Shown: in pieces, positions 1-64,000 of the stretch | How the letters are laid out: every line of letters begins with the position of its first letter | How positions within the stretch are numbered: the first letter of the stretch is position 1 | From: Naegleria gruberi | Lineage: Eukaryota | Strand: one strand, 5' to 3' | Assembly (NCBI GenBank): GCA_000004985.1 | Contig: GG738898.1 | DNA length: 64,000 bases | Position numbers and translations under genes: made by a program | Notes under the pieces: model-generated | What the model was told of the DNA's origin: nothing | The model's database searches: none | The model's input: only the letters and a program-made list of their open reading frames with translations

Positions 1-391
1 TCGATTCCACATCAAAACAGTATGTATATTGACAATGTGTTCCAAAGAACTGTTCCTCACATGTACATGACGACGTTTCATTACTGAGCCAAGAACAGTT
101 ACCATGTCCTGAACATGTGATCATGGTACTGTTATTATACTCACTTTCATTCCATGTCTTGGCTATCGAAGAACACTCCACATACTCGCACTCTTCTCCA
201 TAAAATCCCAACTGGCATTCACATTCAGTGTCATTTGTACAATTTCCTCGTCCAGAGCATATATTTATGCTAAGATTATCATCAGTGAATAGCCTTAATT
301 TGCAACTGTTGTGTCCCGATGATGATGTAGCAATTACTTTCGATAAAATTGCTCTCTGAATTATTAAGCATTGTATCACCAATATTATCAT
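1..391 (-). CDS. Partial secreted EGF-like repeat protein. It has an N-terminal signal peptide followed by EGF-like Cys-rich repeats and runs off the window start. There is probably an intron or frame change near 250-330.
   Basis: The minus-strand frame reads MIILVIQCLIIQRAILSKVIATSS...ICSGRGNCTNDTECECQLGFYGEECEYVECS...CSGHGNCSWLSNETSSCTCEEQFFGTHCQY. This is typical EGF spacing (CxCxxGxxGxxC). The start ATG is near 389-391. Confidence 0.4.
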   Translation of the reverse strand, partial: MIILVIQCLIIQRAILSKVIATSSSGHNSCKLRLFTDDNLSINICSGRGNCTNDTECECQLGFYGEECEYVECSSIAKTWNESEYNNSTMITCSGHGNCSWLSNETSSCTCEEQFFGTHCQYTYCFDVES

Positions 392-1142
392 GATCATAAT
401 ATTTGTTATTGTTGTTATTCGCGTTTTCCATTTTACTCGCCTCCACACTTTGAATTTCTCATCCAAAAAGGTTGCTCCTTCACACGTATGATGATGAGAG
501 TGAAGATGAACACGAATCGGCATTCTATATTATTATCGTTATGTTGTTTTTATTTGGGCGCTTAATGGTCCAAAACAGAAGCAACACTTCGTGGTTATAT
601 TATTTTTAAGGCTCTGAGGAAAATGAAGATGCGCACTATACCCTTCCTTAGGTTCGAGTTGGGAGAGATGATTTTTTACTCGAATGGAAAACACAAGCGA
701 TGGTGGTGGTTTTGTTTGTTATTTTCTCTTGTTGTTGTTTATTTCATTATTGATTCAAGTGCAAGATAATGGTTGTAACTAACTTAGCCATTTGGTTAAA
801 GGAAGATATTGAGGAAGTTTTGCTGTAGACCTTCGGAAGATGTGCTTAATTAAAGGAATGGATATGGCGAAGTGTTGATGAAAGATTCACCAAAAAGGAG
901 CTGAAGGGAAATTGCATTTGGCCTCTTTGAGAAAAATCTAATCGTAGAGGGGCAATTAAATTAAAGATGTGTCGTAAAGTTGATAAGATTATAAGATACA
1001 ATCTTGCAAGATTGGAATTCATCACAGCAAAGGTAAATAACCAAGTGAAAAATCAATCAGTAATTCTACAAAGTTTATTGGAAAAGTGAATGTGGACATG
1101 TTGCAATAGTTTTTGATAATTTCCATTCAATACCACAACCTA

Positions 1143-3699
1143 TTACAGTTTAGAAATTTGTTGTTTTGCAAGATTGATCAAGTGAACTTCATCAGGACCG
1201 TCAGCAAGTTGCAATTGACGAGCACCAATCCAAACACGAGCAATGCTGAATGCTGATTCTTCGATTGGTGATGTATAGTCAGCAGGGGATGTCATTAATC
1301 CTTCAGCCCCAAATACTTGAATAGCTCTGTCTGCAACTCTTTTAGTGGCTCTTGGAACGGCAATCTTAATCATGGCAATTTCAGCACGAGCATGTTTAGC
1401 TCCCACCTTATCAATCATGTAAGCTGCCTTTAAAACCAATAGTCTTGCCTGTTCAATGTCAATTCTCGATTCTCCAATGTATTGTTGAATGATGGCATGT
1501 TGTGAGAGAGTCTTTCCAAATGTTTTTCTGGCCTTTGCTCTTCTAACCATCTGTTCAAATGTTCTCTCTGCCAAGCCAATCATTCGCATGGCGTGGTGAA
1601 TTCTTCCAGGACCAAGACGGGCTTGAGCAATGTTAAATCCTTGTCCTTCCTCGAAAATCAAATTCGATACTGGAACCTTGACGTTATCAAATGTGATTGA
1701 CCAATGCCCAGATGGTGCATCATCAAGACCAAATGTAATGGCAGCTCTCTCCAATTTAACACCAGGTGCATCCAAAGGAATGAGAACCATTGATTGTCTG
1801 TGGTGGACGCTTGGATGTTCTGGATTAGTTTGACCCATGAAAATGGTGAATTTACATCTCTTATCACCAGCTCCAGTAATGAACCACTTGACACCATTGA
1901 TAATGTAGTGCTTTCCATCCTGTGTCTTTTTAATGGTGGAACGTACATTGGTAGCATCAGATGAACTGTTATTGTATTCAGTCATGCTAAAACATGATCT
2001 GATTTTGCCGTCCAATAGTGGTTTCAAATACTTTTCCTTTTGTTCTGGTGTTCCAAATTTCATCAAGACTTCCATATTTCCTGTATCTGGTGCATTACAA
2101 TTGAATACTGAAATATGAAATAATTATTTAACATTTTCTTAAGAATGAAAAAAACAAACCTTCTGGTGCAATAAATGATCTTCCCATAATTTCTGCCAAA
2201 ACTGCATATTCCACATTTGTCAAGTGTTCAGTTGGATGATGGTGCACGAGGAAGAAATTCCACAAACCTTCCTTCTTTGCCTTTTCTTTTAATTCTTCGA
2301 GAATTGGAGGAGTATCCCACTTGTCCTTCATTTCGTGAATTTGATTTTCAAAAATCTTTTCACCTGGATAAATGTGTTCATTCATGAACTTTTCCAATTT
2401 TTCCTTGAGACGAAGAGCTTTGGTAGAGAGACCAAAATTCAATCCAGAATCACTCACTGTCAAATTGTCCTTCTCTGAATTTACAATCAATTCCCAGGCA
2501 ACATCTGATAATGAACCAGCTAACAAACCAACTTGAAGAGCATAATCACTGCTTGCATTTCCTTGTTTGTATCGTTTATAGACTCCCTGAGTAATTCCAA
2601 CAAGTCTGAAAATTGAAAATGCCAAATAGAAATGCCACTTGTCGATTGGTTTACGCTTGGCAAAGGTAGTGTACAAATTTAAGCATTCAGCCTCTGTTAA
2701 AATACCAGTCTTTTGGAAGTTTACATCCTTGAGACCAGTAAATCCAGGCATTCTTGGAAAATGATAATACATGCAAGAGTAGGCCAAATCAGCAATTGGA
2801 TGACCCAAAGTTGACAATTCCCAATCCAAAACAGCAATTACTCTATTCTCGGTAGGATGGAATATTACATTATCAAACTTGTAGTCACCATGTGTAATAC
2901 ATGAAGATTCTGTCAAAGTCTCTTGTGGAATATTTTGAGGCAACCACTTGATCAATCGATTCATAGTTTCATTTTCATGAGTTTCAGAAGCAACATATTG
3001 TCTAGTCCAAGTTGTAATCTGTCTCTCATAGTAATTCTCCTTCTTTTGTCCATTATTATTATTCAATGATGATGCTGCCTGTTTATACAATCCATTCAAC
3101 AATTCAAAATCTCTAAAATTCACACTATGCAATCTGGATAAAGTTTTCACAAAATCAATCATCATTTCTCTTCTATCATCGGCAGTCAATTGATCTGGTC
3201 CCTTTGCATCTGAAACTCCTCCTCCAACAACTTTATGCATTTGAGTAAAGGTAGCATCCTTGAAAATTCTACCTCTCACAAACTCCATCAAGTAAAATTC
3301 AGTGCCAATCACTTCAGTTTCCCTGCAATACAAGTACATGTTCGGCACTGGAAATCCAATCGAGTGCAAACTCTTCATGATGGCATATTCTCTGTAAATA
3401 TCGTGAGCTGAAGGTAGGAGTTTTCCAGGTGGTTTCTTTCTTAAAACCAATTCAATTGTATTTACTTGTTGTTGTTGATCCTTTGATGATGTTGTTGTTG
3501 GTGCTAATTGAATAACAACTTTAAAAGAAGGATTTGATTGCCCATCCGAAAATTGTACAATGCTCTGTAGGGAAAGGCTTGTTGTATGATGATTATTGTT
3601 GGTCTTGTTGAAAACATGAACGTTTTGTGAAAGATATTTGGCAAAGGCCTCCACATTGAACATGTGTTGAGGTCGAATTTGAATATTATTGCTGATCAT
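1143..3699 (-). CDS. ACAD10/ACAD11-like fusion protein with an N-terminal aminoglycoside-phosphotransferase-like (APH) kinase domain and a C-terminal acyl-CoA dehydrogenase domain. It has two exons, about 2160..3699 and 1143..2107, separated by a 52-nt intron at about 2108..2159.
   Basis: The upstream ORF reads ...FKVVIQLAPTT...VLRKKPPGKLLPSAHDIYREY..., which is the APH motif pattern of ACAD10/11. The downstream ORF reads FNCNAPDTGNMEVLMKFGTPEQKEKYLKPLLDGKIRSCFSMTEYNNSSSDATNV, the ACAD N-terminal domain. The splice from GAAG|gtttgt...atttcag|TATTC keeps the frame (…IAPE-V-FNCNAPDTGNMEV…). The stop is TAA at 1143-1145. Confidence 0.8.
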
Positions 3700-3845
3700 T
3701 TTGTTTTTATTTGATTATTTTATTATTTGATCATGTTGATGATGGAAGGACAAGTAAATTGATCCGTATCGTTGCTTTGATTTTCTCTCCGATTCTTATT
3801 GAGTACAACAAGAAGAATATTGCTCCGTTACTATTTGTTGTTTTC

Positions 3846-6800
3846 TTAAATATTGCAATTGATGGAATGTTTTTCCAAGAGTGGAATTAAATCATTCTTA
3901 AACTTCTTCTCAAGATAGACACTCATTTGGAGATTTTGCTTACTGACATGTTTTCTACGTTGTGTGAGACCTTCTTTGAGTTGGTAGGCAAGTTGAGAGA
4001 GTCTGGTCTTGTATTTCTCAATTAAGAGTTGATTTTCCTCAGTGAGATTTTCGAGAGCCTCTGGTGATAGGTAGCGTTCCACATCCTTGTAGATTCCTCC
4101 GTGAATTCTTGGATCAATTAGGCCAGTCAGCTCAGAATCAAGAGAGGCTGTTAGTAAATTACTTTCATTCAATTTGTGGCTAACGACCAATTCCTGAACA
4201 GCATGAATTCTCAATTCTAAATAGTAAATGGCCACTTCAAGACTGTTCAATTTGAAGAGCTTCTTTTCACGAACTTCCTGAATGGTGTACATGTTAGGGA
4301 ATGGTTTCTTGATGGCAAAGAAGAAAATTGAGCCATCTTGATCATCCATTGATTGTTTTGGTTCATCCATATTGCCAGCACTTGCTGATTTTTCCTCTGT
4401 TTGTTCTCTCTTAACTTTGACTCTTTTGAAAACTTTGATATTGTGACTCTTGTGATATTGTTGAATCTTTGGTGAGATAGTTGGATCTAATAATTTGAAA
4501 CTATCCTCCCCAGTAGTTTCATCCATGAAAGAGTTAATTTCCTGTTGACTGGATGGCTCAACTGGGGCCAAAAAGATAACTTGCTGTTCACTGGTTCTGA
4601 ATTTAGTCTCATCGAAACTGGATGGAATTTCTCTCTTAATAGTAGCTCCCTTGAATTTGAGTTTGATAAAGTTGACAAAATCTGCAAGTTTTTGATGATG
4701 AGCATTAAAGATAAAGTTTGTGTTCGACATGGATTTACCATAAAATCCAACAAAGTAATACTTGTTGTACTCTCTGATGGAGGTGACAATCTTCTTGTAG
4801 AGCTTACTCTCCTCTGAGTGAACCACTGACAATTCGGCATAATTCATCTTGTTCTTGTAAATGACACGAAGCTCCTCATTGAGAGAGATGGCTCTTTCCC
4901 AATCCTTACCCTTCTCGAACAAGTCAATAACTTCCTTGTAGAGTTTAATCTTTCTTGTACACTCTGGCTCTTCTGGATAATTGTCAGAGAAGAGAGGCAA
5001 CTCAATGTTACTATTAAAGTTTAACATTTGTGCATGTTGGAAGATGGCAAGACCAGCTTCAATATAACGTTTTCTACTCTTCTGCATACTAGCCAACAAG
5101 TGCAAATACTTGAAATACAATTGAACATTGCTATTCTTCTTGAAGGATTTGAGAGCGTTCTTGAAGGACTTTTCTTGATTTTGGAAATTCATGGTATTTG
5201 GATCATTGGTGCTGGCAGCCTCGATATCTCTAATTTGTTTGAGCAAGTGATGAAGAGATTCCATTAAAACATCCATCTTGTTTGCAAATTCATCCTCTGC
5301 CTCAGGTCCCAACAATTCTACCATCAGTTCCTTGTAAGATTTGAGCTTGGATTCAACACATGAAATGAATGTTCTCCTAACTCCTTCAAGACCAGAAACT
5401 TCACTGAAAAATCTTTCAGTTGCAGCTTCACACAATGACAAGGAATTTCTAGAAATATGCTCCAATTTCAATAAATCAAAGAATAAATTCTTGGCCACTG
5501 ATGCAATTTCAGAGACATGAATCTTGAACAATTTGATTGTCTTTTCGATTAAATCAGGAAGGAGACTTTCTTGCAGTTGTAGTGGTGAAAAGCTCCAAAT
5601 ACAATCATAAAAGACCTGTAGAATTCCGTGACGAGTATCGTTTTGACTGAGGAAGAGTTTTCTGTCATAGGATGGCATCTTTTCTGGTTCAAAACTAAAG
5701 ATGGCATCAAACAAGTGCCTAACCAACAATTGAGAGAGTTTAACAATTCTATAAACATTAAACTCAGCAGGAGGTGAATTAGTTGACACGGATCGTTCTT
5801 GTGACAAGTTGTGAATGGTAGTGATGGAGCAACCTTCCATGGTTGTAATGTACTTTTTCAACTTTAGGAAAATCATTAGAATAATGTTTGCAATTGTGCC
5901 GTATTGGTAAATGTTGAGTTGTGTCCAATTCTTTGGGAGTGGGTTCTTCTTGGATAGCACAATAGAAATCAAATCCAAGAGAAGGTCCTTTGTATCGAGT
6001 TCGGCAAGTTGTGAATTTTCATTCAAATTTGCAAAGATAGTATCCAAAACTCCCTTGAATGTTAAAAGATCTAAAAAGTTAACAATGGTGAGAATAATAT
6101 CACAACTGATACGTTTGGCTTGGTTGATTTCTGGTTCAAATTTTTTGGCAATCAATGAATTATTTGTCCTGGCATCTCTAGTAGTGGAATCCAAAGTTTG
6201 AGTGGCTGTCTCTTGTTCAGTTCGCTCTCTGGAATATTCTGCCTCCAATTCTTCTGTTCTCTCCAGAGAAACATCAAAAGCCTCCTTCAACATGCTCAGT
6301 AAACCGAAAAAGTCAATCAAACTTGTGGCACATTCTTTCATCTTCTCTCTGTGCTCCTTGCTTAGAAGAGCAGTGTCAGTTTCCTCCTCACTAACAACAG
6401 TCATTCGTTCCGTTTGATGCTCGGAAGTTGTGGAGATGTTCAAATCACCCAGTCCAAAAGTACTCTTAAATGACTTGCCATCGTGTGACATACGAGTTTT
6501 GAAGAGATGAATAATCTTGTTCATGATCGATATTGATTTTGGTTCGAGGAAACATTCACTATAACCCTCAAGTGCCTCTAAAACTATTGGATAGAGAGTT
6601 TTAGATAGTGTTCCTTTTTGGAAAGGTTCTGAGGAAATGATATTATCAAAAAAGTGTAACTTTCGGTAAGATTCTTCTGCAGGTATGGCAGAGGAAAACT
6701 TTTCAATAATTCTTCCTAATCTATGTTCATTGAACAAATCTCGTACTGTTGTGAAAAAGTCTGGTGTCATTGTATCAAAGAGGGCATTCTTGACAGACTT

Positions 6801-9800
6801 GAAGATTGTTATTGTTTCTGTTTCTGGCTTTTGAATGAGCTGGTTAAGTTTTACATTTATCAGAGAAAGCTCATTCTGGAAAAATCTCAACTCCTCCTCA
6901 GCAAATTGTGGATATTTACGTTTAAAGTTGGTGAGGGAACTCTCAGCAATTTTGAGTAAATAATTAAGAGATTTGATGGCACGTATAAGTTTTTCTTTTG
7001 TTCCTACAGTCATATCATCAAGCTTAATCAAATCAAAATGCTTATTCAGGTAGAAAAGTATGAAACGATGACTCAGACTGTACTGAAGAGACTTCTTGAA
7101 ATCCTCAATGATAGAGATGGATGTTTCTGGAGAATCAACAAACTGAGCCAACAAAATACAAATCTTTTCAAAGACCTTCTGTAAAAGTTGACTCTCTTTG
7201 AATTCAAATGAATCACTTGTCTTTGGTTTGCCATACTTGTTGGCAATTCCAAGGAATGATGTCATTATCTCACGGAAACATATAGTCGTATCGACTGTCT
7301 TGAAGTCAATATTGTTAATAATTGATTGAATGTTAGTTTCATCCATAATATCCCACTTTAAAAAGTCTCTCAGATTAGGATTGATCGCAATTGAAGTAGA
7401 GACAACATTAACAGCAAGACAGAGCTTGGCATTCTTTTGACACTTTTGTTTGATTGGTTCATTTTGGTCAAATTCATGAATATTCGTAAAGCCCTTTGTG
7501 AAATCATAGCATGGAAGAGGATCAATTTGAGTTTCATTTCCAAGTGTTAGAGTTCTGGTTCCATCATCAACATGGAAGTAAGCGAAAAAGTCTGGTGAAA
7601 TTTCATATGCATTCTTCTTGGTATTTACAACATAAAATTCGAATACAATGATGGCAGATTGAAGTTGATGAGAATTTACATTGACTAACAGAATTTCACT
7701 CCATGATGGGTTTTTCATTCTCACAATAGCACTATTAAAGAGTAAATTAAATTGTTTGATTATTCCTACTTACGATCTGTAAACTCTCTGCTTTCTATTG
7801 ATATCACATTGAATAGTCATACCATCTTTGCCCTTTATGTACATCTTAGCTTCGACAAAGAGAGTCTTGACATTCTTGTTCAGAACATTCTTAACATTGA
7901 TATAGATATCATTTCTAATATCGTCCGATATGATAGAACTGCTGAATCTTGTCATTGGAACGAGAGGAAGTTGAGAAAGTTGAGGATATTGCTTGTATGC
8001 TTTGTGATAATCTCCTGTGACCATACTGAGTGAAACATCAATTCCCATAATATCCTCTCTCTCAAGATTTTGATCATCATTCATTACTTGATCGAGGAAG
8101 GAATCCAAATTGTCATTGCTCTTGAAGTTGAAAAAGGTAACCTCATGTTTAAGAGTGACACCACCAGCAAGTTCAGAAACCACAGACTTGGTAAGTTTTG
8201 GTGAAACACCAACCGCCATAGGTATTCTGCAATCCAAAAAGGTCTTTCCATTGACTGGTGTGTCCAATTTAACTCTCTCCACTCTGAAGGCACGTACAAG
8301 AATGAGCATTTGTTCCCTCTCTATGAAAGCTCTTGAAACATCCTTGAAGAGTGCATAGAGATTTTGTCGTTGTCTAAGAGTTGCATCTTCCTCATCATGG
8401 TTGCCTGAGGAATTAATAGAAACATGTCNNNNNNNNNNNNNNNNNNNNNNNNNNNNNNNNNNNNNNNNNNNNNNNNNNAACTTGTCGCTATCTTCAAAAC
8501 CTCTTCAGGGCCAGTAACACTCACTCTAGAATGATGCATGCTCGATGTGAAAATAACCAAATCTTCAGAAAGGAATGATTTGGTAGAAATATCAAACAAA
8601 CTAAATCTCCACTCCACTTTCAAATAGTAGGAACAGCCTCCAATTTCTATGGCCAATTGAGAGTTTCCTTCAGGTATTCTACTATATGATCTTCTCTTAG
8701 TCTTTAAAATGCTAAGGGCCAAATTACTCTCCTCCTTGTCAATAGTTTCCCAGTACATTTTGTACAAGTCGAAGAGAGGAGTATTGAGAGGTGACAATTT
8801 TTCGCCATTCTTCTTAATAACAACATCTTCACTAAAGAGAGATGCCCCCTCCTCTCTCAAGCTTACTTGAGATTTGAGAATTTCCTTCATTCTGGATTTG
8901 TAATTTTCCGAATCTTCTCTCCTCTGATAGGAATAATAATCAATGAGATAATTGATCATTCTAGCTTCAATTTCGAATACTCTCATGAATCGATCTCTGT
9001 TATCTTCCTGAGTTACCAAGGATTCAAAGTGACTCAAATTCCACTCATACACAGTTTCAATCATGGACTTGCAGAAAGGAACAGCCAAAAATGGTGAGAA
9101 CCAATTATCCTCCAAGAAGGGAACAATTTCTCGTTGATAGTGTTGTGACATGTTTTGCAAGATTTCAACACTAGCTCCCAAATAGTTCGATTGTGCATAA
9201 ATTTGTTCTGGAAAGACATTTCCAAGAGCTATCAATGCATTCGAAATGATAATATTTGCATTCTTTGGAGCTATGGCAAAAGCTGCATTGGAAGCAATGC
9301 TTTGGCTTCTTTTTCTGTCATGATTGCTACCTTTTGGAGAGAGTAATTTATCATTGTCATTACCACCACTGGAAAAGATGTTATCTGCAAGGGAAGAAGT
9401 TCTCTGATTGGAAAATTCTTCTCTGCTAGCACTTGCTGAGAAAACATTTGACAAGTTCATACCTGACAAATTCAAACTAGCTCTCTTATTCTTTGAGGAA
9501 TCATTGATAATACTTTGTCTCTTATCCACTGTTGGTGTGAGTGGCTTTCTTTCTGACTTTTCTGAAGGAGTTGGTGATTCATAGCTCTTATCTTTTGAAA
9601 TGTAATTTTCCAATTTTTGTTTGGTAGCACTAAAACTATTCATTAAACCTCTACGAAATGATTTGGCTCGATGTTGTTGATGTTGATTAGCAGGTGAAGT
9701 AAATGTTGGACTGACGTGTCCAGTTCCATTCATGTGTAAATTACTATCCGAAATGCTAAATGCACTATTAGAAAGAAATAAATTATTTGATGGAAGTGAT

Positions 9801-11556
9801 TGTGGTTGTGTTGTTCCATAAAGTCTTGGACTTGTCAATCCAGTTTCTTGCAAAATTGAATTGCTAATGATTGAATTATTATTCATCTCATCCTGGAGTG
9901 ATGAGTTAGAGGAGGACGAAACTGTTATAGGTGGAACAACAATACCTCCTCCATTTCCACTATTAACAGTACCAGCAGGAGTACTGCCACCACTAGAATT
10001 ATTTTCATTAGAAAGGAATGGATTATTTGGTGATCCATTATTACTGTTCATGTTAGAAGATAGAAGAATTTGCAACTCTTGGGCTTGGCTCTTCAAAATT
10101 AAAAGCTTGTGAATTTCTGGTTCCATCATCCGATCGTGGTGATAAAAAGTTTGATTGTTGACTGTTGAGTGAAGAACCCATGGCTTGCAATTGTTGTTGA
10201 ATGTAAGCTAGAGTAATTTCCTGGTTGAGTACCAATGATTGTCTATTAGGATTATTCTCAATACCTGTTGAGAGTTGATAATTCAAAGAGAAGGGATTAT
10301 TTGGACTTCCATCAAATCGAATCACATGAGTGGCAGGAAAGAAACCTTTAGAAGTCATGTTCAACTTGTCCTGTTGTTGATCACCTCCATTAGAATCATT
10401 CTTCCTTCTCTTGGATGATGACGATTTGGAAATTTCCTTATCATCTGATGCAGTAATTATCATGGAATTGTGTTGTTGTGTCCAATTTCCAACACCATTA
10501 TCATTGGTGGATGAAGCAGCAGCCACAATAGCAGCTGAGAGATAATTGGTTGGTTGGAGACCACCTGTTGGAGAGGTCGGCATCATGTTGAGAGTATTGG
10601 GTGAAGTGGGTGGTGGTAGAATAATTTGTGGATCCGAATCAGAGAGGGAACTAGAACCCAGGAGGCCATTGTTGTTGTTATTCCTTCTCGAGGAGGCTCC
10701 TGATGGTGATTTGGATTTTAGAGAGGGATGGGCAAGATTGAGCATACTTGGGAATCTGTTGGGTGATTTAATTGATGAAGAATATTATTAGTAGTATGAT
10801 GATGTAATTAATTAATAATTGGTTAAATATCATGACGATGATTGGTAAGAGAAAGATGATAAATATATGAACGTACCTTTCGCCCTTGTACCATCCTTCG
10901 TTTTCTCCCTTGATGAGAACTAAATCTCCCAAGGAAAGTTTAATGCAATAGTCGGCATATTGTGCTGGTGGTTCAAAGGGTTGAATGACTAGTAGCAGAC
11001 AATTTTAAGATCATATTCGATTTTCCATAAAATATTTTGAAAATATTTTTTCGAATTGTTTTGTGTAACAGTAAAAAACAGACAAAAGTGGCGGCAGAAG
11101 TGGTTGATATGATATCAGGTTATTTGTATGTTGATGTTATCAAATAATCCAAATATTTAATCCACAATCATGATGATTCAACAACATGTTATCATATGAT
11201 GATCATTTGATCAAAATAACAAAAATATATCCGTGTTCATAATTTTCCAATACAATTTCATACAAATTTCCATCAACAAATGTTATCATAATTTTCCATC
11301 AATATAATGATGACGATGATCATATGAAAGATAATAGTAATTGCCAAAATATCAATGTATATTGATTTCATACAAAATTAGATGATGATCATTCGTTGTA
11401 TGAGAAACAATCAGCAACAAGACTAAACCTACCAATTCCGAATGTATGTTCATATTGTGGCCACAATTGTTTGGGCGTATTATTGTTGAAGAATCCTAGG
11501 GAACCACCTCCAAATATTTCACCAAAAGATGAAATTGTAGATAATGCTGGTGGCAT
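3846..11556 (-). CDS. DOCK180-family Rho/Rac guanine-nucleotide exchange factor with an N-terminal SH3 domain, a DHR-1 (C2-like) domain and a C-terminal DHR-2 domain. The approximate exons are 11433..11556 (ATG); 10877..10988 (SH3); about 10755 down to about 8479, with an N-gap at 8439-8478 and possibly one more small intron near 10100-10160; then about 8438..7774; and 3846..7731. The introns are about 10989..11432 (444 nt), 10756..10876 (121 nt) and 7732..7773 (42 nt).
   Basis: The N-terminus MPPALSTISSFGEIFGGGSLGFFNNNTPKQLWPQYEHTFGI|V|IQPFEPPAQYADYCIKLSLGDLVLIKGENEGWYKGER aligns to the DOCK1 SH3 ([37 protein letters not shown]). The ORF at 7770..8309 contains ISDDIRNDIYINVKNVLNKNVKTLFVEAKMYIKGKDG, a DHR-1 RNDLYVTL-like block. 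Its frame stays open upstream to the N-gap. The GTAAGT...AATAG 42-nt intron joins it in frame to the 1292-aa exon. That exon contains KYLHLLASMQKSRKRYIEAGLAIFQHAQMLN, a DHR-2-like block. The donors are GTAGGT and GTACGT and the splice phases check out. Confidence 0.75.
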
Positions 11557-11763
11557 ATTTTTTTGAGTTTGTTGACGTGTGGTTGATGGTTTGACAGAAG
11601 AACTATCTAAAGTAAGAATTGGCGGTATTAATCAGGAACCAACATACTAATATCGTAACACAAGAATCAATGAGAATAGCAATTTGATTGCACACTTCTG
11701 TTTGGGCAAAGGTCACAGGATATTTATTGAATTGTACATGAATTTTTTCATTAATTATCGCAA

Positions 11764-11850
11764 CCGATGATAGCTCAGCTGGTAGAGCATGGGACTGTAG
11801 CAAGAAAAACTGTCATCCTGTGGTCGGCGGTTCGATTCCGTCTCATCGGA
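11764..11850 (+). tRNA. tRNA-Tyr (anticodon GTA) with a 14-nt intron at about 11801..11814 between positions 37 and 38.
   Basis: The sequence is CCGATGATAGCTCAGCTGGTAGAGCATGGGACTGTAG[caagaaaaactgtc]ATCCTGTGGTCGGCGGTTCGATTCCGTCTCATCGGA. It is near-identical in architecture to the canonical eukaryotic tRNA-Tyr-GTA, with a 7-bp acceptor, a TΨC arm GGTTCGATTCC and an A73 discriminator. A T-run follows. Confidence 0.85.
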
Positions 11851-11852
11851 TC

Positions 11853-11857
11853 TTTTT
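11853..11857 (+). terminator. RNA polymerase III terminator (T5 run) immediately 3' of tRNA-Tyr.
   Basis: tcTTTTTgtt directly follows the tRNA 3' end. Confidence 0.6.
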
Positions 11858-12385
11858 GTTGTTTTCTGTAATGAAAGAAGCTTTTAAACCAATTTCTGTG
11901 TACGGTTGCTTTTTCTAGAAACATGCTGACCTGGAGTCGTTATCAATTCAAGATATGAATATTACAAGGCATGGTTCAATGTTTTTTATCAATGAAACAT
12001 TCTATTTGAACTTAAACTTCTAATAGCAACACATACAAATGATTACAATAGTATCCAATAGTCTTCCACGATTATTCCTTCTCTCAATATTTTATAGACC
12101 TGACTTCCAAATTATCATATATAGCTGGAGATAAGGAGTTTAAAAATGAGCGATTCATTACAAGGAAGTCTAATTCGAATTTATCCCTACGAAGAGTGAA
12201 CAGTACTACTTCCTTTTCCATTTCATCATCTCATTTAATTATTTCCCCCAAGCAACCTTCCACTGTAATCAGAGCAAGATCCCGGCTCCGTGAAAAGGTC
12301 GTCTCTGTGTGAATGCTATTAAACTATTGCCTTCTTGTGTTGTGGTCTGCAAATTTCAATCAAGAAAAAAACTTGTGAGATTAGT

Positions 12386-15301
12386 ATGAGAAAAGGTAAC
12401 AAAATGACCAGCCGCTATCATCAGCATCATTGGTCCATAATGATAATGATACTGTTGATTATTTCTTTTTCAATGATTGTTAACATTCATGCTGCATGGG
12501 ATTTTAGTAGATTTTCCACTCACATGGAACAAATTCAACAATTGCACAATACCTTCTTCGCCAATATCAAGGGAGGTGCTTCCACTGCAATCTTATTCAG
12601 AAATGAAACTGTTGGCGAGGTGTTTGCTGGCATTGCTCAAGGAAATCAAAAGCCAACCAGAGATACCAAGTATAGAATTGCTTCAGTAACCAAGACATTT
12701 GTCTCTGCTGCCATGATGGCCTTGAGAGATGAAGGACTCATTGATTTGGATCAATCAGTTTGTGATTTTGTTCCTGAATTTTGTACCTTTCCAAATCCTG
12801 ATGGATTATCTTCCAATTTCACATTCAGACAACTTTCATCCTATTTGAGTGGATTGCCAAGAGAAGCTCCATGTGTTCTCACTGCATGTGATTATTCCAA
12901 TGGTCAAATAATGCAAAGAATTAAGGAGAATGGATTGTTCCTTGTTAGAGATGGTGATCATTATCCAATTTATTCCAATCTTGGATATTCCTTCTTGGGA
13001 CATGCATTGGAGAGTGCTGCCAAGATTAGTTTCGAACAAGTTATTCAGAGTAGAATTTTAGACAAGTTGGGCATGAAGAATTCTGGCTTTGTCAATAAGG
13101 ACAATTTGAACAATCTCATTTTGGCTGAAGGTTATCATGAAAGTGAAAGAATTTACACCAACAACAAGACCATCTCTTGGTCTCAACCTGCTGCTGGAAT
13201 GTATTCTAGCATTGCTGATTTGACATTGTACGTCAAGAATTTGATGAATGCATTTGCAAATTATGGAAACAAGATGGAAACATCCATCATGAGTAGACAA
13301 ACATTGAGAGAGTTTTTGAATGCACAACATGTTCTTCCTCATGGCTCTGCTGCTGTTGGATTGAGTTGGGAAATGGTTCATTATCCATTCTTGGGAGGTT
13401 GGGCCATTATGAAGAGCGGTTTGATTGGTGGTTACAATGCTCAAGTTGTCATGATTCCTCATTGTGAGATGGCTGTCATTACATTGCTTTCAAGAGATGA
13501 TGGTGCACAATCTTTGGCTTTACAATCTGCTGCAACTATTGCTTCTGCAATGAAGGATTACTTGACTGAATTGAGAGAGAAGGAAATTGCTGGTAATTTT
13601 GGCTCTTTAGTCTCACAATACAAACAATCTGGAAATATTGTTAGTTTGGAACTTGGTAATGTCACCAATTCCAACCAAAAGTTACTCAATATTAGAAACC
13701 CAATTAGTTCACTTTCTCAATCTTTCAACTTGCTTCCAAGTAAGGAAAATGAATTTATTATTCAACCATACGATATTCCAACAAGAGTTCAATATGAAAA
13801 GGGATTAGGTGGAAGTAGGGTTATGACAAGAAGTGATCTTGCCAATATCACTTCACCTGATTTTGATTTATTTGCCAACACCCTGTCTACTTCCAACAAG
13901 AGAAACTTGGAAAGACAAGCTATCACCTCTGTTTGTAATCACATTCCAAAGGATGTTTCACTCTCATTGCCAATCACTCAAAGTGATGCTGCTACTGCTT
14001 TGAAAAATTTGGGAGATTCAGTTTCTGCATTTGCTTCTCAAACTGGATCAAAAGTTGCTATCCAAGTTAACTATAAGGGTCAACAGGTTATTATGTTTAC
14101 ATTTGGATCTAGTACTGATTCTACTTCCTTCAATATTGGAACACTTACTCAACTCTTTACTTCCACTGCTATTCTTATTGCCAAAGAGAAGGGACTTATC
14201 AAATCACTCGATGATCCTATTGTTAAATATCTTCCTCAAATTGTTTATCAAGAAAACTTGCCATTTGAGAATAACATGACCATACGTCAATTGATGAATC
14301 ATGCTTCAGGACTTCCAATTATTGCACCTTGTGATGATACTGACACCTGCTCATTGAACTGGAATCAATATGTTGAAAAAACAATGGCTGAACAACACAT
14401 CATTCAACCAAGCTCAACTCTTAGAACATTCTCTACTATTGGATTTTCAATTTTAGGAAGATTGATTGCTTCTTTGAAAGGAGTAGTTTCATTCAATCAA
14501 TTCGTTACTGACAATATTTTGACTCCTCTCAAAATGACTGATTCAGGATTCAAGTCTGCTTCATTCTTGGCCTCAAATTCTGAAATGTATTCATCCATTA
14601 GAGATGTTTCCAAGTTTTTGAATTGTATTTCTGGAATTCATAGGGAATGCTCAATTATTAAGAAGGAATCATCCAGATTACTCCACTTGAGAAATTTACT
14701 CTCCAACGACAAGGCAATGAGTATGTCACTTGGTTCATTTGAGCATGAATTCTCTAATGGCATTTGGTTTGCTTCCAAGTATGGATCTATTAAGGGTTAC
14801 AGTTCCTATGTTGCTATGAATGACGATTTGGATCTCTCTGTTGTTGTATTGTCATCTTCAGATAATAATGTGGGAAAGTATCTTGTCAATAACCAAAGTG
14901 CCATTCCAAACTTGTTCAAAGCATTCACAACAGCACTTCAACAACAACCATCTTTCTTAAAAGCCAACACATCTCTTCCTAGTCAGGAATTGCTTAAGGA
15001 TATGAAGGGTATTTACAAGGTATTCGATCAATTCCTTCTCTTTACTCAATATCTTCAAATTGATTACAATGCTCAATTGGGTTTGATCACTTTTGCATTT
15101 GTTGAAAGTGCTACTCCAGCACAATCTTCTGCATCTCCAAACTTTGTTTTGGAAATGATATCACCACAAGATAATCTCACTTACAAGGTTAAAACATTGA
15201 GCACATTGTCTTGTATGGGAAATGTNNNNNNNNNNNNNNNNNNNNNNNNNNNNNNNNNNNNNNNNNNNNNNNNNNCAGGCATCCAATGCATTATTGAATA
15301 G
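12386..15301 (+). CDS. Membrane-anchored or secreted protein with two tandem beta-lactamase/esterase-fold (LACTB/PBP-like serine hydrolase) domains. The second domain appears catalytically dead. A 50-N assembly gap at 15226-15275 makes the C-terminus uncertain.
   Basis: The first ATG of the ORF at 12335..15301 is at 12386 (the ORF track started it at TTG). It has an N-terminal hydrophobic anchor, SIMIMILLIISFSMIV. Domain 1 has the S-x-x-K catalytic motif in YRIASVTKTFVSAAMMALRDEGLIDLD. Domain 2 has the equivalent position as IGTLTQLFTSTAILIAKEKGLIKSLDDPIV, with Ser→Thr and Lys→Gln. Confidence 0.65.
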   Translation: MRKGNKMTSRYHQHHWSIMIMILLIISFSMIVNIHAAWDFSRFSTHMEQIQQLHNTFFANIKGGASTAILFRNETVGEVFAGIAQGNQKPTRDTKYRIASVTKTFVSAAMMALRDEGLIDLDQSVCDFVPEFCTFPNPDGLSSNFTFRQLSSYLSGLPREAPCVLTACDYSNGQIMQRIKENGLFLVRDGDHYPIYSNLGYSFLGHALESAAKISFEQVIQSRILDKLGMKNSGFVNKDNLNNLILAEGYHESERIYTNNKTISWSQPAAGMYSSIADLTLYVKNLMNAFANYGNKMETSIMSRQTLREFLNAQHVLPHGSAAVGLSWEMVHYPFLGGWAIMKSGLIGGYNAQVVMIPHCEMAVITLLSRDDGAQSLALQSAATIASAMKDYLTELREKEIAGNFGSLVSQYKQSGNIVSLELGNVTNSNQKLLNIRNPISSLSQSFNLLPSKENEFIIQPYDIPTRVQYEKGLGGSRVMTRSDLANITSPDFDLFANTLSTSNKRNLERQAITSVCNHIPKDVSLSLPITQSDAATALKNLGDSVSAFASQTGSKVAIQVNYKGQQVIMFTFGSSTDSTSFNIGTLTQLFTSTAILIAKEKGLIKSLDDPIVKYLPQIVYQENLPFENNMTIRQLMNHASGLPIIAPCDDTDTCSLNWNQYVEKTMAEQHIIQPSSTLRTFSTIGFSILGRLIASLKGVVSFNQFVTDNILTPLKMTDSGFKSASFLASNSEMYSSIRDVSKFLNCISGIHRECSIIKKESSRLLHLRNLLSNDKAMSMSLGSFEHEFSNGIWFASKYGSIKGYSSYVAMNDDLDLSVVVLSSSDNNVGKYLVNNQSAIPNLFKAFTTALQQQPSFLKANTSLPSQELLKDMKGIYKVFDQFLLFTQYLQIDYNAQLGLITFAFVESATPAQSSASPNFVLEMISPQDNLTYKVKTLSTLSCMGNXXXXXXXXXXXXXXXXXXGIQCIIE

Positions 15302-15418
15302 TTTCCTCTTGTACTGTTTGATGGTTGCATTCATGTTTGTAAACTTGTAAAAAATTCCTTAATAAATTGTATTTACTACACAATTTTTCAACTCGGTAGA
15401 GGAATAATTGGTGCAATA

Positions 15419-16627
15419 TCATTCATTACATAGTTGCGTAAGGTTTTTCAATTTGGAAATTTCTTTCAATCCTGTCGCATCAATCCTAATATAATTTTTA
15501 GAAATATCAAGTGAGGTGAGGTTGAAAAGACCTGTTCCAATATACTTTGCTCCTTCTGAACTGATATTACACCAACTAATATCAAGTTTTGTCAATTTTG
15601 TCATTGTGGATATTTGTTTTGCTCCTTCAGTGGATAATCTATTACCAAATATTGACAGGCTAGTCAGATTTTCCATTGAGCTGATTATACTTGCACCAAT
15701 GCTATCTATGTTACAGTTTGCAACATTTAAGCTCGTAATTCCTTTCATTCCATTAATCAATTTCAAACCTGAAATACGAATAGTATTTTCCGAAATGTTC
15801 AGGAGTTTCAATTTTTTCAATGGTAACAAAAAATTGACATCCGTTAACTTATTGTAAGAAATACCTAGAGAGGTCAAATTGGTAAAGTTCTTGATTACTT
15901 CGGCACCTGATGCTGCTATTCTATTTCCACTAATATCTAGGAATGTCAAATTGGTGAGATTACTCAAACATAGAGCTCCATCTGCTCCAATACTATTATC
16001 AGAAATGTCCAATTCAGTCAGTCCAATTAATTTTCCAATATCTTCCGCACATCTATTATCAAAACGATTTTTTGAAATGTTTAGTGATAATAAATTTGTC
16101 AGTGAGCTTGTATTTTCACATTTATGCATTACATTTTTGGAAAGGTTTAGCTTTCTCAAACCTTTTAGCCTTCCAATCCATTTAATTTCCTTTTCTAATG
16201 CAAGAAATCCGATCACTCTTTCCATATCCAATGATTGAATTCTTTCAATAAACAATTTTTGTTCTGAAGTTTCCTCTAAATTCGAATACTTTCGTAACAT
16301 GCTCCTAAATCTCTTCCAAGCTGACCAATCACTTATTTTCACATCAAAGACATGTCTTGTACAAGCCACACGAAACCACTGTTTAGAAATTAGAAAACAA
16401 TTCCTAATCACCTCCTTCGATGAAAAATATTCCATCACTTCGTAACAAACATCATCGGAAAATTCCAAACGATGATCAATTGTTCTTTCATCACTAATTT
16501 CCGATAAATTAGGCTTGATTTTTTTGATGATTGAATCGGAAGAGCAAGAGGTTATTTGTGCTTCGAGATTTCTTTTCATTTTTTTGAAGTAATCCAAAAT
16601 TGGATTTACTACTTGATTGAAAAACAT
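15419..16627 (-). CDS. F-box-like / RNI-type leucine-rich-repeat protein.
   Basis: The ORF is at 15419..16678 and the first ATG is at about 16627. It has the F-box-like block DDVCYEVMEYFSSKEVIRNCFLISKQWFRVA, followed by more than ten LxxLxLxxNxIgxxGa repeats such as LTELDISDNSIGADGALCLSNLTNLTFLDISGNRIAASGAEVI. Confidence 0.6.
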   Translation of the reverse strand: MFFNQVVNPILDYFKKMKRNLEAQITSCSSDSIIKKIKPNLSEISDERTIDHRLEFSDDVCYEVMEYFSSKEVIRNCFLISKQWFRVACTRHVFDVKISDWSAWKRFRSMLRKYSNLEETSEQKLFIERIQSLDMERVIGFLALEKEIKWIGRLKGLRKLNLSKNVMHKCENTSSLTNLLSLNISKNRFDNRCAEDIGKLIGLTELDISDNSIGADGALCLSNLTNLTFLDISGNRIAASGAEVIKNFTNLTSLGISYNKLTDVNFLLPLKKLKLLNISENTIRISGLKLINGMKGITSLNVANCNIDSIGASIISSMENLTSLSIFGNRLSTEGAKQISTMTKLTKLDISWCNISSEGAKYIGTGLFNLTSLDISKNYIRIDATGLKEISKLKNLTQLCNE

Positions 16628-16746
16628 TAATATTAATGGTTCTCTCCGAATGATAAACAAACCAAAAAGTGGTGCCAAAAGAATGAAAAAAATTAAGATG
16701 TTCCCAGTTGTTTTTGTTATCTGATTATTTAATCAAGCAATATGAT

Positions 16747-16837
16747 GGTGAGTTGGTCGAGTGGTCTAAGACGACACGTTAAGGTATGTTTAATACCGTG
16801 TTCCGCAAGGGCGTGGGTTCAAATCCCACACTCATCA
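16747..16837 (+). tRNA. tRNA-Leu (anticodon AAG, type II long variable arm) with an 11-nt intron at about 16785..16795.
   Basis: The sequence is GGTGAGTTGGTCGAGTGGTCTAAGACGACACGTTAAGG[tatgtttaata]CCGTGTTCCGCAAGGGCGTGGGTTCAAATCCCACACTCATCA. The anticodon loop TTAAGGC equals the human tRNA-Leu-AAG loop. It has the GAGTGGTCTAA D-loop, an A73 discriminator and a following T-run. Confidence 0.8.
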
Positions 16838-16838
16838 A

Positions 16839-16842
16839 TTTT
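16839..16842 (+). terminator. Pol III terminator T-run 3' of tRNA-Leu.
   Basis: The tRNA 3' end is followed by aTTTTg. Confidence 0.45.
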
Positions 16843-16936
16843 GCCTCCCACAATTATTAATATATACATCATCAATATTTGCCTCGAATCAATATTATTG
16901 GATTTTTAATAATAAATTAATACCAAGTCTATTTCT

Positions 16937-19900
16937 TTATTCAAAAATCTCATCTTCAACAACTGCTTTTACATGGTGCTTATCTGACAACAGATACGTG
17001 TTGCATAACCCTTTTCCTTTAACTTCGACACTTCTTTCCTCAAATTCAAATCCAATATGCTTCACTCTTTCATAAGTTGATAGTGAAATTTGAATCCTTC
17101 CTGAAAGTGATGTCGATTCCATTCTAGATGCTGTATTAACAGCATCACCCCACAAGTCGTAGGCAAACTTTTTTGTTCCAATTACACCAGCTACAGATTC
17201 TCCAGTATTCAAACCAATTCTAATATTGATCTGATGCCCAAATTCTAGTCGATGTTCCTCATTGTAAGATCTCACCACCTGAAAAACGTCTATGGCAAAT
17301 TTGAGTGTTCTTTCTGGATGGTCATCCTTTTCTGAGAGCTTGATTCCACCCACACAAAAGTAGGCATCACCAATGGTCTTGATCTTTTCCAAATTGTGTT
17401 TGTCAATGAGGGCATCAAAGCCATTCACTACATTATTCAACATGCCAACCAATTGAGTTGGATTAAGAGTTGAGGACATTTTCGTGAAACCGACCATATC
17501 AGAGAAGAAACAAGTCATGTCATCAAACTTTTCTGCAATAAATGTATCTCCAGATTTCAATCTACTTGCGACACTCTCTGGTAAAATGGATCTTAACAAG
17601 TTTTCAGACTTTTTCTTTTCTTCAGCCAAGAGAGCGAGTTGTTTCTTGTCATTGGTCACGTCCTTAATGAAACAAGTAATAACAGGCTTGTTATCAAAGA
17701 GTGTGGAAAATAAATTGACCTTTGCTGGAAATTTAGTTTGATTCTTTCTCAAACAATCTAAATCTACAGTTTCACCTTGAGATTCCTTTGTGGTGAGAGT
17801 TGATTGAATTAATTCGGAGATTAATCGGCTCAGCTCGTCTCTATTGTTCCTGTCGAAGAGACTTGTGAGTGAAGTACCAAGGGTATCACTTTGTTTGCAA
17901 TTGAACATTTTCTGGGCTGCTGGATTGAAAATTTCAATTTCACATGCACTATTGCAAAGAACTGCTCCGTCAACAACAGAATTGAGAATATTTCTCACTT
18001 TGGATTCATCACCTGTTCCTTTAGAAATATTCTTCTTCTTTCCAAAAAGTGATCTACTTGGAAGTTTCTCATAGAGTACGTACTCTCTTAGCTCATCAGA
18101 TAATTCCAACTCTTCATATTGAACATAGTTTAAAAGCATTCTCATGTGTTCCGTATTTTTCGAATGTGATTTGAAAATACTTCTCAACATTAAAAAGATT
18201 GAAACAATGCAGATAGCACCAAGCACTCCAAAAACAATTACCATTGAGACAGAAGGAGTGGAACGAGTGATGGTGAATAATGCGAGGAATTCCAGCAAGA
18301 CTATACTAATGGTATGTGCCAACTCATCAATTTGGAAATGTTTCTCCAATAATTGAGAATCTGAGTAAATATTCTTCATCAAGTCTTCATTTAGCTTTAC
18401 ACAACTCACCACGAATTCATCTACAATAGATTCCAAGCTGGAGCAGTTTTCACAAGCTTTAGTGGTGATAATTTCATCAATTCTTGGTACTATTCCCAAA
18501 ATGGAAGGTGAGACTCCAATCTTTCCATAAATCATGTCATTATATGTAGATCTAAGATCTGTTACATTGAATCGGATATCGTCTTTGAATAAATTTAAGG
18601 CTGAGTCATTGAACAGAGTTTTTGAATTGAAAAGTGAGCTCGGTAAATTACTGAAAGTCAATTCACCCATCTTGAATCCAATATTCTGAGTCAAAACAAG
18701 GGTCTCTGTTGTTTGTTTGACACTCAGCATGGTAGAGTAACCCAATTCTGAATTCAATACCAACTCGGCAAACATCATAGATGCACATAATAAGGAAGCA
18801 AGAGCCATAACAATGAAAATTAAATATCGAAGCATATTTCTCTTCCTGTTGAAGGTGTTCAAAAATTGAGACGAGTTACTGTGTGTGTACTTTCCCAATT
18901 CGGTATAAATATTCGAGATGAGCTCCTTCTTGATGTTCTTCTCGTAAGTTTTCAGAGTTCTTCCAATCTGAGAAAAGAAAATCTTCATGTACAAAAGGAA
19001 AGAAACAGCACAGATAACATAGACTCCACCAATGCTCACGAAAAAGTACAAGTAATCATTTGTAAATGTGTTCGCATTTACCTTGCATCTTTCAATGAAA
19101 TCAAAGCAAATTTCTACAAAAGCATTTGTAAAACTATTGTAATTGAGATAGAGAATCATAAAGTTGTAAACATCAACTGTAGAATTGAAACCACTACTAG
19201 GATAGGACTCCACCAAGTGCATAAGAATGGAGGATATTTCTGAGAGTGAAACATTTTTTACAATGAAACTGTCATAATATCCACTGCTTCTTTTGTTTAC
19301 AGTTGGAAGATAGAGCTTTTTTGTTTCTCCATTGTAGTCGTCATACATTTCAGGTGTGAACTTTCCAATCTTTTTTCCTTGTGACATTAGTTTAACATGC
19401 TCAATGTGTTCAACGTAGAAATCAACCCTTTCCTTCAATAATTCAGTAATTTTCTCCACCGATTGATCACTCTGTTCCAATGATAATACCATTTCATGAT
19501 AAATTTGAGGAAGTGCCTTCTGGAGCGAAACTGAATTTTGAGACTGACTCATCTGCAACACTATTTGCTGATTTCTAATCTGTTTGAAAATTGCATAACT
19601 TGAAACTGTTGGCTCGCAAACTTGCTGAACGAATTTCACATCAGCTAACACTCCATCAGAGAATACCAAACTCAATACTGCCGCACAAATCAGGAAAGCT
19701 GCAGAAAGAAGGCAAAAACATAAGGCAAGACAAATATTGAACTCGTGTCCAATTGGTTGTGCAAGAGCCATCTTGAATTTTTGATCTCTCTTTAAACTTG
19801 GATCTTCCTCCACACCATTCAAAAGTACATTCTCTGATATATCATCCAAATCCACTTCTACAGATTTATCATTCGCCCTATTATTATACAAGCCCTCAAG

Positions 19901-22015
19901 AAAGGCGATACTCTCCCCTCCTACTGCAGAAGTTTTCATTGCTTCCACTCGTTTTGCCTTCTTTGATTTTCTTAACAAGTTTGCTGCTTCTTCCTCTTCA
20001 AGCTCGTGTGCTTCAGAGTAGAATTCATTTGCAGTTTCTGAATCGAACTTGACCTCTTCCAAATATCTTGCATAAATTCTCAAGAAGGACTTGTTCATCT
20101 TGAAAGCTGAGAGTCTGTTTGAAAATGCAGTGTCCAAATCATTCATGATGGCTGTGCATTGTGTATTGATGATTTCTAATGTTTCCACATTCACAATATC
20201 ATTCATCATTTCCTTGAAGAATTCTCTATGGAGTGCTTTGAATTCTTTCAGTTTGGAGTCTAAACGAGAGGCAAGTTGTTCTGCATCGGTATGGATAGCG
20301 ACAACTGGTTTGTTCTCCTTCTTGTTAATTTCCTTCATCAAATCATGACAAGCAATCTTGTCAGTGAGTGATGTACTTATTCTACTTAGTTTTGTCATTA
20401 GTGAGAGGGAATAATTTGTGGCTCTCTCCTCTGTCATGCAGTAATAGACCAATAATGTGGCAAAATATAAGGTTATTGGATTTGCCAAAACTCTACTACT
20501 ATGAGCCCCCTTAATGAGTGCCAGAGCCATGTCAGTATCTGTGAGTGAGCTATTTGGATCCTTTGGTTTTTCCTCATAATTTGTTGCTCTCTTACGAATA
20601 ATATCAACTGAGAAGCTAAAACGGAGAAAAATATTCAGTTGATTTGTTAGTTGTTTTTCTGAAATGTAAACTAGTATTGAGGTGGCTTTCTTTTCAATGA
20701 GACTTCGTATAGTCTCATTAGAAAGACTCTTTATAAGATTTGATTCTTTAGAAGAACTCAAATCCTCATATTGCCCACCTTGTGTGAGAATAATCTGTCC
20801 AATTCTTCTCTTGATAATTCTAATGTAAGCTTCCATAGCTATAATTCCTCCAACGAATCCAATGACAATCAACCCTAAGGTAAGACCCATCATTCCCAAT
20901 CCAAAATCCCATTTCACTGAAGTGTTAGTTAAAGAAGATATTAATGATCCAATGGCACCTCCAACTTTTGCTCCTGCAATTCCTGAATAAATCGAATTTT
21001 CCCAAGACTTTTGGAATGGAAGAGATAGAAACAAAGGAATAAACCATGAAATAGACATGACCAAATGCACAATTGCTCTCCCAAAAACTTTTTGAGAGGG
21101 TATAAAGAAAATAATGAACACTTGTGAAATATTCGTGATGGAGAAGAATGTTAAAGGCCAATCATAAACCGGTTTGAAAACAAGAGAGCTATCCCATGTA
21201 GGAGAAAAACTAAAACGTGTCGCCATTATACTAATGCACAAAGTGATGAAGGCAACAATTGAGAATGCATAAAGAGTTAAATTTGAATTTCCAAAACATC
21301 TCACACTAGAAAATCTCTGCAATGCATAATCTGAATTATCAATCTCCTCAAAGTATACTGTCTTTGAATAATCACATTCGATAAAACTTGTCAAAATAAA
21401 GGCAAATATCATTGATAACCCATTCATGAAAAAGCCAACAAATAGTAATAGATTCTTCAGTTTCTCCATGTGCTTACTAGCTTTAAAAACTCCCCAAGCG
21501 GAGAACATGACCACCAACATGGCTATAAAACAAATGGTAATGACCAAACTAGTGATAACAACCATAGCATCATAGGGTACTAAATCCAATGAGAGTGTAA
21601 TTGGATAATTGAGAGCACGAAAAACCCACTCTCCATACTCTCCAAAATTAAAAGATCCCAACGTTGAGACCCAAACACTAGTCCACAATATATACAAATT
21701 ATACGCAACAGATAATAAAAGCTGTTTCCATCCTCTCCTCTGTTTTCTATCTTTCATTGATGAGATGAATGTAAAGATTGCCTGTTGTCCATTCCTCATG
21801 ATTGACGAAGTGATTGATGAAGATCGTCCCGTCTGATGACTTGTCTCACTCTCCACTATACTACTTCCATCGAAAACTTCATTTTGAGGCCTCCTTATTC
21901 CCTCAAAGAGAACTGTTGAATTATCTATTGATGCTGCTTGTAGTTGATGATGAGAAACCCCACCCTGAATAAGTATACTCGTTCGCGGAGAAACAACAAC
22001 ACCAGAATGTTCCAT
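16937..22015 (-). CDS. Large multi-pass membrane nucleotidyl cyclase, intron-free, 1692 aa. It has two clusters of TM helices, a PAS-like domain and a C-terminal class III adenylyl/guanylyl cyclase catalytic domain.
   Basis: It has a genuine ATG at 22013-15. The PAS-like region reads ...VVDGAVLCNSACEIEIFNPAAQKMFNCKQSDTLGTSLTSLF.... The cyclase domain reads FTPEMYDDY..., DMVGFTKMSS, KIKTIGDAYFCVGGI, and GLNTGESVAGVIGTKKFAYDLWGDAVNTASRMEST, the class III CHD signature. Confidence 0.8.
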   Translation of the reverse strand: MEHSGVVVSPRTSILIQGGVSHHQLQAASIDNSTVLFEGIRRPQNEVFDGSSIVESETSHQTGRSSSITSSIMRNGQQAIFTFISSMKDRKQRRGWKQLLLSVAYNLYILWTSVWVSTLGSFNFGEYGEWVFRALNYPITLSLDLVPYDAMVVITSLVITICFIAMLVVMFSAWGVFKASKHMEKLKNLLLFVGFFMNGLSMIFAFILTSFIECDYSKTVYFEEIDNSDYALQRFSSVRCFGNSNLTLYAFSIVAFITLCISIMATRFSFSPTWDSSLVFKPVYDWPLTFFSITNISQVFIIFFIPSQKVFGRAIVHLVMSISWFIPLFLSLPFQKSWENSIYSGIAGAKVGGAIGSLISSLTNTSVKWDFGLGMMGLTLGLIVIGFVGGIIAMEAYIRIIKRRIGQIILTQGGQYEDLSSSKESNLIKSLSNETIRSLIEKKATSILVYISEKQLTNQLNIFLRFSFSVDIIRKRATNYEEKPKDPNSSLTDTDMALALIKGAHSSRVLANPITLYFATLLVYYCMTEERATNYSLSLMTKLSRISTSLTDKIACHDLMKEINKKENKPVVAIHTDAEQLASRLDSKLKEFKALHREFFKEMMNDIVNVETLEIINTQCTAIMNDLDTAFSNRLSAFKMNKSFLRIYARYLEEVKFDSETANEFYSEAHELEEEEAANLLRKSKKAKRVEAMKTSAVGGESIAFLEGLYNNRANDKSVEVDLDDISENVLLNGVEEDPSLKRDQKFKMALAQPIGHEFNICLALCFCLLSAAFLICAAVLSLVFSDGVLADVKFVQQVCEPTVSSYAIFKQIRNQQIVLQMSQSQNSVSLQKALPQIYHEMVLSLEQSDQSVEKITELLKERVDFYVEHIEHVKLMSQGKKIGKFTPEMYDDYNGETKKLYLPTVNKRSSGYYDSFIVKNVSLSEISSILMHLVESYPSSGFNSTVDVYNFMILYLNYNSFTNAFVEICFDFIERCKVNANTFTNDYLYFFVSIGGVYVICAVSFLLYMKIFFSQIGRTLKTYEKNIKKELISNIYTELGKYTHSNSSQFLNTFNRKRNMLRYLIFIVMALASLLCASMMFAELVLNSELGYSTMLSVKQTTETLVLTQNIGFKMGELTFSNLPSSLFNSKTLFNDSALNLFKDDIRFNVTDLRSTYNDMIYGKIGVSPSILGIVPRIDEIITTKACENCSSLESIVDEFVVSCVKLNEDLMKNIYSDSQLLEKHFQIDELAHTISIVLLEFLALFTITRSTPSVSMVIVFGVLGAICIVSIFLMLRSIFKSHSKNTEHMRMLLNYVQYEELELSDELREYVLYEKLPSRSLFGKKKNISKGTGDESKVRNILNSVVDGAVLCNSACEIEIFNPAAQKMFNCKQSDTLGTSLTSLFDRNNRDELSRLISELIQSTLTTKESQGETVDLDCLRKNQTKFPAKVNLFSTLFDNKPVITCFIKDVTNDKKQLALLAEEKKKSENLLRSILPESVASRLKSGDTFIAEKFDDMTCFFSDMVGFTKMSSTLNPTQLVGMLNNVVNGFDALIDKHNLEKIKTIGDAYFCVGGIKLSEKDDHPERTLKFAIDVFQVVRSYNEEHRLEFGHQINIRIGLNTGESVAGVIGTKKFAYDLWGDAVNTASRMESTSLSGRIQISLSTYERVKHIGFEFEERSVEVKGKGLCNTYLLSDKHHVKAVVEDEIFE

Positions 22016-22448
22016 TGTTTTTATGGTTGTTGTTATTTGGTGGCTATGGAGAAGTATTAATAATAATAATGATGATGAATAATATGATGGTGCGAAGCGT
22101 TTTTTTAAGGTTCTGTTTTAATGACTCTCTCGAGAATCTCTATTACGATTATTCGAGAGTGCACGGCCACGACACAGTTTGTGTGTTATTTCAAGTTTGT
22201 AAATAAGTGAGAGAGTTTGAAAGGTAGTGAAAGAGAGTCATTCATATTAATAAATTAATACAAATTTATTAATTAGTGGGACAAATCAAGAAGTAAATTT
22301 TCTTGGAATCATTTGATAATGGTACATAATATTGGTTGGATTAATCCTCTGTGCTTTCTAATGGTTGAATTGGTCCATTGATTGGAATTTCCATAGTATT
22401 GGTAGTATTATTGGTTTCAGGGTAATTGCAGTCTATGGAATTAATAGT

Positions 22449-23174
22449 CTATGGAGAAATCCTGACCCATCCTTGATCGACCAAAATATTTGAATCATAG
22501 ACAGCAAATTCCTTTTCACTTTCAGCAATTTCAATTTCACCACCTCCATTTTCAAAATGAGTTTTTAGTTTGGCCAAAAATTCCTTGTGAAAGGTATCAC
22601 ATTCTTCCTTTGGAGTTGGGCTAAACCATCTGAAAGTGAGCAAATGTCCACAAATATCATAATGTTTACCAAGTAAATTTTGGCTTCTAGCAACTTCTTC
22701 CTTGATTAACAAACTATCCAAATGGGCCAATTGAGCAACTCTATCTTGACCTCTCAAATAAATCTTGGTATGATATTCAAAATATTTCATATCATTACCA
22801 CTTGAAGAATCAGAGCTTAAATTCTTTTCAATATTCTTACAATTAGCCATAGCTTCCAATTTAACTCTTAACAATTCAAAACCATTATTTTTGATAGTAT
22901 CAGCCATACCAAGAATGTGTTTCAAAACATCAGATTTCTTACCACTATGATAGGAAGATGACATTAATTCTTGTGGTCTATTTCTGATGGATTCAACTGG
23001 ATAATTATCTTCAGAAGGATACAAGACCAACACTGGTTTACATTTTAATTCTTCTCTACATAATTTGGAAAATCTTTCAACTTGTTCGGATGACGGAGTC
23101 TTTCCATCCATATGGTTCTTGACAGTAATATGACATCCGAAGAGTCCTGATATTTCTTCAACTACGTTGCTCAT
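22449..23174 (-). CDS. Hypothetical 241-aa protein with no recognisable domain.
   Basis: It is an intact ORF with a true ATG at 23172-74 and an A-rich upstream context. Its composition is protein-like and not low-complexity. Confidence 0.4.
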   Translation of the reverse strand: MSNVVEEISGLFGCHITVKNHMDGKTPSSEQVERFSKLCREELKCKPVLVLYPSEDNYPVESIRNRPQELMSSSYHSGKKSDVLKHILGMADTIKNNGFELLRVKLEAMANCKNIEKNLSSDSSSGNDMKYFEYHTKIYLRGQDRVAQLAHLDSLLIKEEVARSQNLLGKHYDICGHLLTFRWFSPTPKEECDTFHKEFLAKLKTHFENGGGEIEIAESEKEFAVYDSNILVDQGWVRISP

Positions 23175-23820
23175 CTTGTTGTTTTGCAGTATTATTATTA
23201 AACTGTTTGTGTTTTTTTTTGTTCAATTCAAGTTCACCGTTTTTGTTTTTAAAAGAAAATCAACGGAAGGTAAAATTAGAGTTTGCAGTTCGATGGAGTT
23301 AGTTTACTAGTATTCTCTGGCTTTTGTAAGTTACAACTTCGGTTTCTTCGGTATACATTTCATAAGGATTGGATGGAATTTAATAAATAATAATGAAAGA
23401 AAATCAATTTTGAAACACGTGTTGTTGTTTCAAAGTTCACACAGTGCGACCATTCAATGAATATTACATTGTGAATTAAGTGAAAGTTCATAGACTAATA
23501 TCGCATTGCATTGAAAGGATAATAAGGAAATTTATTTGGACAATGAATGCCATCTTCTTGTCCAAAACAAACAAGTAACTATTAAAGAATTTACAAATTA
23601 TTATATCGCCCTAGTATAGTGAAATACTACATTAAAGAAGGTATTCTATTAAGGAAAGTACTTGAAAAAAATTGAGAGAAGAGTTAAGGGTAGGAGCAAT
23701 TCAAATAGAGAGCGTTTGTAAATAATAAGAATACCACCACAACAACTAGAAACCATCTCCTCATTTCCAACCTCTCTAATATATAACAGCATAATAAGAA
23801 AATATAAAATCATAATAATA

Positions 23821-25205
23821 ATGGGAGCTAGTAAATCTAAGGTATTCAGAGAAATTGTTCCGAAACGAGTGTTACTTTTGGGACTTGATGGTTCTGGTAA
23901 AACAAGTAAGTTACCTTTCCACATTACTCGAGTAATGTTAAACCTTGTCCCTAGCCATACTATATTCCATTAAATTAGGAAAATTCATCACTACAGTTAA
24001 TACAATTGGATATAATGTTGAGACGATTAAGTGTGGCAAGTATGAATTGAATATTTTCGTAAGTGGTATTATTATTATAATTATATTCCTAAACTCGACC
24101 ATTAATAATTCAAATATAACCAATTCATACATTTACATCATCATTCACCTGAAAAAAACAGGACGTTGGAGGAAAGAAACACATCAGATCATTATGGAAT
24201 TGTTACTATGACAATAATCAAGCTATAATATTTGTTATTGACTCGTCGGAACCAACTCGATTGAGGGAGGCAAGAAGAGAGTTGAGAAAGTTACTATCCG
24301 ATGAACGTCTCTCTCATCTTCCCTTCCTCATCATGATTAATAAGGTTGATTGTTGTAAGGCAATGTCACATACATCTTCTCATTCGCCACAACATATTCC
24401 TCTCGAGGATTTTGAGGATTTTCTGATAAGAGGTGTTGAAAGTGATGCTCTTCAACAACTAAGATTGGAAGCACTCACTGCCATGGATGAACATCATGAT
24501 GAAACTGATGAATCTCTATTATCGGAACACAATTCTGAGAGTTCAGGAGGTGCATTCCTTCAGCAACAACAACAGAGGGAAATGCCAGCTGTTATAGAGA
24601 ATAGACACTTGAGTAGAGTGAGATTTGCCATGGATTATCCCTCAACAAGTACACAACCAACAACTAGTTTTGATAACACAAATTCCACAACAGCATCTTT
24701 CCGATTTGCCAATTCTCCAACAAGTGAAAAGATCCTTCTGAAAACTCTAAGAGAAAGGAAAGGTTTACTACAATCATCTCCAACCACTAATGTCAATAAT
24801 AATACGAGTGTAATATCCAACTCTCCACCACTACAGCAACAAGTAAGCTCACCTTCACCACCTTCCATCTTTCCAAATACACTTCAAATAGGAGATAATT
24901 CACCATGTTATAGTGACAACTATCTGTACAGCAATAATAGTCAACAGGGTGGAGGAACATGTTCCACATCTGATTTGGATTCATCCTTCCAATGTTTGCA
25001 TCACTATGAAGAGGAGGAAGATGATTATGCAGAGCTGAATTTTCCACTCGGAAAGAAACAATACCACCTACAGCCTTGTTGTGCACTTGATGGAGGAGGA
25101 ATTATGCAAGGTTTTGCATGGATGTGTTCCTACTTTGATAGTCTTGAAGAGGAGCAGAGATATTCTTCTGCCTCTGGAGAGAACAAGACGATCCAGCTCA
25201 GATAG
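23821..25205 (+). CDS. ARF-like (ARL) small GTPase with a long S/Q/N-rich C-terminal extension, about 410 aa. It has three exons at about 23821..23905, 23955..24058 and 24162..25205.
   Basis: The N-terminus reads MGASKSKVFREIVPKRVLLLGLDGSGKT|TILYSIKLGKFITTVNTIGYNVETIKCGKYELNIF|DVGGKKHIRSLWNCYYDNNQAIIFVIDSSEPTRLREARRELRKLL...INKVD. These are the G1-G4 Arf motifs, a myristoylation-type MG start, GLDxxGKTT, DVGG and NKxD. The introns are GTAAGT...CCCTAG (49 nt) and GTAAGT...AAACAG (103 nt). The splice phases check out. Confidence 0.75.
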
Positions 25206-25909
25206 AGCCATGTCATGTTCTTCAGTGGATCATAATCCACCACCTGTAGCGACAAGGCATTCTTCCAGTGGATCTTTAATAAAGACACAACAGCTGTTGT
25301 AGTTTAGTCAACCAATTATCTAGCACATCTTTTGTTTGCATAACTTCCGGACCGTTGCGTTACGCAATTTGGTTTTTTTTACAAGAATAAATTTCGAAAG
25401 CATTTCAAAAATTTTTAAAAAAATATTTTATCCAAATAATCTAAGCCAACACTGTGGTCGTCCTATTTATCAAGGAACAAACACTACGAACCACACACAA
25501 CATCACCATCAACTCTAACTCTACGAACAGTTTATTTCTAAATTTTAGGTTTTCTCCAGCTGAAAGTTTAAAAGCGAAAACAATTGTCTAGAGTTTATTA
25601 AACATAACGGAAAAAGTTTTAATATTGTTCAGGTAAGCTATTGATCATCACTATGATTATATATTTATTAATATTAATTCTATTAATTATATAATGTTTT
25701 TTAACCTTCCGTGATGATCACCATAAAAATTAAAATTTTAAAAATCGAATTGGTGTTGTGATGAAAATTAATAATACAAAATTTTATAATAATATTATTT
25801 GGTTGAACCATCATGTATTCAACAATAATTATCACCCGACCATCATCATCCTTTGACTTTGCTCAACCACCTCTCTTAACAATGTTAAACATTACTATTA
25901 TTTAGGAAA

Positions 25910-27541
25910 ATGTCAGAAGTCAGCACAGAAACAAACGATACCAAGAAGGAGGAAACTCCAGTTACTGAAGAAGCTCCTAAAAGCCCAACCAAAGTGGCTG
26001 ATCCAACTAGTGCAGAATCAACAACATCAACAACAGATCTAGGTAAAAAAGAAGAAATAATCTCAGACTTGGAAGCAACAGCAATGACTGATGAGTTTGA
26101 ATACTTGATTAATGGAGCCACCAATCCAGCAGGTTCTTCTAATGGTAGAGTTTCATTCTTGTCTTCAGAAGAAGAAGAGGAAGAAGCTGCAATGCAAGCA
26201 CCTATTGTCTATCAATCAATGCAACCATCTAGTTCCACAATGGATGAAGAAGACCTCTATCTTGTCAAGACCACCCTCAAGTCAGACTATGATGAGGAAT
26301 CTTTGAAATTCGAACATGAATACTTCCCTAAGGATATTATTCACAACTTTGCAATTACCTTGTGGAGAATGCCAATCAAGACTATCAAACATATTGCTAG
26401 TAAGAATAATGTTACCATTTCCGATCCAAAATTAAAGAAGGGAAAGAGACTCACAGAAGACCACAAGAAGGAATTCTTGATTTTTGAAATTGGAAAGAAG
26501 GTTGTTAGTGTTGGTGTCAAACATTTCCTCACTGAATTGGATAGAGAAGATATGAGATTTGCTCTCAAGGATTTAATAAGCAACGAGACTGCTATGGATA
26601 TTGTTGAAAATGCAAAGCAACAAAAGGACATTGATGAAGAACATTTATTGAGTGCTAAAAACATCCATCTCTTTAAGAAATCTGATTTGAGATTTAACTT
26701 TAAATTGATTTTCGAAAAGATGGGTGCTGAAGAATTGTTAGATGCTCTCACTGATGCCACACTCATTCTCTTCTTGCAAGCTTTGGAAATTAATGAAGTT
26801 GACACTACTCACTCTAACTTGGTTGATGCCATCTTGGAAGAAGTCTTCTTGTATGGTGCAAAGGAAGTTTTGGCCAAGTGTAAAAAGTCAATTCTCAGAG
26901 AAGCTGCTGAAGCTGCTCAATATGAACAAAAGAAACAAGTCTTTGATGCATCACCAACTAAGGAAATGCTTTCTGAAGTTATTCTCGTTGATGAATTCCC
27001 TCATGTTGCTGAGGATTTAATGTCAAGACTCAAGAAGAAGAAGCCACACTTGTTCGATGATTCTAGCAATATTAAACCAAAGAAGAGATCATACACTGAA
27101 GCTGCTGCTAGTGTTGTTGCCTCTTCCTTGACTGAAGATGATGAATTTGATGATCATTCTGATATTGATGGAGTCAATTCTCCAAACTCTAAGAACCACA
27201 AGAAACGTGGAAGAAAACGCGTCATTAATACTGAAGGAGAAAGACCACAAATTGATCGTGGCATTACTTATAATGATCTCAAGGACAAGTATTTGGTACA
27301 AGAATTAATCTCCTTTGCTCAATCTAAGGGAATCAAATACGTGGGTGTAAAGAAGACAGACCTCTGTAACAGTATCATTAAGTATTTGAATGGTGAATTG
27401 GTTCCTTCCTTGAAGAAGAGGGGAAGAGGTCGTCCACCAAAGAAGAGAAAGGAAAATCCAGAAGATGGTGATGATCACGATGATGATGACACTATGGAAG
27501 AAGGTCACGAAGTTGCTGATTCTATGGAAGGTGAAGAGTAA
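25910..27541 (+). CDS. Acidic, probably nuclear, protein with C-terminal AT-hook motifs and a DEK-C-like region.
   Basis: It has an acidic Ser/Glu-rich N-terminus. AT-hook-like elements are KKRGRKRV and KKRGRGRPPKKRK. The DEK-C-like stretch is ITYNDLKDKYLVQELISFAQSKGIKYVGVKKTDLCNSIIKYLNG. It ends in a D/E tail. Confidence 0.5.
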   Translation: MSEVSTETNDTKKEETPVTEEAPKSPTKVADPTSAESTTSTTDLGKKEEIISDLEATAMTDEFEYLINGATNPAGSSNGRVSFLSSEEEEEEAAMQAPIVYQSMQPSSSTMDEEDLYLVKTTLKSDYDEESLKFEHEYFPKDIIHNFAITLWRMPIKTIKHIASKNNVTISDPKLKKGKRLTEDHKKEFLIFEIGKKVVSVGVKHFLTELDREDMRFALKDLISNETAMDIVENAKQQKDIDEEHLLSAKNIHLFKKSDLRFNFKLIFEKMGAEELLDALTDATLILFLQALEINEVDTTHSNLVDAILEEVFLYGAKEVLAKCKKSILREAAEAAQYEQKKQVFDASPTKEMLSEVILVDEFPHVAEDLMSRLKKKKPHLFDDSSNIKPKKRSYTEAAASVVASSLTEDDEFDDHSDIDGVNSPNSKNHKKRGRKRVINTEGERPQIDRGITYNDLKDKYLVQELISFAQSKGIKYVGVKKTDLCNSIIKYLNGELVPSLKKRGRGRPPKKRKENPEDGDDHDDDDTMEEGHEVADSMEGEE

Positions 27542-27670
27542 AATATTTTGTATTGTAAATAGTAATAAAACCAATTGACTTATGATTCTTAACAAATCAT
27601 TTCCTCTCAGGAGACAGACAAAGTATGAGAACATTCTCAAGTCCTTCCTCCTTACCATCCTCGGGTAAGG

Positions 27671-29236
27671 CTATGTCTTGTCAAATAGCTCAACTAATGG
27701 TGAAAAATCATCCTGAACATTTAGGTCAAACCAAACCATATATCCCAATCTTAAAACCTTAACACTATCACAATTCAGCAAATGATGTGAAATCCACTCT
27801 ACAATTTCAATCATTTTCTGTACAGTCATATTCTCTTCCTTATAATCCTTATCTTCTCTTTCTATTTTAAATATCAATTGTTTCAATTGTTGCAATTTCT
27901 CAAGTTCCTCAAAAAAGATTCCACTCTCTTCCTTCGTGACTCGGAAATCATTAATTCTTAATATTCTCAAATTTGTCAATTTACCTAAATGCTGCCATTT
28001 CTCTTTTCTATATTTCAAGTCATATTGTTCCTGACCAATGGAGTCTCTTGATACTTCTAATTCTTCCAAGTTGGGAATTAGAGTAAAATTTAGAAATTTC
28101 CAACCAAATGAAAGAGCTAGGGATTTAAGGACAGGAAATCCATTTTTAATTAGTGATTCATTCCATTTCTGATACGATCTAACTCTTAATTTCTGTATTG
28201 ATTTGGATTTGGCAAGTTCAGCAAACGATGTAAATTGCAAATAACAGTCTAGGGTTAGTATTTGTAATTTTGAAACTTTTGAAATTATTGAACAAATTTC
28301 TTGTTCAACATTCTCGAGATAATTACCATTAATGTCTGATATTTCCAATACCCTTAGGTTTTTCAATCTTGTTAACAGGTAAACACTCTCAAGGTGGAGC
28401 CCATTGTTTATACTAAACTCTTCTAAATTTGGAAAACAGGGAATAAAATCATAGGTTAATGTGTTTTTTCTGGATGATATTGAAGTAATTATTTTCAAAG
28501 TTTTACAAGTATTGGCTTTAAACTTTTCTTGTGAATTATATCCAACATAATTTCCTAGTTCAATATTTTCCGTATTTGGAAATACCTTCAACAATAAAGG
28601 CAACAATTCCATTCCATCTTTCTTCAAATTTATAGATTTAATATGTTTAAATGCTGATTGGTTTTCTTTTGATTTTAACATTATTTCAGTTCTTTTTTTA
28701 AGTTCTTCCATATATGTATGTTCTTTTGTAAACATTCTTTCATTAATTCTTGTTGCTTGTTTAATTATTTGAGCCTCCCAAAATGATAAATTGGGTGAAT
28801 TTAATCTTTTTGCAATTCCAAACAAAATCTTGACTTGTTCCAAACTATATTTATGTTTACAATCAAGAACAATGCCATGTTTAAATGTGAACCGAACTCT
28901 ACCATCCAAATAATATCTTCCAAACCAATCCTTTGCAAATCGGGTCCAATTCATGAATGAATCATTCCAAAATTCCCTCTTTCCAACATTGGGTTCAATC
29001 TCAACTGTTCCAACAAAATCAAAGATCATATCAATGCAATCATAGGCAATCCAAGCAAAACTTCGTTTCGGTGGTCTTTTAGTTGGTTGCTTATTATTGC
29101 TTAATTGATTCTTTGCATTCCGATGAAGATTATTGTTATAATTTGAGCATGATGATTTCAAAGTTCGATTATCCAATACTGCAAGAGTATTTGTATTGGT
29201 TGTGTGAGTAGTGGATCTTCGGGTTGGTTTGATCAT
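27671..29236 (-). CDS. Leucine-rich-repeat protein, F-box/LRR-like.
   Basis: The ORF is at 27671..29278 with the first ATG at about 29236. LRR-type repeats include LKNLRVLEISDINGNYLENVEQEICSIISKVSKLQILTLDCY and LIPNLEELEVSRDSIG. Confidence 0.55.
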   Translation of the reverse strand: MIKPTRRSTTHTTNTNTLAVLDNRTLKSSCSNYNNNLHRNAKNQLSNNKQPTKRPPKRSFAWIAYDCIDMIFDFVGTVEIEPNVGKREFWNDSFMNWTRFAKDWFGRYYLDGRVRFTFKHGIVLDCKHKYSLEQVKILFGIAKRLNSPNLSFWEAQIIKQATRINERMFTKEHTYMEELKKRTEIMLKSKENQSAFKHIKSINLKKDGMELLPLLLKVFPNTENIELGNYVGYNSQEKFKANTCKTLKIITSISSRKNTLTYDFIPCFPNLEEFSINNGLHLESVYLLTRLKNLRVLEISDINGNYLENVEQEICSIISKVSKLQILTLDCYLQFTSFAELAKSKSIQKLRVRSYQKWNESLIKNGFPVLKSLALSFGWKFLNFTLIPNLEELEVSRDSIGQEQYDLKYRKEKWQHLGKLTNLRILRINDFRVTKEESGIFFEELEKLQQLKQLIFKIEREDKDYKEENMTVQKMIEIVEWISHHLLNCDSVKVLRLGYMVWFDLNVQDDFSPLVELFDKT

Positions 29237-29426
29237 TTTTTTAATGGATATTTGGGATTTACTTTTGTTACAGCTCAATTACTCCTATTCCTTAAATTCC
29301 GTAACAATAAAAAACCAAATTGGCCAAGTACCTGGTACTCCAGCCTTTTTACTTTGCATATTATTTGAAAATTATTAAGGAACGAGATCTATGTACATTA
29401 AAAGTTATTATTTTTTGGGATTTGAT

Positions 29427-29532
29427 GGCTACGGCCATATCACGATGAATGCACCTCATCCCGTCCGATTTGAGAAGTTAAGCATCGTCGAGCCACATCA
29501 GTACTGAGGTTGGAGACAACTTGGGAACCTGT
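29427..29532 (+). rRNA. 5S rRNA gene copy lacking the last 12 nt of helix I, so probably a truncated copy or pseudogene.
   Basis: The sequence is GGCTACGGCCATATCACGATGAATGCACCTCATCCCGTCCGATTTGAGAAGTTAAGCATCGTCGAGCCACATCAGTACTGAGGTTGGAGACAACTTGGGAACCTGT. This is 5S-like (GGCCATA...CCCGTCCGAT...GAAGTTAAGC). It is 100% identical to the minus copy over 106 nt. It then diverges and lacks the GGTGCTGTAGTC 3' end. Confidence 0.6.
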
Positions 29533-29888
29533 AAATTCATTTTACAAATTGTTAGATGAATTGTGGGGTGGATTAGCATTTGAATTTGTGAAGAATTCAA
29601 ATAGGATAAAGACTATTAACAAACAAACATTATTTTTGATCAATTTGAAGCATTAACAAATATAATTAGATTACATAAATCTTTTCTCATTGTTTCCACT
29701 AATTAATTCTAATCCAAATTTGTTTGCCTTATTAAATCCAATAACTTGAAGGAAAATCTTGGAAGACAGAGAGTACTGGAGTAAGATTGTGCTTAGACTT
29801 GAAATTCTAAAAATATTTTGAAAACAACAAACTCGTGTCCCTGAATCATGGTATTTTAATTGGCATTTCCTATTCTCTCCATAAAGAT

Positions 29889-29893
29889 AAAAA
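29889..29893 (-). terminator. Pol III T5 terminator directly downstream of the minus-strand 5S gene.
   Basis: A5 on the plus strand is T5 on the gene strand, right after the 5S 3' end. Confidence 0.55.
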
Positions 29894-30011
29894 GACTACA
29901 GCACCACAGGTTCCCAAGTTGTCTCCAACCTCAGTACTGATGTGGCTCGACGATGCTTAACTTCTCAAATCGGACGGGATGAGGTGCATTCATCGTGATA
30001 TGGCCGTAGCC
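29894..30011 (-). rRNA. 5S rRNA gene, full length at about 118 nt.
   Basis: The reverse complement is GGCTACGGCCATATCACG...GGGAACCTGTGGTGCTGTAGTC. The 3' end pairs with the 5' end as helix I (GGCUACGGC / GCUGUAGUC). A T5 run follows. Confidence 0.8.
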
Positions 30012-30311
30012 ATTCACTAACAAAAAATGTTGAATATTAATGAAGAAAACTCTTGTCTGCAATTATGAAACATAAATTGACCTCCTAATAATCCAATAGT
30101 CACAATCCAGTTCGTTATCTTTAAAGCAGCAAACAATTTCCATTCAAATTTCATCTTGCTCATTCATTTCCATTTATCAACAAGCAACTTGGCATCTCTG
30201 ATAAAGACACATCAGGTCCAAACTAATCCACTCCTCGACCCGTCAATCTACAAAATCAGATAAACACATCTACGAAATAAGAACCATCAAATATCCAAAC
30301 ATAAAAAAAAA

Positions 30312-32944
30312 ATGAACAAGACATTTGGCATGTTATCATGTCTGTTACTCTGTCTCATTGTATGCCTCGTCAGTGAAGAGACACACGCATTGACAGCAAC
30401 AGAATTATTGCAAGTTAGAGCAACTCTCCTTTCAAATGTCACTTCAATTCCTTATTCATATGTTGGTTATTTGTTTAGTCATGGCAGCAATTCTGTTCCA
30501 ATTATTGTTGGTTCTGGAGGTAATGCAGTAGTAGTTGCAGCTACTAGCTCCAATTCCTTGTCCACAGCTGGTCGAATTTGTGCATTTGGACATAACGGTT
30601 ATGCATACACATCTGACATGACATCTGGCACAGCTCAATTATTGAAAAATTGTGCTAAATGGACTACCAAAAACAAAGCCAATGTCAGTTACATGCTACA
30701 CGGAGTCAGTCAAAGTGGTGGCTCCACTTTTTATAACTCAATTTCAGGATTTTCATTGAACACATCAAAGAATGCATTCGACGAATTGGTTCGTCCATTA
30801 GAAAGCGTTGATTTACTAATTTTGAATTTAAATTCACTCTCAGGTGAGGCAACCTCCACTCAAATCCAAATGCTCTCCGACTTTTTGAATAGAGGTGGTG
30901 GAATTATTTGTGTAACTACTGCTTGGGCTTATTCCATTTCTGGAAATAGATTTCCTGGAAATGTGTTCTTTTCCAGATTGGGAGTTTCATTCTATACAGC
31001 TTATTTTGAAGGTAGCCCATTTGTGGCATCTACTAAGGATTTGAGTGAAGTGAATGCTTATTTCAAATTGGAACAAATTCAAAATACCTTTTCTTTATAT
31101 GGAAATGTTTCTACAGATGATGTGAATACAGTTGGAAATATGCTATCCAATGTGTATCCAACATTGCCACAGCCAATTACCTTAAATTCCATTGAAACGA
31201 ATCAAAAAGCCAAAACTGTCTATGATTCCATTTGTGGAAGTACAACAATTTCCTTCCCAGTTTCGTCTTCTTTCCAGAAATTCTGTGTAGTCATGGTGGA
31301 CACACTAAACAAGGCAAACATTTTACCAATCTCAAATAATCCACAAGTTTTGGCAGGTGAAAACTTCCCNNNNNNNNNNNNNNNNNNNNNNNNNNNNNNN
31401 NNNNNNNNNNNNNNNNNNNNNNNNNNNNNNNNNNNNNNNNNNTATATCGTATAGTGGAGGTACCATTTACTTTGATGTGTCCAAAATTCCGTTATCCTTC
31501 ACTGCAACCATCACAGGACAAGTGGTAAAAANCTCCCTTTTTTAGAAATGACCTTCACACAGATTCTGATTGGAAAAATACCATTAGAAATTATCCAGGA
31601 CCTTGGGTAGAAGTTGAATCCGATTATTTCGTATTCAATGTTGAGTCGTCCTATGCCAGAAACTTGACAGAATTGACCAGTGTCACAAATTACTGGAAAA
31701 AGGTTTTGGAGCTTTATTATGAACTCTCCCAAAGACCAATTAGAGATTATAAGGAAAGAATGCAAATTGATATCGATATTTCAATTGGATATATGCATTC
31801 TGGATACCCAATTATGGCATTTCAGGACCAAAATGAAGGAACTATTAAGGCAGTCAACCCTGCCAACATGGCTCTTGCTTCAAAAACTCCTGGACGTTGG
31901 GGACATTACCATGAATTGGGACACAATTTCCAAGTTTCTGATTGGACCTACTCTCAAGCAGTTGAAGTAACTTGTAATATTTTCTCTTTATATTTGGAAG
32001 AGAATTTCCCAGATTCGGCCAATACTTATGGAAAGTCGTTTAATCCACCGAGAGGTCTTGAGACCACTTTTAAGGGAAATACTCAGGATTATAAGGGGGA
32101 TTGGACAAGTGCTGGTTTATTGTTTTATTTGGATTTGATTCAAGCTTTCGGTTGGGTTTCTATTCGAAAGGCATTTGCTGAATATTATACAGCAGCTTCT
32201 GGAACTTTACCAACCAGCGAGGATGAAAAGAGAGATCAATGGGTTGTAAGATACAGTAAGATTGTTGGTAGAAATCTTGGGCCTTTCTGTGATGCTTGGA
32301 GTTTCCCAATTTCACAATCAGCCAAAAGTCAAGTTTCTAATTTAACTTCATGGATGCCAAATAATTTCATTGTTGGATGTTCAGTAGCTCGTTTCTCTGA
32401 TTCACCTTGTGCTTCATTAACCATTCAAGATAATTCCTATGCCAAGTCAACCACCTATGAAGTGAAAATTGTAACTTGGACACCAGTGAGAAGTATTTAT
32501 GGTGAACGTTTCATTTTCACTTTCGGTGGTGATTCTCTTCCTCAATTACAAACTGGAACAACAGCTCTCACCTTATTGGATGGAACAACAAGTTTGAACT
32601 CAACTGCTGTTGTGACTAATAATAATGGAACGAGTATTACACTTTCGACCAATGTTGTCGAGTTTGTCAAATCTGGACAACTATTGAAATTCTCCTTCCA
32701 AGCAAAGAATAGTGTCAAGATTGGAAGCTTTACCACTTCAATTAAGATATTGGATTCAAAGAATGTATTGGTAAATGTTGTGGAGAGACCATTAGAGTTT
32801 ACCAATTCAATTGTCATTCCAACTTCATCTTCAACAGTGGTTGGAAAGAAGAGTACAGTTACTGGCAATTCTACCAAGAACGGGATGAATGTAGTGTTAA
32901 TTGCATTCTTGATTGGTTGGGTATTATTTGTTTATTCCTTCTAG
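30312..32944 (+). CDS. Secreted or membrane-anchored M60-like (enhancin / TCAF-type) zinc metallopeptidase. It is interrupted by an N-gap at 31370-31442 and has an apparent 1-nt frameshift near 31532-31545.
   Basis: It has a signal peptide, MNKTFGMLSCLLLCLIVCLVSE. The M60-like core reads DSDWKNTIRNYPGPWVEVESDYFVF...GRWGHYHELGHNFQ (HExxH) ...EV.... It has a hydrophobic C-terminus, VVLIAFLIGWVLFVYSF, which is a TM or GPI signal. The two ORFs at 30312..31454 and 31664..32944 are on the same strand either side of the gap. Confidence 0.65.
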
Positions 32945-33014
32945 ACACAACTGGTAAATAAGGATGTTATTGAAATGTCCTGAATAAATATTTTACATTC
33001 AAGATAATACATTT

Positions 33015-34556
33015 TTATTGCTTCTTTGCAACTACCTTCTTAACCTTCTTGACAACTCTCTTCTTTTGTGGTTTAACAACTCTACCAGTACCACGAGAGA
33101 GGACAAACTTGATATTGAAAGCATCATTTGGTAAAGCGTAATACTTCATGACAAATGACTTGATAATAGCTCTGGAAGTAGTTTGGTGAGTTTGAATATA
33201 CTTGACACGATCATTAAAAAGTTTCTTCTTCAAATATTTTGGAGAAGTCTTATTCAATGACTTGCTCTTCTTAAACTTGGCAACTAAACGTCCCTTATCG
33301 TTGAGTGAAAGTCTGACACGTTGTCTGAGCCATTTGGATTTGATCTTTTGAATATTCAAAATGTTTTGACCAATAACATAGGAAACCTTAACCAAGGTCT
33401 TTGTCTTGTGGAAACAAATGAGTGGTTTGAGGAAGAGATCATTGGTAACTGATTGAGATTCAATCTTTTCCTTATTACTAGAATTCTTGCTGACTGTACA
33501 AATGTATGGGAGTTTGTTCTTCTTTAAAGCAAGTCTAATGTAGGTCTTTTCAGTATAATCGACTGGCTTTGGAAGACTCTTCAAAAGTTCATCCTTGTTA
33601 GAGGCAGTTTCATAAATCTTCTTCTTCTTTTCAATAGCAGCAACTTGCTTTTCATACTTGGTCTTGAGGAGTTTATGCAATCCCTTTGGAAGAGTAATCT
33701 TACGAGAGGAGAGAACAGCGGCAGCTTCTTTCAATTTGAGAGCGACCTTTTCAAGAGTTGTCTTGGCCCTCTTGATCAAAATGGTACAAGTGGCAATGTG
33801 CTTTTTGTATTGTTCAATCTTGACCTTGCTAACTTGGAGAACTCCCTTCAATTTGTTTTTAATGACCTCAGTGGTAGCAGCTTCTAATTGTTTTTCCCAT
33901 TCGACAACCTTCTTCTTTTCTTCTTCCAATTTCAAGTTAAAGACCTTGGAACGAGCATTTTCATAGTTCAAAACCTTGAAGACATTATTTCTATGTTTGA
34001 CCAAATAGTTCAAGACAAAGATTTGTCTTCTCAAATAAAAGTACATGGCATTGGAATATCTCTTTTGAGCAATTAAAACATCCAACTTGGCAAAATTGAC
34101 AAGGTATGGAGCAATAAACTTGGTCTTGCCATGCTTTTCCTTTTGAGCCTTGTAAATAGAGACGGCTTGTGACTTACTCTTCAGAGCAATCTTGTAACGT
34201 TTCAACAATTTGGCAATGTGTAAGTTGATCAACTTTTTCAAACGGTTGTATGCAATGGCCTTCTTGGTCTTGAGCTTTTTGAGATTGTTCAAAGCATTCT
34301 TCAACTTGTCATTGTTCAACTTTTTAAGTTTTTGCAATCTGGTGACATTTCTTTCAGCCTTAATCTTGTTATGTTGATGTTCAGCCTTGTTTTCCTCATC
34401 CTTGCTATCTTCCAAATTCTTCTTTGTCATGACAACCAATTGTTGCAATGGATAGAGTTTCTTATTAATAATAGATCTCTTTTGTCTGAGAGCCTTGATT
34501 ATTGTTCGAGCATCAGAGAGTTTTCTAGTGAGGCCAACAAAATGTGAGCCAAACAT
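33015..34556 (-). CDS. Very basic lysine-rich coiled-coil protein, possibly nucleolar or ribosome-biogenesis-like. It may continue upstream into the ORF at 34499..35308 through an intron of about 88 nt.
   Basis: The 513-aa ORF is about 25% K/R with long heptad-like K/E/L stretches. The ATG is at about 34554-56. Confidence 0.5.
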   Translation of the reverse strand: MFGSHFVGLTRKLSDARTIIKALRQKRSIINKKLYPLQQLVVMTKKNLEDSKDEENKAEHQHNKIKAERNVTRLQKLKKLNNDKLKNALNNLKKLKTKKAIAYNRLKKLINLHIAKLLKRYKIALKSKSQAVSIYKAQKEKHGKTKFIAPYLVNFAKLDVLIAQKRYSNAMYFYLRRQIFVLNYLVKHRNNVFKVLNYENARSKVFNLKLEEEKKKVVEWEKQLEAATTEVIKNKLKGVLQVSKVKIEQYKKHIATCTILIKRAKTTLEKVALKLKEAAAVLSSRKITLPKGLHKLLKTKYEKQVAAIEKKKKIYETASNKDELLKSLPKPVDYTEKTYIRLALKKNKLPYICTVSKNSSNKEKIESQSVTNDLFLKPLICFHKTKTLVKVSYVIGQNILNIQKIKSKWLRQRVRLSLNDKGRLVAKFKKSKSLNKTSPKYLKKKLFNDRVKYIQTHQTTSRAIIKSFVMKYYALPNDAFNIKFVLSRGTGRVVKPQKKRVVKKVKKVVAKKQ

Positions 34557-35308
34557 AATAGATTACAATTATAATTATTTCTCTTTGCATGTCTGACACT
34601 ACGTTTCAAATACTTTTTGTGATTTAATTGTTGTTCACTTTGAGTAGACAAGGTAGCAACTCCACTTGAATCAAGAGCCTCATCAAGACCATATCCTTCA
34701 CTAGTATTTGAAGAGGCTTCCTCAATCTCAGATTCACTATCCTCATCATTTAAAGTTTCTACCAATTCCTCATTTTCATCCGAACTAACTCCTTCACTAG
34801 CAGCAGCAGCTTCCTCCTCCAAGTCCTCTCCATTCAATCCCTCTTCCTGATTCTCCAACAAGTGTCCCAACAAATTTGAAATCTCCTCATCATTATTCAA
34901 TTCATGAGCGGTGGTAGCTGTGTTGAGAGTATTTTTTTCAAAGGCTCCAAACGACTCCTCATCACTCAAAACAACGGAGCCGTAACTTTCCAACTGCTCT
35001 ACCGGTCTCAAGGAGGTCATTGTCATGGCTGATGTTGTTGATGATGATGTTGTTGTGGCGGCAACAAGTTCATTCTCTTGTATGATGGCAGCGGTTGCGG
35101 CTTGTTCGCTGTTTGGGGAGGCCCACGACGAGGTTAAACCGCCTAATCGATTCTGTTTGGCACTCTCATCGATACCACCAGCTTGCACCACTGTTGTTGT
35201 TGATGATGATTGGAAGAGAAAGATGAGCAAGCAGGTGAGAGCGAAAAAGAGAAGCAAACGGTTGCTCCAACTTTTCATTTTGTTTTTTTTTGAGATGTGA
35301 CTTGACAT
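34499..35308 (-). CDS. Acidic D/E-rich ORF with an N-terminal signal/anchor-like segment. It is either a separate secreted acidic protein or the 5' exon of the lysine-rich gene.
   Basis: The N-terminus reads MSSHISKKNKMKSWSNRLLLFFALTCLLIFLFQSSSTT, followed by an acidic region DEESFGAF...EEEAAAASEGVSSDENEELVETLNDEDSESEIEEASS. It overlaps the next ORF by 58 nt in another frame. A phase-compatible GTATTT...CACTAG intron would fuse them (…NHK-K-KLSDARTIIK…). Confidence 0.4.
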   Translation of the reverse strand: MSSHISKKNKMKSWSNRLLLFFALTCLLIFLFQSSSTTTVVQAGGIDESAKQNRLGGLTSSWASPNSEQAATAAIIQENELVAATTTSSSTTSAMTMTSLRPVEQLESYGSVVLSDEESFGAFEKNTLNTATTAHELNNDEEISNLLGHLLENQEEGLNGEDLEEEAAAASEGVSSDENEELVETLNDEDSESEIEEASSNTSEGYGLDEALDSSGVATLSTQSEQQLNHKKYLKRSVRHAKRNNYNCNLLCLAHILLASLENSLMLEQ

Positions 35309-35623
35309 ATGACTCGATGACCTTGCTGGCTAAAATATTTTTGGCGCTGAGGTTGTGATTCGCAGTGGTAATGTTGAAGAAAGAAGGGTTTCAAGATATT
35401 TCAAAGTGAAATTTCAAAGAAATTGTAAATTTTATTGTTTTTTGTAATGCATAGGGTTGAATGTTTGTATTGTGTTTTATTGTTGTAAATGGCAACCATT
35501 ACTTTCTAGAATTGGAATTTGTCTTCTTTCATTTTATTTGTATTAAAAAAATGAACGGTTTCGAATATCAAGAACACAATTCACTACAAACACAAATTCC
35601 GATAATGTTGAATCACTTTAAAT

Positions 35624-36955
35624 TTATCTCAAGTAAAGAGCACCATTTCTGTTGGTGAGTGTAGCACTAGCAACACTTGTTGTATCATAGACGTATTGAA
35701 CACCAGGATTGAATCCAGGACCTGGACCTCCCTCAGGACATGAAGGATAAGTATAAGTTGCCCAAACCGTGCCTGCACCTGCATTCATGAAAGAGTCAGT
35801 TGTAGCACGTGGAATACCCATTCTGAACCCCATACAGTGCATATCTGATGTCTTACTATAGGTGACATAGGTTGGAAGAGTTAGAACATTCTTCAAATTG
35901 TAACATGTTGCAGGAATGGCAGCATAATAAGTTTGCATCGTTGGATCACTGTATGCTGTTACTCTTGTTCTTTGAACGTAATCTCTCAATCCTTGTGGAA
36001 TTGTACAATAGGCACTATATTGCCAATCATTTGTAAAGAAATTAGAAAAAGCAATAGTTGCTGCATTACCACTGTCAGTGGATGCTCTAATCTGAGTGGA
36101 AATATTCATCAAATCAGATGTTGGAATGTGGAATGTAATAGTATCATTTGTAGTGGTGGCAGCATTATCATCAAAGACGTGGAAGTGAGCTCCGTAATAG
36201 TCTCTTCTAATACCAGCAAACATGGTCCATCCTCCACCGTCTGTATCCATATCACAATAGACTGTCATGACTGTATTTCCAGGTTTAATTTGATACAATC
36301 CACTTCCTTCACCCAAGTACATTCTAGGAGCTATTGGATTTCTATACTCCTTACATGATCTTGCATAGGTTCCATCGGCATATTTAAATCCACTCACTGA
36401 ATTATAGCTGGTTGTTGTACCATTGACTGTTTCACAATTATCTCCAATGTAAGGTGATTTACAGGAACACTTATTGGAGGATGTACAGTTACCACGTCCA
36501 GAACAAACTGAGGCGCTTGTGGCGAGTACACCAAAACATGCCATTTGCATGCAATTGATTCCGGCCCATCCTGAGGCGCATCCTTGGTTGCAATCATCAC
36601 CACTATAATGTTGACATGTTGTTGTGATGGTGTTAACTTCCAATGAGAGACTATCGATGGCGGTTTGAATTTTATCAGATTGTTTTTGTCTCAGTATTAT
36701 AATTGAGGTCAAATTTGCATTTCCAGTAGAGTTGAGGAGGGAAATAGCAGACGTGATTTTAGCCTTTGTACTCACTAGCTTTGCAAGTTCTGCATTAAGG
36801 TCGGTAAGGTAGGATCTAATGCTGCATCCTCCTGGGAGAGTGCATGTAAAATTTTGTTGTCCATTCACAACATGATATGTTGCGGATGATGATAACAACC
36901 CAACCAAAATGAGCAGCAAGACTCGTGTGGAAATGAGATGAGCGATGCCTTGCAT
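35624..36955 (-). CDS. Secreted protein with a coiled-coil region, EGF-like Cys-rich modules and a fibrinogen-related-domain (FReD) A-subdomain-like core.
   Basis: The signal peptide is MQGIAHLISTRVLLLILVGLLSSSA. The EGF-like spacing is CQHYSGDDCNQGCASGWAGINC...CSGRGNCTSSNKCSCKSPYIGDNCE. The FReD-like block is CKEY...GSGLYQIKPGNTVMTVYCDMDTDGGGWTMF. Compare the FReD consensus C..y...G...sGvY.I.p......VyCDMetdGGGWTV. The region downstream of this diverges from canonical FReD. Confidence 0.55.
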   Translation of the reverse strand: MQGIAHLISTRVLLLILVGLLSSSATYHVVNGQQNFTCTLPGGCSIRSYLTDLNAELAKLVSTKAKITSAISLLNSTGNANLTSIIILRQKQSDKIQTAIDSLSLEVNTITTTCQHYSGDDCNQGCASGWAGINCMQMACFGVLATSASVCSGRGNCTSSNKCSCKSPYIGDNCETVNGTTTSYNSVSGFKYADGTYARSCKEYRNPIAPRMYLGEGSGLYQIKPGNTVMTVYCDMDTDGGGWTMFAGIRRDYYGAHFHVFDDNAATTTNDTITFHIPTSDLMNISTQIRASTDSGNAATIAFSNFFTNDWQYSAYCTIPQGLRDYVQRTRVTAYSDPTMQTYYAAIPATCYNLKNVLTLPTYVTYSKTSDMHCMGFRMGIPRATTDSFMNAGAGTVWATYTYPSCPEGGPGPGFNPGVQYVYDTTSVASATLTNRNGALYLR

Positions 36956-37357
36956 TGCGTTTTTTTTCTAAGGATTGTTGGGTGGTGGAACAAACATATA
37001 TCGATATTGAAACTGTAGTTGGGTAATTTGGACCCTCAAATACCGAATGCCTTATTGATACTCTTTTAATTTTCCAAAAACCAATTGACCAAGGAAGTGT
37101 TGGTAAATATTTGACACTTCAAGTAACGTGGGAAATTGGAAAATTCACAGAGTTTTAAAGTTAGTAGGAATACTTGTACAAAGATTTTGAGCCTTTGGGT
37201 GCTGTTTGATACTTGTACGAGAAGCAGTAACTAACTGTAATGTGAAATATTTCCATCAATACTGCTCAAATATTCCTACATCCAATCAACTGATAACTCG
37301 CTAGCAGTAGATGCTCAGAACAAGCAAGTTGTGCATCACCTCTGGTATTGTAATCAT

Positions 37358-37495
37358 CAGCAAACATTCAGCATGTTCATGCACATAAAATGTACTACTA
37401 CAGCTTGTTGTATTGATTATCGAACGCGAATCACTGACAAATGTCACAACCATTGTACATTTTAAATGTGCATGAACATGCTGAATGTTTGAAAT
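37358..37495. repeat. Near-perfect 35-bp inverted repeat with a roughly 58-nt loop, forming a hairpin, in the intergenic region upstream of the giant adhesin gene.
   Basis: The left arm is CAAACATTCAGCATGTTCATGCACAT-AAAATGTAC. The right arm is GTACATTTT(a)AATGTGCATGAACATGCTGAATGTTTG. There are 26 identical bases and then a 9-nt block with 1-2 nt of indel. Confidence 0.6.
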
Positions 37496-37740
37496 GAACA
37501 CTTCAAACCTCTAACATGTGAAAGGTTTAAAACCTATGAATTTTCAATAGAGCGGTAAATTAACGAGGAGGATTCCAGAGTGAACTGCCTTACTGTCGTT
37601 GTAAACTGCCCTATTCACTCAACTTTTTGATGTCAAGTGGTTTGATACTTTCAACTCTACCACTACGAGTGTCAAAAGTCAATAAAACTAACCTTCCACC
37701 TCGAGCAAAACATACTTCATCATTAAAAAAAACAATCAAG

Positions 37741-40700
37741 ATGCCAGCTACTATCTTGAACGGTTCTACCACTTCAAGTTCTGGTCTCAATATTAACCTT
37801 TCATTGTTGGTAAGTTTACATATTTCACATGAGCTTAATTATAATTCTTTATTGTTGTTGTTGCTGATCTTTCTCCACACCAATGACATCTGGCACTGTG
37901 ATCTCTCTTACTCTTTCGATATTTTAATATCACATGCTAAACTAATTACTTTGAATGGCCATGTTGTTTCTTTTCTAAATTCTCCACTTTGACCAAAACG
38001 CGGTCAATTCAACTTTTTAAAAAATTGGCATCACATTTGATCTTCTGAATCTTTGCAACGCGATTTTCCTTCTTTGCTCCTTTGGCGCTTTTTCTGGTGC
38101 GGTTCAATCATCATCAATATTAATTTATTGTTAAAATTACTTTTTTAAATGATGAATCCGTGTTGAGTAGAAAGGAGGTACTATTAGTCAGACAATTGTA
38201 TGTTTTTTAAATATTTTGTATGTTTAATATTTTGAATGTTAGGTTGGTGCAATTATTACAGCTTTGGTAGTTGCTTCCACAGTTGCTACTATTATCTTGG
38301 TTTCAGTTGGTGTTGGTTATTCTAGTCCTCAACCGTATGTACTTTTAAAATTCATTATTTGAAATTAATTGAAATCTAGTCAACCTGATTTTGCTACTAC
38401 TTACAAGAGAGTGCCTATTACTGTTGATGTACTCATAAATGATAACGATCCACGTGGTGGTAATCTTACTTTGACTCAAATTGTTGATCAACCAAAGTAT
38501 GGTACTGTCAAGATTCTTTCTCGTTCCCAAGTTGTTTATCAATCCATTGGTTCTTTCTCTGGAAATGACACTTTCAGTTATGAAGTTAGTAATTCCTTTG
38601 TTACAGCCAATGCTACTGTTACTGTTCAAGTTTTGAATAGACCTCCTCAAGCTGTTCCAATCTATAAGAAGATCTCCAAGAATGCTAATAAGGCTCTCGT
38701 TGATATTTTCAATTATATTGGTGACAATGATGAAAAGATTACTGATATTGATAATGATGTCTTGTATGTTACTGGCTTCGCTGATCAACAAGTTACCAGT
38801 GGTAATGCTCAAAGTTTAGGTGCAATTGAAATTGATCCTTACAATGGTTTCTTGTACACTCCTGTTAATGGTTTCAATGGTATCGAACAATTCAAGTATA
38901 CCATCTCAGATGGTAATGACACTGCTTCTTCAACTGTTACTGTTGAAGTTGAAAATGATGCTCCTGTTGCTACTGATGATGTTTACAGAATTCCAAAATA
39001 TAGTAGTTTGGAATTGCTCATTTTACAAAATGATTATGATATCAATGGTGATGATTTCAATGTTACCAACGCTGTTGGTGCTGGTTATGGTGCTCTTCGT
39101 GTTCAAGACAAGACTGTTGTCTATTTCACTTCAAGTGTTTTAACCAAAAAGTATACTGATTCTTTCGAATATTCAATTTCTGATAGTCAAGCTTCAGGAT
39201 CTGCTGTAGTTTCTGTTCAAGTTTACAATACTGAACCAACTGTCTACTCCAAGACTGTCACTGTTGGAAAGTCCTCTTCCAATAACCTCATTTCAATTGA
39301 TTACTCTGATCCTGATGGAAAGGATGTTGTCGTATTGACCAAAGTTACTCCTGCATTGGCCTCTCTTAATCCAGCTGCTTCCATGCAAGTTGCTAAGGGT
39401 ACTAAACGTGTCAACCTTGATTGTTGTGATTGGGTTAGCGTTGAAACTAATAATTACACTATTGTTTATACTCCAACTCCTGGAGTTGTTTACTCACAAA
39501 CTTTGGATATTTCCATGACAGATGGTGAATCTGATGGCTATGGTAAGATTACTATTAATGTAGTCAATAATCCACCTGTTGCTGTTGATGACACTGTTAC
39601 TTGTAATAAGAATCAACAAGTTTTGATTAATGTTCTTGCCAATGACTATGATGTTAACCCAGGCGATACTGAACTTCTTCAATTAACTAATAACGGTTGG
39701 CAATCAACTACCAAGAATGGTGGTTCTGTTTCTATTTATAATGCTACACATGTATTGTATGTTGCTCCAAAGGGTAGTTTGGCTACTGATGTTGCCTCCT
39801 ATAGAATCTATGATCAAAGCAAAGATGTACAAGGTAATCCAGATTCTACTGGTTTCTCAACTGGTAAGATTAGTATTAACATTATCAATAATCCACCTGT
39901 TCCTGTTGATGATGTTTTTACTATTTCAAAGGGTCTTAATGCCACTTTGAACGTTTTGAATAATGATTATGATCCTAATTTCGATCTTATTTCAACAATT
40001 AACTCTGTTGATAGATCAACTGTTAAAAATATCTTGGCTACTATTGTTAAGAATTCTGGTGAAAATGATACCTTATTCTATACTGCTGCTAATGAAGAGT
40101 ACACTGATTACCTTACTTATGATGTAATTGATGTTGACGGTTTGGTTTCTGAAAATAAGGCCACTGTCACTTTGAATGTTGTCAATAATGCTCCAGTTGC
40201 TAGAGATGATACTTATAGTGTTAACTGGAATCACAATATTTTGTGCCCTGTCAAGACTAATGATGCTGATATCAATGGTGATTTGCCTTCTTCCAAGATT
40301 GAAATTTATCAAAATCCATCTAATGGTGTTGTTGAAGTTATTAGTGATAGTGTAAGATATACTCCAAATACTGCATTTGTTGGTGTTGATACTTTCCAAT
40401 ACAAGTTGAACGATGGTAGTGTTGCCAATTTCTTGTCAAATGCTGCTACTGTTACAATTAATGTTTTGAATACTGCTCCTGTTGCTGTTGATGATACTGC
40501 CACTACTCACTGGAGAAATGATGCTGGTGTTTTAGTCAGTGTTTTGGTTAATGATTCTGATAATGAAGGTGATTCCTTGTCTGTTACCAATGCTCTAGTT
40601 GATGCTGTACTGCTTCAGTTTTTGATAGTCAAACTGTCAAGTTTGTTTCAACTCAAACCTCTGCTACTGTTGGTACTAAGCAAATTAAGTATACCGTCTC

Positions 40701-43700
40701 TGATGGAAACAAGAATACCATTGGAAATGTCAATGTCTTGGTTACAAATACCAAACCAGTCGCTTTTGCTGATGCTTACACTTACCACTGGGCTGCTCCA
40801 AAACAAACATTGAGTGTCATGTCTAACGATAAGGATGCCGACCTTGATCCAATTTCAATCAAATCTGTTTCTGGAAGTGCTGCCGCTGTTAAGAATGGAA
40901 ATGATATTGATTATACTCCAAAGAAGGATGGTGTTACTGATACCTTCCAATATGTCATTACTGATACTGTTACTGATGCTGATCCAGCAACTGTCACTGT
41001 TACTTTCACTAACAATGACAAGCCAGTTGCTTCAAGTGTTTCAACTTCTATTCACTGGAGAGCTTTCGCTGCTCAATCTAATCAACAAGATTTCTCTGTT
41101 TATTCCTCAACAACTGATGCTGATGGTGACGCTCTTACATTGACTGTTAATCCAACTGCTACTGGTATTTCTGGTGCTTCATGTAGCAAGACCACTGATT
41201 CAATTGCCAAGGTTAGAGTTACAGCTCCAACCAAGACTACTGGTTCTGCCACCTGTTCCTTCTCAGTTTCTGATGGTTTGGCAAATACTGGATCAAAGAC
41301 TGCTACTGTTACTATAACTAACAATGCTCCAACATGTACTGATATTACTGTTTTCTTCAATGCTATCTATGTGTCAGTTGGTCAAACATTCTCCGTTTCT
41401 TCATCTGTTAGTGATGCTGATTCTGCTGATGTTCCTTATTTGGCAGCTAGTAGTGCAATCATGTCTGGTTCATTCTCAGGTGATACATTCTCTGTTTCAA
41501 ATGGTAACCTCCTCTTCAAACCAAATGGTCAATTGGGTAATCGTGTTTATGGTTATAAGGTTACTGATGGTATTGTTGAATCTAGCCAATGTAAATTCAC
41601 TATCATTGTTAGCTCACTTTCTAATGCTGATTATTCACAAGCCTATGATGTTCACTGGAATGTTACCAAGGCTTTCCTTAATATTACTTCCAAGTTGACC
41701 ACATCAACCATTATGGGTATTGTTCAACAACCTTCTGAAGGAATTGCTTACTTTGAAGGTGGTAAGATTTATTTCACTCCTGCCAGAAAGATCTATCTTG
41801 ATTCTTTCATTGTTAGTGTTAAAGATGGTATTGTTAGTAACGTCTCTGTTTCAGTTTCCACTTACAATAATGCTCCAACTGCCAGTGTTCCAACTCAAAA
41901 TATTAATTGGGGTAAATCAGTTGTGATTGATTTGTTACAAAATTATGCTGATGCTGATTATTCTGCTGGTCGTGAAATTAAGGGAAAAATTTCTGGTGTT
42001 GACAAGACTGGTACTTTGGGTACTGTTTCTGCACTCTCTGGTTCAAGTGTTACTTACACTTCTCCAGCCAATTATGTTGGTTCTGATTCATTCAAAGCTA
42101 CTGCTACTGATGGTCTTGCCTTTGTAACTTTCACTGTTACTATCAATATAATCAATACTGCTCCAGTTACTAATGCCAAATCATACACTGTTCACTGGGC
42201 TGTTCACAAACTTGGTTACACAATGAATTTGGCCACAGGTGTCACTGATGGACAAAATGATCCATTGACTTATGGTATTGTTTCTGGAAGTGTTTCACCA
42301 TCTAGTGCTGGTACTGTTGCCATTTCCACTTCACCAAATGCTGTTGCTACTGCTGGTACATCTGTTTATTTGGGCAAGTTTACATACTCTTATACTGCTT
42401 CTGATTCTCTCCTCTCTTCTCCAGGTACTGCCACTGTTACTGTTTATAATACTATGGTTACACCTGTTGCTGACTCTTTGAGTGTTCACTGGAGAGCAAC
42501 TAATGTTCCTTTGAATCCATTTGCCAAGTTTGCTCCTACCTATAAGGATTCTGAAGGTGATAGTTTAACAATTCAAACTGCAACTGCTCAAAAGGGTACA
42601 GTTTCCATTGTTTCTGGTTCTCAATCATTACTTTACAATGCTCCAACTAGTCCACCTTCTCTTGGTACTGATGTAGTTTCATACAAGTTTACTGATGGTG
42701 CTGAATCTCTCCAAAGCACTGCTACTGTTGTCAATGTAAATGTTTATAACACTGTCCCAACTGCCAAGAATCAAGTTGTTTATGGAAAGTGGAATTCTCC
42801 TGTTTCAGTTTCTTTAGCTAATGTCTGTTCTGATATTGATACATTGGATATTCCATATGTTGCATTCAATGGTGTTATTTCAAATGTTGCTGGTGGTTCA
42901 ACAAGTCTCTCTGGTACAACTGTTACCTTCACTCCAAGTGTTACCTCTCTTGTTTTTACTCAAATTTCTGGTAATCTTTACAATGCTACTGCATCATTCA
43001 AATTCCAATGTTTCGATGGTATTTCTACCAGCACTGGTAATGTCACTATTATTCTTTCAAACAATGCTCCAACCGGAACTGGTAAGACTGTCAATATTGC
43101 CAGAGATTACACCAAGACAACTTATGATTTTACCTGGTCTGAAATTGCCACCTATGCCAACCCTGATGTTGATGGAGATTCAGTAACTATTACTAATCTT
43201 GTCTCTGTTGATTCTTCCATCACTGTGGAACAGGTATTAGATTGAACACTCCAAAGACTGTTTCTGGAACTAAGCAAATTACTTTCTACTTGTATGATGG
43301 TCTTCACTATAGCATCAGCAAGTTGACATTTACTGTAATCTTTAGTAATTCTGCTCCAACTTGTGGTGTTGTTTCAACAATATATTTAAATAAGAAGGGA
43401 AGTGTTGATCTCTCAACTAAATTCTCAGGAACAGATTCCAATAATGATCCAATTACTTTCACCTTATCTGGTTCACCTGGTTCATTGGGTACTTTGAGTG
43501 GTAAGGTATTTACTGCCTCAGCAACTAATACTGGTACTGTTACCTTCTCTTACACTGCAACTGATACACAATTGACAAGTTCATCATGTAGTATTCAAAT
43601 TATCATCCAAAATGCTAATCCATCTGCCAATGATACAATCTTTTATATTTATCCAACTGCTGATTCTTTGTCTCACTACTTGAGCTATAAGGCAACTGAT

Positions 43701-45086
43701 GCAGATGGTGATACTTTGACTTATACTGCTGGTTCAAACAATTGTTCATCCATTTCTACAGGTGTTAGCATGAACTCAGCAAGTGGATTGATCACATTCA
43801 AGAGAATTTACACTGTTGTTTCTGGTACTTGTAAAATGAGTGTTTCTGTATCTGATTCTAATACTCCTTCTGGTAAAAGTAATGCCACCATTACATTTGT
43901 GATCGTTCCAATTGATCCAGTTGCCAGAGATGACAGATTCTCAATTCCTCAAGGTCAAACAATCAGAATTTTCGCTTCACAAATCTTGGCAAATGACAAT
44001 GATGAATTGGGTACTTCTAGCACTCTCACATTATTGAACATTAGTTGTCCAGATGCTACTTATTGCCACAAGCAACCAAGATTTGTAACTGTTAATGATG
44101 AAATTGCTGTTGAAGTTGACTCTGACCAAAATACTTGCCAAGCTGATAAGTTCAGATATACAATGACTACTGCACTTGGAGCTATTAGAAGTGCTGATGT
44201 CTACATTGAGTTCAAGAATTGCTATTGTACTGCCAAACTTGACTTTGTCTTTTTATTGGACTCTTCTCAATCAATTGGTGTACCAAACTTTAACCTAATC
44301 AGAGATTTGTGTCAGAGAATTACTGGTAGAATGAAGCTTGCTGATGATGCCGTAAAAGTTTCCATCGTTCGCTTCCATTCTTCTGCTACACTGACCTTGG
44401 CCTTGTCAACTGATGGATCTTTGATCAATAAGACCTTATCTACTATGAAGTACGACGCTGGCTTTACCGCACAAGTGCCCGGACTAAGAGCTGCAGTCAA
44501 TGCATTAAGACCAGAAAATGGTGGAAGAGCTGATGCTGATAAGGTCATTTATATTTTAACAGATGGTCTTGCCAATGTACCTTGCGATTGTTCTTCTTGT
44601 GAATCTGAATGGGGAACAATTCCAAGTGTTTTCAAAGACTCTGTTCAAAACAAAATTATTAATGGAATGACTAATCCTGCAAAATCTACTGCCTTGAGAA
44701 ATATGTGTAAATATCAATATAATGACGGATCTGAATTGGTTGGAACTGATTGTAGTTCATGTAGTATGAAAGATGAATATATGTGTTTGCCATGTTCAGA
44801 TGCTATTCCTGTTGCTGCAAAGATTAATACTTGGAAACGTAATTCTAATGGAGTAGTTCCAAATGATCCTGATAATCCATATAATGGAAACAATAAGGTT
44901 CAATGGAAGGTTGTTGCTATGGCTGTCGGTGACGCCATGACCAATGTTTGGGGTTCAAGACAAATCGAAGGTATGAATTATGATTCAACTAGAGCTATTA
45001 CTGTTTCTTGGACTGATTTATCTGGTACCATGAGTGAAATTGTGGATCAATCTTGTAATCAAGTTAACGTTCAAGTTCCAGTTTAA
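37741..45086 (+). CDS. Giant type-II-like single-pass membrane adhesin of at least 2300 aa. It has a short N-terminal cytoplasmic tail, one TM helix, then about 25 tandem bacterial-Ig/cadherin-like (VCBS / tandem-95-type) repeats of about 90-100 aa, a C-terminal von Willebrand factor A domain and a Cys-rich tail. The exons are about 37741..37809, 38243..38334 (TM) and 38380..45086. The big exon carries two apparent 1-nt frameshifts, near 40605-40615 and 43225-43240.
   Basis: Exon 1 is MPATILNGSTTSSSGLNINLSLL|GTAAGT. Exon 2 encodes VGAIITALVVASTVATIILVSVGVGYSSPQP. A GTATGT...AATCTAG intron of 45 nt follows, with matching phase. The repeats have the pattern PVAxDDxYxxxxNxxLxxxVLxNDxDxxGDxLxvt...GtvxxxxxxvxYTPxxxFxGxDxFxYxxxDGxxxxxATVTIxVxN. 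The VWA domain reads KLDFVFLLDSSQSIGVPNFNLIRDLCQRITGRMKLADDAVKVSIVRFHSSATLTLALS...ADKVIYILTDGLANV. The three consecutive ORFs at 38369..40813, 40738..43245 and 43242..45086 overlap by a few nt with +1 frame changes. Confidence 0.7.
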
Positions 45087-46167
45087 ATAAATTATTATCA
45101 TTCCTCAATTTAGTTTCAGTTTTCTCTTTCTCAAATTTTACTGAACTATATTTTCAACTTTGATTTCTAAAAATATAGTTTGTTTATTTAGTCACTTTCT
45201 TAGAGAATGATGATTCAGGTGGTGATGATTTAAATGGTGATCAGAAGAAGAGAAGATAAAGATTTGGTAAAATAGAAAATTGATAACAACAATGCAAAAA
45301 TTATGCACTCGAGTGGCATTGTTAGGTGAAGTTATTAGAGTTATGTATTTCTTTTGTTGCATCAAACTTTCTTGAAAAACTATAAAACAAAATTAAAAAA
45401 GCAAAAATCAAAAAAGTACTTACAAAATTGTATTTCAAAAATTTCAAATATTTCACCTATGTGAAATTTACAATGAAGGTATTGATTGGATTTATGAATG
45501 TAAATCATTTTGTTTTTTTTGTATAATTCAAATGAAAGACTTGTTATTTCTATTTATTCAATTTCGTTTATTCATTTGTTGCCCATTATATTCATCAAAT
45601 TTCATTCCCAATAAATCAAGTGTTTTTTATTTGGAGACATTAATGTTTCAATAATAAACACACAAAATAAAGTTCAAATAATATTTAGACATTTGAGTAT
45701 TAAAGTTCAAAGTTTGAATCATCTTTATGGTGAAACAGTCTGGAAGGTGTTTTGTGTGGCAACAATTTAAGGACTTGAAAAATATTCAAAAGTGTATTCT
45801 TTATAACAAAACATAATCTAAATTAAGGTCAACATCTTTATTTGAATTGTTTTACTTGTCATGTTATCAGGTAATAAAAATGACTATATGTGAAAAATCC
45901 ACCCTAATCTGTAATTTTTTATTCTGAAACAGCAAATCAACGGAAAATATTAATGAAAAGTGGTCAACAGATCAAGTGGAGAATGCATAAAACAGATTTT
46001 GATACAAGAAAACACAATGATAATAATAAATAATTGTATTTAATTATTGAAATAATTCAAAGTGGAAAGTCAACAAGATTTCCTACCTTGAAATTTACCT
46101 TGTTCAAAAGATATCTAGACAAAATAACAGCCTACCTTTCAAAAATAATCATTAGATATTAAAAAAA

Positions 46168-47811
46168 ATGATAACCCTCCAATTCTTGCTCAATTTATGC
46201 AGTTATTTCATCACGGCAGGAATTGTAATTTTCCTATTGTGGTTTCTGTATGCCACCATCATATTGTACATTAATTATAAAAAGCTTGCACACATTCCTG
46301 GTCATTTCCAATATTTATTTGCTCCATTCCGAATTCCTCTTCTTGCTCCTCGTATTTATCTTGGCAATTTTGAAGGAATTGAAAAAGCCTTTGATGAATT
46401 TTCTGATGGAAATGGAGTTTTGAGAATGTCATTTGTGAGAGGCAATACTGTCATGATCAAAAACAAGCAAATGCTCAAGGAATTCTTTGTAACAAAACAA
46501 TCAAGTTTTGAAAAACCAGAATTCATCTATAGCATGTTTGAAATGTTTGGGCAGAATGTGTTGAGTGCACCAGATGTTTCGGATTGGAAGAGACATCATA
46601 AAGTGGCACATCCAGCATTTTCCATTGATAATTTGCAGTACATGTGTGAGGAGGCTGTGGAATGCACTGATTTGTTGGTGGATCGTTGGATCAATAGCCA
46701 TTCTGGTAAGAGTTTCGAATTGAAAGATGATGAAATTGGTGAAGCCATGTCTACCGTAACTGTTGAGGTTTTAGGTCGTGCTGGATTGAAAGTTTCATTT
46801 GGAATGTTTGATAGAGAGGATTCACATGCTGAGGAGTTCAAGAATGCAGTTAATTTGCTAGTTTCTAAGGGTCTTTTAGTACAGAGATTCTTTGGAAAGA
46901 ATCCATTTCTCTACAAGTGGTCACAGAGATTATTAGGAGTGGATAAAGCTGTTTCCATTGTGAATAGAGTTTTGAATAATAGTATTGTGGATAGAAAGAA
47001 GGAATTGGAAAGTGATTTTGGTAATTTCTCAAAGAAGGACATTCTGAGCTTGTTGGTCAAGGCAAATGCTGAGGAAAAGACCTTGACAGATATGGAGCTA
47101 AAGAGCAATTCATTGATTTTCTTACTTGCTGGAGAGGAGGTTTGTTATTTTAAATTGTGTGATTAATTTTTTCAATTAATAATTAATTCAGACAACATCC
47201 TCATCGTTGCAATGGGTTTTATACGAGTTGGCTAAACACCCTGAGTATCAGAAAAGAGCTAGAGAAGAAATCAATTCAGTACTTCCTAACAAGGCAAAGC
47301 CAAATTATGAAACTGTACAAGCATTGCCATTCACAACAGGTGTTATTTTGGAAGCTCTTCGTCTTCATCCTCCTGTCTTTTCAGTTGCCAAACAAACAGT
47401 GAAGAATGTCAAGTTGGGAGATTATGAAATTCCAAAGAATACCCTTGTCACTGTGTTCATTTATGGAGTGAATAGAAGTAAGGAATATTGGAAAGATCCT
47501 GAAGAGTATCAACCAGATAGATTTATGGATATGGAGCTAAGAAACAAATCTCAACATGATTTTACATTTCTTTCATTTTCTATGGGTCAAAGAAAGTGTA
47601 TTGTAAGTATAGAGTTGTTGGCTAATGTGGCTAATATGAAAATAAGGGATTTCAATTTGCTCAACTGGAAGCTTGTATGATTTTGGTGCGCTTGTTGCAA
47701 AACTTTGAATTCACTCTTCTGAACGACGAATCCAAAGAGAAAGTCAGGGCTATGAAAAACGTTACAATCAGACCAGCAAATCTAAAATTGTTGATCAAGC
47801 CAACAAAATAA
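46168..47811 (+). CDS. Cytochrome P450 monooxygenase, about 515 aa. It has three exons at about 46168..47139, 47192..47602 and 47647..47811.
   Basis: It has an N-terminal membrane anchor, AGIVIFLLWFLYATIILY. The I-helix FLLAGEE|TTSSSLQWVLYELAKHPEYQ is split by a 52-nt GTTTGT...AATTCAG intron. The PERF-like motif is EALRLHPP. The heme-binding loop FSMGQRKCI|GFQFAQLEACMILVRLLQNFEF is split by a 44-nt GTAAGT...AAG intron. The frames check out. Confidence 0.8.
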
Positions 47812-48094
47812 ATATTCTTGGTACTTGGTCGTCATCTTATCAAATTTCTGAAATGGAATAAATTCGATCTCTTGTGAAATTCTGAAATATAGAACTCTTA
47901 CCCTACAAATAGAGTGTTGTCAACAACTTGAGTATGTATAATTTTCGGAGGAATATTCTCCTTCTCCATCGCTTGTTGGAAAGAACGGTTCAGTTAGTTG
48001 GACGCATGTTTATTTGAATCGGTACATGCACGACTAAGAAATTAATTGGTTTAAACTGCCTAAGGCTCTGCTGCATATCCATAACCAAGAAAAA

Positions 48095-48435
48095 ATGTCT
48101 AAATCAATTGCCTCTGCATTGTTAGTTTGTTGCGCCTTAAGTGCTGTTCAAGCTTTCTCAGTCTTTGAGTATGAATGTTCTCAAAGATTCTCCCTCCTTA
48201 CAACCTCTCTGTTCAAGATAAGAATGTTTGTTGTTTCCCAGAAAAACTCACTATTTCCAATGAAATCATTCAAGGACTTACTAATTCTACTACTCACGGA
48301 CGCACTGTTAAGAAGATTCAAATTGAGGCCTACATTGACTTGACCAATTCTAGAATGTTGTTGATCACTTCGAGCCAACCACTCACAAAATATCGTCGAG
48401 CTGTAATTAGAATACAAGTGGAGGCTGCTGGTTAA
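48095..48435 (+). CDS. Candidate small secreted protein of about 90 aa, with a signal-peptide exon joined by a short intron to a second exon. The model is tentative.
   Basis: MSKSIASALLVCCALSAVQA is a textbook signal peptide. A second frame encodes ...NVCCFPEKLTISNEIIQGLTNSTTHGRTVKKIQIEAYIDLTNSRMLLITSSQPLTKYRRAVIRIQVEAAG*. A 62-nt GTCTTT...ATAAG intron would join them in phase 0. Confidence 0.25.
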
Positions 48436-49919
48436 ACCTTTTAGAAAATAAAAATGGCAACTGGAAAAAACAACAAAAACCACCAACTTCTACTTGTATT
48501 CTAATGTACAGCTCGACGACCGCTTGGCTCGTAGTGGATGGAAATTCAATGACTATTTTCCAACACAATGGCATGAATATGTTGTTACTCACATGGTTAT
48601 GAATAGTCAATGTACTTGTTTTAAGCATCAATCTTGAAAGACAATGAGTAAAGAACTCACTCCAACCTCAACCAGAGTCTTTAAAGATAACTAATATGAA
48701 TGAAAATTTTCCTTTGGAATGTGGGTTTTGTTGGGTACTCTCAAGAGAGAAGGACTTTGCTGACCATGAACGCTTTTTCAACAAGTGCCCTAGCCTCATT
48801 GGAATCCAGTTTTTATGACATGGTTGACACTGTTGATTCCAGTGTTTTCTTCCATCCAAGCAATTGTCCAGCTATTAACAAGTGTTAAAATTCTGATCTG
48901 AATCTTTCAAGGTTTTTCTTAATTGTTTTCCTTATCTATAACTATTTCAATTCACTTCTCAATAAAATTTAAATTGATATTTTAAAATATTTCAGAAACT
49001 TTCAATTATGACTTTCCAAATACCTCTTTGCTGATTCACTTCCAAATTTGAAAAATCCAAAAGTTCCGTTGGAAGATAATTTAACCATCAGCAATCCATC
49101 TTCCAAACTCATCATAAGCGAACAATTAAATAACAATCGGAAGCTGTGATTTTGCCCTAACTTTTGAAACAATTTAAATTTATAAAATATATTGAAAATG
49201 GCCCTCATGTTTTATATAATACTTCTTTTTCGAAGTAAGAAATCATCAAAGCAAAGTAACGACGATGAATGATGAATTTCATCTTTGCATTTTTTATTAT
49301 AATTTCAAAATTAAAAAAATTACATTAAAAAATATTATCAATATGATGAGAGTTTGCTTTTTCCTTGATTATTTCATGATATTAAATAATGATATTTAAA
49401 TAATTTTAATTACATTGTATCATCGGCATAAGAGGATCGTTTATTGGACACTCCACTCAGGGAAATTGTCTCACTTCGACTCGTTGAAACTGAAGATGCT
49501 AAATGGAAATGAAGACTGATAATAGAAGGGATTCTCCTGTAGGCTCCAAAATATTTAGAAGAGTTGTTTTATAAAAGCCTCAAATCATCATCAATAATTT
49601 ATTGGATATGAATCTCTCAAGGAGTTAATAGCTTAAGGAATGCCACTTTACAGAAAAAGAGGCTAATAACAAAAATCTTGTGATGAAAAAGATGTTGAAA
49701 TCAGCGTCAAAGATTACTATTAGATAGTTGGTGTCTCCTTTCGCTGTTTAAGGAAAATCAATATTTGGTGTGTGGCCTGTCTAGTGTTGGGTTGTGTCAA
49801 ATGTTAAACCAAAAGGCAATTCATATGTTGACACAAAGAAATCCACTAAGCCAACAGGCACTTCAGTGGTGGTTGCGCAACATTCTATTCGTCAACATTC
49901 TAACAACAAAAAAAACAAG

Positions 49920-51746
49920 ATGAAACCAAATAATACCCTATGCAATGATGTACTGTTTGAGATGGGTTCGTTGAGTATGGAGGCAGATCCACAAGTGACA
50001 AATGGCATCTGTCCAGATACGATATTTGTACCTCTTAGTTCTGGACTCGTGATGCTCGTGCACATGTCTCTACTGTTAATTAGTTCTGTTTTATTATTTT
50101 ACAAGAGGAAACACGGATATATTACTAGTAGAGGAATTTGGTATTTGATTTTAACAATGATAACAAGTTTTTTCTATGTACAAACAGGAGAGTTGAAATT
50201 CGTGGTTGGGCGTAAAATATACCCTTGTGCTTTGGGTTCTATCCACATGTTCATGTTGGCATTTGCTGGATTATTGCCAACAATTTTCAAATGTGTGAGA
50301 ATATTCTTTCTCTACAGACTGAATGTTGAAACTAAACAAGTGTTGGAAGGAAAACAAACTCTCGTTCAACCAAAAATTGAAGATGGAACAACGTTGGTTG
50401 AAATGGCAAGTATTTCATCACCAACACTTGCCAGTAATCCATCAATAGTCAGTCTGTCAGAAGAATTAATGAAGAATAACAATATTTCGACATCAAGTAC
50501 AGCTACCACATCAACAGCTGCCAACACTAATAACGTTTCACAACTATCATCACCACAACAAGAGCAGCAACCAATTCCTACTGAAAAACCTCCTCAAGAG
50601 AGTAATTTACTCTTCTTTGGTGATATTCTTCTCGATTACCAGGATTTTTTGGATGACAACAGTTCGAATGCAAGAAGCTCTGCAGCTGATACTGAAAGCA
50701 CCTATGCTCCTTCAGTAATTACATCTGGAGATGAATATACTGAGATTTCCTACAAACCACAGAAGAAAATTCAAATTTACAAATTCATTCTCTCTTACAA
50801 ATTCATTATTGGAACTTATATTATATTGTGTCTTGTTCATTTGGCATTGTGGTTAATCCTGTCAGGTATTGATCAAACTATTAAGGATGGATCCAATGAA
50901 AACTCAAAACGACTACTCGTACTAAATGTTGGACCATTTGATTTCACACGTGGGTGTATTATTGCTAATAATGTAGTTTTTATCATGGGAGCTCAAGTTG
51001 CAGTTTATATGATTGTTGAGCTAATCTTTTTAATATTGTGCTTTTTCACAGATAGAGACACATGGTTCATGAAAGGAGAGACTGTTATCATATTTTGCTT
51101 TCAAGTTGTTTTGGGAATTATTTATTTGATAGTGAGCAATTTGAATATTATCAAGTATCTGACAGATTACTTTGTCACTTATGCAAACGTTACCATTATT
51201 TATTCAGTTATTGAATTATTTGTTTGTGTGACTTTGCCATGTATTTATGCCATTGTGGAAGATTACAAGAAATCCAAAAAAGAGAAAATGCAAACCAAGC
51301 AAGAGCTATCCATCGTTGAAATCTTTCTCAGAAATAAGAAGACATATGATATTTTACTAGACTATGCAAGAAGATCCTACTGTCAAGAGAGCGTTCAATG
51401 TTGGAAAGATATTCAAAAATTCAAGAAGAGCTCTAAAAAGAATAGACCAAGAGTTGGTAAATTCATCTTTAATACCTATCTTCTCGAAAATGCTCCAGTT
51501 GAATTGAACTTGCCAGCAGATTTGAGAGCTAATTCAATTGTTACAATTGAAACTGCACTGTTTGAAACCAATCAAGGAACCACAACAAAATCCAAAAAGA
51601 TCAGCAAGAGGTTGTTTGAAGAGGTTGAATTGCATTGCGTTATGGATATTACTGATGTATTCGAAAGATTGAAATCATCCAACAAGAAGGTGAGAGAAAC
51701 GGTTGACAAGTGGAAGCAAATCTCTAAAGGTATCCAGAAAAAGTAA
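49920..51746 (+). CDS. 7-transmembrane receptor fused to a C-terminal RGS (regulator of G-protein signalling) domain, a 7TM-RGS hybrid.
   Basis: There are seven predicted hydrophobic helices. They include LVMLVHMSLLLISSVLLFY, GIWYLILTMITSFFYV, ALGSIHMFMLAFAGLLPTIF, FIIGTYIILCLVHLALWLILSG, VVFIMGAQVAVYMIVELIFLILCFF, VIIFCFQVVLGIIYLIVSNL and VTIIYSVIELFVCVTLPCIYAIV. A long S/T/N-rich loop sits between the third and fourth helices listed. The RGS-box-like C-terminus reads SIVEIFLRNKKTYDILLDYARRSYCQESVQCWKDIQKFKKS...VGKFIFNTYLLENAPVELNLPADLR. The ORF opens at GTG 49794 and the first ATG is at 49920. Confidence 0.7.
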   Translation: MKPNNTLCNDVLFEMGSLSMEADPQVTNGICPDTIFVPLSSGLVMLVHMSLLLISSVLLFYKRKHGYITSRGIWYLILTMITSFFYVQTGELKFVVGRKIYPCALGSIHMFMLAFAGLLPTIFKCVRIFFLYRLNVETKQVLEGKQTLVQPKIEDGTTLVEMASISSPTLASNPSIVSLSEELMKNNNISTSSTATTSTAANTNNVSQLSSPQQEQQPIPTEKPPQESNLLFFGDILLDYQDFLDDNSSNARSSAADTESTYAPSVITSGDEYTEISYKPQKKIQIYKFILSYKFIIGTYIILCLVHLALWLILSGIDQTIKDGSNENSKRLLVLNVGPFDFTRGCIIANNVVFIMGAQVAVYMIVELIFLILCFFTDRDTWFMKGETVIIFCFQVVLGIIYLIVSNLNIIKYLTDYFVTYANVTIIYSVIELFVCVTLPCIYAIVEDYKKSKKEKMQTKQELSIVEIFLRNKKTYDILLDYARRSYCQESVQCWKDIQKFKKSSKKNRPRVGKFIFNTYLLENAPVELNLPADLRANSIVTIETALFETNQGTTTKSKKISKRLFEEVELHCVMDITDVFERLKSSNKKVRETVDKWKQISKGIQKK

Positions 51747-52303
51747 CCAACAATGCTAGCATTAACACTCATCTCGAACCTAAATCTATTGAATGTTGTG
51801 ACATTTAGCATCAAACAATTCAAATTGGATGAAATAGTTTCCAAATACATCAAAATTGCATCTACAAAAAGAGGTCTGTTGACCATACAACAGTCAAGTG
51901 GCTAATCCTTAAATCAAACCTCATCAATGAATAGAATGTGTTCATATGACATTTTGTTTTCAATCAAAACGAAGCAAAGCACGACGAAAGCACGATTCTA
52001 ACACTTTCTACCAGCCAATGAATTTTTCCTTAATAAAACAATGCTTCAGCGTATCCTTTCAGTTTTCTTCAGTTATTCCAATTTATTATTTGAAACTATG
52101 ATTTTTGATTTAATGAGCTTAGTATGGCTTAAATCGGCCCGTGTGTTGCTAAAGTATCCGAATGTGTCAAAAGTCAATGTCCAAAAAGTTCGAAGAAAAC
52201 AATAAAAAAAACTTGAGCAACGATCAGTGGTGACAGCCTTCAACTTCATCAAACCACTTCTTCATCAAGTAATTTTATTGGATATCTTGCAATCCACCTT
52301 TCC

Positions 52304-54502
52304 ATGTTACTACCATCAATAAACAATGAAGTAGGGAAAAAATCGGAACAAGACAATGAAACTAAACATCAAACAACAACAACATCAGGAACAACAACGA
52401 ATCAAATTTTAACCAGCAGCTACAATATTATGAACCAGAGTGAATCTTCTTCCGTTTTATGTTTCCGACCAAGTAATCACGATACGATGATGAGAAATAT
52501 TTCAAATGATAATGATGAAAAATTATCAAACTCTCAACATCATCCTACAACGATAATCGATAATTGCGCATCGATACTACCACAGCAGAAGAAGAAGAAT
52601 AATGTTCCAACAACAACAACAATATCTGATAATCAAGCCAATTCTCCCGCCAATAATACAATCTTCATTACTACCACCACATCTACCTCAACTACCACTA
52701 CTACTAACAATAATGAATCAGTCGACAACAACAACAAACATTGTCCAGATGATAAACAACTTCATCATCAACAAGATAATGGATGTACAAGCAACCATCT
52801 TCATGAACAAGACATGTCGATGAAGACTTTACAGGCGGTTTTTACTAAAAAAGACAAGACACGCACAACCTCCACCAAACATGTTGTTCTTATTGCAAGC
52901 AAAGACCAGGAAGAAGAGCAACATTCTGAAGAAGAACCTCATGAAGATGCATCATCCCATCATACAATAATTCATCACTCTAATAACAAGAAGCAGCAAC
53001 AACAACAACTTCATACAATAACATTCGCACAACATGATGATGATCAACAACATAATCATGCTCATACAAAAACAAGCCTTTCAAAAGGAATAACAACACC
53101 TTTAACGAGTACCAATAATACAACAACATCAATGATGATGGCTGGGAATTATCATCAACATGTTGATGCGAAGGATCAATCCATAATAATTTCTGATGAT
53201 GATAATGATGTTGTTGAACAAGAGGGAGATGTAGAAACATTTGATGATGAATCGTCATTGGGTGCCTCTTTCAGACACAAAATTGAGAATAGTAATGGAA
53301 CTCATTCTACATCCTTCTCATTCCATGATGAATTGAGTTTAATTGAGGTGAGTTCTCCAACAGATATGACCACTCAATCTACACCAAGTTTTGATTCGTC
53401 CACATCGAATCAATCTGCTTTGAGTAGTAGTTTACTAGCAACCAGTTGTGTCATTACAAAACTTGATGATGATACGATTGGTGTGATACTTTCGTATTGT
53501 TCCATACCTGAATTTGAGAATTTAACATGCACCTGTAGATCGTTCTATAACAAATTTCACTTGAGTTATATCTATAGACAAGTTTTCAAAAAGTTGAATT
53601 CCAAGAATTCGAATAAGAAATCGAGTAGACATTACAAATCTAATCATTTACAGATAACACCCTATCTGAGAGAGGTATTGAGGAATAGATATCATCCTAC
53701 CATATTTGTGCCCATTCGTTGCATGCAATTCAATGCCTATACACGTTTTAAGGATGCAATCATAGACTTTTGGGTGAAAGAATTTGGTTTTAAAAGATTA
53801 AATGATGCAGAGGTTGAGATTGATATTGATTTTTCAAAGAGCAATCCATGGATTGATCATTTGGAAAAGATTGTTATCAGAAATAGACAAGATCAACAGT
53901 CAGAGAGTACCATTCCAAGAACTATTAGTCAATTAGAAATTTTGAAAAAGGATCAAGCATTCCTAAAGCCAATACTAAACGAGAGAAAGAATAGTAGTAG
54001 GACTCTATCACCATTTGGGTCTTCAAAACAACAAAATTCTGATATGCCAACAACGAGCAATGTCTTGTCAGACTTGCTCAAAACCATTATAGAGCTGAGA
54101 CAATCTGGAAGTGTGCTGAGACAGCAGACAGTCTCTAACAAGTTTACTGATCCAAATGAATTGGACATTTCCGATTCGCAAAGAGTTGCTCTCAATGGTG
54201 CTAAATCTCTAATTGTTGCTAATCATTGGAGAGTATTCGACAAGTTTACACTTCACATTGATTTTCAATTTCCATCTCACGAAAGACACTTTAGTTTTGT
54301 AGAAATGCCAGAGATTACAATGTACTATCACAATTTCAGATCTGCTGATGGTAATCCTAGAAAGGATCTCATTGAAGTCTCATCTGGATCCATCTTTAAA
54401 GATGGTGTTGATGGCAAGGTATTCGAGTTTGATTCTCTTGGAGAGACAGGCATGGGTGGTACATCTCCTATGAATAGTAAATCATCTTCATCCTTTCAAT
54501 AA
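52304..54502 (+). CDS. Large N/Q/T/H-rich low-complexity protein with a C-terminal F-box-like segment.
   Basis: It is a 732-aa ORF with extreme T/N/Q/H runs. The F-box-like block is LDDDTIGVILSYCSIPEFENLTCTCRSFYNKFHLSYIYRQVFKKL. Confidence 0.5.
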   Translation: MLLPSINNEVGKKSEQDNETKHQTTTTSGTTTNQILTSSYNIMNQSESSSVLCFRPSNHDTMMRNISNDNDEKLSNSQHHPTTIIDNCASILPQQKKKNNVPTTTTISDNQANSPANNTIFITTTTSTSTTTTTNNNESVDNNNKHCPDDKQLHHQQDNGCTSNHLHEQDMSMKTLQAVFTKKDKTRTTSTKHVVLIASKDQEEEQHSEEEPHEDASSHHTIIHHSNNKKQQQQQLHTITFAQHDDDQQHNHAHTKTSLSKGITTPLTSTNNTTTSMMMAGNYHQHVDAKDQSIIISDDDNDVVEQEGDVETFDDESSLGASFRHKIENSNGTHSTSFSFHDELSLIEVSSPTDMTTQSTPSFDSSTSNQSALSSSLLATSCVITKLDDDTIGVILSYCSIPEFENLTCTCRSFYNKFHLSYIYRQVFKKLNSKNSNKKSSRHYKSNHLQITPYLREVLRNRYHPTIFVPIRCMQFNAYTRFKDAIIDFWVKEFGFKRLNDAEVEIDIDFSKSNPWIDHLEKIVIRNRQDQQSESTIPRTISQLEILKKDQAFLKPILNERKNSSRTLSPFGSSKQQNSDMPTTSNVLSDLLKTIIELRQSGSVLRQQTVSNKFTDPNELDISDSQRVALNGAKSLIVANHWRVFDKFTLHIDFQFPSHERHFSFVEMPEITMYYHNFRSADGNPRKDLIEVSSGSIFKDGVDGKVFEFDSLGETGMGGTSPMNSKSSSSFQ

Positions 54503-54542
54503 GGCAGCTTCCTATCAGCCTGTTCCTTCCCCTTCTAACAGT

Positions 54543-55699
54543 ATGTCAGCAACAGTTGGTGACTTTAAAAAGCCACCAAAATTCACTCCAGTCAATGGCA
54601 ACTCACCCTATCCATCCATTTCACACGGCACTAATCCATTCACTTCGATCACACAACCACCAAAGAAAAAGTCACGATTTTTCAAGAAGAGTAGTCAAGC
54701 AACAGCTGTTGTCTTGCCAGAAGAAAGAAAACGAACGAAAGGTCTTTTTGAAAATACCAAATTCGCTTTTGAAGAGAGAAGTTCGAATATGATCCAATCA
54801 AGGTGGGAAAGGTTTTGCTCTATTTTATTTTACACGACTTTTGCCCTCGTTATTTCTCAGACTACTTTTCTCCAAAGCTTGCTTCTCTAGAGTCCAAGGC
54901 ACAACAAACCAAATTGCAATACTTGATGAAGTATTATGAAAAGGAAGATCCAAATGTTGTGATTGACTATTTGACGATTAATAGAAATCAATTGAAACAA
55001 TATAGAAATAAGATGATTAGAAAACACACCACCAGGGAGGCCAGAAGGCACATGGTGAAAGATAATTGCATGTCAATGGTGAGAAATTTTGCCAAACTTG
55101 TTCCCTTCATTAATTATGATCAAATGACCAATGAGCAAAAGACCTACCTCCTCAAGACAATGGTTTTCAATCATGTGAATCCACAGGATTTCCTTTCTAT
55201 GAGTGATCAGCTCTTTATGAGTAGTTCCTTCTTTGGAGAGTTGAGATTCAATCCAACTATTAACTCACCTTTCCAAATTAATATCATGCCAAGAAAATGT
55301 CAAACCAGAGATGAACCAAGGCCAGTATGGGACTATATGATCAATGATCAAGAGAGTGATAATGCCTCTCATTCATCACTGATGAGTACTGCAGATGAAA
55401 TTGAATATGATTCATTTCAAATTTACTTTGATACAATGTATACAGATACGAGCTCTTCTGCCTTTTCAATTACAGGTCTGGACATGCCAGCAATCAATTC
55501 AGAAAAGATTGTTGTTCAGAGACACATTTTGGAAATTCCAACTAAATTCATGATGAGATGTGTAACTTATCATACCCCTAAGAATAATGCGAAAAATGAT
55601 TTGGCAACTACAAGCACTTCCTCTCGTTCTATTTCATCAATGTTTAAAGCATTTTGTGGAGTGTTTTGTTGTGGAGGTGATAAAATGTCAGGTCAATAA
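54543..55699 (+). CDS. Hypothetical basic protein of about 358 aa, modelled as two exons at about 54543..54780 and 54861..55699 with an 80-nt intron. It starts only 40 nt after the previous gene's stop.
   Basis: Two overlapping ORFs in different frames (54543..54890 and 54803..55699) become one reading frame if GTTCGA...TTTCTCAG at about 54781..54860 is spliced. This gives …KFAFEER-N-YFSPKLASLESKAQQ…, and phase 1 matches. Confidence 0.45.
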
Positions 55700-56229
55700 A
55701 CTTTAGAAGAGTTTTCATGGGAAAATAATGCCTTATTTTTTACTCACTGTTTCTATTAATTGCATGTTGTAAAGTTGCCTTCCTTGCATTTTCCTCAAAT
55801 ACTTTTCTATTTTCAATGAATTCAGAAATAGGTGCATGCCAACTCCAATTTTCATAATTCGTTTCGTGGATTTCCAGCTGGAGGAAGCACATTAAATCCA
55901 TGANNNNNNNNNNNNNNNNNNNNNNNNNNNNNNNNNNNNNNNNNNNNNNNNNNNNNNNNNNNNNNNNNNNNNNNNNNNNNNNNNNNNNNNNNNNNNNNNN
56001 NNNNNNNNNNNNNNNNNNNNNNNNNNNNNNNNNNNNNNNNNNNNNNNNNNNNNNNNNNNNNNNNNNNNNNNNNNNNNNNNNNNNNNNNNNNNNNNNNNNN
56101 NNNNNNNNNNNNNNNNNNNNNNNNNNNNNNNNNNCTTCAGACAAACACATGGCATATTCCTTTTGTAATCTTAAAGTCATTTTTTAAACCAATGAAATTC
56201 AATTGTTCAGCACAAAATATCCTAAACAT

Positions 56230-58008
56230 TTAAATTTTTATTATTGACAATTTTTCAAGTAATTTAAACAAGTTAGAATGTTCACACAACTTTTGACCAT
56301 TTTCTTTGAATATTCTTTCAATGTTTTTAGCAATAGCACTATTATTCATAAAATTACCACAATTGTTAGAACGAAGAATATCTTCTTCCTCAATTAGACC
56401 ATCATTACTTGTGTAAAAGTGAATAAACAATAAAGCATAAATATTATTCTTATCCATATCAAGGGCATGAAGTGCAAGTAGGAATGATTCGTGACTTCTA
56501 TCAGAGTCCAAGCTGTACAACAACAAGGACTGAATAAGAGTCATACAAGAGTTTAAGGAAAGATTGATACTAGTCTCCCAATCCTTAAATATCATAATGT
56601 AACTGTCCTCTGAATTTCCAAAAAAGTTTTTAGCATGCATATCACTAGATGTCTCTTGTGTATCCTTACTAATTATTGATACAGGTTCCTTATTAGAAGA
56701 AATTGAGGTAATATTCTCAAATATCCTGGCACAATCTAGTAATTCTTCAGAGAAAGCATCCAAATGATTGAAACCATCTTTAGAATAAAACATGTGCTCT
56801 ACAAAATAGAAAGCAAATATAAAGTAATCAGTTCCTGCAATATCAACACCTAATCTTAGACAGGAAACAAATCCTGTTTCGAGTATTGTATGCAAAATTT
56901 TCTCTCGTACACTATTTACATCGGTATTATTTGACATTTCAATATTGATAATTTTAGCAAAACTAGATTCATCCTCTTCAGTCTTTGATAACTTTGGGAG
57001 TTTAAAATTTTTCAACAATTCAATATCATACTGAAAGGAAGCATCGTCCTTATTAATAAGGTTGATAAAATTCTTAAATACCAACTTCATCATGAGTTTT
57101 GTGATTTTCACCAGACTCAATCTCTCTAATTGAACAACCCTATCAGTAGCACTATCACCATGGTCAATATCTAGGGTTGGATCCAATAATCTATCGTACA
57201 AGAATAAGTAAACTCCATATGCAGATAAGAACAATTCCCTCTTAGTTTCTCTCATTTGTCCAAAGAGAGGAGCAACTTGAACTATGGCTTCAAAGGCTTC
57301 TTCCATTTGTGAAATGCTATATGAGATTTGTTCAATATCGTTTTGGAGATTATCAGCTGCTGCTACTGATGATAATACACTCACTGATGATGCTGATGCG
57401 GAGGGAGTATTTACACTAGTTGTTCCTACAGTTGTTGTTAATTGAATGGAAGTACTACTAAAGCTATCTTCATTTCCTCTCTTTGATTTTACTCGTTTCC
57501 TTCTCTTAGAAGACTTGTGTCGATTAGTTCCTCCATTACCAATCAATACCTTGGCTTGTTCTGTTGTTATATTTGGAGGCAGTGCCAAGGAGAGAGGAGT
57601 TCTAGGAGAGGTAGCATCTTGCATAAAACTACTAATAAAGTCAGTTTCATTCAGAGAGCGTGATTTGTTATCTAGGTTGTGTACAAGTTGTTGAAGAGGA
57701 TTGCTTCTCTTATTACTACTAATACTGCTGTTTGAAAGTTTAGAAGAGCTATTATTATTGAAGGAGTGAGCCTGTTGAGAATTGATGGAAAATACATCAG
57801 GTGAAATACTACCCGAGTAGACATCGACTTCATCATCATAATCTTCATCATTACTATTGATAGCACCATCATCATCACTTGTACTACTTGCATAATTATA
57901 AAAGTCATAACCATTATCATAATAATTATTCGGATTGTTAAGAGGCTTCATAGTTCCTTCCCGGAAGCCTTCATCAGTCTTCCCACTTTGAATAAAACTA
58001 GTACTCAT
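56230..58008 (-). CDS. Hypothetical 592-aa protein with an S/N-rich N-terminal half and a structured C-terminal half of unknown family. It may continue across the 55904-56134 N-gap into the ORF at 55740..56180.
   Basis: It is a long intact minus-strand ORF. The basic stretch is NRHKSSKRRKRVKSKRGNED. No confident domain match could be made from sequence alone. Confidence 0.45.
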   Translation of the reverse strand: MSTSFIQSGKTDEGFREGTMKPLNNPNNYYDNGYDFYNYASSTSDDDGAINSNDEDYDDEVDVYSGSISPDVFSINSQQAHSFNNNSSSKLSNSSISSNKRSNPLQQLVHNLDNKSRSLNETDFISSFMQDATSPRTPLSLALPPNITTEQAKVLIGNGGTNRHKSSKRRKRVKSKRGNEDSFSSTSIQLTTTVGTTSVNTPSASASSVSVLSSVAAADNLQNDIEQISYSISQMEEAFEAIVQVAPLFGQMRETKRELFLSAYGVYLFLYDRLLDPTLDIDHGDSATDRVVQLERLSLVKITKLMMKLVFKNFINLINKDDASFQYDIELLKNFKLPKLSKTEEDESSFAKIINIEMSNNTDVNSVREKILHTILETGFVSCLRLGVDIAGTDYFIFAFYFVEHMFYSKDGFNHLDAFSEELLDCARIFENITSISSNKEPVSIISKDTQETSSDMHAKNFFGNSEDSYIMIFKDWETSINLSLNSCMTLIQSLLLYSLDSDRSHESFLLALHALDMDKNNIYALLFIHFYTSNDGLIEEEDILRSNNCGNFMNNSAIAKNIERIFKENGQKLCEHSNLFKLLEKLSIIKI

Positions 58009-59737
58009 GTTATTGTTGTTGTGGTTTTATGGGTAACAATCTATGTGCTGCTGTGGACGACTACTTTGTAGAAGGTTGAATGTGTGTTACCAGAGTTGTG
58101 TTCTTCGTCAGTAGATTTTGGAATGAGCGGGAAATTGTTGTTTTTTTTTGAAATAAAAGTAATAACCGTTGTTCGTCTGATAACTTTGTTTTAAAAACGA
58201 CCAACTACTGCCCATCAAATAAATACTGTTGGATAATGATGATACTCAGTACGATAATAAACAGGAGCTGTGTGAGGAATGAACCTGGGCGATGAATAAT
58301 TAAAGTGGTTGTTTTTTATTTTGATGTGGAGACAAGTGAACCAAGAGAGACACCAACCTCTAACAAATTGGATTTTCGCTCCAGCCTTTGCCGGCCAGGA
58401 AAATTGTACAAGGTTGGAACAAAACAGCCCAAAGAGGAACCAAGCAACCCAACCAGTGAGAAGTAATCTCTCTGCTGTATTATGGAATTTACTATCCAAT
58501 AATAAAAAGATAATTGTATCAACTGGGTTGATAGTATTGATGGTAATGTATTACAGTTTTACAATGGTTAGATAATGATAGGGTTTTTATGAGGAAGCTG
58601 ATGTTGGAAATTTTAGAAACTTGAAGAGAACTTGGTTGGAATATCGGGATGTTGATGAGCTTTTCAACAATTTGTTTGAATGAGGCTTTTCCAAGTTGAT
58701 TGATCTACAGTGATTCGTTACAATGTGATTTTCATTTCCTCATGATTCTTTGTAATTGGTTCTTAATGGTTCAACAAGAGTGTTTATTGTCATGTTTATT
58801 AATGTCTCAGATTTTAAATATTTTCTCGTTCAAAAAATATTCAACAAATGGTACTGTGGACATGAGGATTTTCGGAGTGGTTTTACATCATGAAACCACC
58901 AAACTTTCACATCATTATCTCAACATGATCTTTTGTAATTTTTATTGGTGGATTATCATCATGAAATTGGAATTTATTTTTCATGATGGAAAATCACAAT
59001 TTGGTGTTCCATCATCGGATCATTCACCAACCATCATTATTGTTTTCCATCAATATAATAATAGTATTTATGGAAATTAATTTTTAGTAATGTAATTTTG
59101 GTGAAATGTCCAAAATTTTCACTAAATTCATCACTGCTGGATCTACTGGACAAGTTGGAAAACTGGCAATTTTGAAAAAGTATGGACCATAACTCAACAT
59201 GTACTTCACCAACTTGAATCATATCTTTTAGTACTATTTAAATAGATAATAAACATCATATTTAATATCAGATTTTCGTCATGTTGTCAATTTACCAAGT
59301 TCCGATATTTGATGCTACCAGAGTGGATTCATAGCTCAATTACAAATCAAACAACAATTCATAATGCTTATTATGTTATTAAATTTATAATTTAGAGTCT
59401 TGTAGCATAATTTGTGAAAATAATGGTGATATTTTCATGTTTTTATTGTTTTTCTCATGATGTAGACATTGTCTCTCACTGAAACATCACGAATAGCATG
59501 TCATTTATCCATTCTCTACCAGATTATTATCTTTTACTGTAATTTTCACTATTGGATATTTTACTTTTAATATTTGTGATACTTTACTATTATATTCAAT
59601 ANATAAGGGATAAGAAATATTCATTAGAAGAAGATAGATTCCTAGTAATATTCTCTCAATTTATATTTCTAACTAGTAATTCTAACCAGAGGTGTAGGTT
59701 TGGTTCTGAACTCATTTAATGTTTTGAAATTTTTACG

Positions 59738-61646
59738 NNNNNNNNNNNNNNNNNNNNNNNNNNNNNNNNNNNNNNNNNNNNNNNNNNNNNNNNNNNNNNN
59801 NNNNNNNNNNNNNNNNNNNNNNNNNNNNNNNNNNNNNNNNNNNNNNNNNNNNNNNNNNNNNNNNNNNNNNNNNNNNNNNNNNNNNNNNNNNNNNNNNNNN
59901 NNNNNNNNNNNNNNNNNNNNNNNNNNNNNNNNNNNNNNNNNNNNNNNNNNNNNNNNNNNNNNNNNNNNNNNNNNNNNNNNNNNNNNNNNNNNNNNNNNNN
60001 NNNNNNNNNNNNNNNNNNNNNNNNNNNNNNNNNNNNNNNNNNNNNNNNNNNNNNNNNNNNNNNNNNNNNNNNNNNNNNNNNNNNNNNNNNNNNNNNNNNN
60101 NNNNNNNNNNNNNNNNNNNNNNNNNNNNNNNNNNNNNNNNNNNNNNNNNNNNNNNNNNNNNNNNNNNNNNNNNNNNNNNNNNNNNNNNNNNNNNNNNNNN
60201 NNNNNNNNNNNNNNNNNNNNNNNNNNNNNNNNNNNNNNNNNNNNNNNNNNNNNNNNNNNNNNNNNNNNNNNNNNNNNNNNNNNNNNNNNNNNNNNNNNNN
60301 NNNNNNNNNNNNNNNNNNNNNNNNNNNNNNNNNNNNNNNNNNNNNNNNNNNNNNNNNNNNNNNNNNNNNNNNNNNNNNNNNNNNNNNNNNNNNNNNNNNN
60401 NNNNNNNNNNNNNNNNNNNNNNNNNNNNNNNNNNNNNNNNNNNNNNNNNNNNNNNNNNNNNNNNNNNNNNNNNNNNNNNNNNNNNNNNNNNNNNNNNNNN
60501 NNNNNNNNNNNNNNNNNNNNNNNNNNNNNNNNNNNNNNNNNNNNNNNNNNNNNNNNNNNNNNNNNNNNNNNNNNNNNNNNNNNNNNNNNNNNNNNNNNNN
60601 NNNNNNNNNNNNNNNNNNNNNNNNNNNNNNNNNNNNNNNNNNNNNNNNNNNNNNNNNNNNNNNNNNNNNNNNNNNNNNNNNNNNNNNNNNNNNNNNNNNN
60701 NNNNNNNNNNNNNNNNNNNNNNNNNNNNNNNNNNNNNNNNNNNNNNNNNNNNNNNNNNNNNNNNNNNNNNNNNNNNNNNNNNNNNNNNNNNNNNNNNNNN
60801 NNNNNNNNNNNNNNNNNNNNNNNNNNNNNNNNNNNNNNNNNNNNNNNNNNNNNNNNNNNNNNNNNNNNNNNNNNNNNNNNNNNNNNNNNNNNNNNNNNNN
60901 NNNNNNNNNNNNNNNNNNNNNNNNNNNNNNNNNNNNNNNNNNNNNNNNNNNNNNNNNNNNNNNNNNNNNNNNNNNNNNNNNNNNNNNNNNNNNNNNNNNN
61001 NNNNNNNNNNNNNNNNNNNNNNNNNNNNNNNNNNNNNNNNNNNNNNNNNNNNNNNNNNNNNNNNNNNNNNNNNNNNNNNNNNNNNNNNNNNNNNNNNNNN
61101 NNNNNNNNNNNNNNNNNNNNNNNNNNNNNNNNNNNNNNNNNNNNNNNNNNNNNNNNNNNNNNNNNNNNNNNNNNNNNNNNNNNNNNNNNNNNNNNNNNNN
61201 NNNNNNNNNNNNNNNNNNNNNNNNNNNNNNNNNNNNNNNNNNNNNNNNNNNNNNNNNNNNNNNNNNNNNNNNNNNNNNNNNNNNNNNNNNNNNNNNNNNN
61301 NNNNNNNNNNNNNNNNNNNNNNNNNNNNNNNNNNNNNNNNNNNNNNNNNNNNNNNNNNNNNNNNNNNNNNNNNNNNNNNNNNNNNNNNNNNNNNNNNNNN
61401 NNNNNNNNNNNNNNNNNNNNNNNNNNNNNNNNNNNNNNNNNNNNNNNNNNNNNNNNNNNNNNNNNNNNNNNNNNNNNNNNNNNNNNNNNNNNNNNNNNNN
61501 NNNNNNNNNNNNNNNNNNNNNNNNNNNNNNNNNNNNNNNNNNNNNNNNNNNNNNNNNNNNNNNNNNNNNNNNNNNNNNNNNNNNNNNNNNNNNNNNNNNN
61601 NNNNNNNNNNNNNNNNNNNNNNNNNNNNNNNNNNNNNNNNNNNNNN
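59738..61646. other. Assembly gap of 1909 N. Other N-runs are at 8439-8478, 15226-15275, 31370-31442, 55904-56134 and 63116-63165.
   Basis: These are runs of n characters in the sequence. The gap sits inside or at the 5' edge of the retroelement. Confidence 0.95.
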
Positions 61647-61879
61647 ATCACCTCCAAACAACAAGAGAAGGCGATTAAATCTGCTGAAAAAGTAAAAGCA
61701 GCAGAAACTATTGAAAAAGTCAACAAATGGGCCAGCAGAACCCCTAATTTTCGTAAGTTCCCCACTAGATACGATAATAGACAAGCTGGCTACAACTACA
61801 ACAACAACAACAACCACAACAACAACTTCAACCAAGGACAAGGTAATAGTTACCAATCAAACAATCTGAAGATTCAACA

Positions 61880-63417
61880 ATGCTCACCAAGCAAGTGGAA
61901 CCTCTTCAAATTCCTCCAACTCAAACAACAACAATAAATGATGCCAACATTCCTCTTGGTGGTCGCCTCTCTCGTTTTCACAGCCGATGGCAAGAATTCG
62001 GTGTTTCCAACATGATTCACGATTGGATTCAAAACGGAATTCCAATAGATTCCGATTCAAATCGTTGGAAAAATTACCATCAGAGGAAATTCTCTACTAC
62101 AGAGAAACAATGGATCCAAAAAGAGATTGGTTCCATGTTGAAAGAAGGAGTAATTGTTCACTCCCCAAACATCGTTATCAACCCTATAAACGTAGTTCCA
62201 AAGAAAGGGTCAGACCAATTCAGATTCATTTTGGATCTAAGAAAGGTCAACGATGGAATAGATCCAGATTCCTTCAAAATGGAATCAGTGCAGAAAATCA
62301 TGAAATTCCTATGCAAAGGAATGTGGGCATGCAAAATAGACCTAAAGAAAGGTTATTTTCACGTTCCCATCAAGGAGGAACATCAACACCTCCTAGGGTT
62401 CATATTCGAAGAAGAATTCTACCAATTTACATGTCTTCCATTCGGTCTAAGCACAGCTCCCCGAAGCTTTACGAAAATAATGAAAGAAATCGTAAAGAAA
62501 TGGCGGCTGAAAGGAATCATGGTCTTTATTTACATAGACGACATCCTTTTAGTGGGAAATTCGTTCGATTTGGTACTAGAAAATCTCCGAACGTTAATAA
62601 CAGACTTAAAATTCCTTGGATGGCTTCTTCAAGAAGAGAAATCAGTTCTGATTCCAACTCAAACTATTCAGTTTCTAGGCCTCCTCTTCGATTTAGAAAA
62701 TGGGAAAGTTCTAATTCCAGAAGACAAGAAAGTAATAGCTATGGATATCATGGACAAACTAATCTTAGCAGAATCTCAAAGATCTCTGTTAAACTTAAGA
62801 TTCGTCGCCAAATTCATAGGAAAAATGGAGTTCCTAGCATTAGCAGAACCAGCAATCATGCCATTCCTAGACAGATTAAGAAAGCAAATGTGCAATCGGG
62901 TAGAAATGAAAGGATGGAATGGCACAATGATGATAAATCGTGGTCCTATGAAAGATTTATGTTTCCTCAAAGAAATCTGGCAAGATTCTGGAACGTGGTT
63001 AGAACTGGAATCTCCCAAAGCAGTAATAATCAATTCAGACGCAACTCTCTCAGGATTCGCCATCCATTCATCAAATCTTGTCATTGTGGGTCAATTCCAA
63101 GAAGAATCCTCTATANNNNNNNNNNNNNNNNNNNNNNNNNNNNNNNNNNNNNNNNNNNNNNNNNNGGAGACAATCAACCATCCTTAGTTTATGTAAGAAA
63201 GGGCTATGGTTCAATAGAACACCTCTCATCAATAGCAAGAGACTTGTGGACCATTCTCAAGTTGAAAGATTGGCACATTTCCAAAACAGTGTACATTCCA
63301 TCAGAAGTAAACAACATTGCCGACAGACTAAGCAGACTGGGAGATTGGAAATCTTCTCAAGAATTGATAAATTTGGTAGAAGAAGAATTCGGTTCGCAAG
63401 GTCAGAGTCAGCAGTGA
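61880..63417 (+). CDS. Retroelement pol covering the reverse transcriptase and RNase H domains. The frame is broken by the 63116-63165 N-gap.
   Basis: See the motifs above. Before the gap the reading frame is that of ORF 61880..63187. After the gap it is that of ORF 61987..63417, which ends ...DRLSRLGDWKSSQELINLVEEEFGSQGQSQQ*. Confidence 0.7.
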
Positions 63418-64000
63418 CAATCACTTACAACAGCTGGTTGGAAAACGACGCATTCTCTCAACTTTGGGAGAAAGATTCAATCAACTATTGTGTCCCACCT
63501 CTGGGATTAATCTCTCAAGCCCTAGTTCATTTGATCAAATCGAACGCAAAGGGAACTTTTGTAGTGCCGGATTGGCCAACTTCTCATTGGCACCCAATTC
63601 GAAACCTTCAGTCCAACTCTATTATCAATGAGAAATTTTGGCCTGTCAATCTCCCTTGCTGATTCCACAATTAAGAAATATTCTAAACTTTATGGTGCTT
63701 TTCAATGGTTCCTGGTAATTCAGAATATTCCAAAGACAAACCCATATGCACTCGAATGTTTTGCTGCATACCTTTCTATTAATAAGAAAAGTTATGATAT
63801 TAATACATTGAAACCAGCCATTCAATTCTTTGCAGACGTGGAGGATTGGCAACTTTGTAGCTAGTAGTTTTTCAAGAGTTAAGAAAGGTCTTACTAAAGC
63901 CTACTATATTGTGGATCGTTCTAAACTCAAACGTAATGGTTTCTCTTCCTATGATATTAAATCATATATTGATTCGATTTCATCAAGCAAGACCTGGTAT
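63380..64000 (+). CDS. Retroelement MT-like domain (about 63380..63662) followed by a tyrosine-recombinase N-terminal region (63628 to the window end, partial).
   Basis: The ORF at 63078..63662 carries ...FVVPDWPTSHW.... The ORF at 63628..63864 and the sequence beyond carry the SAM-like core-binding-type block. The coordinates are approximate. Confidence 0.5.

Follow-up and report, generated by a model that had tools for sequence, protein, structure and literature searches.

In a 64-kb stretch of the Naegleria gruberi genome (the whole of which is called the window below), two copies of the 5S rRNA gene face each other across an AT-rich spacer, and one of them lacks its 3' end. The question raised by this locus is whether the perfect identity of the two inverted copies records a recent local rearrangement, as an initial annotation of the stretch proposed, or a property of the 5S gene family as a whole. 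The pair is real, correctly called as 5S and ordinary. It very probably consists of two neighbouring members of a dispersed 5S family, namely a working gene on the minus strand and a truncated pseudogene on the plus strand, whose identity stems either from homogeneity across the family or from a recent loss of the 3' end.

Layout and genomic context of the 5S rRNA pair

An ungapped comparison of positions 29427-29532 (plus strand) with the reverse complement of 29906-30011 yields 106 matches in 106 positions, in agreement with the base-for-base identity of the arms given in the initial annotation. Its assignment of both arms to 5S rRNA is likewise borne out by the Rfam covariance model RF00001, which scores 105.4 bits on the minus-strand copy and 69.6 bits on the plus-strand copy, both above the gathering score of 38. 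These are the only two 5S copies in the 64 kb. They are convergent (tail-to-tail) with 360 nt between their 3' ends, so that no head-to-tail array with a regular period is present.

The two protein-coding open reading frames (ORFs) on either side of the pair are divergent, both pointing outward, and leave a gap of 1,033 bp. The ORF list and the Rfam results thus agree with the annotated position between protein-coding genes and outside a tandem array. The order is mirror-symmetric (gene to the left, 5S to the right, 5S to the left, gene to the right), and the 5S starts are found 148-300 nt from the nearest protein-coding start. The left flanking ORF (27671-29278, minus strand, 535 aa) starts 148 nt (29279-29426) from the plus-strand 5S copy and is transcribed away from it. 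It carries a weak leucine-rich repeat signal (Pfam LRR_14, E 2e-8, under the curated cut-off). For its N-terminal 320 aa, no homologue is found at E<=1e-20 among 5.8 billion proteins, the N. gruberi gene models included, and its C-terminal part is called as a gene in contig L001, an independent contig with 99.6% identity to the window. The right flanking ORF (30312-31369, plus strand), taken from the ORF list, is also transcribed away from the pair and enters a run of Ns at 31370-31442. Behind this gap, an ORF at 31664-32944 (plus strand) encodes an M60-like (enhancin-type) metallopeptidase (Pfam Peptidase_M60, E 4e-44). Both ORFs are probably parts of one gene that is split by the N gap.

The spacer between the 5S copies (29533-29892) is 360 nt long with a GC content of 27%. 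A blastn search against the window returns the self-match alone, and within the window the spacer is therefore the unique AT-rich sequence it was described as. The initial annotation further proposed to search it for SL RNA or snRNA sequences. This search came back empty, as Rfam reports neither of these nor any other RNA family in the spacer at E<=1.

The window as a whole has ~35% GC and contains long intron-poor ORFs, intron-containing tRNA genes and scaffold gaps. Among its other features is an ORF of 1692 aa for a PAS-adenylate cyclase, whose product is 100% identical to a predicted protein of N. gruberi. Three consecutive or overlapping ORFs (814, 835 and 614 aa) at 38369-45086 (plus strand) are rich in 'bacterial' Ig (Big_9), cadherin-like and VWA domains. 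They are probably parts of a single giant gene for a surface protein; the types of domain prompt the question of a bacterial origin. A cytochrome P450 is split into ORFs at 46168-47166 and 47207-47680 (plus strand), whose distance of 40 nt fits a short intron or a frameshift. Close to the scaffold end, an ORF at 61880-63187 (plus strand) encodes a reverse-transcriptase domain (Pfam RVT_1, E 3e-22). It adjoins a 1.9-kb N gap (59738-61646) and is probably part of a retroelement that broke the assembly.

The intact copy and the 5S rRNA gene family

In the N. gruberi assembly, 279 putative dispersed 5S genes have been reported that are not linked to the rDNA unit (PMC3369914). The 18S-5.8S-28S genes of Naegleria are encoded on a circular extrachromosomal element (PMC5805870), and 5S genes on chromosomes are therefore expected. 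According to PMC3369914, N. gruberi 5S genes have a TATA box upstream and an internal control region.

The minus-strand copy (29893-30011, 119 nt) matches RF00001 over model positions 1-120 with 105.4 bits (E 4e-22). It folds into the canonical three-helix 5S shape at -41.5 kcal/mol, including a helix I of 9 bp. A scan for T runs places a T5 run, the putative Pol III terminator, at 29889-29893 (minus strand); the Rfam match ends on the first T of this run. Model, fold and T run accordingly agree with the earlier description of this copy as complete, with helix I closed and a T5 terminator. An anchored comparison with the plus-strand copy and other 5S loci delimits a promoter-like region upstream (30012-30056, minus strand). 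This region contains CATTAA at -31 to -26 (30037-30042), a T6 run at -16 to -11 (30022-30027) and AAT directly before +1, and it shares 22-24 of 45 positions with the other 5S loci (null expectation 14.2 +/- 3.0). Like the 5S genes described in PMC3369914, the minus-strand copy thus combines a TATA-like element upstream, an internal control region and a T run. It also belongs to the majority sequence type of the N. gruberi 5S family, with a 117-nt match and a similarity of 0.75, as for most entries in Table S1 of that study. Judged by these signals, it would be an ordinary 5S rRNA gene that is transcribed by Pol III and whose product enters the ribosome, in other words one of ~260 intact copies that presumably supply the cell with 5S rRNA.

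Four further Naegleria 5S loci (L003 to L006) were compared with the pair. L003 was obtained from a 21-mer scan of metagenomes (one contig), and L004 to L006 were found via translated 5S peptides that match, in a protein collection, three spurious ORFs overlapping 5S genes; 21-mer 5S scans of viral and prokaryotic genome collections gave no further loci. The 5S gene of L004 matches the minus-strand copy in 119 of 119 positions. It comes from an independent assembly and represents a different locus with a different downstream flank; contigs of the same sample are 99.6% identical to the window. L003, from an environmental relative, differs by 1 nt. L005, which belongs to another species, has two compensatory double changes, both in the helix next to helix I, and because these changes are compensatory, the 5S family is considered to be under structural selection. 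In L006, the 5S variant has a 2-nt insertion in loop C.

Identity in the gene body is thus found across the family and therefore provides no evidence of a recent local event. The same follows from the edges of the identical segment. The perfect identity of the pair stops exactly at 5S position +1. In the 45 nt upstream, the two copies agree in 29 positions (64%), with CATTAA and T6 in the same register, and both copies share 19-24 of 45 positions with unrelated 5S loci, where 14.2 +/- 3.0 matches are expected under the null; the family consensus was derived from four upstream sequences. Judging from these alignments, the upstream similarity is a promoter-like family signature and no edge of a recent duplication. 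In a recent inverted segmental duplication or palindrome, the arms would be identical up to arbitrary breakpoints at both ends, which is not the case here. A true breakpoint of rearrangement exists at the inner end alone, after position 106. With zero differences in 106 nt, the arms are compatible with any age up to ~2-3% neutral divergence. From the loci compared, the 100% identity is best attributed to family-wide homogeneity, maintained by selection and/or ectopic gene conversion, or to a truncation that is itself recent.

The initial annotation had read the identity as a sign of recent duplication, gene conversion or a palindrome-forming rearrangement. Duplication and palindrome formation find no support, given the perfect match of L004 and the end of identity at +1. 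Gene conversion remains viable as a genome-wide process, but a local event cannot be deduced from the identity of the two arms. The idea of a cruciform or fragile site is weak for arms of 106 bp that lie ~370 bp apart, since arms and spacers of this size are poor substrates for inverted-repeat instability.

A local origin of the pair could also be old. One of the 5S genes would then have been copied in reverse ~400 bp away, over a stretch from about -45 to +106, with the body subsequently homogenised by gene conversion and the upstream part left to diverge. The upstream flanks of the pair are indeed closer to each other (29/45) than to those of other loci (19-24/45), CATTAA and T6 are found at exactly equal distances from +1, and the pair is the closest in the published catalogue. 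However, the identity ends at a functional boundary rather than at an arbitrary breakpoint, and an upstream divergence of 36% next to 0% in the body requires an old event, about which the identity would then be uninformative. Other loci share the upstream signature, so that promoter constraint explains most of the similarity, and one such close pair is expected by chance (see below). An old inverted duplication is therefore regarded as unlikely.

The truncated copy and its breakpoint

The plus-strand copy (29427-29532) comprises positions 1-106 of the 119-nt gene, all of them identical to the minus-strand copy. Its Rfam match (69.6 bits) spans 29427-29545 and is flagged as non-canonical in helix I and at the base of the adjoining helix. 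According to the alignment, helix I has lost 5 of its 9 pairs and the adjoining helix 3 pairs, and the copy thus fails as a functional 5S gene. The last 13 nt, which are absent, would supply the 3' strands of both elements, so that neither helix I nor the base of its neighbour can form. The predicted fold of -27.6 kcal/mol (z -0.57) is no better than that of shuffled sequence. The copy combines clear 5S homology with an incomplete coding region and a lost secondary structure, and the earlier view of a 3'-truncated, pseudogene-like copy is confirmed by Rfam, fold and the coverage of positions 1-106. The number of missing nucleotides had been given as 12; the truncation stands, and the count is corrected to 13, as the gene measures 119 nt by its Rfam boundaries.

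In spite of the truncation, the whole internal control region is kept (box A at ~50-64, box C at ~80-97). A reading of the sequence by eye locates a box A-like motif, AGTTAAGC, at 50-57 and a box C-like motif at ~79-96, the latter with two mismatches to the consensus given in PMC3369914. Upstream, the anchored comparison reveals a promoter-like region (29382-29426, plus strand) with CATTAA at 29396-29401 (-31 to -26), T6 at 29411-29416 (-16 to -11) and GAT before +1. As promoter-like blocks and a complete internal control region are retained, transcription of the truncated copy is plausible. The scan for T runs detects T4 at 29540-29543, where Pol III may stop 7 nt beyond the breakpoint, and further downstream T5 at 29633-29637. 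A transcript would be expected to stop at one of the two, ~10-110 nt past the junction; termination at T4 is possible and would give an RNA of ~115 nt. Without helix I, such a truncated RNA would presumably be unstable and should not enter ribosomes.

A function of the pair beyond 5S rRNA could be envisaged, either as a boundary between the divergent genes that is bound by Pol III factors or as a source of a 5S-like regulatory RNA. Such a role would suit the mirror-symmetric layout, with 5S starts 148-300 nt from the protein-coding starts, and the promoter signals kept in the truncated copy. On the other hand, the truncated RNA folds no better than shuffled sequences, T4 and T5 would halt read-through before an antisense 5S RNA is made, and the arrangement is a single instance. 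A boundary or regulatory role of this pair is pure speculation and is considered extremely unlikely.

At the breakpoint, the 5S sequence leaves off as CCTGT|AAATTCATTTTAC. Within the 64 kb, the missing 3' end, GGTGCTGTAGTCTTTTT, matches only the end of the minus-strand copy, and a gene split by an insertion was rejected on these grounds. A slippage deletion between the CTGT repeats at 103-106 and 111-114 was also rejected, because the AAATTCA after the junction does not run on as AGTCTTTTT. Directly past the breakpoint, at 29534-29562 (plus strand), lies a 14-nt near-palindrome, AATTCATTTTACAA/TTGTTAGATGAATT, whose halves are 86% complementary around a 1-nt loop. It may be a chance occurrence in AT-rich DNA or a trace of rearrangement.

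A junction between repeat and non-repeat sequence could in principle be an artefact of assembly or cloning, in which case the organism itself would have no truncated inverted copy. The draft scaffold contains eight N runs within the window, and the pair is just 1.4 kb from one of these. The 5S gene is a 279-copy repeat, and the short-read contigs L004 and L005 break off in a 5S gene. By inference, however, a misjoin inside a repeat would produce a complete repeat with mismatched flanks and no repeat/non-repeat junction. Moreover, the 585-bp structure fits inside one Sanger read, there are no Ns or signs of low quality between 29279 and 30311, and the authors of PMC3369914 found the same two matches, though in the same public assembly. 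Exact look-ups of three small ORFs, two across the junction and one in the upstream flank of the plus-strand copy, gave no match elsewhere. Neither the look-up of a nearby ORF nor a homology search that used the N-terminal portion of the left ORF led to another assembly that covers the pair. L001, from an independent N. gruberi-like sample (99.6% identical), ends 1.1 kb before the pair is reached, at window position 28320. An artefact is given hardly any likelihood.

5S genes are also known as a source of mobile elements, such as the 5S-derived SINEs (SINE3/AmnSINE1, 5S-Sauria, MEG, Ped-1) and the Cassandra TRIMs (PMC10946416). The truncated copy resembles these in that unrelated sequence follows a 5S head with an internal Pol III promoter. 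It could accordingly be the head of a SINE-like element or a retro-pseudogene, with the 5S part fused to an unrelated tail and inserted by reverse transcriptase. As in 5S-derived SINEs (PMC10946416), the entire internal promoter lies within the retained positions 1-106. About seven partial matches of 98-106 nt are listed in Table S1 of PMC3369914, one of them on the same scaffold with equal similarity, and the window contains the reverse-transcriptase ORF at 61880-63187.

In contrast to the random flank of 5S-derived SINEs, the upstream flank of the truncated copy is promoter-like (19-29 of 45 positions, null 14.2 +/- 3.0), and retroposition from +1 would not carry such a flank along. A k-mer search for flanking direct repeats found no target-site duplication around the plus-strand copy. 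The sole flanking direct repeat is the AT-rich 9-nt sequence ATTATTTTT, which occurs 12-20 nt before +1 and again 97 nt beyond the breakpoint and is thus out of register. The tail has neither a LINE-like part nor an A-rich or simple-repeat end. It is unique within the 64-kb window by blastn, with no second copy in the data searched. An exact 24-mer scan for the junction in JGI metagenome contigs, where Naegleria itself is almost absent, was negative. We know of no 5S-derived repeat family that has been described in Heterolobosea. With no target-site duplication or repeated tail and a promoter-like upstream flank, a mobile element was rejected as the main reading and is given only a very slim chance.

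Truncated 5S copies are a familiar kind of sequence. Jacq, Miller and Brownlee are said to have found in 1977 a pseudogene of the Xenopus laevis oocyte 5S gene that consists of a 101-nt 5' portion beside each intact gene, and this ~100-nt 5' fragment is reportedly the first sequence ever named a pseudogene. Work of Rooney and Ward (2005), as cited in PMC5555474, is credited there with the observation that genomes with dispersed 5S genes, such as those of filamentous fungi, commonly contain truncated 5S pseudogenes. Like the Xenopus and fungal pseudogenes, the plus-strand copy is a 5' portion of ~100 nt that lacks the 3' end and helix I and lies no more than a few hundred bases from an intact gene. 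It differs from the Xenopus pseudogene in its inverted rather than direct orientation, in having zero instead of several mismatches, and in being a single locus instead of a part of every repeat unit.

For the truncated pseudogene next to a working 5S gene, the probable starting point is a complete neighbouring gene that lost its 3' end by deletion or another rearrangement. The 106 nt that remain could be kept identical by ectopic gene conversion, with the numerous intact copies as donors.

The pair among the dispersed 5S copies of N. gruberi

Table S1 of PMC3369914 was parsed to place the pair in the genome. It lists 279 matches on 117 scaffolds, 235 of them with the full length of 117 nt and ~20 only partial (80-112 nt). 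Two of the entries lie on scaffold_54, one of 99 nt at 275852-275950 and one of 117 nt at 276314-276430. The window probably represents the final 64 kb of this scaffold; on that assumption, these entries correspond to window positions 29430-29528 and 29892-30008 and both start from 5S position 4. The minus-strand copy then appears to be entry R33454 and the plus-strand copy entry R32335. The pair is therefore already known from this catalogue, and truncated 5S pseudogenes are likewise a known kind. Unlike the present analysis, the catalogue lists intact and truncated copies together, gives no strand and makes no mention of pairs. It scores the arrangement as 'tandem', whereas its coordinates describe irregular loose clusters with gaps of ~1 kb upwards and no arrays.

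With 363 nt between the two matches, the pair is the closest in the table; the next closest is separated by 987 nt. Gaps between neighbours are irregular, from 363 nt upwards, and 33 of 162 are below 5 kb where ~9 are expected, which indicates loose clustering. The N. gruberi genome presented by Fritz-Laylin and colleagues in 2010 reportedly measures ~41 Mb. When 279 copies are placed at random in ~41 Mb, the probability of at least one gap under 400 nt is ~0.53, and a convergent orientation would arise in one case out of four, all arrangements being equally likely. A single close pair is consequently unremarkable, as chance alone gives such a gap about every second time and the copies are loosely clustered in addition.

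Other Pol III genes are found in the window and near one of the additional 5S loci. The window contains two tRNA genes (11764-11850 and 16747-16837, both plus strand) with introns of ~16-17 nt and Rfam scores of 54.8 and 47.4 bits, respectively; ARAGORN in bacterial mode misses the former and leaves the latter unnamed. In L006 (positions 1-1354 of an ENA ERR1078381 contig from an N. gruberi-like metagenome), the 5S variant is encoded between tRNA genes, four of which occur within 1.35 kb. Some 5S copies thus sit in Pol III gene clusters.

Among the partial matches of Table S1, about seven have a length of 98-106 nt. One of these (scaffold_54:144229-144326) is located on the same scaffold as the pair and has a similarity of 0.6695, identical to that of the truncated copy. 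Such matches hint at a recurrent truncation point or at a truncated copy that was itself duplicated, which a one-off deletion would not explain. The 3'-less 5S copies of ~100-106 nt might even form a distinct family transcribed by Pol III, either as a mobile element or as promoter-only relics that gene conversion keeps uniform and to which Pol III factors perhaps bind between divergent genes. A family of this kind is considered very unlikely.

By itself, the pair of a working 5S gene and a truncated neighbour matters little. It touches on the wider question of how ~280 unlinked 5S copies stay identical and whether truncated copies contribute to this homogenisation, that is, on concerted evolution without tandem arrays, a question that one locus cannot answer. 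For the N. gruberi catalogue, it means that one listed '5S gene' is a truncated pseudogene, and that pipelines based on Rfam thresholds still call such a copy 5S. In a genome with hundreds of dispersed and homogenised 5S genes, the perfect identity of two neighbours is no sign of a recent local event.

Follow-up and report, generated by a model that had tools for sequence, protein, structure and literature searches.

A near-perfect foldback between two divergent genes of Naegleria gruberi, possibly an inverted duplication formed in place

Single template-switch events are known to create perfect stems, including those of new miRNA-like hairpins (PMC5453318, PMC8794818, PMC10710096). Naegleria genomes carry DNA transposons, CMC-EnSpm and piggyBac elements among them, and the elements listed for N. 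lovaniensis include CMC-EnSpm (PMC6125883); CACTA-type termini combined with 3-bp duplications are a hallmark of the EnSpm/CACTA (CMC) superfamily (PMC12730594). Naegleria also encodes Dicer-like, Drosha-like RNase III and Argonaute homologues (PMC13315211). Here we describe a foldback in a 64-kb stretch of nuclear Naegleria gruberi DNA (hereafter the window; about 35% G+C, with dense ORFs). The foldback spans 131 bp (37361-37491) and lies inside a 786-bp spacer between two divergent genes, at distances of 405 and 251 bp from their start codons. The features of the locus are as follows.

37361..37395, no strand: left arm of the repeat, 35 nt, CAAACATTCAGCATGTTCATGCACATAAAATGTAC; the perfect core is its first 26 nt
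37396..37454, no strand: loop or spacer, 59 nt, with small local stems only
37455..37491, no strand: right arm of the repeat, 37 nt, GTACATTTTAAATGTGCATGAACATGCTGAATGTTTG; the A pair at 37464-37465 is the sole bulge
35624..36955, minus strand: left neighbour, a single-exon gene for a secreted-type protein of 443 aa with EGF and fibrinogen_C matches
37742..37810, plus strand: adhesin exon 1, MPATILNGSTTSSSGLNINLSLL, with a GTAAGT intron after it; the ATG lies 251 bp away from the repeat
37301..37501, minus strand: 66-aa ORF with a GTG start that spans the repeat; we do not regard it as a gene

An inverted-repeat scan returned two 26-nt arms (37361-37386 and 37466-37491) that are 100% complementary. 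When the left flank was aligned to the reverse complement of the right flank, the arms extended to 35 nt on the left and 37 nt on the right, with 35/37 nt paired, 0 mismatches and a single 2-nt indel consisting of the two extra A residues. The original prediction had described a near-perfect 35-bp inverted repeat with a small indel, and this description was accurate; it had also placed the limits at 37358-37495, and here the core stands but the 3-4 added flanking bases pair weakly. Outside the arms, complementarity between the outer flanks was no better than in shuffles (P 0.55-0.81), that is, the repeat ends sharply at the arm termini. The result is a 131-bp unit closed by terminal inverted repeats of 35/37 nt, and equally a stem 21 bp or longer that has few bulges (26+9 bp, one 2-nt bulge). 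No G:U pairs occur in the arm alignment, each arm contains CATG-rich sub-palindromes (e.g. GCATG-TT-CATGC), and the loop (37396-37454) had no similarity to anything in the sequences searched.

Positions 37350-37500 were folded as plus-strand RNA, as minus-strand RNA and as DNA, and each fold was compared with 200 shuffles. The hairpin energies, which the original prediction had proposed as a check, were -59.6 kcal/mol (z -8.6) for plus-strand RNA, -61.7 kcal/mol (z -7.8) for minus-strand RNA and -41.8 kcal/mol (z -9.2) for DNA, and 0/200 shuffles matched the native fold in any of the three modes. In a 150-nt sliding fold of the entire window, the hairpin at 37361-37491 stood out most, whichever strand was folded. 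The lengths of perfect inverted-repeat stems across the window agree with a first-order Markov null as far as 11-12 bp; above that length two loci are left, 37361-37491 (26 bp) and 48393-48519 (13 and 14 bp). The earlier view that such a stem is far beyond chance is therefore upheld, and the repeat is a real, statistically exceptional foldback. With 0 substitutions in 35 paired positions, the divergence between the arms would be less than about 9% (95% bound), which suggests that the repeat is young on the time scale of Naegleria speciation, although not necessarily younger than the roughly 1% divergence from the environmental relative described below.

The left neighbour, whose ATG is at 36955, is 100% identical over its 443 aa to an NCBI entry named 'predicted protein [Naegleria gruberi]'. 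On the right is a giant gene, referred to here as the adhesin, with Big_9, Cadherin_4/5 and VWA domains. Its first exon is similar to the N-terminal sequence of P0003, the N. lovaniensis orthologue (MPEQITLGSTTAAREVIGFNLSLL), which supports the start at 37742, and the next exon contains VATIILVSVGVGYS, common to N. gruberi and P0003. The earlier estimate that the repeat lies about 250 bp upstream of the adhesin start is thus confirmed at 251 bp. The longest ORF over the repeat itself is the one of 66 aa. This ORF had been dismissed as almost certainly an artefact of the palindrome, and the view that it is not a gene is supported: an exhaustive HMMER search of 1.84 billion representative proteins gave no real homologues and only 2 matches, both of them translated tandem repeats. 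The unit has no coding capacity.

Several features of the surrounding DNA deserve mention in their own right. The adhesin gene (37742-45086, plus strand) corresponds to positions 10001-17403 of the orthologous N. lovaniensis locus; it encodes bacterial-type tandem-95/Big_9/Cadherin_4/5 repeats with a C-terminal VWA domain and has spliceosomal introns, its three long ORFs lying in different frames. Beyond N. lovaniensis and an N. gruberi paralogue, the named protein matches of the adhesin are all bacterial except for one from an archaeal metagenome bin, many of the matches carrying no name, and no 100%-identical protein was returned by the protein search. The adhesin is a candidate for an old bacterial-to-Naegleria gene transfer. 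Elsewhere in the window, 16937-22015 (minus strand) encodes a 1692-aa protein with PAS, TPR and adenylate/guanylate cyclase domains that is typical of Naegleria's expanded cyclase family. Two convergent 5S rRNA genes at 29427-29545 (plus strand; 69.6 bits) and 29893-30011 (minus strand; 105.4 bits) form an inverted repeat of 151 nt at 89%, the longest in the window. There are tRNA genes at 11764-11850 and 16747-16837 (both plus strand; 87 and 91 nt), probably intron-containing, of which ARAGORN reported the second only, with its anticodon unnamed. Scaffold gaps (N runs) occur at 8429, 15226, 31370, 55904 and 63116, and the largest, 59738-61646, accounts for an apparent G+C content of 7% and for overlapping 'ORFs' at 60-62 kb.

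The second fold outlier of the window, at 48366-48536 (171 bp, -64.9 kcal/mol, z -9.7), provides a local standard by which other hairpins can be judged. An ORF adjoining it matched an 81-aa protein from an ENA metagenome, 98% identical over the covered half of the query, and the 3458-bp contig that encodes this protein (L002; ERZ929261 k127_68549) aligns to window positions 46159-49749 in two blocks of 97.7% and 94.6% identity with gap columns counted, or about 1% divergence from substitutions alone. The contig lacks the hairpin and has an exact empty site at about 2184-2192. Where the window reads ...AATGTTGTT GAT, then the 171-bp element (CACTTCGAGCCAA ... TTGGCTCGTAGTG), then GAT GGAAATTC, the relative has ...AATGTTGAT GAT GGAAATTC, with a single GAT and one SNP difference. 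The 3-bp target-site duplication, GAT, is at 48363-48365 and 48537-48539. The termini of the element are 13 bp long, CACT(T/A)CGAGCCAA, with 12/13 positions matching and CACT...AGTG ends, and they enclose an inner inverted repeat of 42 nt. Given the empty allele, the GAT duplication and the CACTA-like termini, 48366-48536 is a non-autonomous CACTA-like DNA transposon (MITE), and we list it accordingly.

48366..48536: CACTA-like MITE; the sequence for a family search is CACTWCGAGCCAA plus the inner arms

The presence of this MITE in N. gruberi NEG-M and its absence from an environmental relative that is ~98% identical point to recent DNA-transposon activity in the species. The segment 48403-48511 within it (GTAATT...TGTACAG) would, if spliced as a phase-0 intron, connect two ORF frames (...TKYRRA followed by LDDRLARSGWKF...); this may be a coincidence or an introner-like situation, and an intron as the explanation of the whole hairpin was set aside for the MITE reading once the empty allele was found. 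The ORF from 48175 onward has no homologues except the 81-aa ORF of the relative. Other differences between the relative and the window, noted at window about 49081-49085 and 47824-47892, include about 50 extra bp in the relative at 49.08 kb (2734-2790 of the contig) and several slippage-type indels of 6-8 bp.

We also looked for other copies and relatives of the repeat at 37361-37491. At up to 3 mismatches there was no second copy within the 64-kb window; 23.7 kb of N. lovaniensis sequence contained none, and no exact 22-mer of the repeat was present in JGI metagenomes, IMG/VR or GTDB genomes. Of the 41-Mb N. gruberi genome, these searches cover the 64-kb window, and a control pattern from the proven MITE was likewise absent from the JGI metagenomes, such that 22-mer negatives of this kind say little on copy number. 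At the orthologous N. lovaniensis locus, the adhesin gene alone is common with the window. The region upstream of it has no inverted repeat and no similarity to the window's spacer, and there is no strong hairpin anywhere in the 23.7 kb. The two genomes are too diverged, and not syntenic at this locus, for the comparison to be informative on function. Protein searches with both flanking genes gave no near-identical metagenome-derived protein, and the assembly of the environmental relative appears not to cover the repeat locus.

The explanation we favor, tentatively and at somewhat less than even probability, is one that was absent from the candidates offered by the original prediction: that the repeat is an inverted duplication formed in place through a replication template switch. 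What we see is an adjacent reverse-complement copy, with arms 59 nt apart, sharp ends and no target duplication, and it is the combination of sharp-ended, perfect local arms with the lack of a duplication and the apparent single copy that leads us to this choice. In such an event, a nascent strand engaged in replication or repair would switch briefly to the nearby complementary strand and copy about 35 nt as the reverse complement, by an intra-locus template switch or by fold-back priming, and a later 2-nt slippage in the A run would have given rise to the sole bulge. With so long a spacer, folding of the product would be expected to need a single strand, which could be DNA of the lagging strand or, should promoter-upstream transcription run through the repeat, RNA; in the latter case a perfect duplex of 26+9 bp would be offered to Naegleria's Dicer-like enzyme. 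Some considerations run against a template switch. A copied tract of 35 nt is at the long end for events of this type, and the window has no general excess of perfect inverted repeats of 12-25 bp, as a frequent process might leave. In addition, we roughly estimate that long inverted repeats in compact protist genomes come more often from MITEs, as they would in a genome with 5.1% repeats (PMC6125883).

That estimate speaks for the main rival, namely that the repeat is a copy or relic of a MITE or foldback DNA transposon, a non-autonomous unit with 35-bp terminal repeats that was inserted by a transposase encoded elsewhere. The original prediction had named a MITE or foldback remnant as a candidate, and the part concerning size and architecture stands: 131 bp, terminal repeats, no coding capacity and a gene-proximal AT-rich site all fit. 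Moreover, long inverted repeats in the window are discrete outliers and not the tail of a continuum, and the one further strong hairpin there is a MITE of comparable size, proven and insertion-polymorphic. What was sought and is absent is the signature of insertion. Directly next to the arm ends there is no target-site duplication of 2-11 bp, nor is the repeat continued by a palindromic TA, TTAA or TWA, although arms this intact should have kept their duplication as the control at 48366-48536 has. A repeated 6-mer, ACCTCT, was rejected as a duplication; its copies are non-adjacent (17 nt beyond one arm and 15 nt beyond the other) and at chance level, with about 0.4 such matches expected by our estimate over 1024 boundary pairs. 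Nor is there a CACT...AGTG terminus in proper orientation: 'CACTTCAAACC' at 37498-37508 agrees with the MITE terminus in 9/11 positions, but its orientation is wrong, and the full 13-mer differs at 4 positions, where the background is 25 window matches with 3 or fewer mismatches. The repeat was also rejected as a relative of the proven MITE, the similarity between the two being at chance (P 0.53), and there was no second copy in the sequences searched, of which the 64-kb window is the N. gruberi part. The missing duplication and terminal motif weigh heavily against insertion, and we consider a MITE origin unlikely, if still a serious contender. Two further readings carry far less weight. In one, the repeat would be a regulatory or fragile DNA element of the divergent promoter, working as a cruciform, a palindrome that binds protein or a hotspot of recombination; this would agree with the central position between the two start codons and with the CATG-rich sub-palindromes, but 35 bp far exceeds any dimeric binding site, the upstream region is not common to N. 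lovaniensis, so that conservation is unsupported, and a spacer of 59-79 nt strongly disfavours cruciform extrusion from duplex DNA. Because of this long spacer we give a cruciform or protein-binding role very little credence. The several N gaps in the window betray a draft assembly and would allow for an assembly or cloning artefact of a Sanger-era scaffold, but the nearest gaps (31370-31532 and 55904-56134) are more than 5 kb away, and the 2-nt asymmetry and unique 59-nt loop are unlike a chimeric read join; of all the readings, this is the one we find hardest to believe.

A different kind of proposal concerns function and is compatible with either a template-switch or a MITE origin, i.e. that the repeat is an hp-siRNA or miRNA-like locus, transcribed from the bidirectional promoter region, diced and acting in trans. 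The stem is structurally adequate, as the original prediction of a hairpin or miRNA-like precursor had supposed: modelled as RNA (z -8.6 and -7.8), a perfect duplex of 26+9 bp would be a suitable Dicer substrate, the small-RNA enzymes are encoded in Naegleria (PMC13315211), and the sequence weakly resembles plant-type models of long miRNA precursors. The resemblance does not amount to family membership, which we rejected. At a permissive E-value, Rfam's mir-5014 scored 33.1 bits against a gathering threshold of 101, with 32.3 bits on the opposite strand, and MIR869 scored 25 bits against 330; a match to mir-5014 that is nearly equal on both strands indicates a generic palindrome or hairpin and not homology. 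Also against a hairpin RNA, neither G:U pairs nor compensatory changes point to selection at the RNA level or to a preferred strand, and no 21-mer of the arms recurs elsewhere in the 64 kb at up to 4 mismatches. With 0 such matches, the neighbouring genes are not targets, and we rejected a cis target among them. A literature search found no Naegleria small-RNA study, and we know of no endogenous small-RNA locus described in Naegleria. On the whole we regard an expressed hairpin RNA as improbable. More improbable again is the bolder combination in which the repeat would be a newborn hairpin-RNA gene, created by a template switch in a bidirectional promoter and its perfect 35-bp stem transcribed and diced. 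If true, however, Heterolobosea would gain their first described endogenous small-RNA locus, and the birth of a hairpin gene would have been caught in the act outside animals and plants.

Taken together, the candidates listed in the original prediction are partly supported, and in-place inverted duplication by template switching, which it did not list, now ranks first. The likeliest account is that the repeat is a neutral local inverted duplication that formed recently; both the mechanism of its origin and its selective neutrality are what we infer. As it stands, it is an unannotated and probably neutral promoter-spacer foldback of little significance, which would matter more if small RNAs map there, given the Dicer-like and Argonaute homologues of Naegleria.

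With regard to known systems, the repeat is like the MITE at 48366-48536 in its size (131 vs 171 bp), its long internal inverted repeat, its AT-rich loop, the lack of an ORF and the proximity to genes. It is unlike that element in having no target-site duplication, no CACT...AGTG ends, no outer terminal repeat and no detectable similarity to it, and presence/absence polymorphism has been demonstrated for the MITE and not for the repeat. Young plant-type MIRNA and hpRNA loci share with it a long near-perfect stem, a large loop and, through the models of mir-5014 and MIR869, a weak covariance-model resemblance, but its scores are far below the family thresholds and symmetric between strands. Template-switch hairpins of the Loytynoja and Goldman model are defined by comparison of the states before and after the event, whereas the repeat at 37361-37491 is known from one allele, and its 35-nt arm is longer than is typical for them. 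What the repeat has in common with these hairpins is a perfect stem that apparently arose in one step, arms that are local, the lack of a target-site duplication, a single copy as far as is visible and a position near existing promoters (PMC5453318, PMC8794818, PMC10710096).

What the first reader, a model, noticed from the sequence alone, without database searches (positions are those of the whole stretch)
37741..45086. Giant membrane-anchored adhesin built from about 25 bacterial-style Ig/cadherin-like (VCBS/tandem-95-type) repeats plus a C-terminal VWA domain, with two internal +1 frameshifts
The repeat unit PVAxDD...VLxNDxDxxGDxL...YTPxxxFxGxDxFxYxxxDG...ATVTIxV is the unit typical of bacterial RTX/VCBS-type surface adhesins and is unusual in a eukaryotic nuclear gene. 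Here it is embedded in a spliced gene with a short cytoplasmic tail exon, a separate TM-helix exon and a 6.7-kb repeat exon. That architecture points to a horizontally acquired or convergently evolved adhesion module now wired into a type-II membrane topology. The VWA domain and Cys-rich tail at the distal end suggest ligand binding away from the membrane. Two single-nucleotide frame changes at about 40.61 kb and about 43.23 kb, neither in a homopolymer, could be sequencing errors, recent pseudogenisation or programmed frameshifts. The repeat array itself is also prone to mis-assembly.
Basis: partly seen in the sequence, partly recalled or inferred. Interest (0 to 1): 0.65.

Follow-up and report, generated by a model that had tools for sequence, protein, structure and literature searches.

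The report
Giant Naegleria surface adhesin gene
This is a real Naegleria gruberi gene for a 244-kDa membrane-anchored surface protein, made of 20 bacterial-type cadherin-like repeats tipped by a metal-dependent binding domain; the public gene model is wrong, its two frame breaks are probably draft-assembly errors, and it belongs to an undescribed family of likely amoeba adhesion proteins.

Summary
The window is Naegleria gruberi nuclear DNA. The finding is locus NAEGRDRAFT_81261 (XP_002672355.1).

- **Architecture.** The main features are real. There is a short N-terminal tail, one transmembrane helix and a long array of bacterial-type tandem-95 repeats (Pfam Big_9, Cadherin_4, Cadherin_5). 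A C-terminal VWA domain has an intact MIDAS metal-binding site.
- **Corrections.**
  - There are 20 repeats, not about 25.
- The gene has four exons.
  - The "Cys-rich tail" is an insertion inside the VWA fold.
  - Both frame breaks are single missing nucleotides, which is −1 type, not +1.
- **Frame breaks.** Adding one base at each site gives one ORF of 2298 codons. It is collinear with uninterrupted 2309-2316-aa homologues in N. fowleri and N. lovaniensis. The GenBank model (1515 aa) bridges the breaks with artificial introns. I judge draft-assembly error the most likely cause, but cannot exclude a recently disabled allele.
- **Origin.** Only the repeats are bacterial-type. The full architecture, with its conserved N-terminal motif and VWA insert, was found only in eukaryotes (Naegleria, Willaertia and metagenome contigs with eukaryotic neighbour genes). 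This is an old, host-adapted family, not a recent transfer.
- **Expression and literature.** An N. fowleri homologue was detected by mass spectrometry in extracellular vesicles. I found no paper that describes the family.

The parts
37741..37809 (+). Exon 1: start codon and aa 1-23 (MPATILNGSTTSSSGLNINLSLL), the cytosolic N-terminal tail. It contains the family-invariant N-x-S-L motif.
   Evidence: Sequence read. The GTAAGT donor is at 37810. The same N-terminus is used in GenBank model P0025. Motif conservation is shown in A2.
37810..38170 (+). Intron 1 (361 nt, GTAAGT...TAG).
38171..38197 (+). Exon 2: a 27-nt micro-exon encoding KGGTISQTI (aa 24-32).
   Evidence: A TAG acceptor lies at 38168-70 and a GTATGT donor at 38198. 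Homologues have LSLL-KGGTITQTI-VGG at this point, and the N. fowleri DNA shows it too. K24 and Q30 are nearly invariant in 12 family members.
38198..38242 (+). Intron 2 (45 nt, GTATGT...TAG).
   Evidence: N. fowleri has an intron within 1 nt of this position.
38243..38334 (+). Exon 3: the single transmembrane helix or signal anchor (VGAIITALVVASTVATIILVSVGVGY) and the start of the ectodomain.
   Evidence: This is the only Kyte-Doolittle peak above 1.6 in the whole protein, at window starts aa 25-42. It is conserved in the family.
38335..38379 (+). Intron 3 (45 nt, GTATGT...TAG, phase 2). It is absent from the N. fowleri homologue.
38380..45086 (+). Exon 4 (6.7 kb): the repeat array, the VWA domain and the stop codon. 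It is interrupted by two single-nucleotide gaps.
   Evidence: It is collinear with homologues of 2309-2316 aa.
38324..44222 (+). Array of 20 tandem cadherin-like beta-sandwich repeats, R01-R20, each 86-112 aa, of the tandem-95 / Big_9 / Cadherin_4/5 type. NDxDxxGD-type acidic motifs are present in R01, R03, R05-R09 and R20.
   Evidence: Pfam and NCBIfam NF012211. Self-profile segmentation with per-repeat coordinates. Acidic motifs. The AF2 model of R06-R07 has pLDDT 94.5 and matches the cadherin-like modules of SraP, cadherin EC pairs and RTX-adhesin repeats.
40607..40608 (+). Frame break 1, in repeat R08. One nucleotide is missing: GCT-G[ ]T-ACT, where homologues have Gly (VGTATLVDSQTVKFV against Ng A?TASVFDSQTVKFV). 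The frame goes from 2 to 1.
43228..43229 (+). Frame break 2, in repeat R17. One nucleotide is missing from the codon G?A between ...SSITV and TGIRL... (homologues have ...T[AS][TS]GIRL). The frame goes from 1 to 0.
44223..45083 (+). C-terminal VWA (integrin I-like) domain. The MIDAS residues are DSSQS at 44259-44273, Thr at 44466-44468 and TDG at 44559-44567. A Cys-rich insertion (about 44580-44798) lies inside the fold. Ten Cys are invariant across the family, including Cys near both ends of the domain.
   Evidence: Pfam VWA. Alignment A1 with invariant columns. AF2 model with pLDDT 83 and pTM 0.85. Foldseek hits to MIC2, TRAP, ANTXR2, VWF A3 and the integrin alpha-M I domain spanning about 280 columns. 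Translations.

Best explanation
The region is the N. gruberi nuclear gene NAEGRDRAFT_81261.

**Gene and protein.** Read correctly, it has four exons (37741-37809, 38171-38197, 38243-38334 and 38380-45086). It encodes a protein of about 2298 aa, 244 kDa and pI 4.6. The domain order is:
- a conserved N-terminal tail of about 30 aa, inferred to be cytosolic;
- one transmembrane signal anchor;
- 20 cadherin-like beta-sandwich repeats of the bacterial tandem-95 type;
- a C-terminal VWA domain with a complete MIDAS site and a disulfide-rich insertion.

**Inferred mechanism.** The protein is inserted N-in, C-out (type II). The repeat array forms a long stalk, probably stiffened by Ca2+. At roughly 4.5 nm per cadherin-type domain (general knowledge), it would be on the order of 80-90 nm long. 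The stalk holds the VWA domain far from the membrane. There, the MIDAS-bound metal coordinates an acidic group on a ligand such as substrate, prey surface or matrix. The invariant juxtamembrane motif (N-x-S-L-L-K-G-G-T-I-x-Q-T-I-V-G) would couple the protein to a cytosolic partner. In layout it resembles bacterial RTX/LapA-type adhesins (cell-proximal N-terminal anchor, extender, distal ligand-binding domain). In its head domain it resembles TRAP/MIC2 and integrin I domains.

**Frame breaks.** Both are single missing bases relative to an otherwise intact ORF. They are most likely errors in the gapped draft assembly. If real, they mark a very recent disabling of this copy.

**Shown:** gene identity, exon structure by homology, domain content, conserved MIDAS, collinear intact homologues, distribution only in eukaryotes among the proteins examined, and protein-level expression of an N. 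fowleri homologue.

**Inferred:** topology, Ca2+ rigidity, adhesive function, cytosolic coupling, and the cause of the frame breaks.
For: **Organism and locus.** A neighbouring ORF is 100% identical to an N. gruberi protein. P0025, which is XP_002672355.1 / NAEGRDRAFT_81261, matches the locus at 99.9% over 1515 aa.

**Domains.**. The array has 20 repeats.

**Repeat fold.** The AF2 model has pLDDT 94.5. Foldseek finds the SraP cadherin-like modules, cadherin EC tandems and the A. hydrophila RTX-adhesin repeats.

**VWA domain.** D-x-S-x-S, T and D are invariant or nearly so in 12 family members. The model has pTM 0.85. The best structural matches are MIC2, ANTXR2, Mfa5, VWF A3, integrin alpha-M I and TRAP.

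**Membrane anchor.** There is a single hydrophobic peak. The N-terminal module is conserved.

**Micro-exon.**

**Intactness.**
- Adding two single bases gives one ORF of 2298 codons with no stop.
- Homologues of 2309-2316 aa align end to end at 53-55% identity with no break at either site.
- GC3 is 0.22-0.25 in all three segments.

**Draft status of the assembly.** The window contains an N-run gap of about 2.1 kb and an isolated N.

**Expression.** N. fowleri A0A6A5CD16 (P0028) was identified by LC-MS/MS in three immunoreactive bands of extracellular vesicles (PMC9312180 Table 1).

Against: - There is no direct evidence here for topology, surface location, ligand or adhesion in N. gruberi.
- No transcript or read data were available. 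A metagenome scan for the break-1 sequence found nothing.
- Two indel errors in 7 kb of about 8x Sanger assembly (coverage from memory) is more than a typical consensus error rate predicts. A real disabled allele therefore stays plausible.
- The canonical NDxDxxGD motif is degenerate in repeats R10-R19, so uniform Ca2+ rigidity is uncertain.
- The EV bands that contain the N. fowleri homologue are 80-140 kDa, far below 244 kDa. This means fragments or carry-over.
- The N-terminal tail of the N. gruberi protein has only one charged residue, so the positive-inside rule gives little help on orientation.
Confidence: 0.7

Rival explanations
1. The two single-base gaps are real. This copy, or the allele captured in the assembly, is a recently disabled pseudogene. 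It would make at most a truncated product of about 806 aa plus an out-of-frame tail, with the anchor and 7.5 repeats but no VWA domain. One possible cause is relaxed or negative selection on adhesion in the axenic laboratory strain.
For: - Both breaks lie in the middle of conserved repeats and leave no room for an intron.
- Two indel errors in 7 kb is high for a Sanger consensus (general knowledge).
- The paralogue NAEGRDRAFT_46423 also has a much shortened model, 1343 aa against about 2300. Several N. gruberi copies may therefore carry defects, though poor modelling could equally explain it.
Against: - Apart from the two sites, there is no stop codon and no further frame break in 2298 codons.
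- Codon bias is the same before and after the breaks.
- The scaffold is a gapped draft that contains ambiguous bases.
- Once the first frameshift had disabled the gene, a second one fixed within decades of culture is unlikely (inference).
Confidence: 0.3
2. The frame changes are programmed: −1 ribosomal frameshifting or another recoding event produces the full-length protein from the sequence as it stands.
For: Both shifts go in the same direction (−1). The ORFs overlap, so read-through is geometrically possible.
Against: - Neither site has an X XXY YYZ slippery heptamer (GAT GCT GTA CTG and ACT GTG GAA CAG).
- The N. fowleri and N. lovaniensis homologues in the alignment (five intact sequences) encode the same residues in one continuous frame. 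The feature is therefore not conserved.
- To my knowledge, nuclear recoding of this kind has not been described in Heterolobosea.
Confidence: 0.02
3. The gene is a recent bacterial transfer, or bacterial contamination in the assembly, rather than a native eukaryotic family.
For: The repeat unit matches bacterial profile families. Outside the eukaryotic family, the named hits are bacterial tandem-95 proteins.
Against: - The gene has three spliceosomal introns and a eukaryotic signal-anchor N-terminus.
- It is flanked by N. gruberi genes and 5S rRNA genes.
- Full-length collinear homologues exist in N. fowleri and N. lovaniensis, and a longer (3559 aa) family member in Willaertia shares the N-terminal module, the N-terminal repeats and the VWA domain.
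- The N-terminal motif and the VWA insert are absent from every named bacterial hit.
- Overall GC and RSCU fall within the neighbours' range; GC3 (0.22-0.25) is slightly below theirs (0.26-0.44).
- Each repeat is closest to the repeat at the same position in homologues.
Confidence: 0.02
4. The protein is a surface or secreted structural component, not an adhesion receptor. Examples would be a glycocalyx or spacer coat, a cyst-wall or flagellate-stage component, or a shed decoy. The N-terminal hydrophobic segment might then be cleaved as a long signal peptide.
For: - The ectodomain is rich in Thr, Ser and Asn (31%) and has about 20 N-x-S/T sequons.
- The N. fowleri homologue appears in extracellular-vesicle fractions and as sub-full-length bands.
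- No functional data exist.
Against: - The MIDAS site is strictly conserved across distant family members, which argues for ligand binding.
- The tail and juxtamembrane motif are strongly conserved. That would be pointless if the segment were cleaved off and degraded.
- The hydrophobic stretch is about 26 aa, which is transmembrane length and longer than a signal-peptide core.
Confidence: 0.2

Closest known systems
Bacterial tandem-95 repeat proteins (NCBIfam NF012211; Pfam Big_9 PF17963, Cadherin_4 PF17803, Cadherin_5 PF17892), for example the Geitlerinema sp. PCC 7407 protein P0037
   Same: Both have the same repeat unit of about 95 aa (PVAxDD...NDxDxxGD...YTP...G.D.F.Y...DG...A.V.I.V) in long head-to-tail arrays. 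Identity is 25-30% over the best local alignment of the whole protein and about 31-33% over a two-repeat stretch.
   Different: The bacterial proteins lack the conserved N-terminal motif with its single transmembrane anchor. They also lack this VWA domain with its Cys-rich insert. The Naegleria gene has introns and host-like composition.
Bacterial RTX (LapA, MpIBP, FrhA type) giant adhesins
   Same: The layout and likely mode of action match: the N-terminus is held at the cell surface, a long extender is built of tandem Ig- or cadherin-like Ca2+-binding domains, and ligand-binding domains sit at the distal C-terminal end (in LapA these include a vWFA domain; general knowledge). Structurally, A. 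hydrophila RTX-adhesin repeats are among the Foldseek hits.
   Different: There are no RTX nonapeptide repeats and no type I secretion signal (PF00353 gives no hit). Anchoring is by a eukaryotic signal-anchor helix, not by an outer-membrane retention module. The extender domains belong to the tandem-95 family, not the BIg family.
Apicomplexan TRAP/MIC2 adhesins and integrin I domains / anthrax toxin receptor VWA domains
   Same: They are the best structural matches for the head domain, with a conserved MIDAS D-x-S-x-S...T...D. They are also extracellular, metal-dependent ligand-binding domains on membrane-anchored adhesins.
   Different: Sequence identity is only 12-17%. TRAP and MIC2 are type I proteins with TSR domains and a C-terminal cytoplasmic tail. 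The Naegleria VWA carries a Cys-rich insert of about 70 aa and sits at the extreme C-terminus of a protein anchored at its N-terminus.
Homologues in other Heterolobosea: N. fowleri FDP41_006209 and FDP41_010565, N. lovaniensis C9374_008469 and C9374_006824 (auto-named 'VWFA domain-containing protein'); longer lectin-bearing relatives ('Tandem-95 repeat protein', 3429-3559 aa) in N. fowleri, N. lovaniensis and Willaertia magna
   Same: The 2309-2316-aa proteins share the same architecture end to end, at 53-55% identity over the whole length, with the same N-terminal motif and VWA insert.
   Different: Those genes are uninterrupted. Intron positions at the 5' end differ. The longer relatives in N. 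lovaniensis add a C-type lectin domain (PF00059). None has been characterised. One was listed in an EV proteome.
Animal CSPG/FRAS1-type 'Cadherin_3' repeats and classical cadherins
   Same: The beta-sandwich fold is related. Cadherin EC tandems are Foldseek hits, and there is a weak Cadherin_3 match (E 0.0027, below the cut-off).
   Different: Classical Cadherin PF00028 gives no significant match. Cadherin_3 scores 18 bits against a cut-off of 25.5, while Big_9 scores 221 bits.

Membership tests
Tandem-95 repeat / Big_9 / Cadherin_4 / Cadherin_5 domain family | A significant match to the family profiles above their curated cut-offs, in multiple tandem copies | tested here: met
   - Big_9 scores 220.9, 132.5 and 48.4 bits (cut-off 23.6).
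- Cadherin_4 scores 184, 66 and 42 bits (cut-off 25.1).
- Cadherin_5 scores 97 and 73 bits (cut-off 26.5).
- NF012211 scores 153.5 bits in segment 1 (cut-off 90) and 84 and 36 bits in segments 2 and 3.
- The self-profile finds 20 copies.
Tandem-95 repeat / Big_9 / Cadherin_4 / Cadherin_5 domain family | A beta-sandwich (Ig- or cadherin-like) fold for the unit | tested here: met
   The AF2 model of R06-R07 has pLDDT 94.5 and shows two all-beta domains. Foldseek finds the SraP cadherin-like modules, cadherins and RTX-adhesin repeats. This is a predicted structure, not a solved one.
VCBS repeat (Pfam PF13517 / TIGR01965) | A match to the VCBS profiles | tested here: not met
   No VCBS family appears at E <= 0.01 in Pfam or NCBIfam for any segment.
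Classical cadherins (including FAT cadherins) | Cadherin EC repeats (PF00028) with the DXNDN/DXD linker motifs, on a type I membrane protein | tested here: not met
   PF00028 is not hit. The anchor is N-terminal. Only the fold is similar.
RTX adhesins secreted by type I systems | C-terminal RTX nonapeptide repeats (PF00353) with a T1SS signal, and an N-terminal retention module | tested here: not met
   HemolysinCabind gives no hit. The C-terminus is the VWA domain itself. The N-terminus is a transmembrane helix.
VWA / integrin I-like domain with MIDAS | The Rossmann-like VWA fold | tested here: met
   PF00092 gives E 1.3e-14 at 55.3 bits (cut-off 23.8). The AF2 model has pTM 0.85, and 392 PDB matches reach E <= 0.001. 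The listed top 50 are VWA, integrin I or TRAP/MIC2 domains.
VWA / integrin I-like domain with MIDAS | A complete MIDAS motif: D-x-S-x-S, then Thr, then Asp | tested here: met
   DSSQS lies at 44259-44273, Thr at 44466-68 and TDG at 44559-67. D21, S25, T90 and D122 are invariant, and S23 is at least 90% conserved, in 12 family members. Metal binding itself was not testable.
Heterolobosean giant type-II tandem-95/VWA family (unnamed; defined here) | The N-terminal motif N-x-S-L-[LMVF]-[KQ]...Q followed by a single transmembrane helix | tested here: met
   The motif is present once the micro-exon is included. It occurs in 17 of the 283 fetched proteins, all of them family members and none a named bacterial protein.
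Heterolobosean giant type-II tandem-95/VWA family (unnamed; defined here) | A collinear repeat array in which each repeat matches the repeat at the same position in other members, plus a C-terminal VWA with the PCxC...CxPC[AS][DE] insert | tested here: met
   Positional best hits hold for all 20 repeats.
Type II (N-in, C-out) plasma-membrane protein | An uncleaved N-terminal signal anchor, with the C-terminal part outside the cell | not testable with these tools
   This is inferred from the single 26-aa hydrophobic helix near the N-terminus, the disulfide-rich VWA domain and the sequons in the C-terminal part. No topology predictor or experiment was available.
Programmed −1 ribosomal frameshift site | A slippery heptamer X XXY YYZ at the shift site, conserved among relatives | tested here: not met
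   The sequences at both sites lack the heptamer. Homologues have no frame change there.

The most novel reading that the evidence does not exclude
This family could be the missing substrate and matrix adhesion receptor of Naegleria, including the pathogen N. fowleri. It would be a eukaryote-assembled counterpart of bacterial RTX adhesins: a type II anchor with a conserved cytosolic motif, a stalk of anciently acquired bacterial-type cadherin-like repeats, and an integrin-I-like MIDAS head. On this reading it mediates attachment to surfaces, prey or host matrix and links to the cortex. It might also account for the reported "integrin-like" reactivity that genome searches could not explain (PMC8296547). 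The evidence does not exclude this. MIDAS and the tail motif are conserved, and one N. fowleri member is detected at protein level in immunoreactive EV bands. The reported integrin-like antigen is much smaller, however, at about 60-70 kDa (and general knowledge).
Probability: 0.15. Interest if true: 0.75.

Novelty: new variant of a known kind. Interest (0 to 1): 0.4.

Why it matters
1. **The public record is wrong.** XP_002672355.1 / D2VUE5 has 1515 aa with four artificial internal splices. It lacks a conserved micro-exon and about 770 aa. The same probably applies to the paralogue NAEGRDRAFT_46423. Comparative and proteomic studies that use these models will under-count and mis-map this family.

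2. **It defines an undescribed family.** Heterolobosea, and at least some unidentified eukaryotes, have a multi-gene family of 220-380-kDa proteins anchored at the N-terminus. Bacterial-type cadherin-like repeats carry a MIDAS VWA head. This shows how an anciently acquired bacterial repeat module was fitted with a eukaryotic anchor and head domain.

3. **It gives concrete candidates for an open question.** Which molecules Naegleria uses to attach to surfaces, prey and host tissue is explicitly unresolved for N. fowleri (PMC8296547). These proteins are testable candidates. One is already seen in immunoreactive vesicle fractions, so it may have value as an antigen or drug target.

4. **The frameshift issue is probably mundane** and should not be over-read.

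Tried and rejected
- **ORF3-only homology search.** It returned only weak bacterial and collagen hits and no Naegleria protein. This was a failure of the word pre-filter, as the full-length search showed. I discarded the apparent result that the locus has no homologues or annotation.
- **Exact-sequence look-ups.** I looked up window ORFs and the N. gruberi models P0025 and P0032 to see the called genes or fetch the paralogue's DNA. None are on record, so I could not inspect the paralogous locus for similar frame breaks.
- **Metagenome scan.** I searched for the break-1 sequence with or without an extra base and found no match. No independent read evidence was obtainable.
- **Introns at the two breaks.** I rejected this. 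The coding sequence in the two frames abuts within 18 nt or less at break 1 and 33 nt or less at break 2. The only GT...AG candidates are 12 nt and 7 nt long.
- **Placing break 1 in the T5 run at 40619-23.** I rejected this because the frame-1 reading TASVFDSQ matches the homologues' TATLVDSQ upstream of the run.
- **PDB sequence search with the repeats.** It gave no hit. Fold comparison was needed instead.
- **Literature searches.** Searches on tandem-95, VCBS, cadherin-like, von Willebrand and locus tags gave nothing on this family. The exceptions were a passing note of an expressed tandem-95 homologue in Vermamoeba and the EV proteome table.
- **Jamerson et al. 2012 (PMC3352113)** is not held.
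- **ARAGORN** added nothing useful.

Full report
**Source and locus.**
- The window is Naegleria gruberi nuclear DNA. The ORF at 16940-22015(−), a PAS/adenylate-cyclase protein, is 100% identical over 1692 aa to an N. gruberi predicted protein on a 310,422-bp scaffold.
- The window is gene-dense at about 35% GC. It carries two 5S rRNA genes and contains an N-run gap, so it is a draft scaffold.
- The finding corresponds to GenBank locus NAEGRDRAFT_81261 (XP_002672355.1, UniProt D2VUE5), a 1515-aa "predicted protein".

**Check of the observation.**
- Three long ORFs on the + strand cover 38369-45086, in frames 2, 1 and 0.
- Pfam finds Big_9 (E 2.8e-66, 1e-38 and 1.8e-12), Cadherin_4, Cadherin_5 and one VWA domain (E 1.3e-14). 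NCBIfam finds the tandem-95 repeat model NF012211.
- There is no hit to VCBS, classical Cadherin (PF00028) or RTX repeats.
- A profile built from one repeat and iterated on the protein itself finds 20 contiguous repeats (aa 60-2011; DNA 38324-44222), not about 25.
- At DNA level there are only short stretches (61 nt or less) of 60-84% similarity at the domain borders. Sister repeats score only 15-27 bits against each other. Mis-assembly through repeats is therefore not a concern.

**Gene structure.**
- Aligning the conceptual protein with the N. fowleri and N. lovaniensis homologues showed nine residues (KGGTITQTI) missing between exon 1 and the transmembrane exon.
- The N. gruberi "intron 1" contains exactly this sequence. 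AAAGGAGGTACTATTAGTCAGACAATT (KGGTISQTI) lies at 38171-38197, preceded by TAG and followed by GTATGT.
- The N. fowleri DNA has an intron within 1 nt of the same downstream position. Lys24 and Gln30 of this segment are nearly invariant in 12 family members.
- The gene therefore has four exons, with introns of 361, 45 and 45 nt.

**The frame breaks.**
- Frame 1 opens at 40603, and the frame-2 reading stops looking like protein after ...NALVDA. Homologues read ...VGTATLVDSQTVKFV where N. gruberi reads ...DA?TASVFDSQTVKFV. That places one missing base in GCT-GT-ACT at 40607/8.
- At the second site, homologues read ...T[AS][TS]GIRL, while N. gruberi has ...SSITV in frame 1 and TGIRL in frame 0. That places one missing base in the codon at 43228/9.
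- Both are −1-type breaks (one nucleotide too few), not +1.
- Neither site can hold an intron, and neither has a slippery heptamer.
- Inserting one N at each site in the four-exon CDS gives a single ORF of 2298 codons with no stop. The product is 244 kDa with pI 4.6.
- The GenBank model copes with the breaks by inventing introns and loses about 770 residues.
- The ORF is otherwise perfect, and GC3 is the same (0.22-0.25) in all three segments. The scaffold is a gapped draft with ambiguous bases.
- I rate assembly error as the most likely cause, at roughly 55-65%. A real, very recent disabling of this copy or allele is second, at about 30%. Programmed recoding is about 2%.
- I could not obtain independent reads. 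The exact-sequence look-ups failed and the metagenome scan was empty.

**Relatives.**
- The full-length search found uninterrupted homologues of 2309-2316 aa. They are N. fowleri FDP41_006209, FDP41_010565 and CAG4715805, and N. lovaniensis C9374_008469 and C9374_006824. They share 53-55% identity with the N. gruberi protein and are collinear from the first to the last residue.
- More distant members are:
  - N. gruberi paralogues (NAEGRDRAFT_46423, 79811 and 72752);
  - proteins of 3429-3559 aa in N. lovaniensis, N. fowleri and Willaertia magna, of which the N. lovaniensis ones carry an extra C-type lectin domain;
  - several metagenome proteins.
- Three metagenome members sit on contigs whose neighbours are plainly eukaryotic: Arf, RGS, Cullin, HECT, F-box and APC3.
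- All these members share two features that no named bacterial hit has:
  - an N-terminal module, N-x-S-L-L-K-G-G-T-I-x-Q-T-I-V-G, followed by a single transmembrane helix;
  - a C-terminal VWA domain with a characteristic Cys-rich insert.
- Each of the 20 repeats is most similar to the repeat at the same position in homologues. Many also match the equivalent position in the distant members. The array is therefore old and is not being homogenised.
- The repeat unit itself is extremely common elsewhere, with 36,409 representative proteins at E <= 0.001. The named ones are bacterial tandem-95 or Ig-like proteins.
- My reading is that a bacterial-type repeat module was acquired long ago, before Naegleria and Willaertia diverged. 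It was then combined with a eukaryotic anchor and a VWA head. Whole-gene or recent transfer, and contamination, are excluded by the introns, the flanking genes, the homologues and the composition (GC and RSCU within the neighbours' range).

**Structure.**
- An AlphaFold2 model of repeats R06-R07 (15-sequence alignment A3) has pLDDT 94.5 and shows two beta-sandwich domains in tandem.
- Its best solved matches include the cadherin-like modules of the S. aureus adhesin SraP, many classical cadherin and protocadherin EC tandems, the structure of a GH107 fucoidanase (6dms, the top hit), and the tandem repeats of an Aeromonas RTX adhesin.
- Acidic NDxDxxGD-type motifs are present in R01, R03, R05-R09 and R20 and are degenerate elsewhere.
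- The last 295 residues (alignment A1) fold as one VWA domain, with pLDDT 83 and pTM 0.85. Foldseek aligns about 280 columns to T. gondii MIC2, ANTXR2, P. gingivalis Mfa5, VWF A3, the integrin alpha-M I domain, Plasmodium TRAP and collagen VI.
- The Cys-rich stretch lies between the TDG strand and the next helix. It is an insertion, not a tail.
- The MIDAS residues are invariant or nearly so across 12 family members, and ten Cys are invariant.

**Likely function.**
- There is only one hydrophobic segment, near the N-terminus. The remainder is disulfide-bearing, sequon-rich and built of extracellular-type domains. This supports an N-in, C-out orientation, though that is inferred and not shown.
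- The layout (surface-proximal N-terminal anchor, long extender, distal ligand-binding VWA) mirrors bacterial RTX/LapA-type adhesins. The head resembles the MIDAS domains of TRAP/MIC2 and integrins.
- I therefore propose a long-reach, metal-dependent adhesion receptor for substrate, prey or matrix. The conserved tail motif would provide cytosolic coupling.
- Two literature points support this:
  - The N. fowleri homologue A0A6A5CD16 was identified by LC-MS/MS in all three immunoreactive bands (about 140, 100 and 80 kDa) of extracellular vesicles (PMC9312180, Table 1). The family is thus expressed as protein and is associated with membrane-derived (vesicle) material.
  - A genome-wide study states that adhesion factors in N. 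fowleri "remain mysterious" and that no integrin homologue exists (PMC8296547).
- I found no paper that describes this family. A Vermamoeba genome paper notes an expressed tandem-95 homologue whose best match is bacterial (PMC7125106).

**Verdict.**
Several details are wrong: the repeat number, the frameshift sign, the exon count, the "tail" and the mis-assembly risk.
- The evolutionary claim needs tempering. The repeat module is ancient and the family is specific to eukaryotes.
- The frame breaks are probably artefacts.
- The gene is already in GenBank but is badly modelled, and the family is uncharacterised.
- I class it as a new variant of a known kind: a giant repeat adhesin, here in a eukaryotic type II form with a MIDAS head. 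I rate it of moderate interest.

Noticed in passing
It encodes part of a juxtamembrane motif that is nearly invariant across the family.
   Followed up: yes
window 37741-45086 (GenBank model P0025, 1515 aa): The public gene model bridges the two frame breaks and two further stretches with artificial introns, losing about 770 aa. The N. gruberi paralogue NAEGRDRAFT_46423 (1343 aa, where about 2300 are expected) looks similarly truncated.
   Followed up: partly
window 59739 to about 61870, and position 59602: There is an assembly gap (N run of about 2.1 kb) and an isolated ambiguous base. This explains the GC of 0.07 at 60-62 kb and the spurious multi-frame ORFs at 59669-61937. It shows the scaffold is a draft.
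   Followed up: partly
window 29427-29545 (+) and 29893-30011 (−): Two 5S rRNA genes lie in opposite, diverging orientation about 350 bp apart. One scores much lower than the other (69.6 against 105.4 bits), so it may be a degenerate copy.
   Followed up: no
window 35624-36955 (−): The immediately upstream neighbour is a 443-aa protein whose hydrophobic N-terminus looks like a signal peptide. It has EGF-like Cys motifs and a short, partial match to the fibrinogen C-terminal domain (residues 216-247 only, E 3e-6). That domain is unusual in a protist. The exact product is not on record in the gene index.
   Followed up: no
window 16940-22015 (−): A 1692-aa protein carries TmcB-like TPR, PAS and class III cyclase domains. 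It belongs to a Naegleria and Willaertia paralogue family, with 50% and 34% identical N. gruberi paralogues.
   Followed up: partly
window 12335-15298 (+): A 988-aa ORF carries a strong serine beta-lactamase/transpeptidase-fold domain (PF00144, E 8.5e-68, two stretches). It could be another gene of bacterial type.
   Followed up: no
window 11764-11850 and 16747-16837 (+): Rfam calls two tRNA genes of 87 and 91 nt, long enough to contain introns or long variable arms. ARAGORN reports only the second, with an undetermined anticodon.
   Followed up: partly
L003 8001-8500 (N. fowleri VFQX01000051.1): The N. fowleri homologue has different 5' intron positions. One intron lies after ...GSTT, and one lies within 1 nt of N. 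gruberi intron 2. There is no counterpart of N. gruberi intron 3. Introns have therefore turned over in the anchor-coding region while the protein sequence stayed conserved.
   Followed up: partly
(tool behaviour): The word-indexed homology search with the 614-aa C-terminal ORF missed every Naegleria homologue, including the locus's own model, that the full-length query later found. Negative results from that tool on repeat-rich queries are unreliable.
   Followed up: yes

What the first reader, a model, noticed from the sequence alone, without database searches (positions are those of the whole stretch)
59600..64000. DIRS-like tyrosine-recombinase retrotransposon with RT-RH-MT-like-YR order, flanked by large assembly gaps
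The element lacks integrase. It carries the DIRS/PAT-specific domain downstream of RNase H (…WEKDSINYCVPPLGLISQALVHLIKSNAKGTFVVPDWPTSHW…, with a degenerate N6-MTase-like xPPx motif). It then begins a SAM-like tyrosine-recombinase N-terminus. DIRS-type elements are comparatively rare and lineage-restricted. Their terminal repeat structure, inverted or split direct, is lost here in the 1.9-kb N-gap. The gap suggests the element is multi-copy and collapsed in assembly. The gag end is N/Q-rich like the host proteins, consistent with long residence.
Basis: partly seen in the sequence, partly recalled or inferred. Interest (0 to 1): 0.5.

Follow-up and report, generated by a model that had tools for sequence, protein, structure and literature searches.

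The report
Broken DIRS-type retrotransposon copy in Naegleria
This is a damaged, partly unassembled copy of a tyrosine-recombinase (DIRS-type) retrotransposon in the Naegleria gruberi genome; this kind of mobile element was already reported from this genome, so the finding is correct but ordinary.

Summary
Window 61647-64000 (+) carries, in order, a gag tail, RT (YIDD), RNase H, the DIRS/PAT-type inactive methyltransferase-like domain (quoted peptide at 63465-63590) and the N-terminal domain of a Cre-like tyrosine recombinase (YR). No integrase is present. The window is Naegleria gruberi NEG-M: a host ORF is 100% identical to XP_002672417.1.

Intact relatives in public assemblies (up to 85% nt identity) have three ORFs: gag, RT-RH-MT and a 285-306 aa YR. 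The YR carries the full R-K-HxxR-W/H-Y set and a predicted Cre fold.

The window copy is defective. Against two intact relatives it has frame-breaking deletions of 19, about 106 and 2 nt, and probably a fourth frameshift in the gag tail. Its 5' end lies in the 1909-N gap. Its YR catalytic half lies beyond, or is missing at, the window end.

The termini cannot be seen, so DIRS1-like (ITR/ICR) versus PAT-like (split direct repeats) stays open. Relatives show head-to-tail direct junctions, which points towards PAT-like.

DIRS1-like sequences in N. gruberi were already reported (Piednoel 2011: 7 sequences, 6 families), so this is already known and of low interest.

The parts
59738..61646 (.). 1909-N assembly gap. 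It presumably hides the element's 5' terminus and about the first 210 or more codons of gag.
   Evidence: Gap list. The gag of relative L001 aligns to the window only from its residue 213 onward, starting at the first base after the gap.
61647..61941 (+). C-terminal tail of gag, N/Q-rich. It reads in frame 0 to a stop at 61935-61937. The likely native end (RFNNAHQ...NNNNK*) is in frame 1 at 61870-61941, which implies a frameshift near 61860-61870.
   Evidence: tblastn with L001 gag residues 213-251: 64% identity, E 2e-8. Pol is +1 relative to gag in four intact relatives but +2 in the window. The frame-1 tail resembles the L001 gag end KFNNQQGPNRDSNNNNTNK*. The fourth lesion is tentative because the region is low-complexity.
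61880..63115 (+). Pol ORF, first part. It holds the reverse transcriptase (YIDD at 62531-62542) and the start of RNase H (NSDAT at 63032-63046). It is open throughout.
   Evidence: Pfam RVT_1 E 2.8e-22, residues 106-268. 70% identity to L001 pol residues 42-442. Motif coordinates.
63116..63165 (.). 50-N placeholder gap inside RNase H. Relatives have 90 nt here (30 codons, including the catalytic Glu), so the apparent frame change across the gap is an artefact of the gap size.
   Evidence: L009 has 90 nt (1121-1210) between the aligned flanks. L001 pol residues 443-472 are unmatched.
63166..63393 (+). RNase H C-terminal part (GDNQ at 63166-63177, ADRLSR at 63319-63336). It ends at a 19-nt frame-breaking deletion between 63393 and 63394 that removes the HHTVDR codons at the start of the MT-like domain.
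   Evidence: 75% identity to L001 pol residues 473-547. A 19-nt gap is seen against both L001 and L009.
63394..63600 (+). DIRS/PAT-type methyltransferase-like (Dam/PCIF1-like, probably inactive) domain, including the quoted peptide at 63465-63590 and the VPPL motif.
   Evidence: 82% identity to L001 pol residues 545-623. That region of L001, L002 and L003 hits Pfam Dam PF05869 at E 5e-5 to 8e-4. 37 of 60 pol homologues hit PF05869, best E 4e-9. It fits the superfamily consensus VDLFAS..SW..DAF..W..Y..PP..LI..P.WP..W.P.
63601..63613 (+). Site of a net 106-nt deletion that removes the last ~36 codons of pol. The deletion breaks the frame.
   Evidence: The window has 13 nt where L009 has 119 nt, and 18 nt where L001 has 124 nt.
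63628..63855 (+). Start of the tyrosine-recombinase ORF. The ATG sits in the conserved TATCAATGAGAA pol-stop/YR-start overlap. This part encodes the N-terminal helical (Cre/XerD-type core-binding) domain. A 2-nt deletion at about 63854-63856 breaks the frame.
   Evidence: 83% identity to L001 YR residues 1-76. The ATGA context is identical to L001 and L009. A 2-nt gap is seen against both relatives.
63857..63984 (+). Continuation of the YR N-terminal domain in another frame (to about residue 118 of 302). The catalytic domain is not reached.
   Evidence: Aligned to L009 at 85% nt identity up to 63984. 27 consecutive residues are identical to the N. gruberi partial protein P0250.
63985..64000 (+). 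The last 16 nt of the window do not align with any relative. This is either the 3' truncation point of this copy or a local indel, and cannot be decided.
   Evidence: Direct comparison with L009 and L001.

Best explanation
Window 61647-64000 is an inactive, incompletely assembled copy of a DIRS-order retrotransposon in Naegleria gruberi NEG-M. That order uses a tyrosine recombinase for integration. The copy belongs to the MT-domain-bearing DIRS1/PAT clade and to a lineage so far seen only in Naegleria-type genomes.

How intact members work, by established knowledge of DIRS elements: they are about 4.1 kb and encode gag, an RT-RNase H-MT polyprotein and a Cre-like tyrosine recombinase. A transcript is reverse-transcribed. 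Terminal redundancy lets the cDNA close into a double-stranded circle. The recombinase then inserts the circle into the chromosome by site-specific recombination, without target-site duplication. The MT-like domain is probably a non-catalytic RNA- or protein-binding module.

Shown here: the domain content and order, homology to intact elements, the recombinase catalytic residues and fold in relatives, and the lesions in this copy.

Inferred: the replication route and the kind of termini.

This particular copy cannot move by itself. It has at least three frame-breaking deletions, and its YR catalytic half is not demonstrable.
For: - RT identified by Pfam.
- The whole-element search finds 7 close relatives (44-69% identity) plus N. 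fowleri and N. lovaniensis proteins. All other hits are at or below about 30% over comparable coverage.
- Contigs L001, L002, L003, L006 and L009 carry gag / RT-RH-MT / YR with no other ORF.
- In relatives, Pfam finds RVT_1, weak Dam and Phage_integrase. Dam is hit in 37 of 60 pol homologues.
- The YR alignment has invariant R142, K172, H249 and R252 plus W/H and Y.
- The AlphaFold model of P0244 (pLDDT 79) matches Cre recombinase over about 310-330 columns, E 2e-8, TM 0.60-0.67.
- The window copy is collinear with L001 and L009 at 71-85% nt identity, with the same 19-, 106- and 2-nt deletions against both.
- Host identity is established.
- Literature: DIRS1-like sequences were reported in N. 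gruberi (PMC3266345) and DIRS repeats in N. lovaniensis (PMC6125883).
Against: - Neither terminus nor the YR catalytic domain is in the window, so the defining recombinase chemistry and the repeat architecture rest on relatives.
- The closest intact relatives are anonymous metagenome or SRA contigs whose organism is not known.
- The 2-nt deletion and the gag frameshift could be sequencing errors in a draft Sanger assembly near gaps. The 19- and 106-nt deletions are unlikely to be errors.
- No reference-based phylogeny with named DIRS1, PAT or Ngaro elements could be run.
Confidence: 0.9

Rival explanations
1. Sub-question of class: the element is structurally PAT-like. It would be bounded by split direct repeats (A1 ... 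B1-A2-B2) rather than by the ITR plus ICR of true DIRS1-like elements.
For: - Relative L003 is about 98% identical in YR to N. gruberi P0242. It has a 246-nt direct repeat at 61-306 and 4079-4324 (97% identity). The repeat includes the 5' leader and the gag start, begins 32 nt after the YR stop, and has the ATG mutated to ATA in the second copy. Positions 1-60 are unrelated to 4019-4078.
- L006, L007 and L008, from three sequencing runs, are circular permutations of one 4097-nt unit with only 138 nt between the YR stop and the gag ATG. That is too short for ITRs plus ICRs.
- No terminal inverted repeats are found in any relative.
- Several contigs end 29-90 nt after the YR stop, as expected at a branch point.
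- The YR ORF does not overlap pol by more than 4 nt.
Against: - B2 was never seen. Tandem insertion, circular DNA or assembler behaviour would give the same junction.
- The evidence comes from other families (46-50% aa identity to the window copy), not from the window.
- Piednoel 2011 assigned the N. gruberi sequences to DIRS1-like by tBLASTx E-value margins.
- L003 and L002 carry a roughly 100-nt imperfect palindrome in the spacer, which is reminiscent of joined ITRs.
Confidence: 0.45
2. Sub-question of class: the element is a true DIRS1-like element with ITRs and internal complementary regions, as the 2011 survey filed the N. gruberi sequences.
For: - The published similarity-based assignment (PMC3266345).
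- An MT domain is present.
- The palindromic spacer between YR and gag in L003 and L002 (DNA-fold z -6.2 and -5.0) could be a short rITR|lITR junction of a circular form.
Against: - No ITRs were detected in any relative or in the N. fowleri and N. lovaniensis genomic copies.
- L003 shows a direct, not inverted, repeat.
- The spacer in the L006 family is 138 nt and not palindromic (z -1.0).
- There is no long pol/YR ORF overlap.
Confidence: 0.3
3. It is a fragment of a Ty3/gypsy-type LTR retrotransposon whose integrase lies outside the window. The 'YR' would be an unrelated neighbouring ORF.
For: DIRS RT/RH is related to Ty3/gypsy. Some distant hits of the pol search are gypsy elements carrying rve or RT_RNaseH domains, for example P0052 and P0120.
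Against: - In five independent relatives the YR ORF follows pol directly. The ATGA overlap TATCAATGAGAA is identical in the window.
- Complete 4.1-kb units contain no integrase, protease or LTR.
- An MT-like domain, not an integrase, follows RNase H.
Confidence: 0.02
4. It is a Ngaro- or VIPER-type YR retrotransposon.
For: Both have gag, RT-RH and YR, and Ngaro has split direct repeats.
Against: Ngaro and VIPER lack the MT domain (PMC3266345). Here the MT-like domain is present between RH and YR.
Confidence: 0.02
5. The copy is intact and potentially active or domesticated, and the frame breaks are only sequencing or assembly errors.
For: - There are no in-frame nonsense substitutions within the aligned ORF segments.
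- The locus is in low-quality sequence next to gaps (an 'n' at 59602, a 50-N gap).
- Intact close relatives exist.
Against: - Deletions of 19 nt and 106 nt relative to two independent relatives remove conserved codons (VDRFA, the pol C-terminus). They are too large for base-calling errors.
- The last 16 nt diverge.
Confidence: 0.04

Closest known systems
DIRS1-like sequences of Naegleria gruberi reported by Piednoel et al. 2011 (BMC Genomics 12:621; 7 sequences, 6 families)
   Same: The genome assembly is the same (NEG-M, Fritz-Laylin 2010). The detection domains are the same (RT, MT, YR). The description as copies with many frameshifts and indels is the same. This copy is almost certainly one of the seven.
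   Different: That paper gives no coordinates, structure or termini for them and could not place them in its tree. Here the copy is mapped, its lesions are listed, and intact relatives are identified.
DIRS-1 of Dictyostelium discoideum and DIRS1-like elements (ITR + ICR)
   Same: Both have gag, RT-RH-MT pol, a tyrosine recombinase and no integrase or protease. The MT motif pattern VDLFAS...DAF...xPPx...PxWPxxxW is shared.
   Different: The YR ORF follows pol with only a 4-nt overlap, instead of a long overlap. Relatives show no ITR/ICR but direct head-to-tail junctions. The unit is only about 4.1 kb. Pol identity to non-Naegleria DIRS-type proteins is at or below about 30%.
PAT-like elements (PAT, kangaroo, TOC) with split direct repeats
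   Same: They carry MT-bearing pol plus YR. The direct-repeat architecture is compatible with what relatives L003 and L006-L008 show.
   Different: A complete A1...B1-A2-B2 structure was not demonstrated, and no phylogenetic placement was made. The published similarity test favoured DIRS1-like for N. gruberi.
Cre recombinase of phage P1 (structural neighbour of the YR)
   Same: The predicted two-domain fold is shared (TM 0.60-0.67 over about 310-330 columns), as are the catalytic R, K, HxxR, W and Y.
   Different: Sequence identity is 13-16%. The eukaryotic protein is retroelement-encoded, and its recombination site is unknown.
PCIF1/Dam-type N6-adenine methyltransferase domain
   Same: Relatives give sub-threshold but consistent Pfam Dam hits and some PCIF1_WW-family hits.
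   Different: The catalytic (D/N)PP(Y/F/W) motif reads VPPL here. The DIRS1 MT domains are considered inactive (PMC4738411).

Membership tests
DIRS order (tyrosine-recombinase retrotransposons) | Reverse transcriptase plus RNase H of the Ty3/gypsy-related type | tested here: met
   RVT_1 E 2.8e-22 and the YIDD motif. RNase H shows D..(E in gap)..D..D motifs. Relatives give weak RVT_3 and RT_RNaseH hits.
DIRS order (tyrosine-recombinase retrotransposons) | A tyrosine recombinase with catalytic R-K-HxxR-(H/W)-Y encoded by the element | tested here: inconclusive
   The window holds only the N-terminal ~118 residues, broken by a 2-nt deletion, and the catalytic half lies beyond 64000. The feature is met in the family: L001, L002, L003, L006, L009 and N. 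gruberi P0250 have all residues, PF00589 hits and a Cre-like model.
DIRS order (tyrosine-recombinase retrotransposons) | No DDE integrase, no aspartic protease, no LTRs | tested here: met
   None is found in the visible 2.35 kb. None is found in complete 4.1-kb relatives either. The 5' 1.9 kb of the window copy is unsequenced.
DIRS order (tyrosine-recombinase retrotransposons) | Insertion without target-site duplication | not testable with these tools
   Both ends of the copy are missing: one lies in the gap and the other beyond the window end.
DIRS1-like superfamily | MT-like domain downstream of RNase H | tested here: met
   63394-63600 is 82% identical to the L001 MT region. Relatives hit Dam PF05869, and 37 of 60 homologues do so.
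DIRS1-like superfamily | Inverted terminal repeats plus internal complementary regions (ICR) near the 3' end | tested here: inconclusive
   This is not testable in the window. No ITRs are found in relatives or in the N. fowleri and N. lovaniensis copies. Direct junctions are found instead. A palindromic spacer in L003 and L002 leaves some room for this feature.
PAT-like superfamily | Split direct repeats A1 ... B1-A2-B2 together with an MT-bearing pol | tested here: inconclusive
   An A1/A2 pair is seen in L003 (246 nt, 97%). A circularly permuted unit is seen in L006-L008. B2 was never observed, and nothing can be tested in the window itself.
Ngaro / VIPER | Absence of the MT domain | tested here: not met
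   An MT-like domain is present between RH and YR. The criterion comes from PMC3266345.
Ty3/gypsy LTR retrotransposons | DDE integrase (rve) after RNase H, and flanking LTRs | tested here: not met
   RNase H is followed by MT-like and YR sequence. Relatives have no rve and no LTR.
Cryptons (YR DNA transposons) | A YR without an associated RT | tested here: not met
   The YR ORF is coupled to the RT-RH-MT ORF by an ATGA overlap in the window and in three relatives.

The most novel reading that the evidence does not exclude
The Naegleria-type MT-bearing YR retroelements may form a separate, still-active lineage that fits neither textbook architecture. The features pointing this way are:
- a compact ~4.1-kb unit;
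- a non-overlapping YR ORF;
- a direct head-to-tail (circle-type) junction only about 130-140 nt long between YR and gag;
- a 22-nt cis motif (TCTCGKRAC-N4-5-CCATTWGT) at the YR stop, conserved across seven families;
- in some families, a ~100-nt palindrome spanning the junction that could be the recombinase's substrate.

If this is so, the 2011 filing of the N. gruberi copies as DIRS1-like would need revision. These small elements would also be a convenient system for finding the long-unknown recombination site of eukaryotic YR retrotransposons.
Probability: 0.3. Interest if true: 0.4.

Novelty: already known. Interest (0 to 1): 0.2.

Why it matters
On its own it matters little. It is one dead copy of a transposon type already catalogued in this genome.

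Its modest value is in annotation. It explains the gaps and the broken ORFs at this end of the window, and it should be masked rather than called as genes.

It is also a pointer. Intact relatives found here show that the Naegleria lineage of DIRS-type elements is alive in nature and unusually compact. Its termini have never been described. The direct junction, the conserved motif and the palindrome seen in relatives could help define the recombination site of eukaryotic YR retrotransposons.

Tried and rejected
- **Host ORF look-ups.** Exact look-ups of three host ORFs found nothing. The host was identified instead through a 90%-cluster member.
- **N. gruberi YR proteins.** Look-ups of P0242 and P0247 to fetch full-length genomic copies with termini failed. 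Their loci are not on record.
- **N. fowleri (L004) and N. lovaniensis (L005) genomic copies.** They were fetched in the hope of seeing termini. Both are degenerate: the YR is truncated or absent, and no terminal direct or inverted repeats appear even with gapped self-BLAST.
- **JGI metagenome scan with the YR profile.** It gave only two short contigs, which again end just after the YR stop.
- **Region left of the gap (58001-59737).** It has no similarity to any relative or to the rest of the window, so the left end could not be placed. No second copy or solo repeat is in the window.
- **Reference-based DIRS1/PAT/Ngaro phylogeny.** This was not possible. No named reference sequences were obtainable, and the supplements of PMC3266345 hold no sequences.
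- **Direct Pfam scan of the window's MT, RH and YR fragments.** It gave nothing significant. Their identity rests on homology to intact relatives.
- **Rejected alternatives.** Gypsy fragment, Ngaro/VIPER, Crypton and intact gene were considered and rejected (see rivals).

Full report
**What is in the window.** Positions 59738-61646 are 1909 N and 63116-63165 are 50 N. Between and after these gaps, all on the + strand, lie the following pieces.
- An N/Q-rich ORF tail at 61647-61937.
- A 412-codon open frame at 61880-63115.
- An open frame at 63166-63396.
- An open frame holding the quoted peptide (63465-63590).
- An ATG-initiated frame at 63628-63861.
- A further frame running to the window end.

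Pfam recognises only the RT (RVT_1, E 2.8e-22). The YIDD box is at 62531-62542 and the RNase H Asp motifs are at 63032-63046, 63166-63177 and 63319-63336. The short MT, RH and YR fragments give no Pfam hit on their own.

**Host.** The window ORF 2128-3696 (-) is 100% identical over 501 residues to XP_002672417.1, an ACAD11-type protein of Naegleria gruberi strain NEG-M. Other window genes fit that genome, for example a 1692-aa PAS-adenylate cyclase.

**Relatives.**
- A conceptual RT-RH-MT-YR translation finds seven close unnamed proteins (44-69% identity, E down to 6e-260). It also finds N. fowleri (46%) and N. lovaniensis proteins. Everything else, from animals and other eukaryotes, is at about 25-30% over comparable coverage.
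- The contigs behind the close hits show one architecture: gag, then an RT-RH-MT ORF of 635-668 aa, then a 285-306-aa ORF.
- Pfam on these proteins gives RVT_1, weak RVT_3, Dam PF05869 always at the same place (E 5e-5 to 8e-4) and Phage_integrase PF00589, which is above the curated cut-off in L001 and L002.
- Of 60 pol homologues, 37 hit Dam (best E 4e-9) and 5 hit the PCIF1 family. The alignment consensus shows the classical DIRS MT pattern VDLFAS...SW...DAF...W...Y.PP..LI...P.WP..W.P, and the window peptide fits it.
- The xPPx motif is V/A/C-PP-L/I in the Naegleria clade and FPPF, NPPW or NPPF elsewhere. This agrees with the published view that DIRS1 MT domains derive from PCIF1 and are catalytically dead (PMC4738411).

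**The recombinase.**
- The downstream ORFs align with invariant R142, K172, H249 and R252, a W/H and the C-terminal Tyr.
- A profile search finds three N. gruberi proteins. P0250 is a 209-aa partial protein from a 1.7-kb contig. Its first 27 residues equal the window's last YR residues, and it carries ARPGDL, HKTD, GHSARIG, W and Y. It is therefore a second copy of the same family in the same genome.
- An AlphaFold model of P0244, the closest intact YR, has mean pLDDT 79.4 and pTM 0.63. It matches Cre recombinase over both domains (E 2e-8, TM 0.60-0.67, about 310-330 columns), followed by XerA, lambda Int and XerH.

**State of the window copy.**
- tblastn with the proteins of L001, L002 and L003 finds a single copy in the window.
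- DNA alignment to L001 (71-78% identity) and L009 (77-85%) shows the same lesions against both.
  - A 19-nt deletion lies between 63393 and 63394. It removes the HHTVDR codons.
  - A net 106-nt deletion at 63601-63613 removes the pol C-terminus.
  - A 2-nt deletion lies at about 63854-63856 in the YR.
- The 50-N gap replaces about 90 nt, so the frame change across it is an artefact.
- In four intact relatives pol is in the +1 frame relative to gag. In the window it is +2, and a frame-1 tail RFNNAHQ...NNNNK* resembles the L001 gag end. This suggests a fourth frameshift near 61860-61870, which is tentative because the region is low-complexity.
- The last 16 nt (63985-64000) do not align.
- The copy is a pseudogene. 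Its 5' end and most of gag are in the gap, since L001 gag aligns only from residue 213.

**Termini.**
- Nothing can be learned from the window. The 1.7 kb left of the gap matches no relative.
- In relative L003, whose YR is about 98% identical to N. gruberi P0242, a 246-nt direct repeat (61-306 and 4079-4324, 7 mismatches) begins 32 nt after the YR stop. It contains the leader and the gag start, with ATG changed to ATA in the second copy. Positions 1-60 are unrelated to 4019-4078.
- L006, L007 and L008, from three runs, are circular permutations of one 4097-nt unit. L006 has a 30-nt end overlap, and only 138 nt separate the YR stop from the gag ATG.
- No terminal inverted repeats were found anywhere, including in the degenerate N. 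fowleri and N. lovaniensis genomic copies.
- This pattern fits split direct repeats, tandem copies or circles better than ITR plus ICR. However, B2 was never seen, and the evidence comes from sister families.
- Piednoel et al. filed the N. gruberi sequences as DIRS1-like on tBLASTx margins only. The copies were too corrupted for their tree (PMC3266345).
- I therefore file the element in the MT-bearing DIRS1/PAT clade and leave the superfamily open, leaning PAT-like.

**Mechanism.** By the established model for YR retrotransposons (summarised in PMC3266345), intact members are transcribed and reverse-transcribed. The cDNA is circularised with the help of the terminal or internal redundancy, and the recombinase inserts the circle without target-site duplication. 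This route is inferred, not shown here. The window copy cannot perform these steps.

**Novelty.** DIRS1-like sequences in this very genome (7 sequences, 6 families, at most 2 per family) and DIRS repeats in N. lovaniensis (89 copies, 0.32% of the genome) are published. The finding is correct but already known. 'Multi-copy, collapsed in assembly' is weak given at most 2 copies per family, and only one large gap flanks the copy.

Noticed in passing
L006:1-4127, L007:1-4079, L008:1-3821: Three contigs from three sequencing runs (ERR2815209, ERR2815274, ERR2815266) are 100%-identical circular permutations of one 4097-nt gag-pol-YR unit. L006 starts and ends with the same 30 nt. This implies a circle, a tandem array or a split-direct-repeat junction in an apparently intact element.
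   Followed up: partly
L003:61-306 and L003:4079-4324: A 246-nt direct repeat (97% identity, 7 mismatches) covers the 5' leader and the first 148 nt of gag. It recurs 32 nt after the YR stop. The gag ATG is ATA in the second copy. Positions 1-60 look like flank.
   Followed up: partly
L001:3722-3743, L002:3961-3982, L003:4026-4047, L006:3851-3871, L009:2707-2728, L011:1716-1734, variant in L010: A 22-nt motif, TCTCGKRAC-N4-5-CCATTWGT, is conserved at or just after the YR stop in seven element families. It is coding in some families and non-coding in others, so it is probably a cis-acting site. It is absent from the window, which ends before this point. A conserved AACA|TG follows 50-75 nt downstream, at the L003 junction and at the end of contig L009.
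   Followed up: partly
L003:4042-4143 and L002:3995-4110: The spacer between the YR stop and the gag start folds as a long imperfect palindrome (single-strand DNA fold z -6.2 and -5.0, 0 of 200 shuffles as stable). It spans the putative head-to-tail junction. The L006 family lacks it (z -1.0). It is a possible recombination site or a short ITR pair.
   Followed up: partly
L005:11603-11729 and L005:12673-12787: The N. lovaniensis copy has lost its YR. It carries an inverted duplicate (84-95% identity) of the 3' end of pol about 1 kb downstream, which suggests a rearranged or tail-to-tail remnant.
   Followed up: no
window 58010-59737: A 1.7-kb AT-rich stretch (about 27% GC) without long ORFs lies between the upstream gene and the gap, which looks long next to the closely spaced ORFs in the rest of the window. 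It holds short CATCATGA-type direct and inverted repeats (for example 58877-58895 / 58979-58997) and an 'n' at 59602. It has no similarity to the element's relatives.
   Followed up: partly
window 61647-61941: The asparagine-rich C-terminus of gag is a family trait. It is also seen in L001, L002 and N. lovaniensis, so it is not a sign of amelioration in this copy alone. The gag-to-pol frame relation is +2 in the window but +1 in all intact relatives.
   Followed up: yes
window 1143-3699 (-), 16937-22015 (-), 46168-47166 (+): Host genes recognised while identifying the organism: an ACAD11-type APH + acyl-CoA dehydrogenase gene split by a short intron, a 1692-aa PAS-domain adenylate/guanylate cyclase, and a cytochrome P450 fragment.
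   Followed up: no
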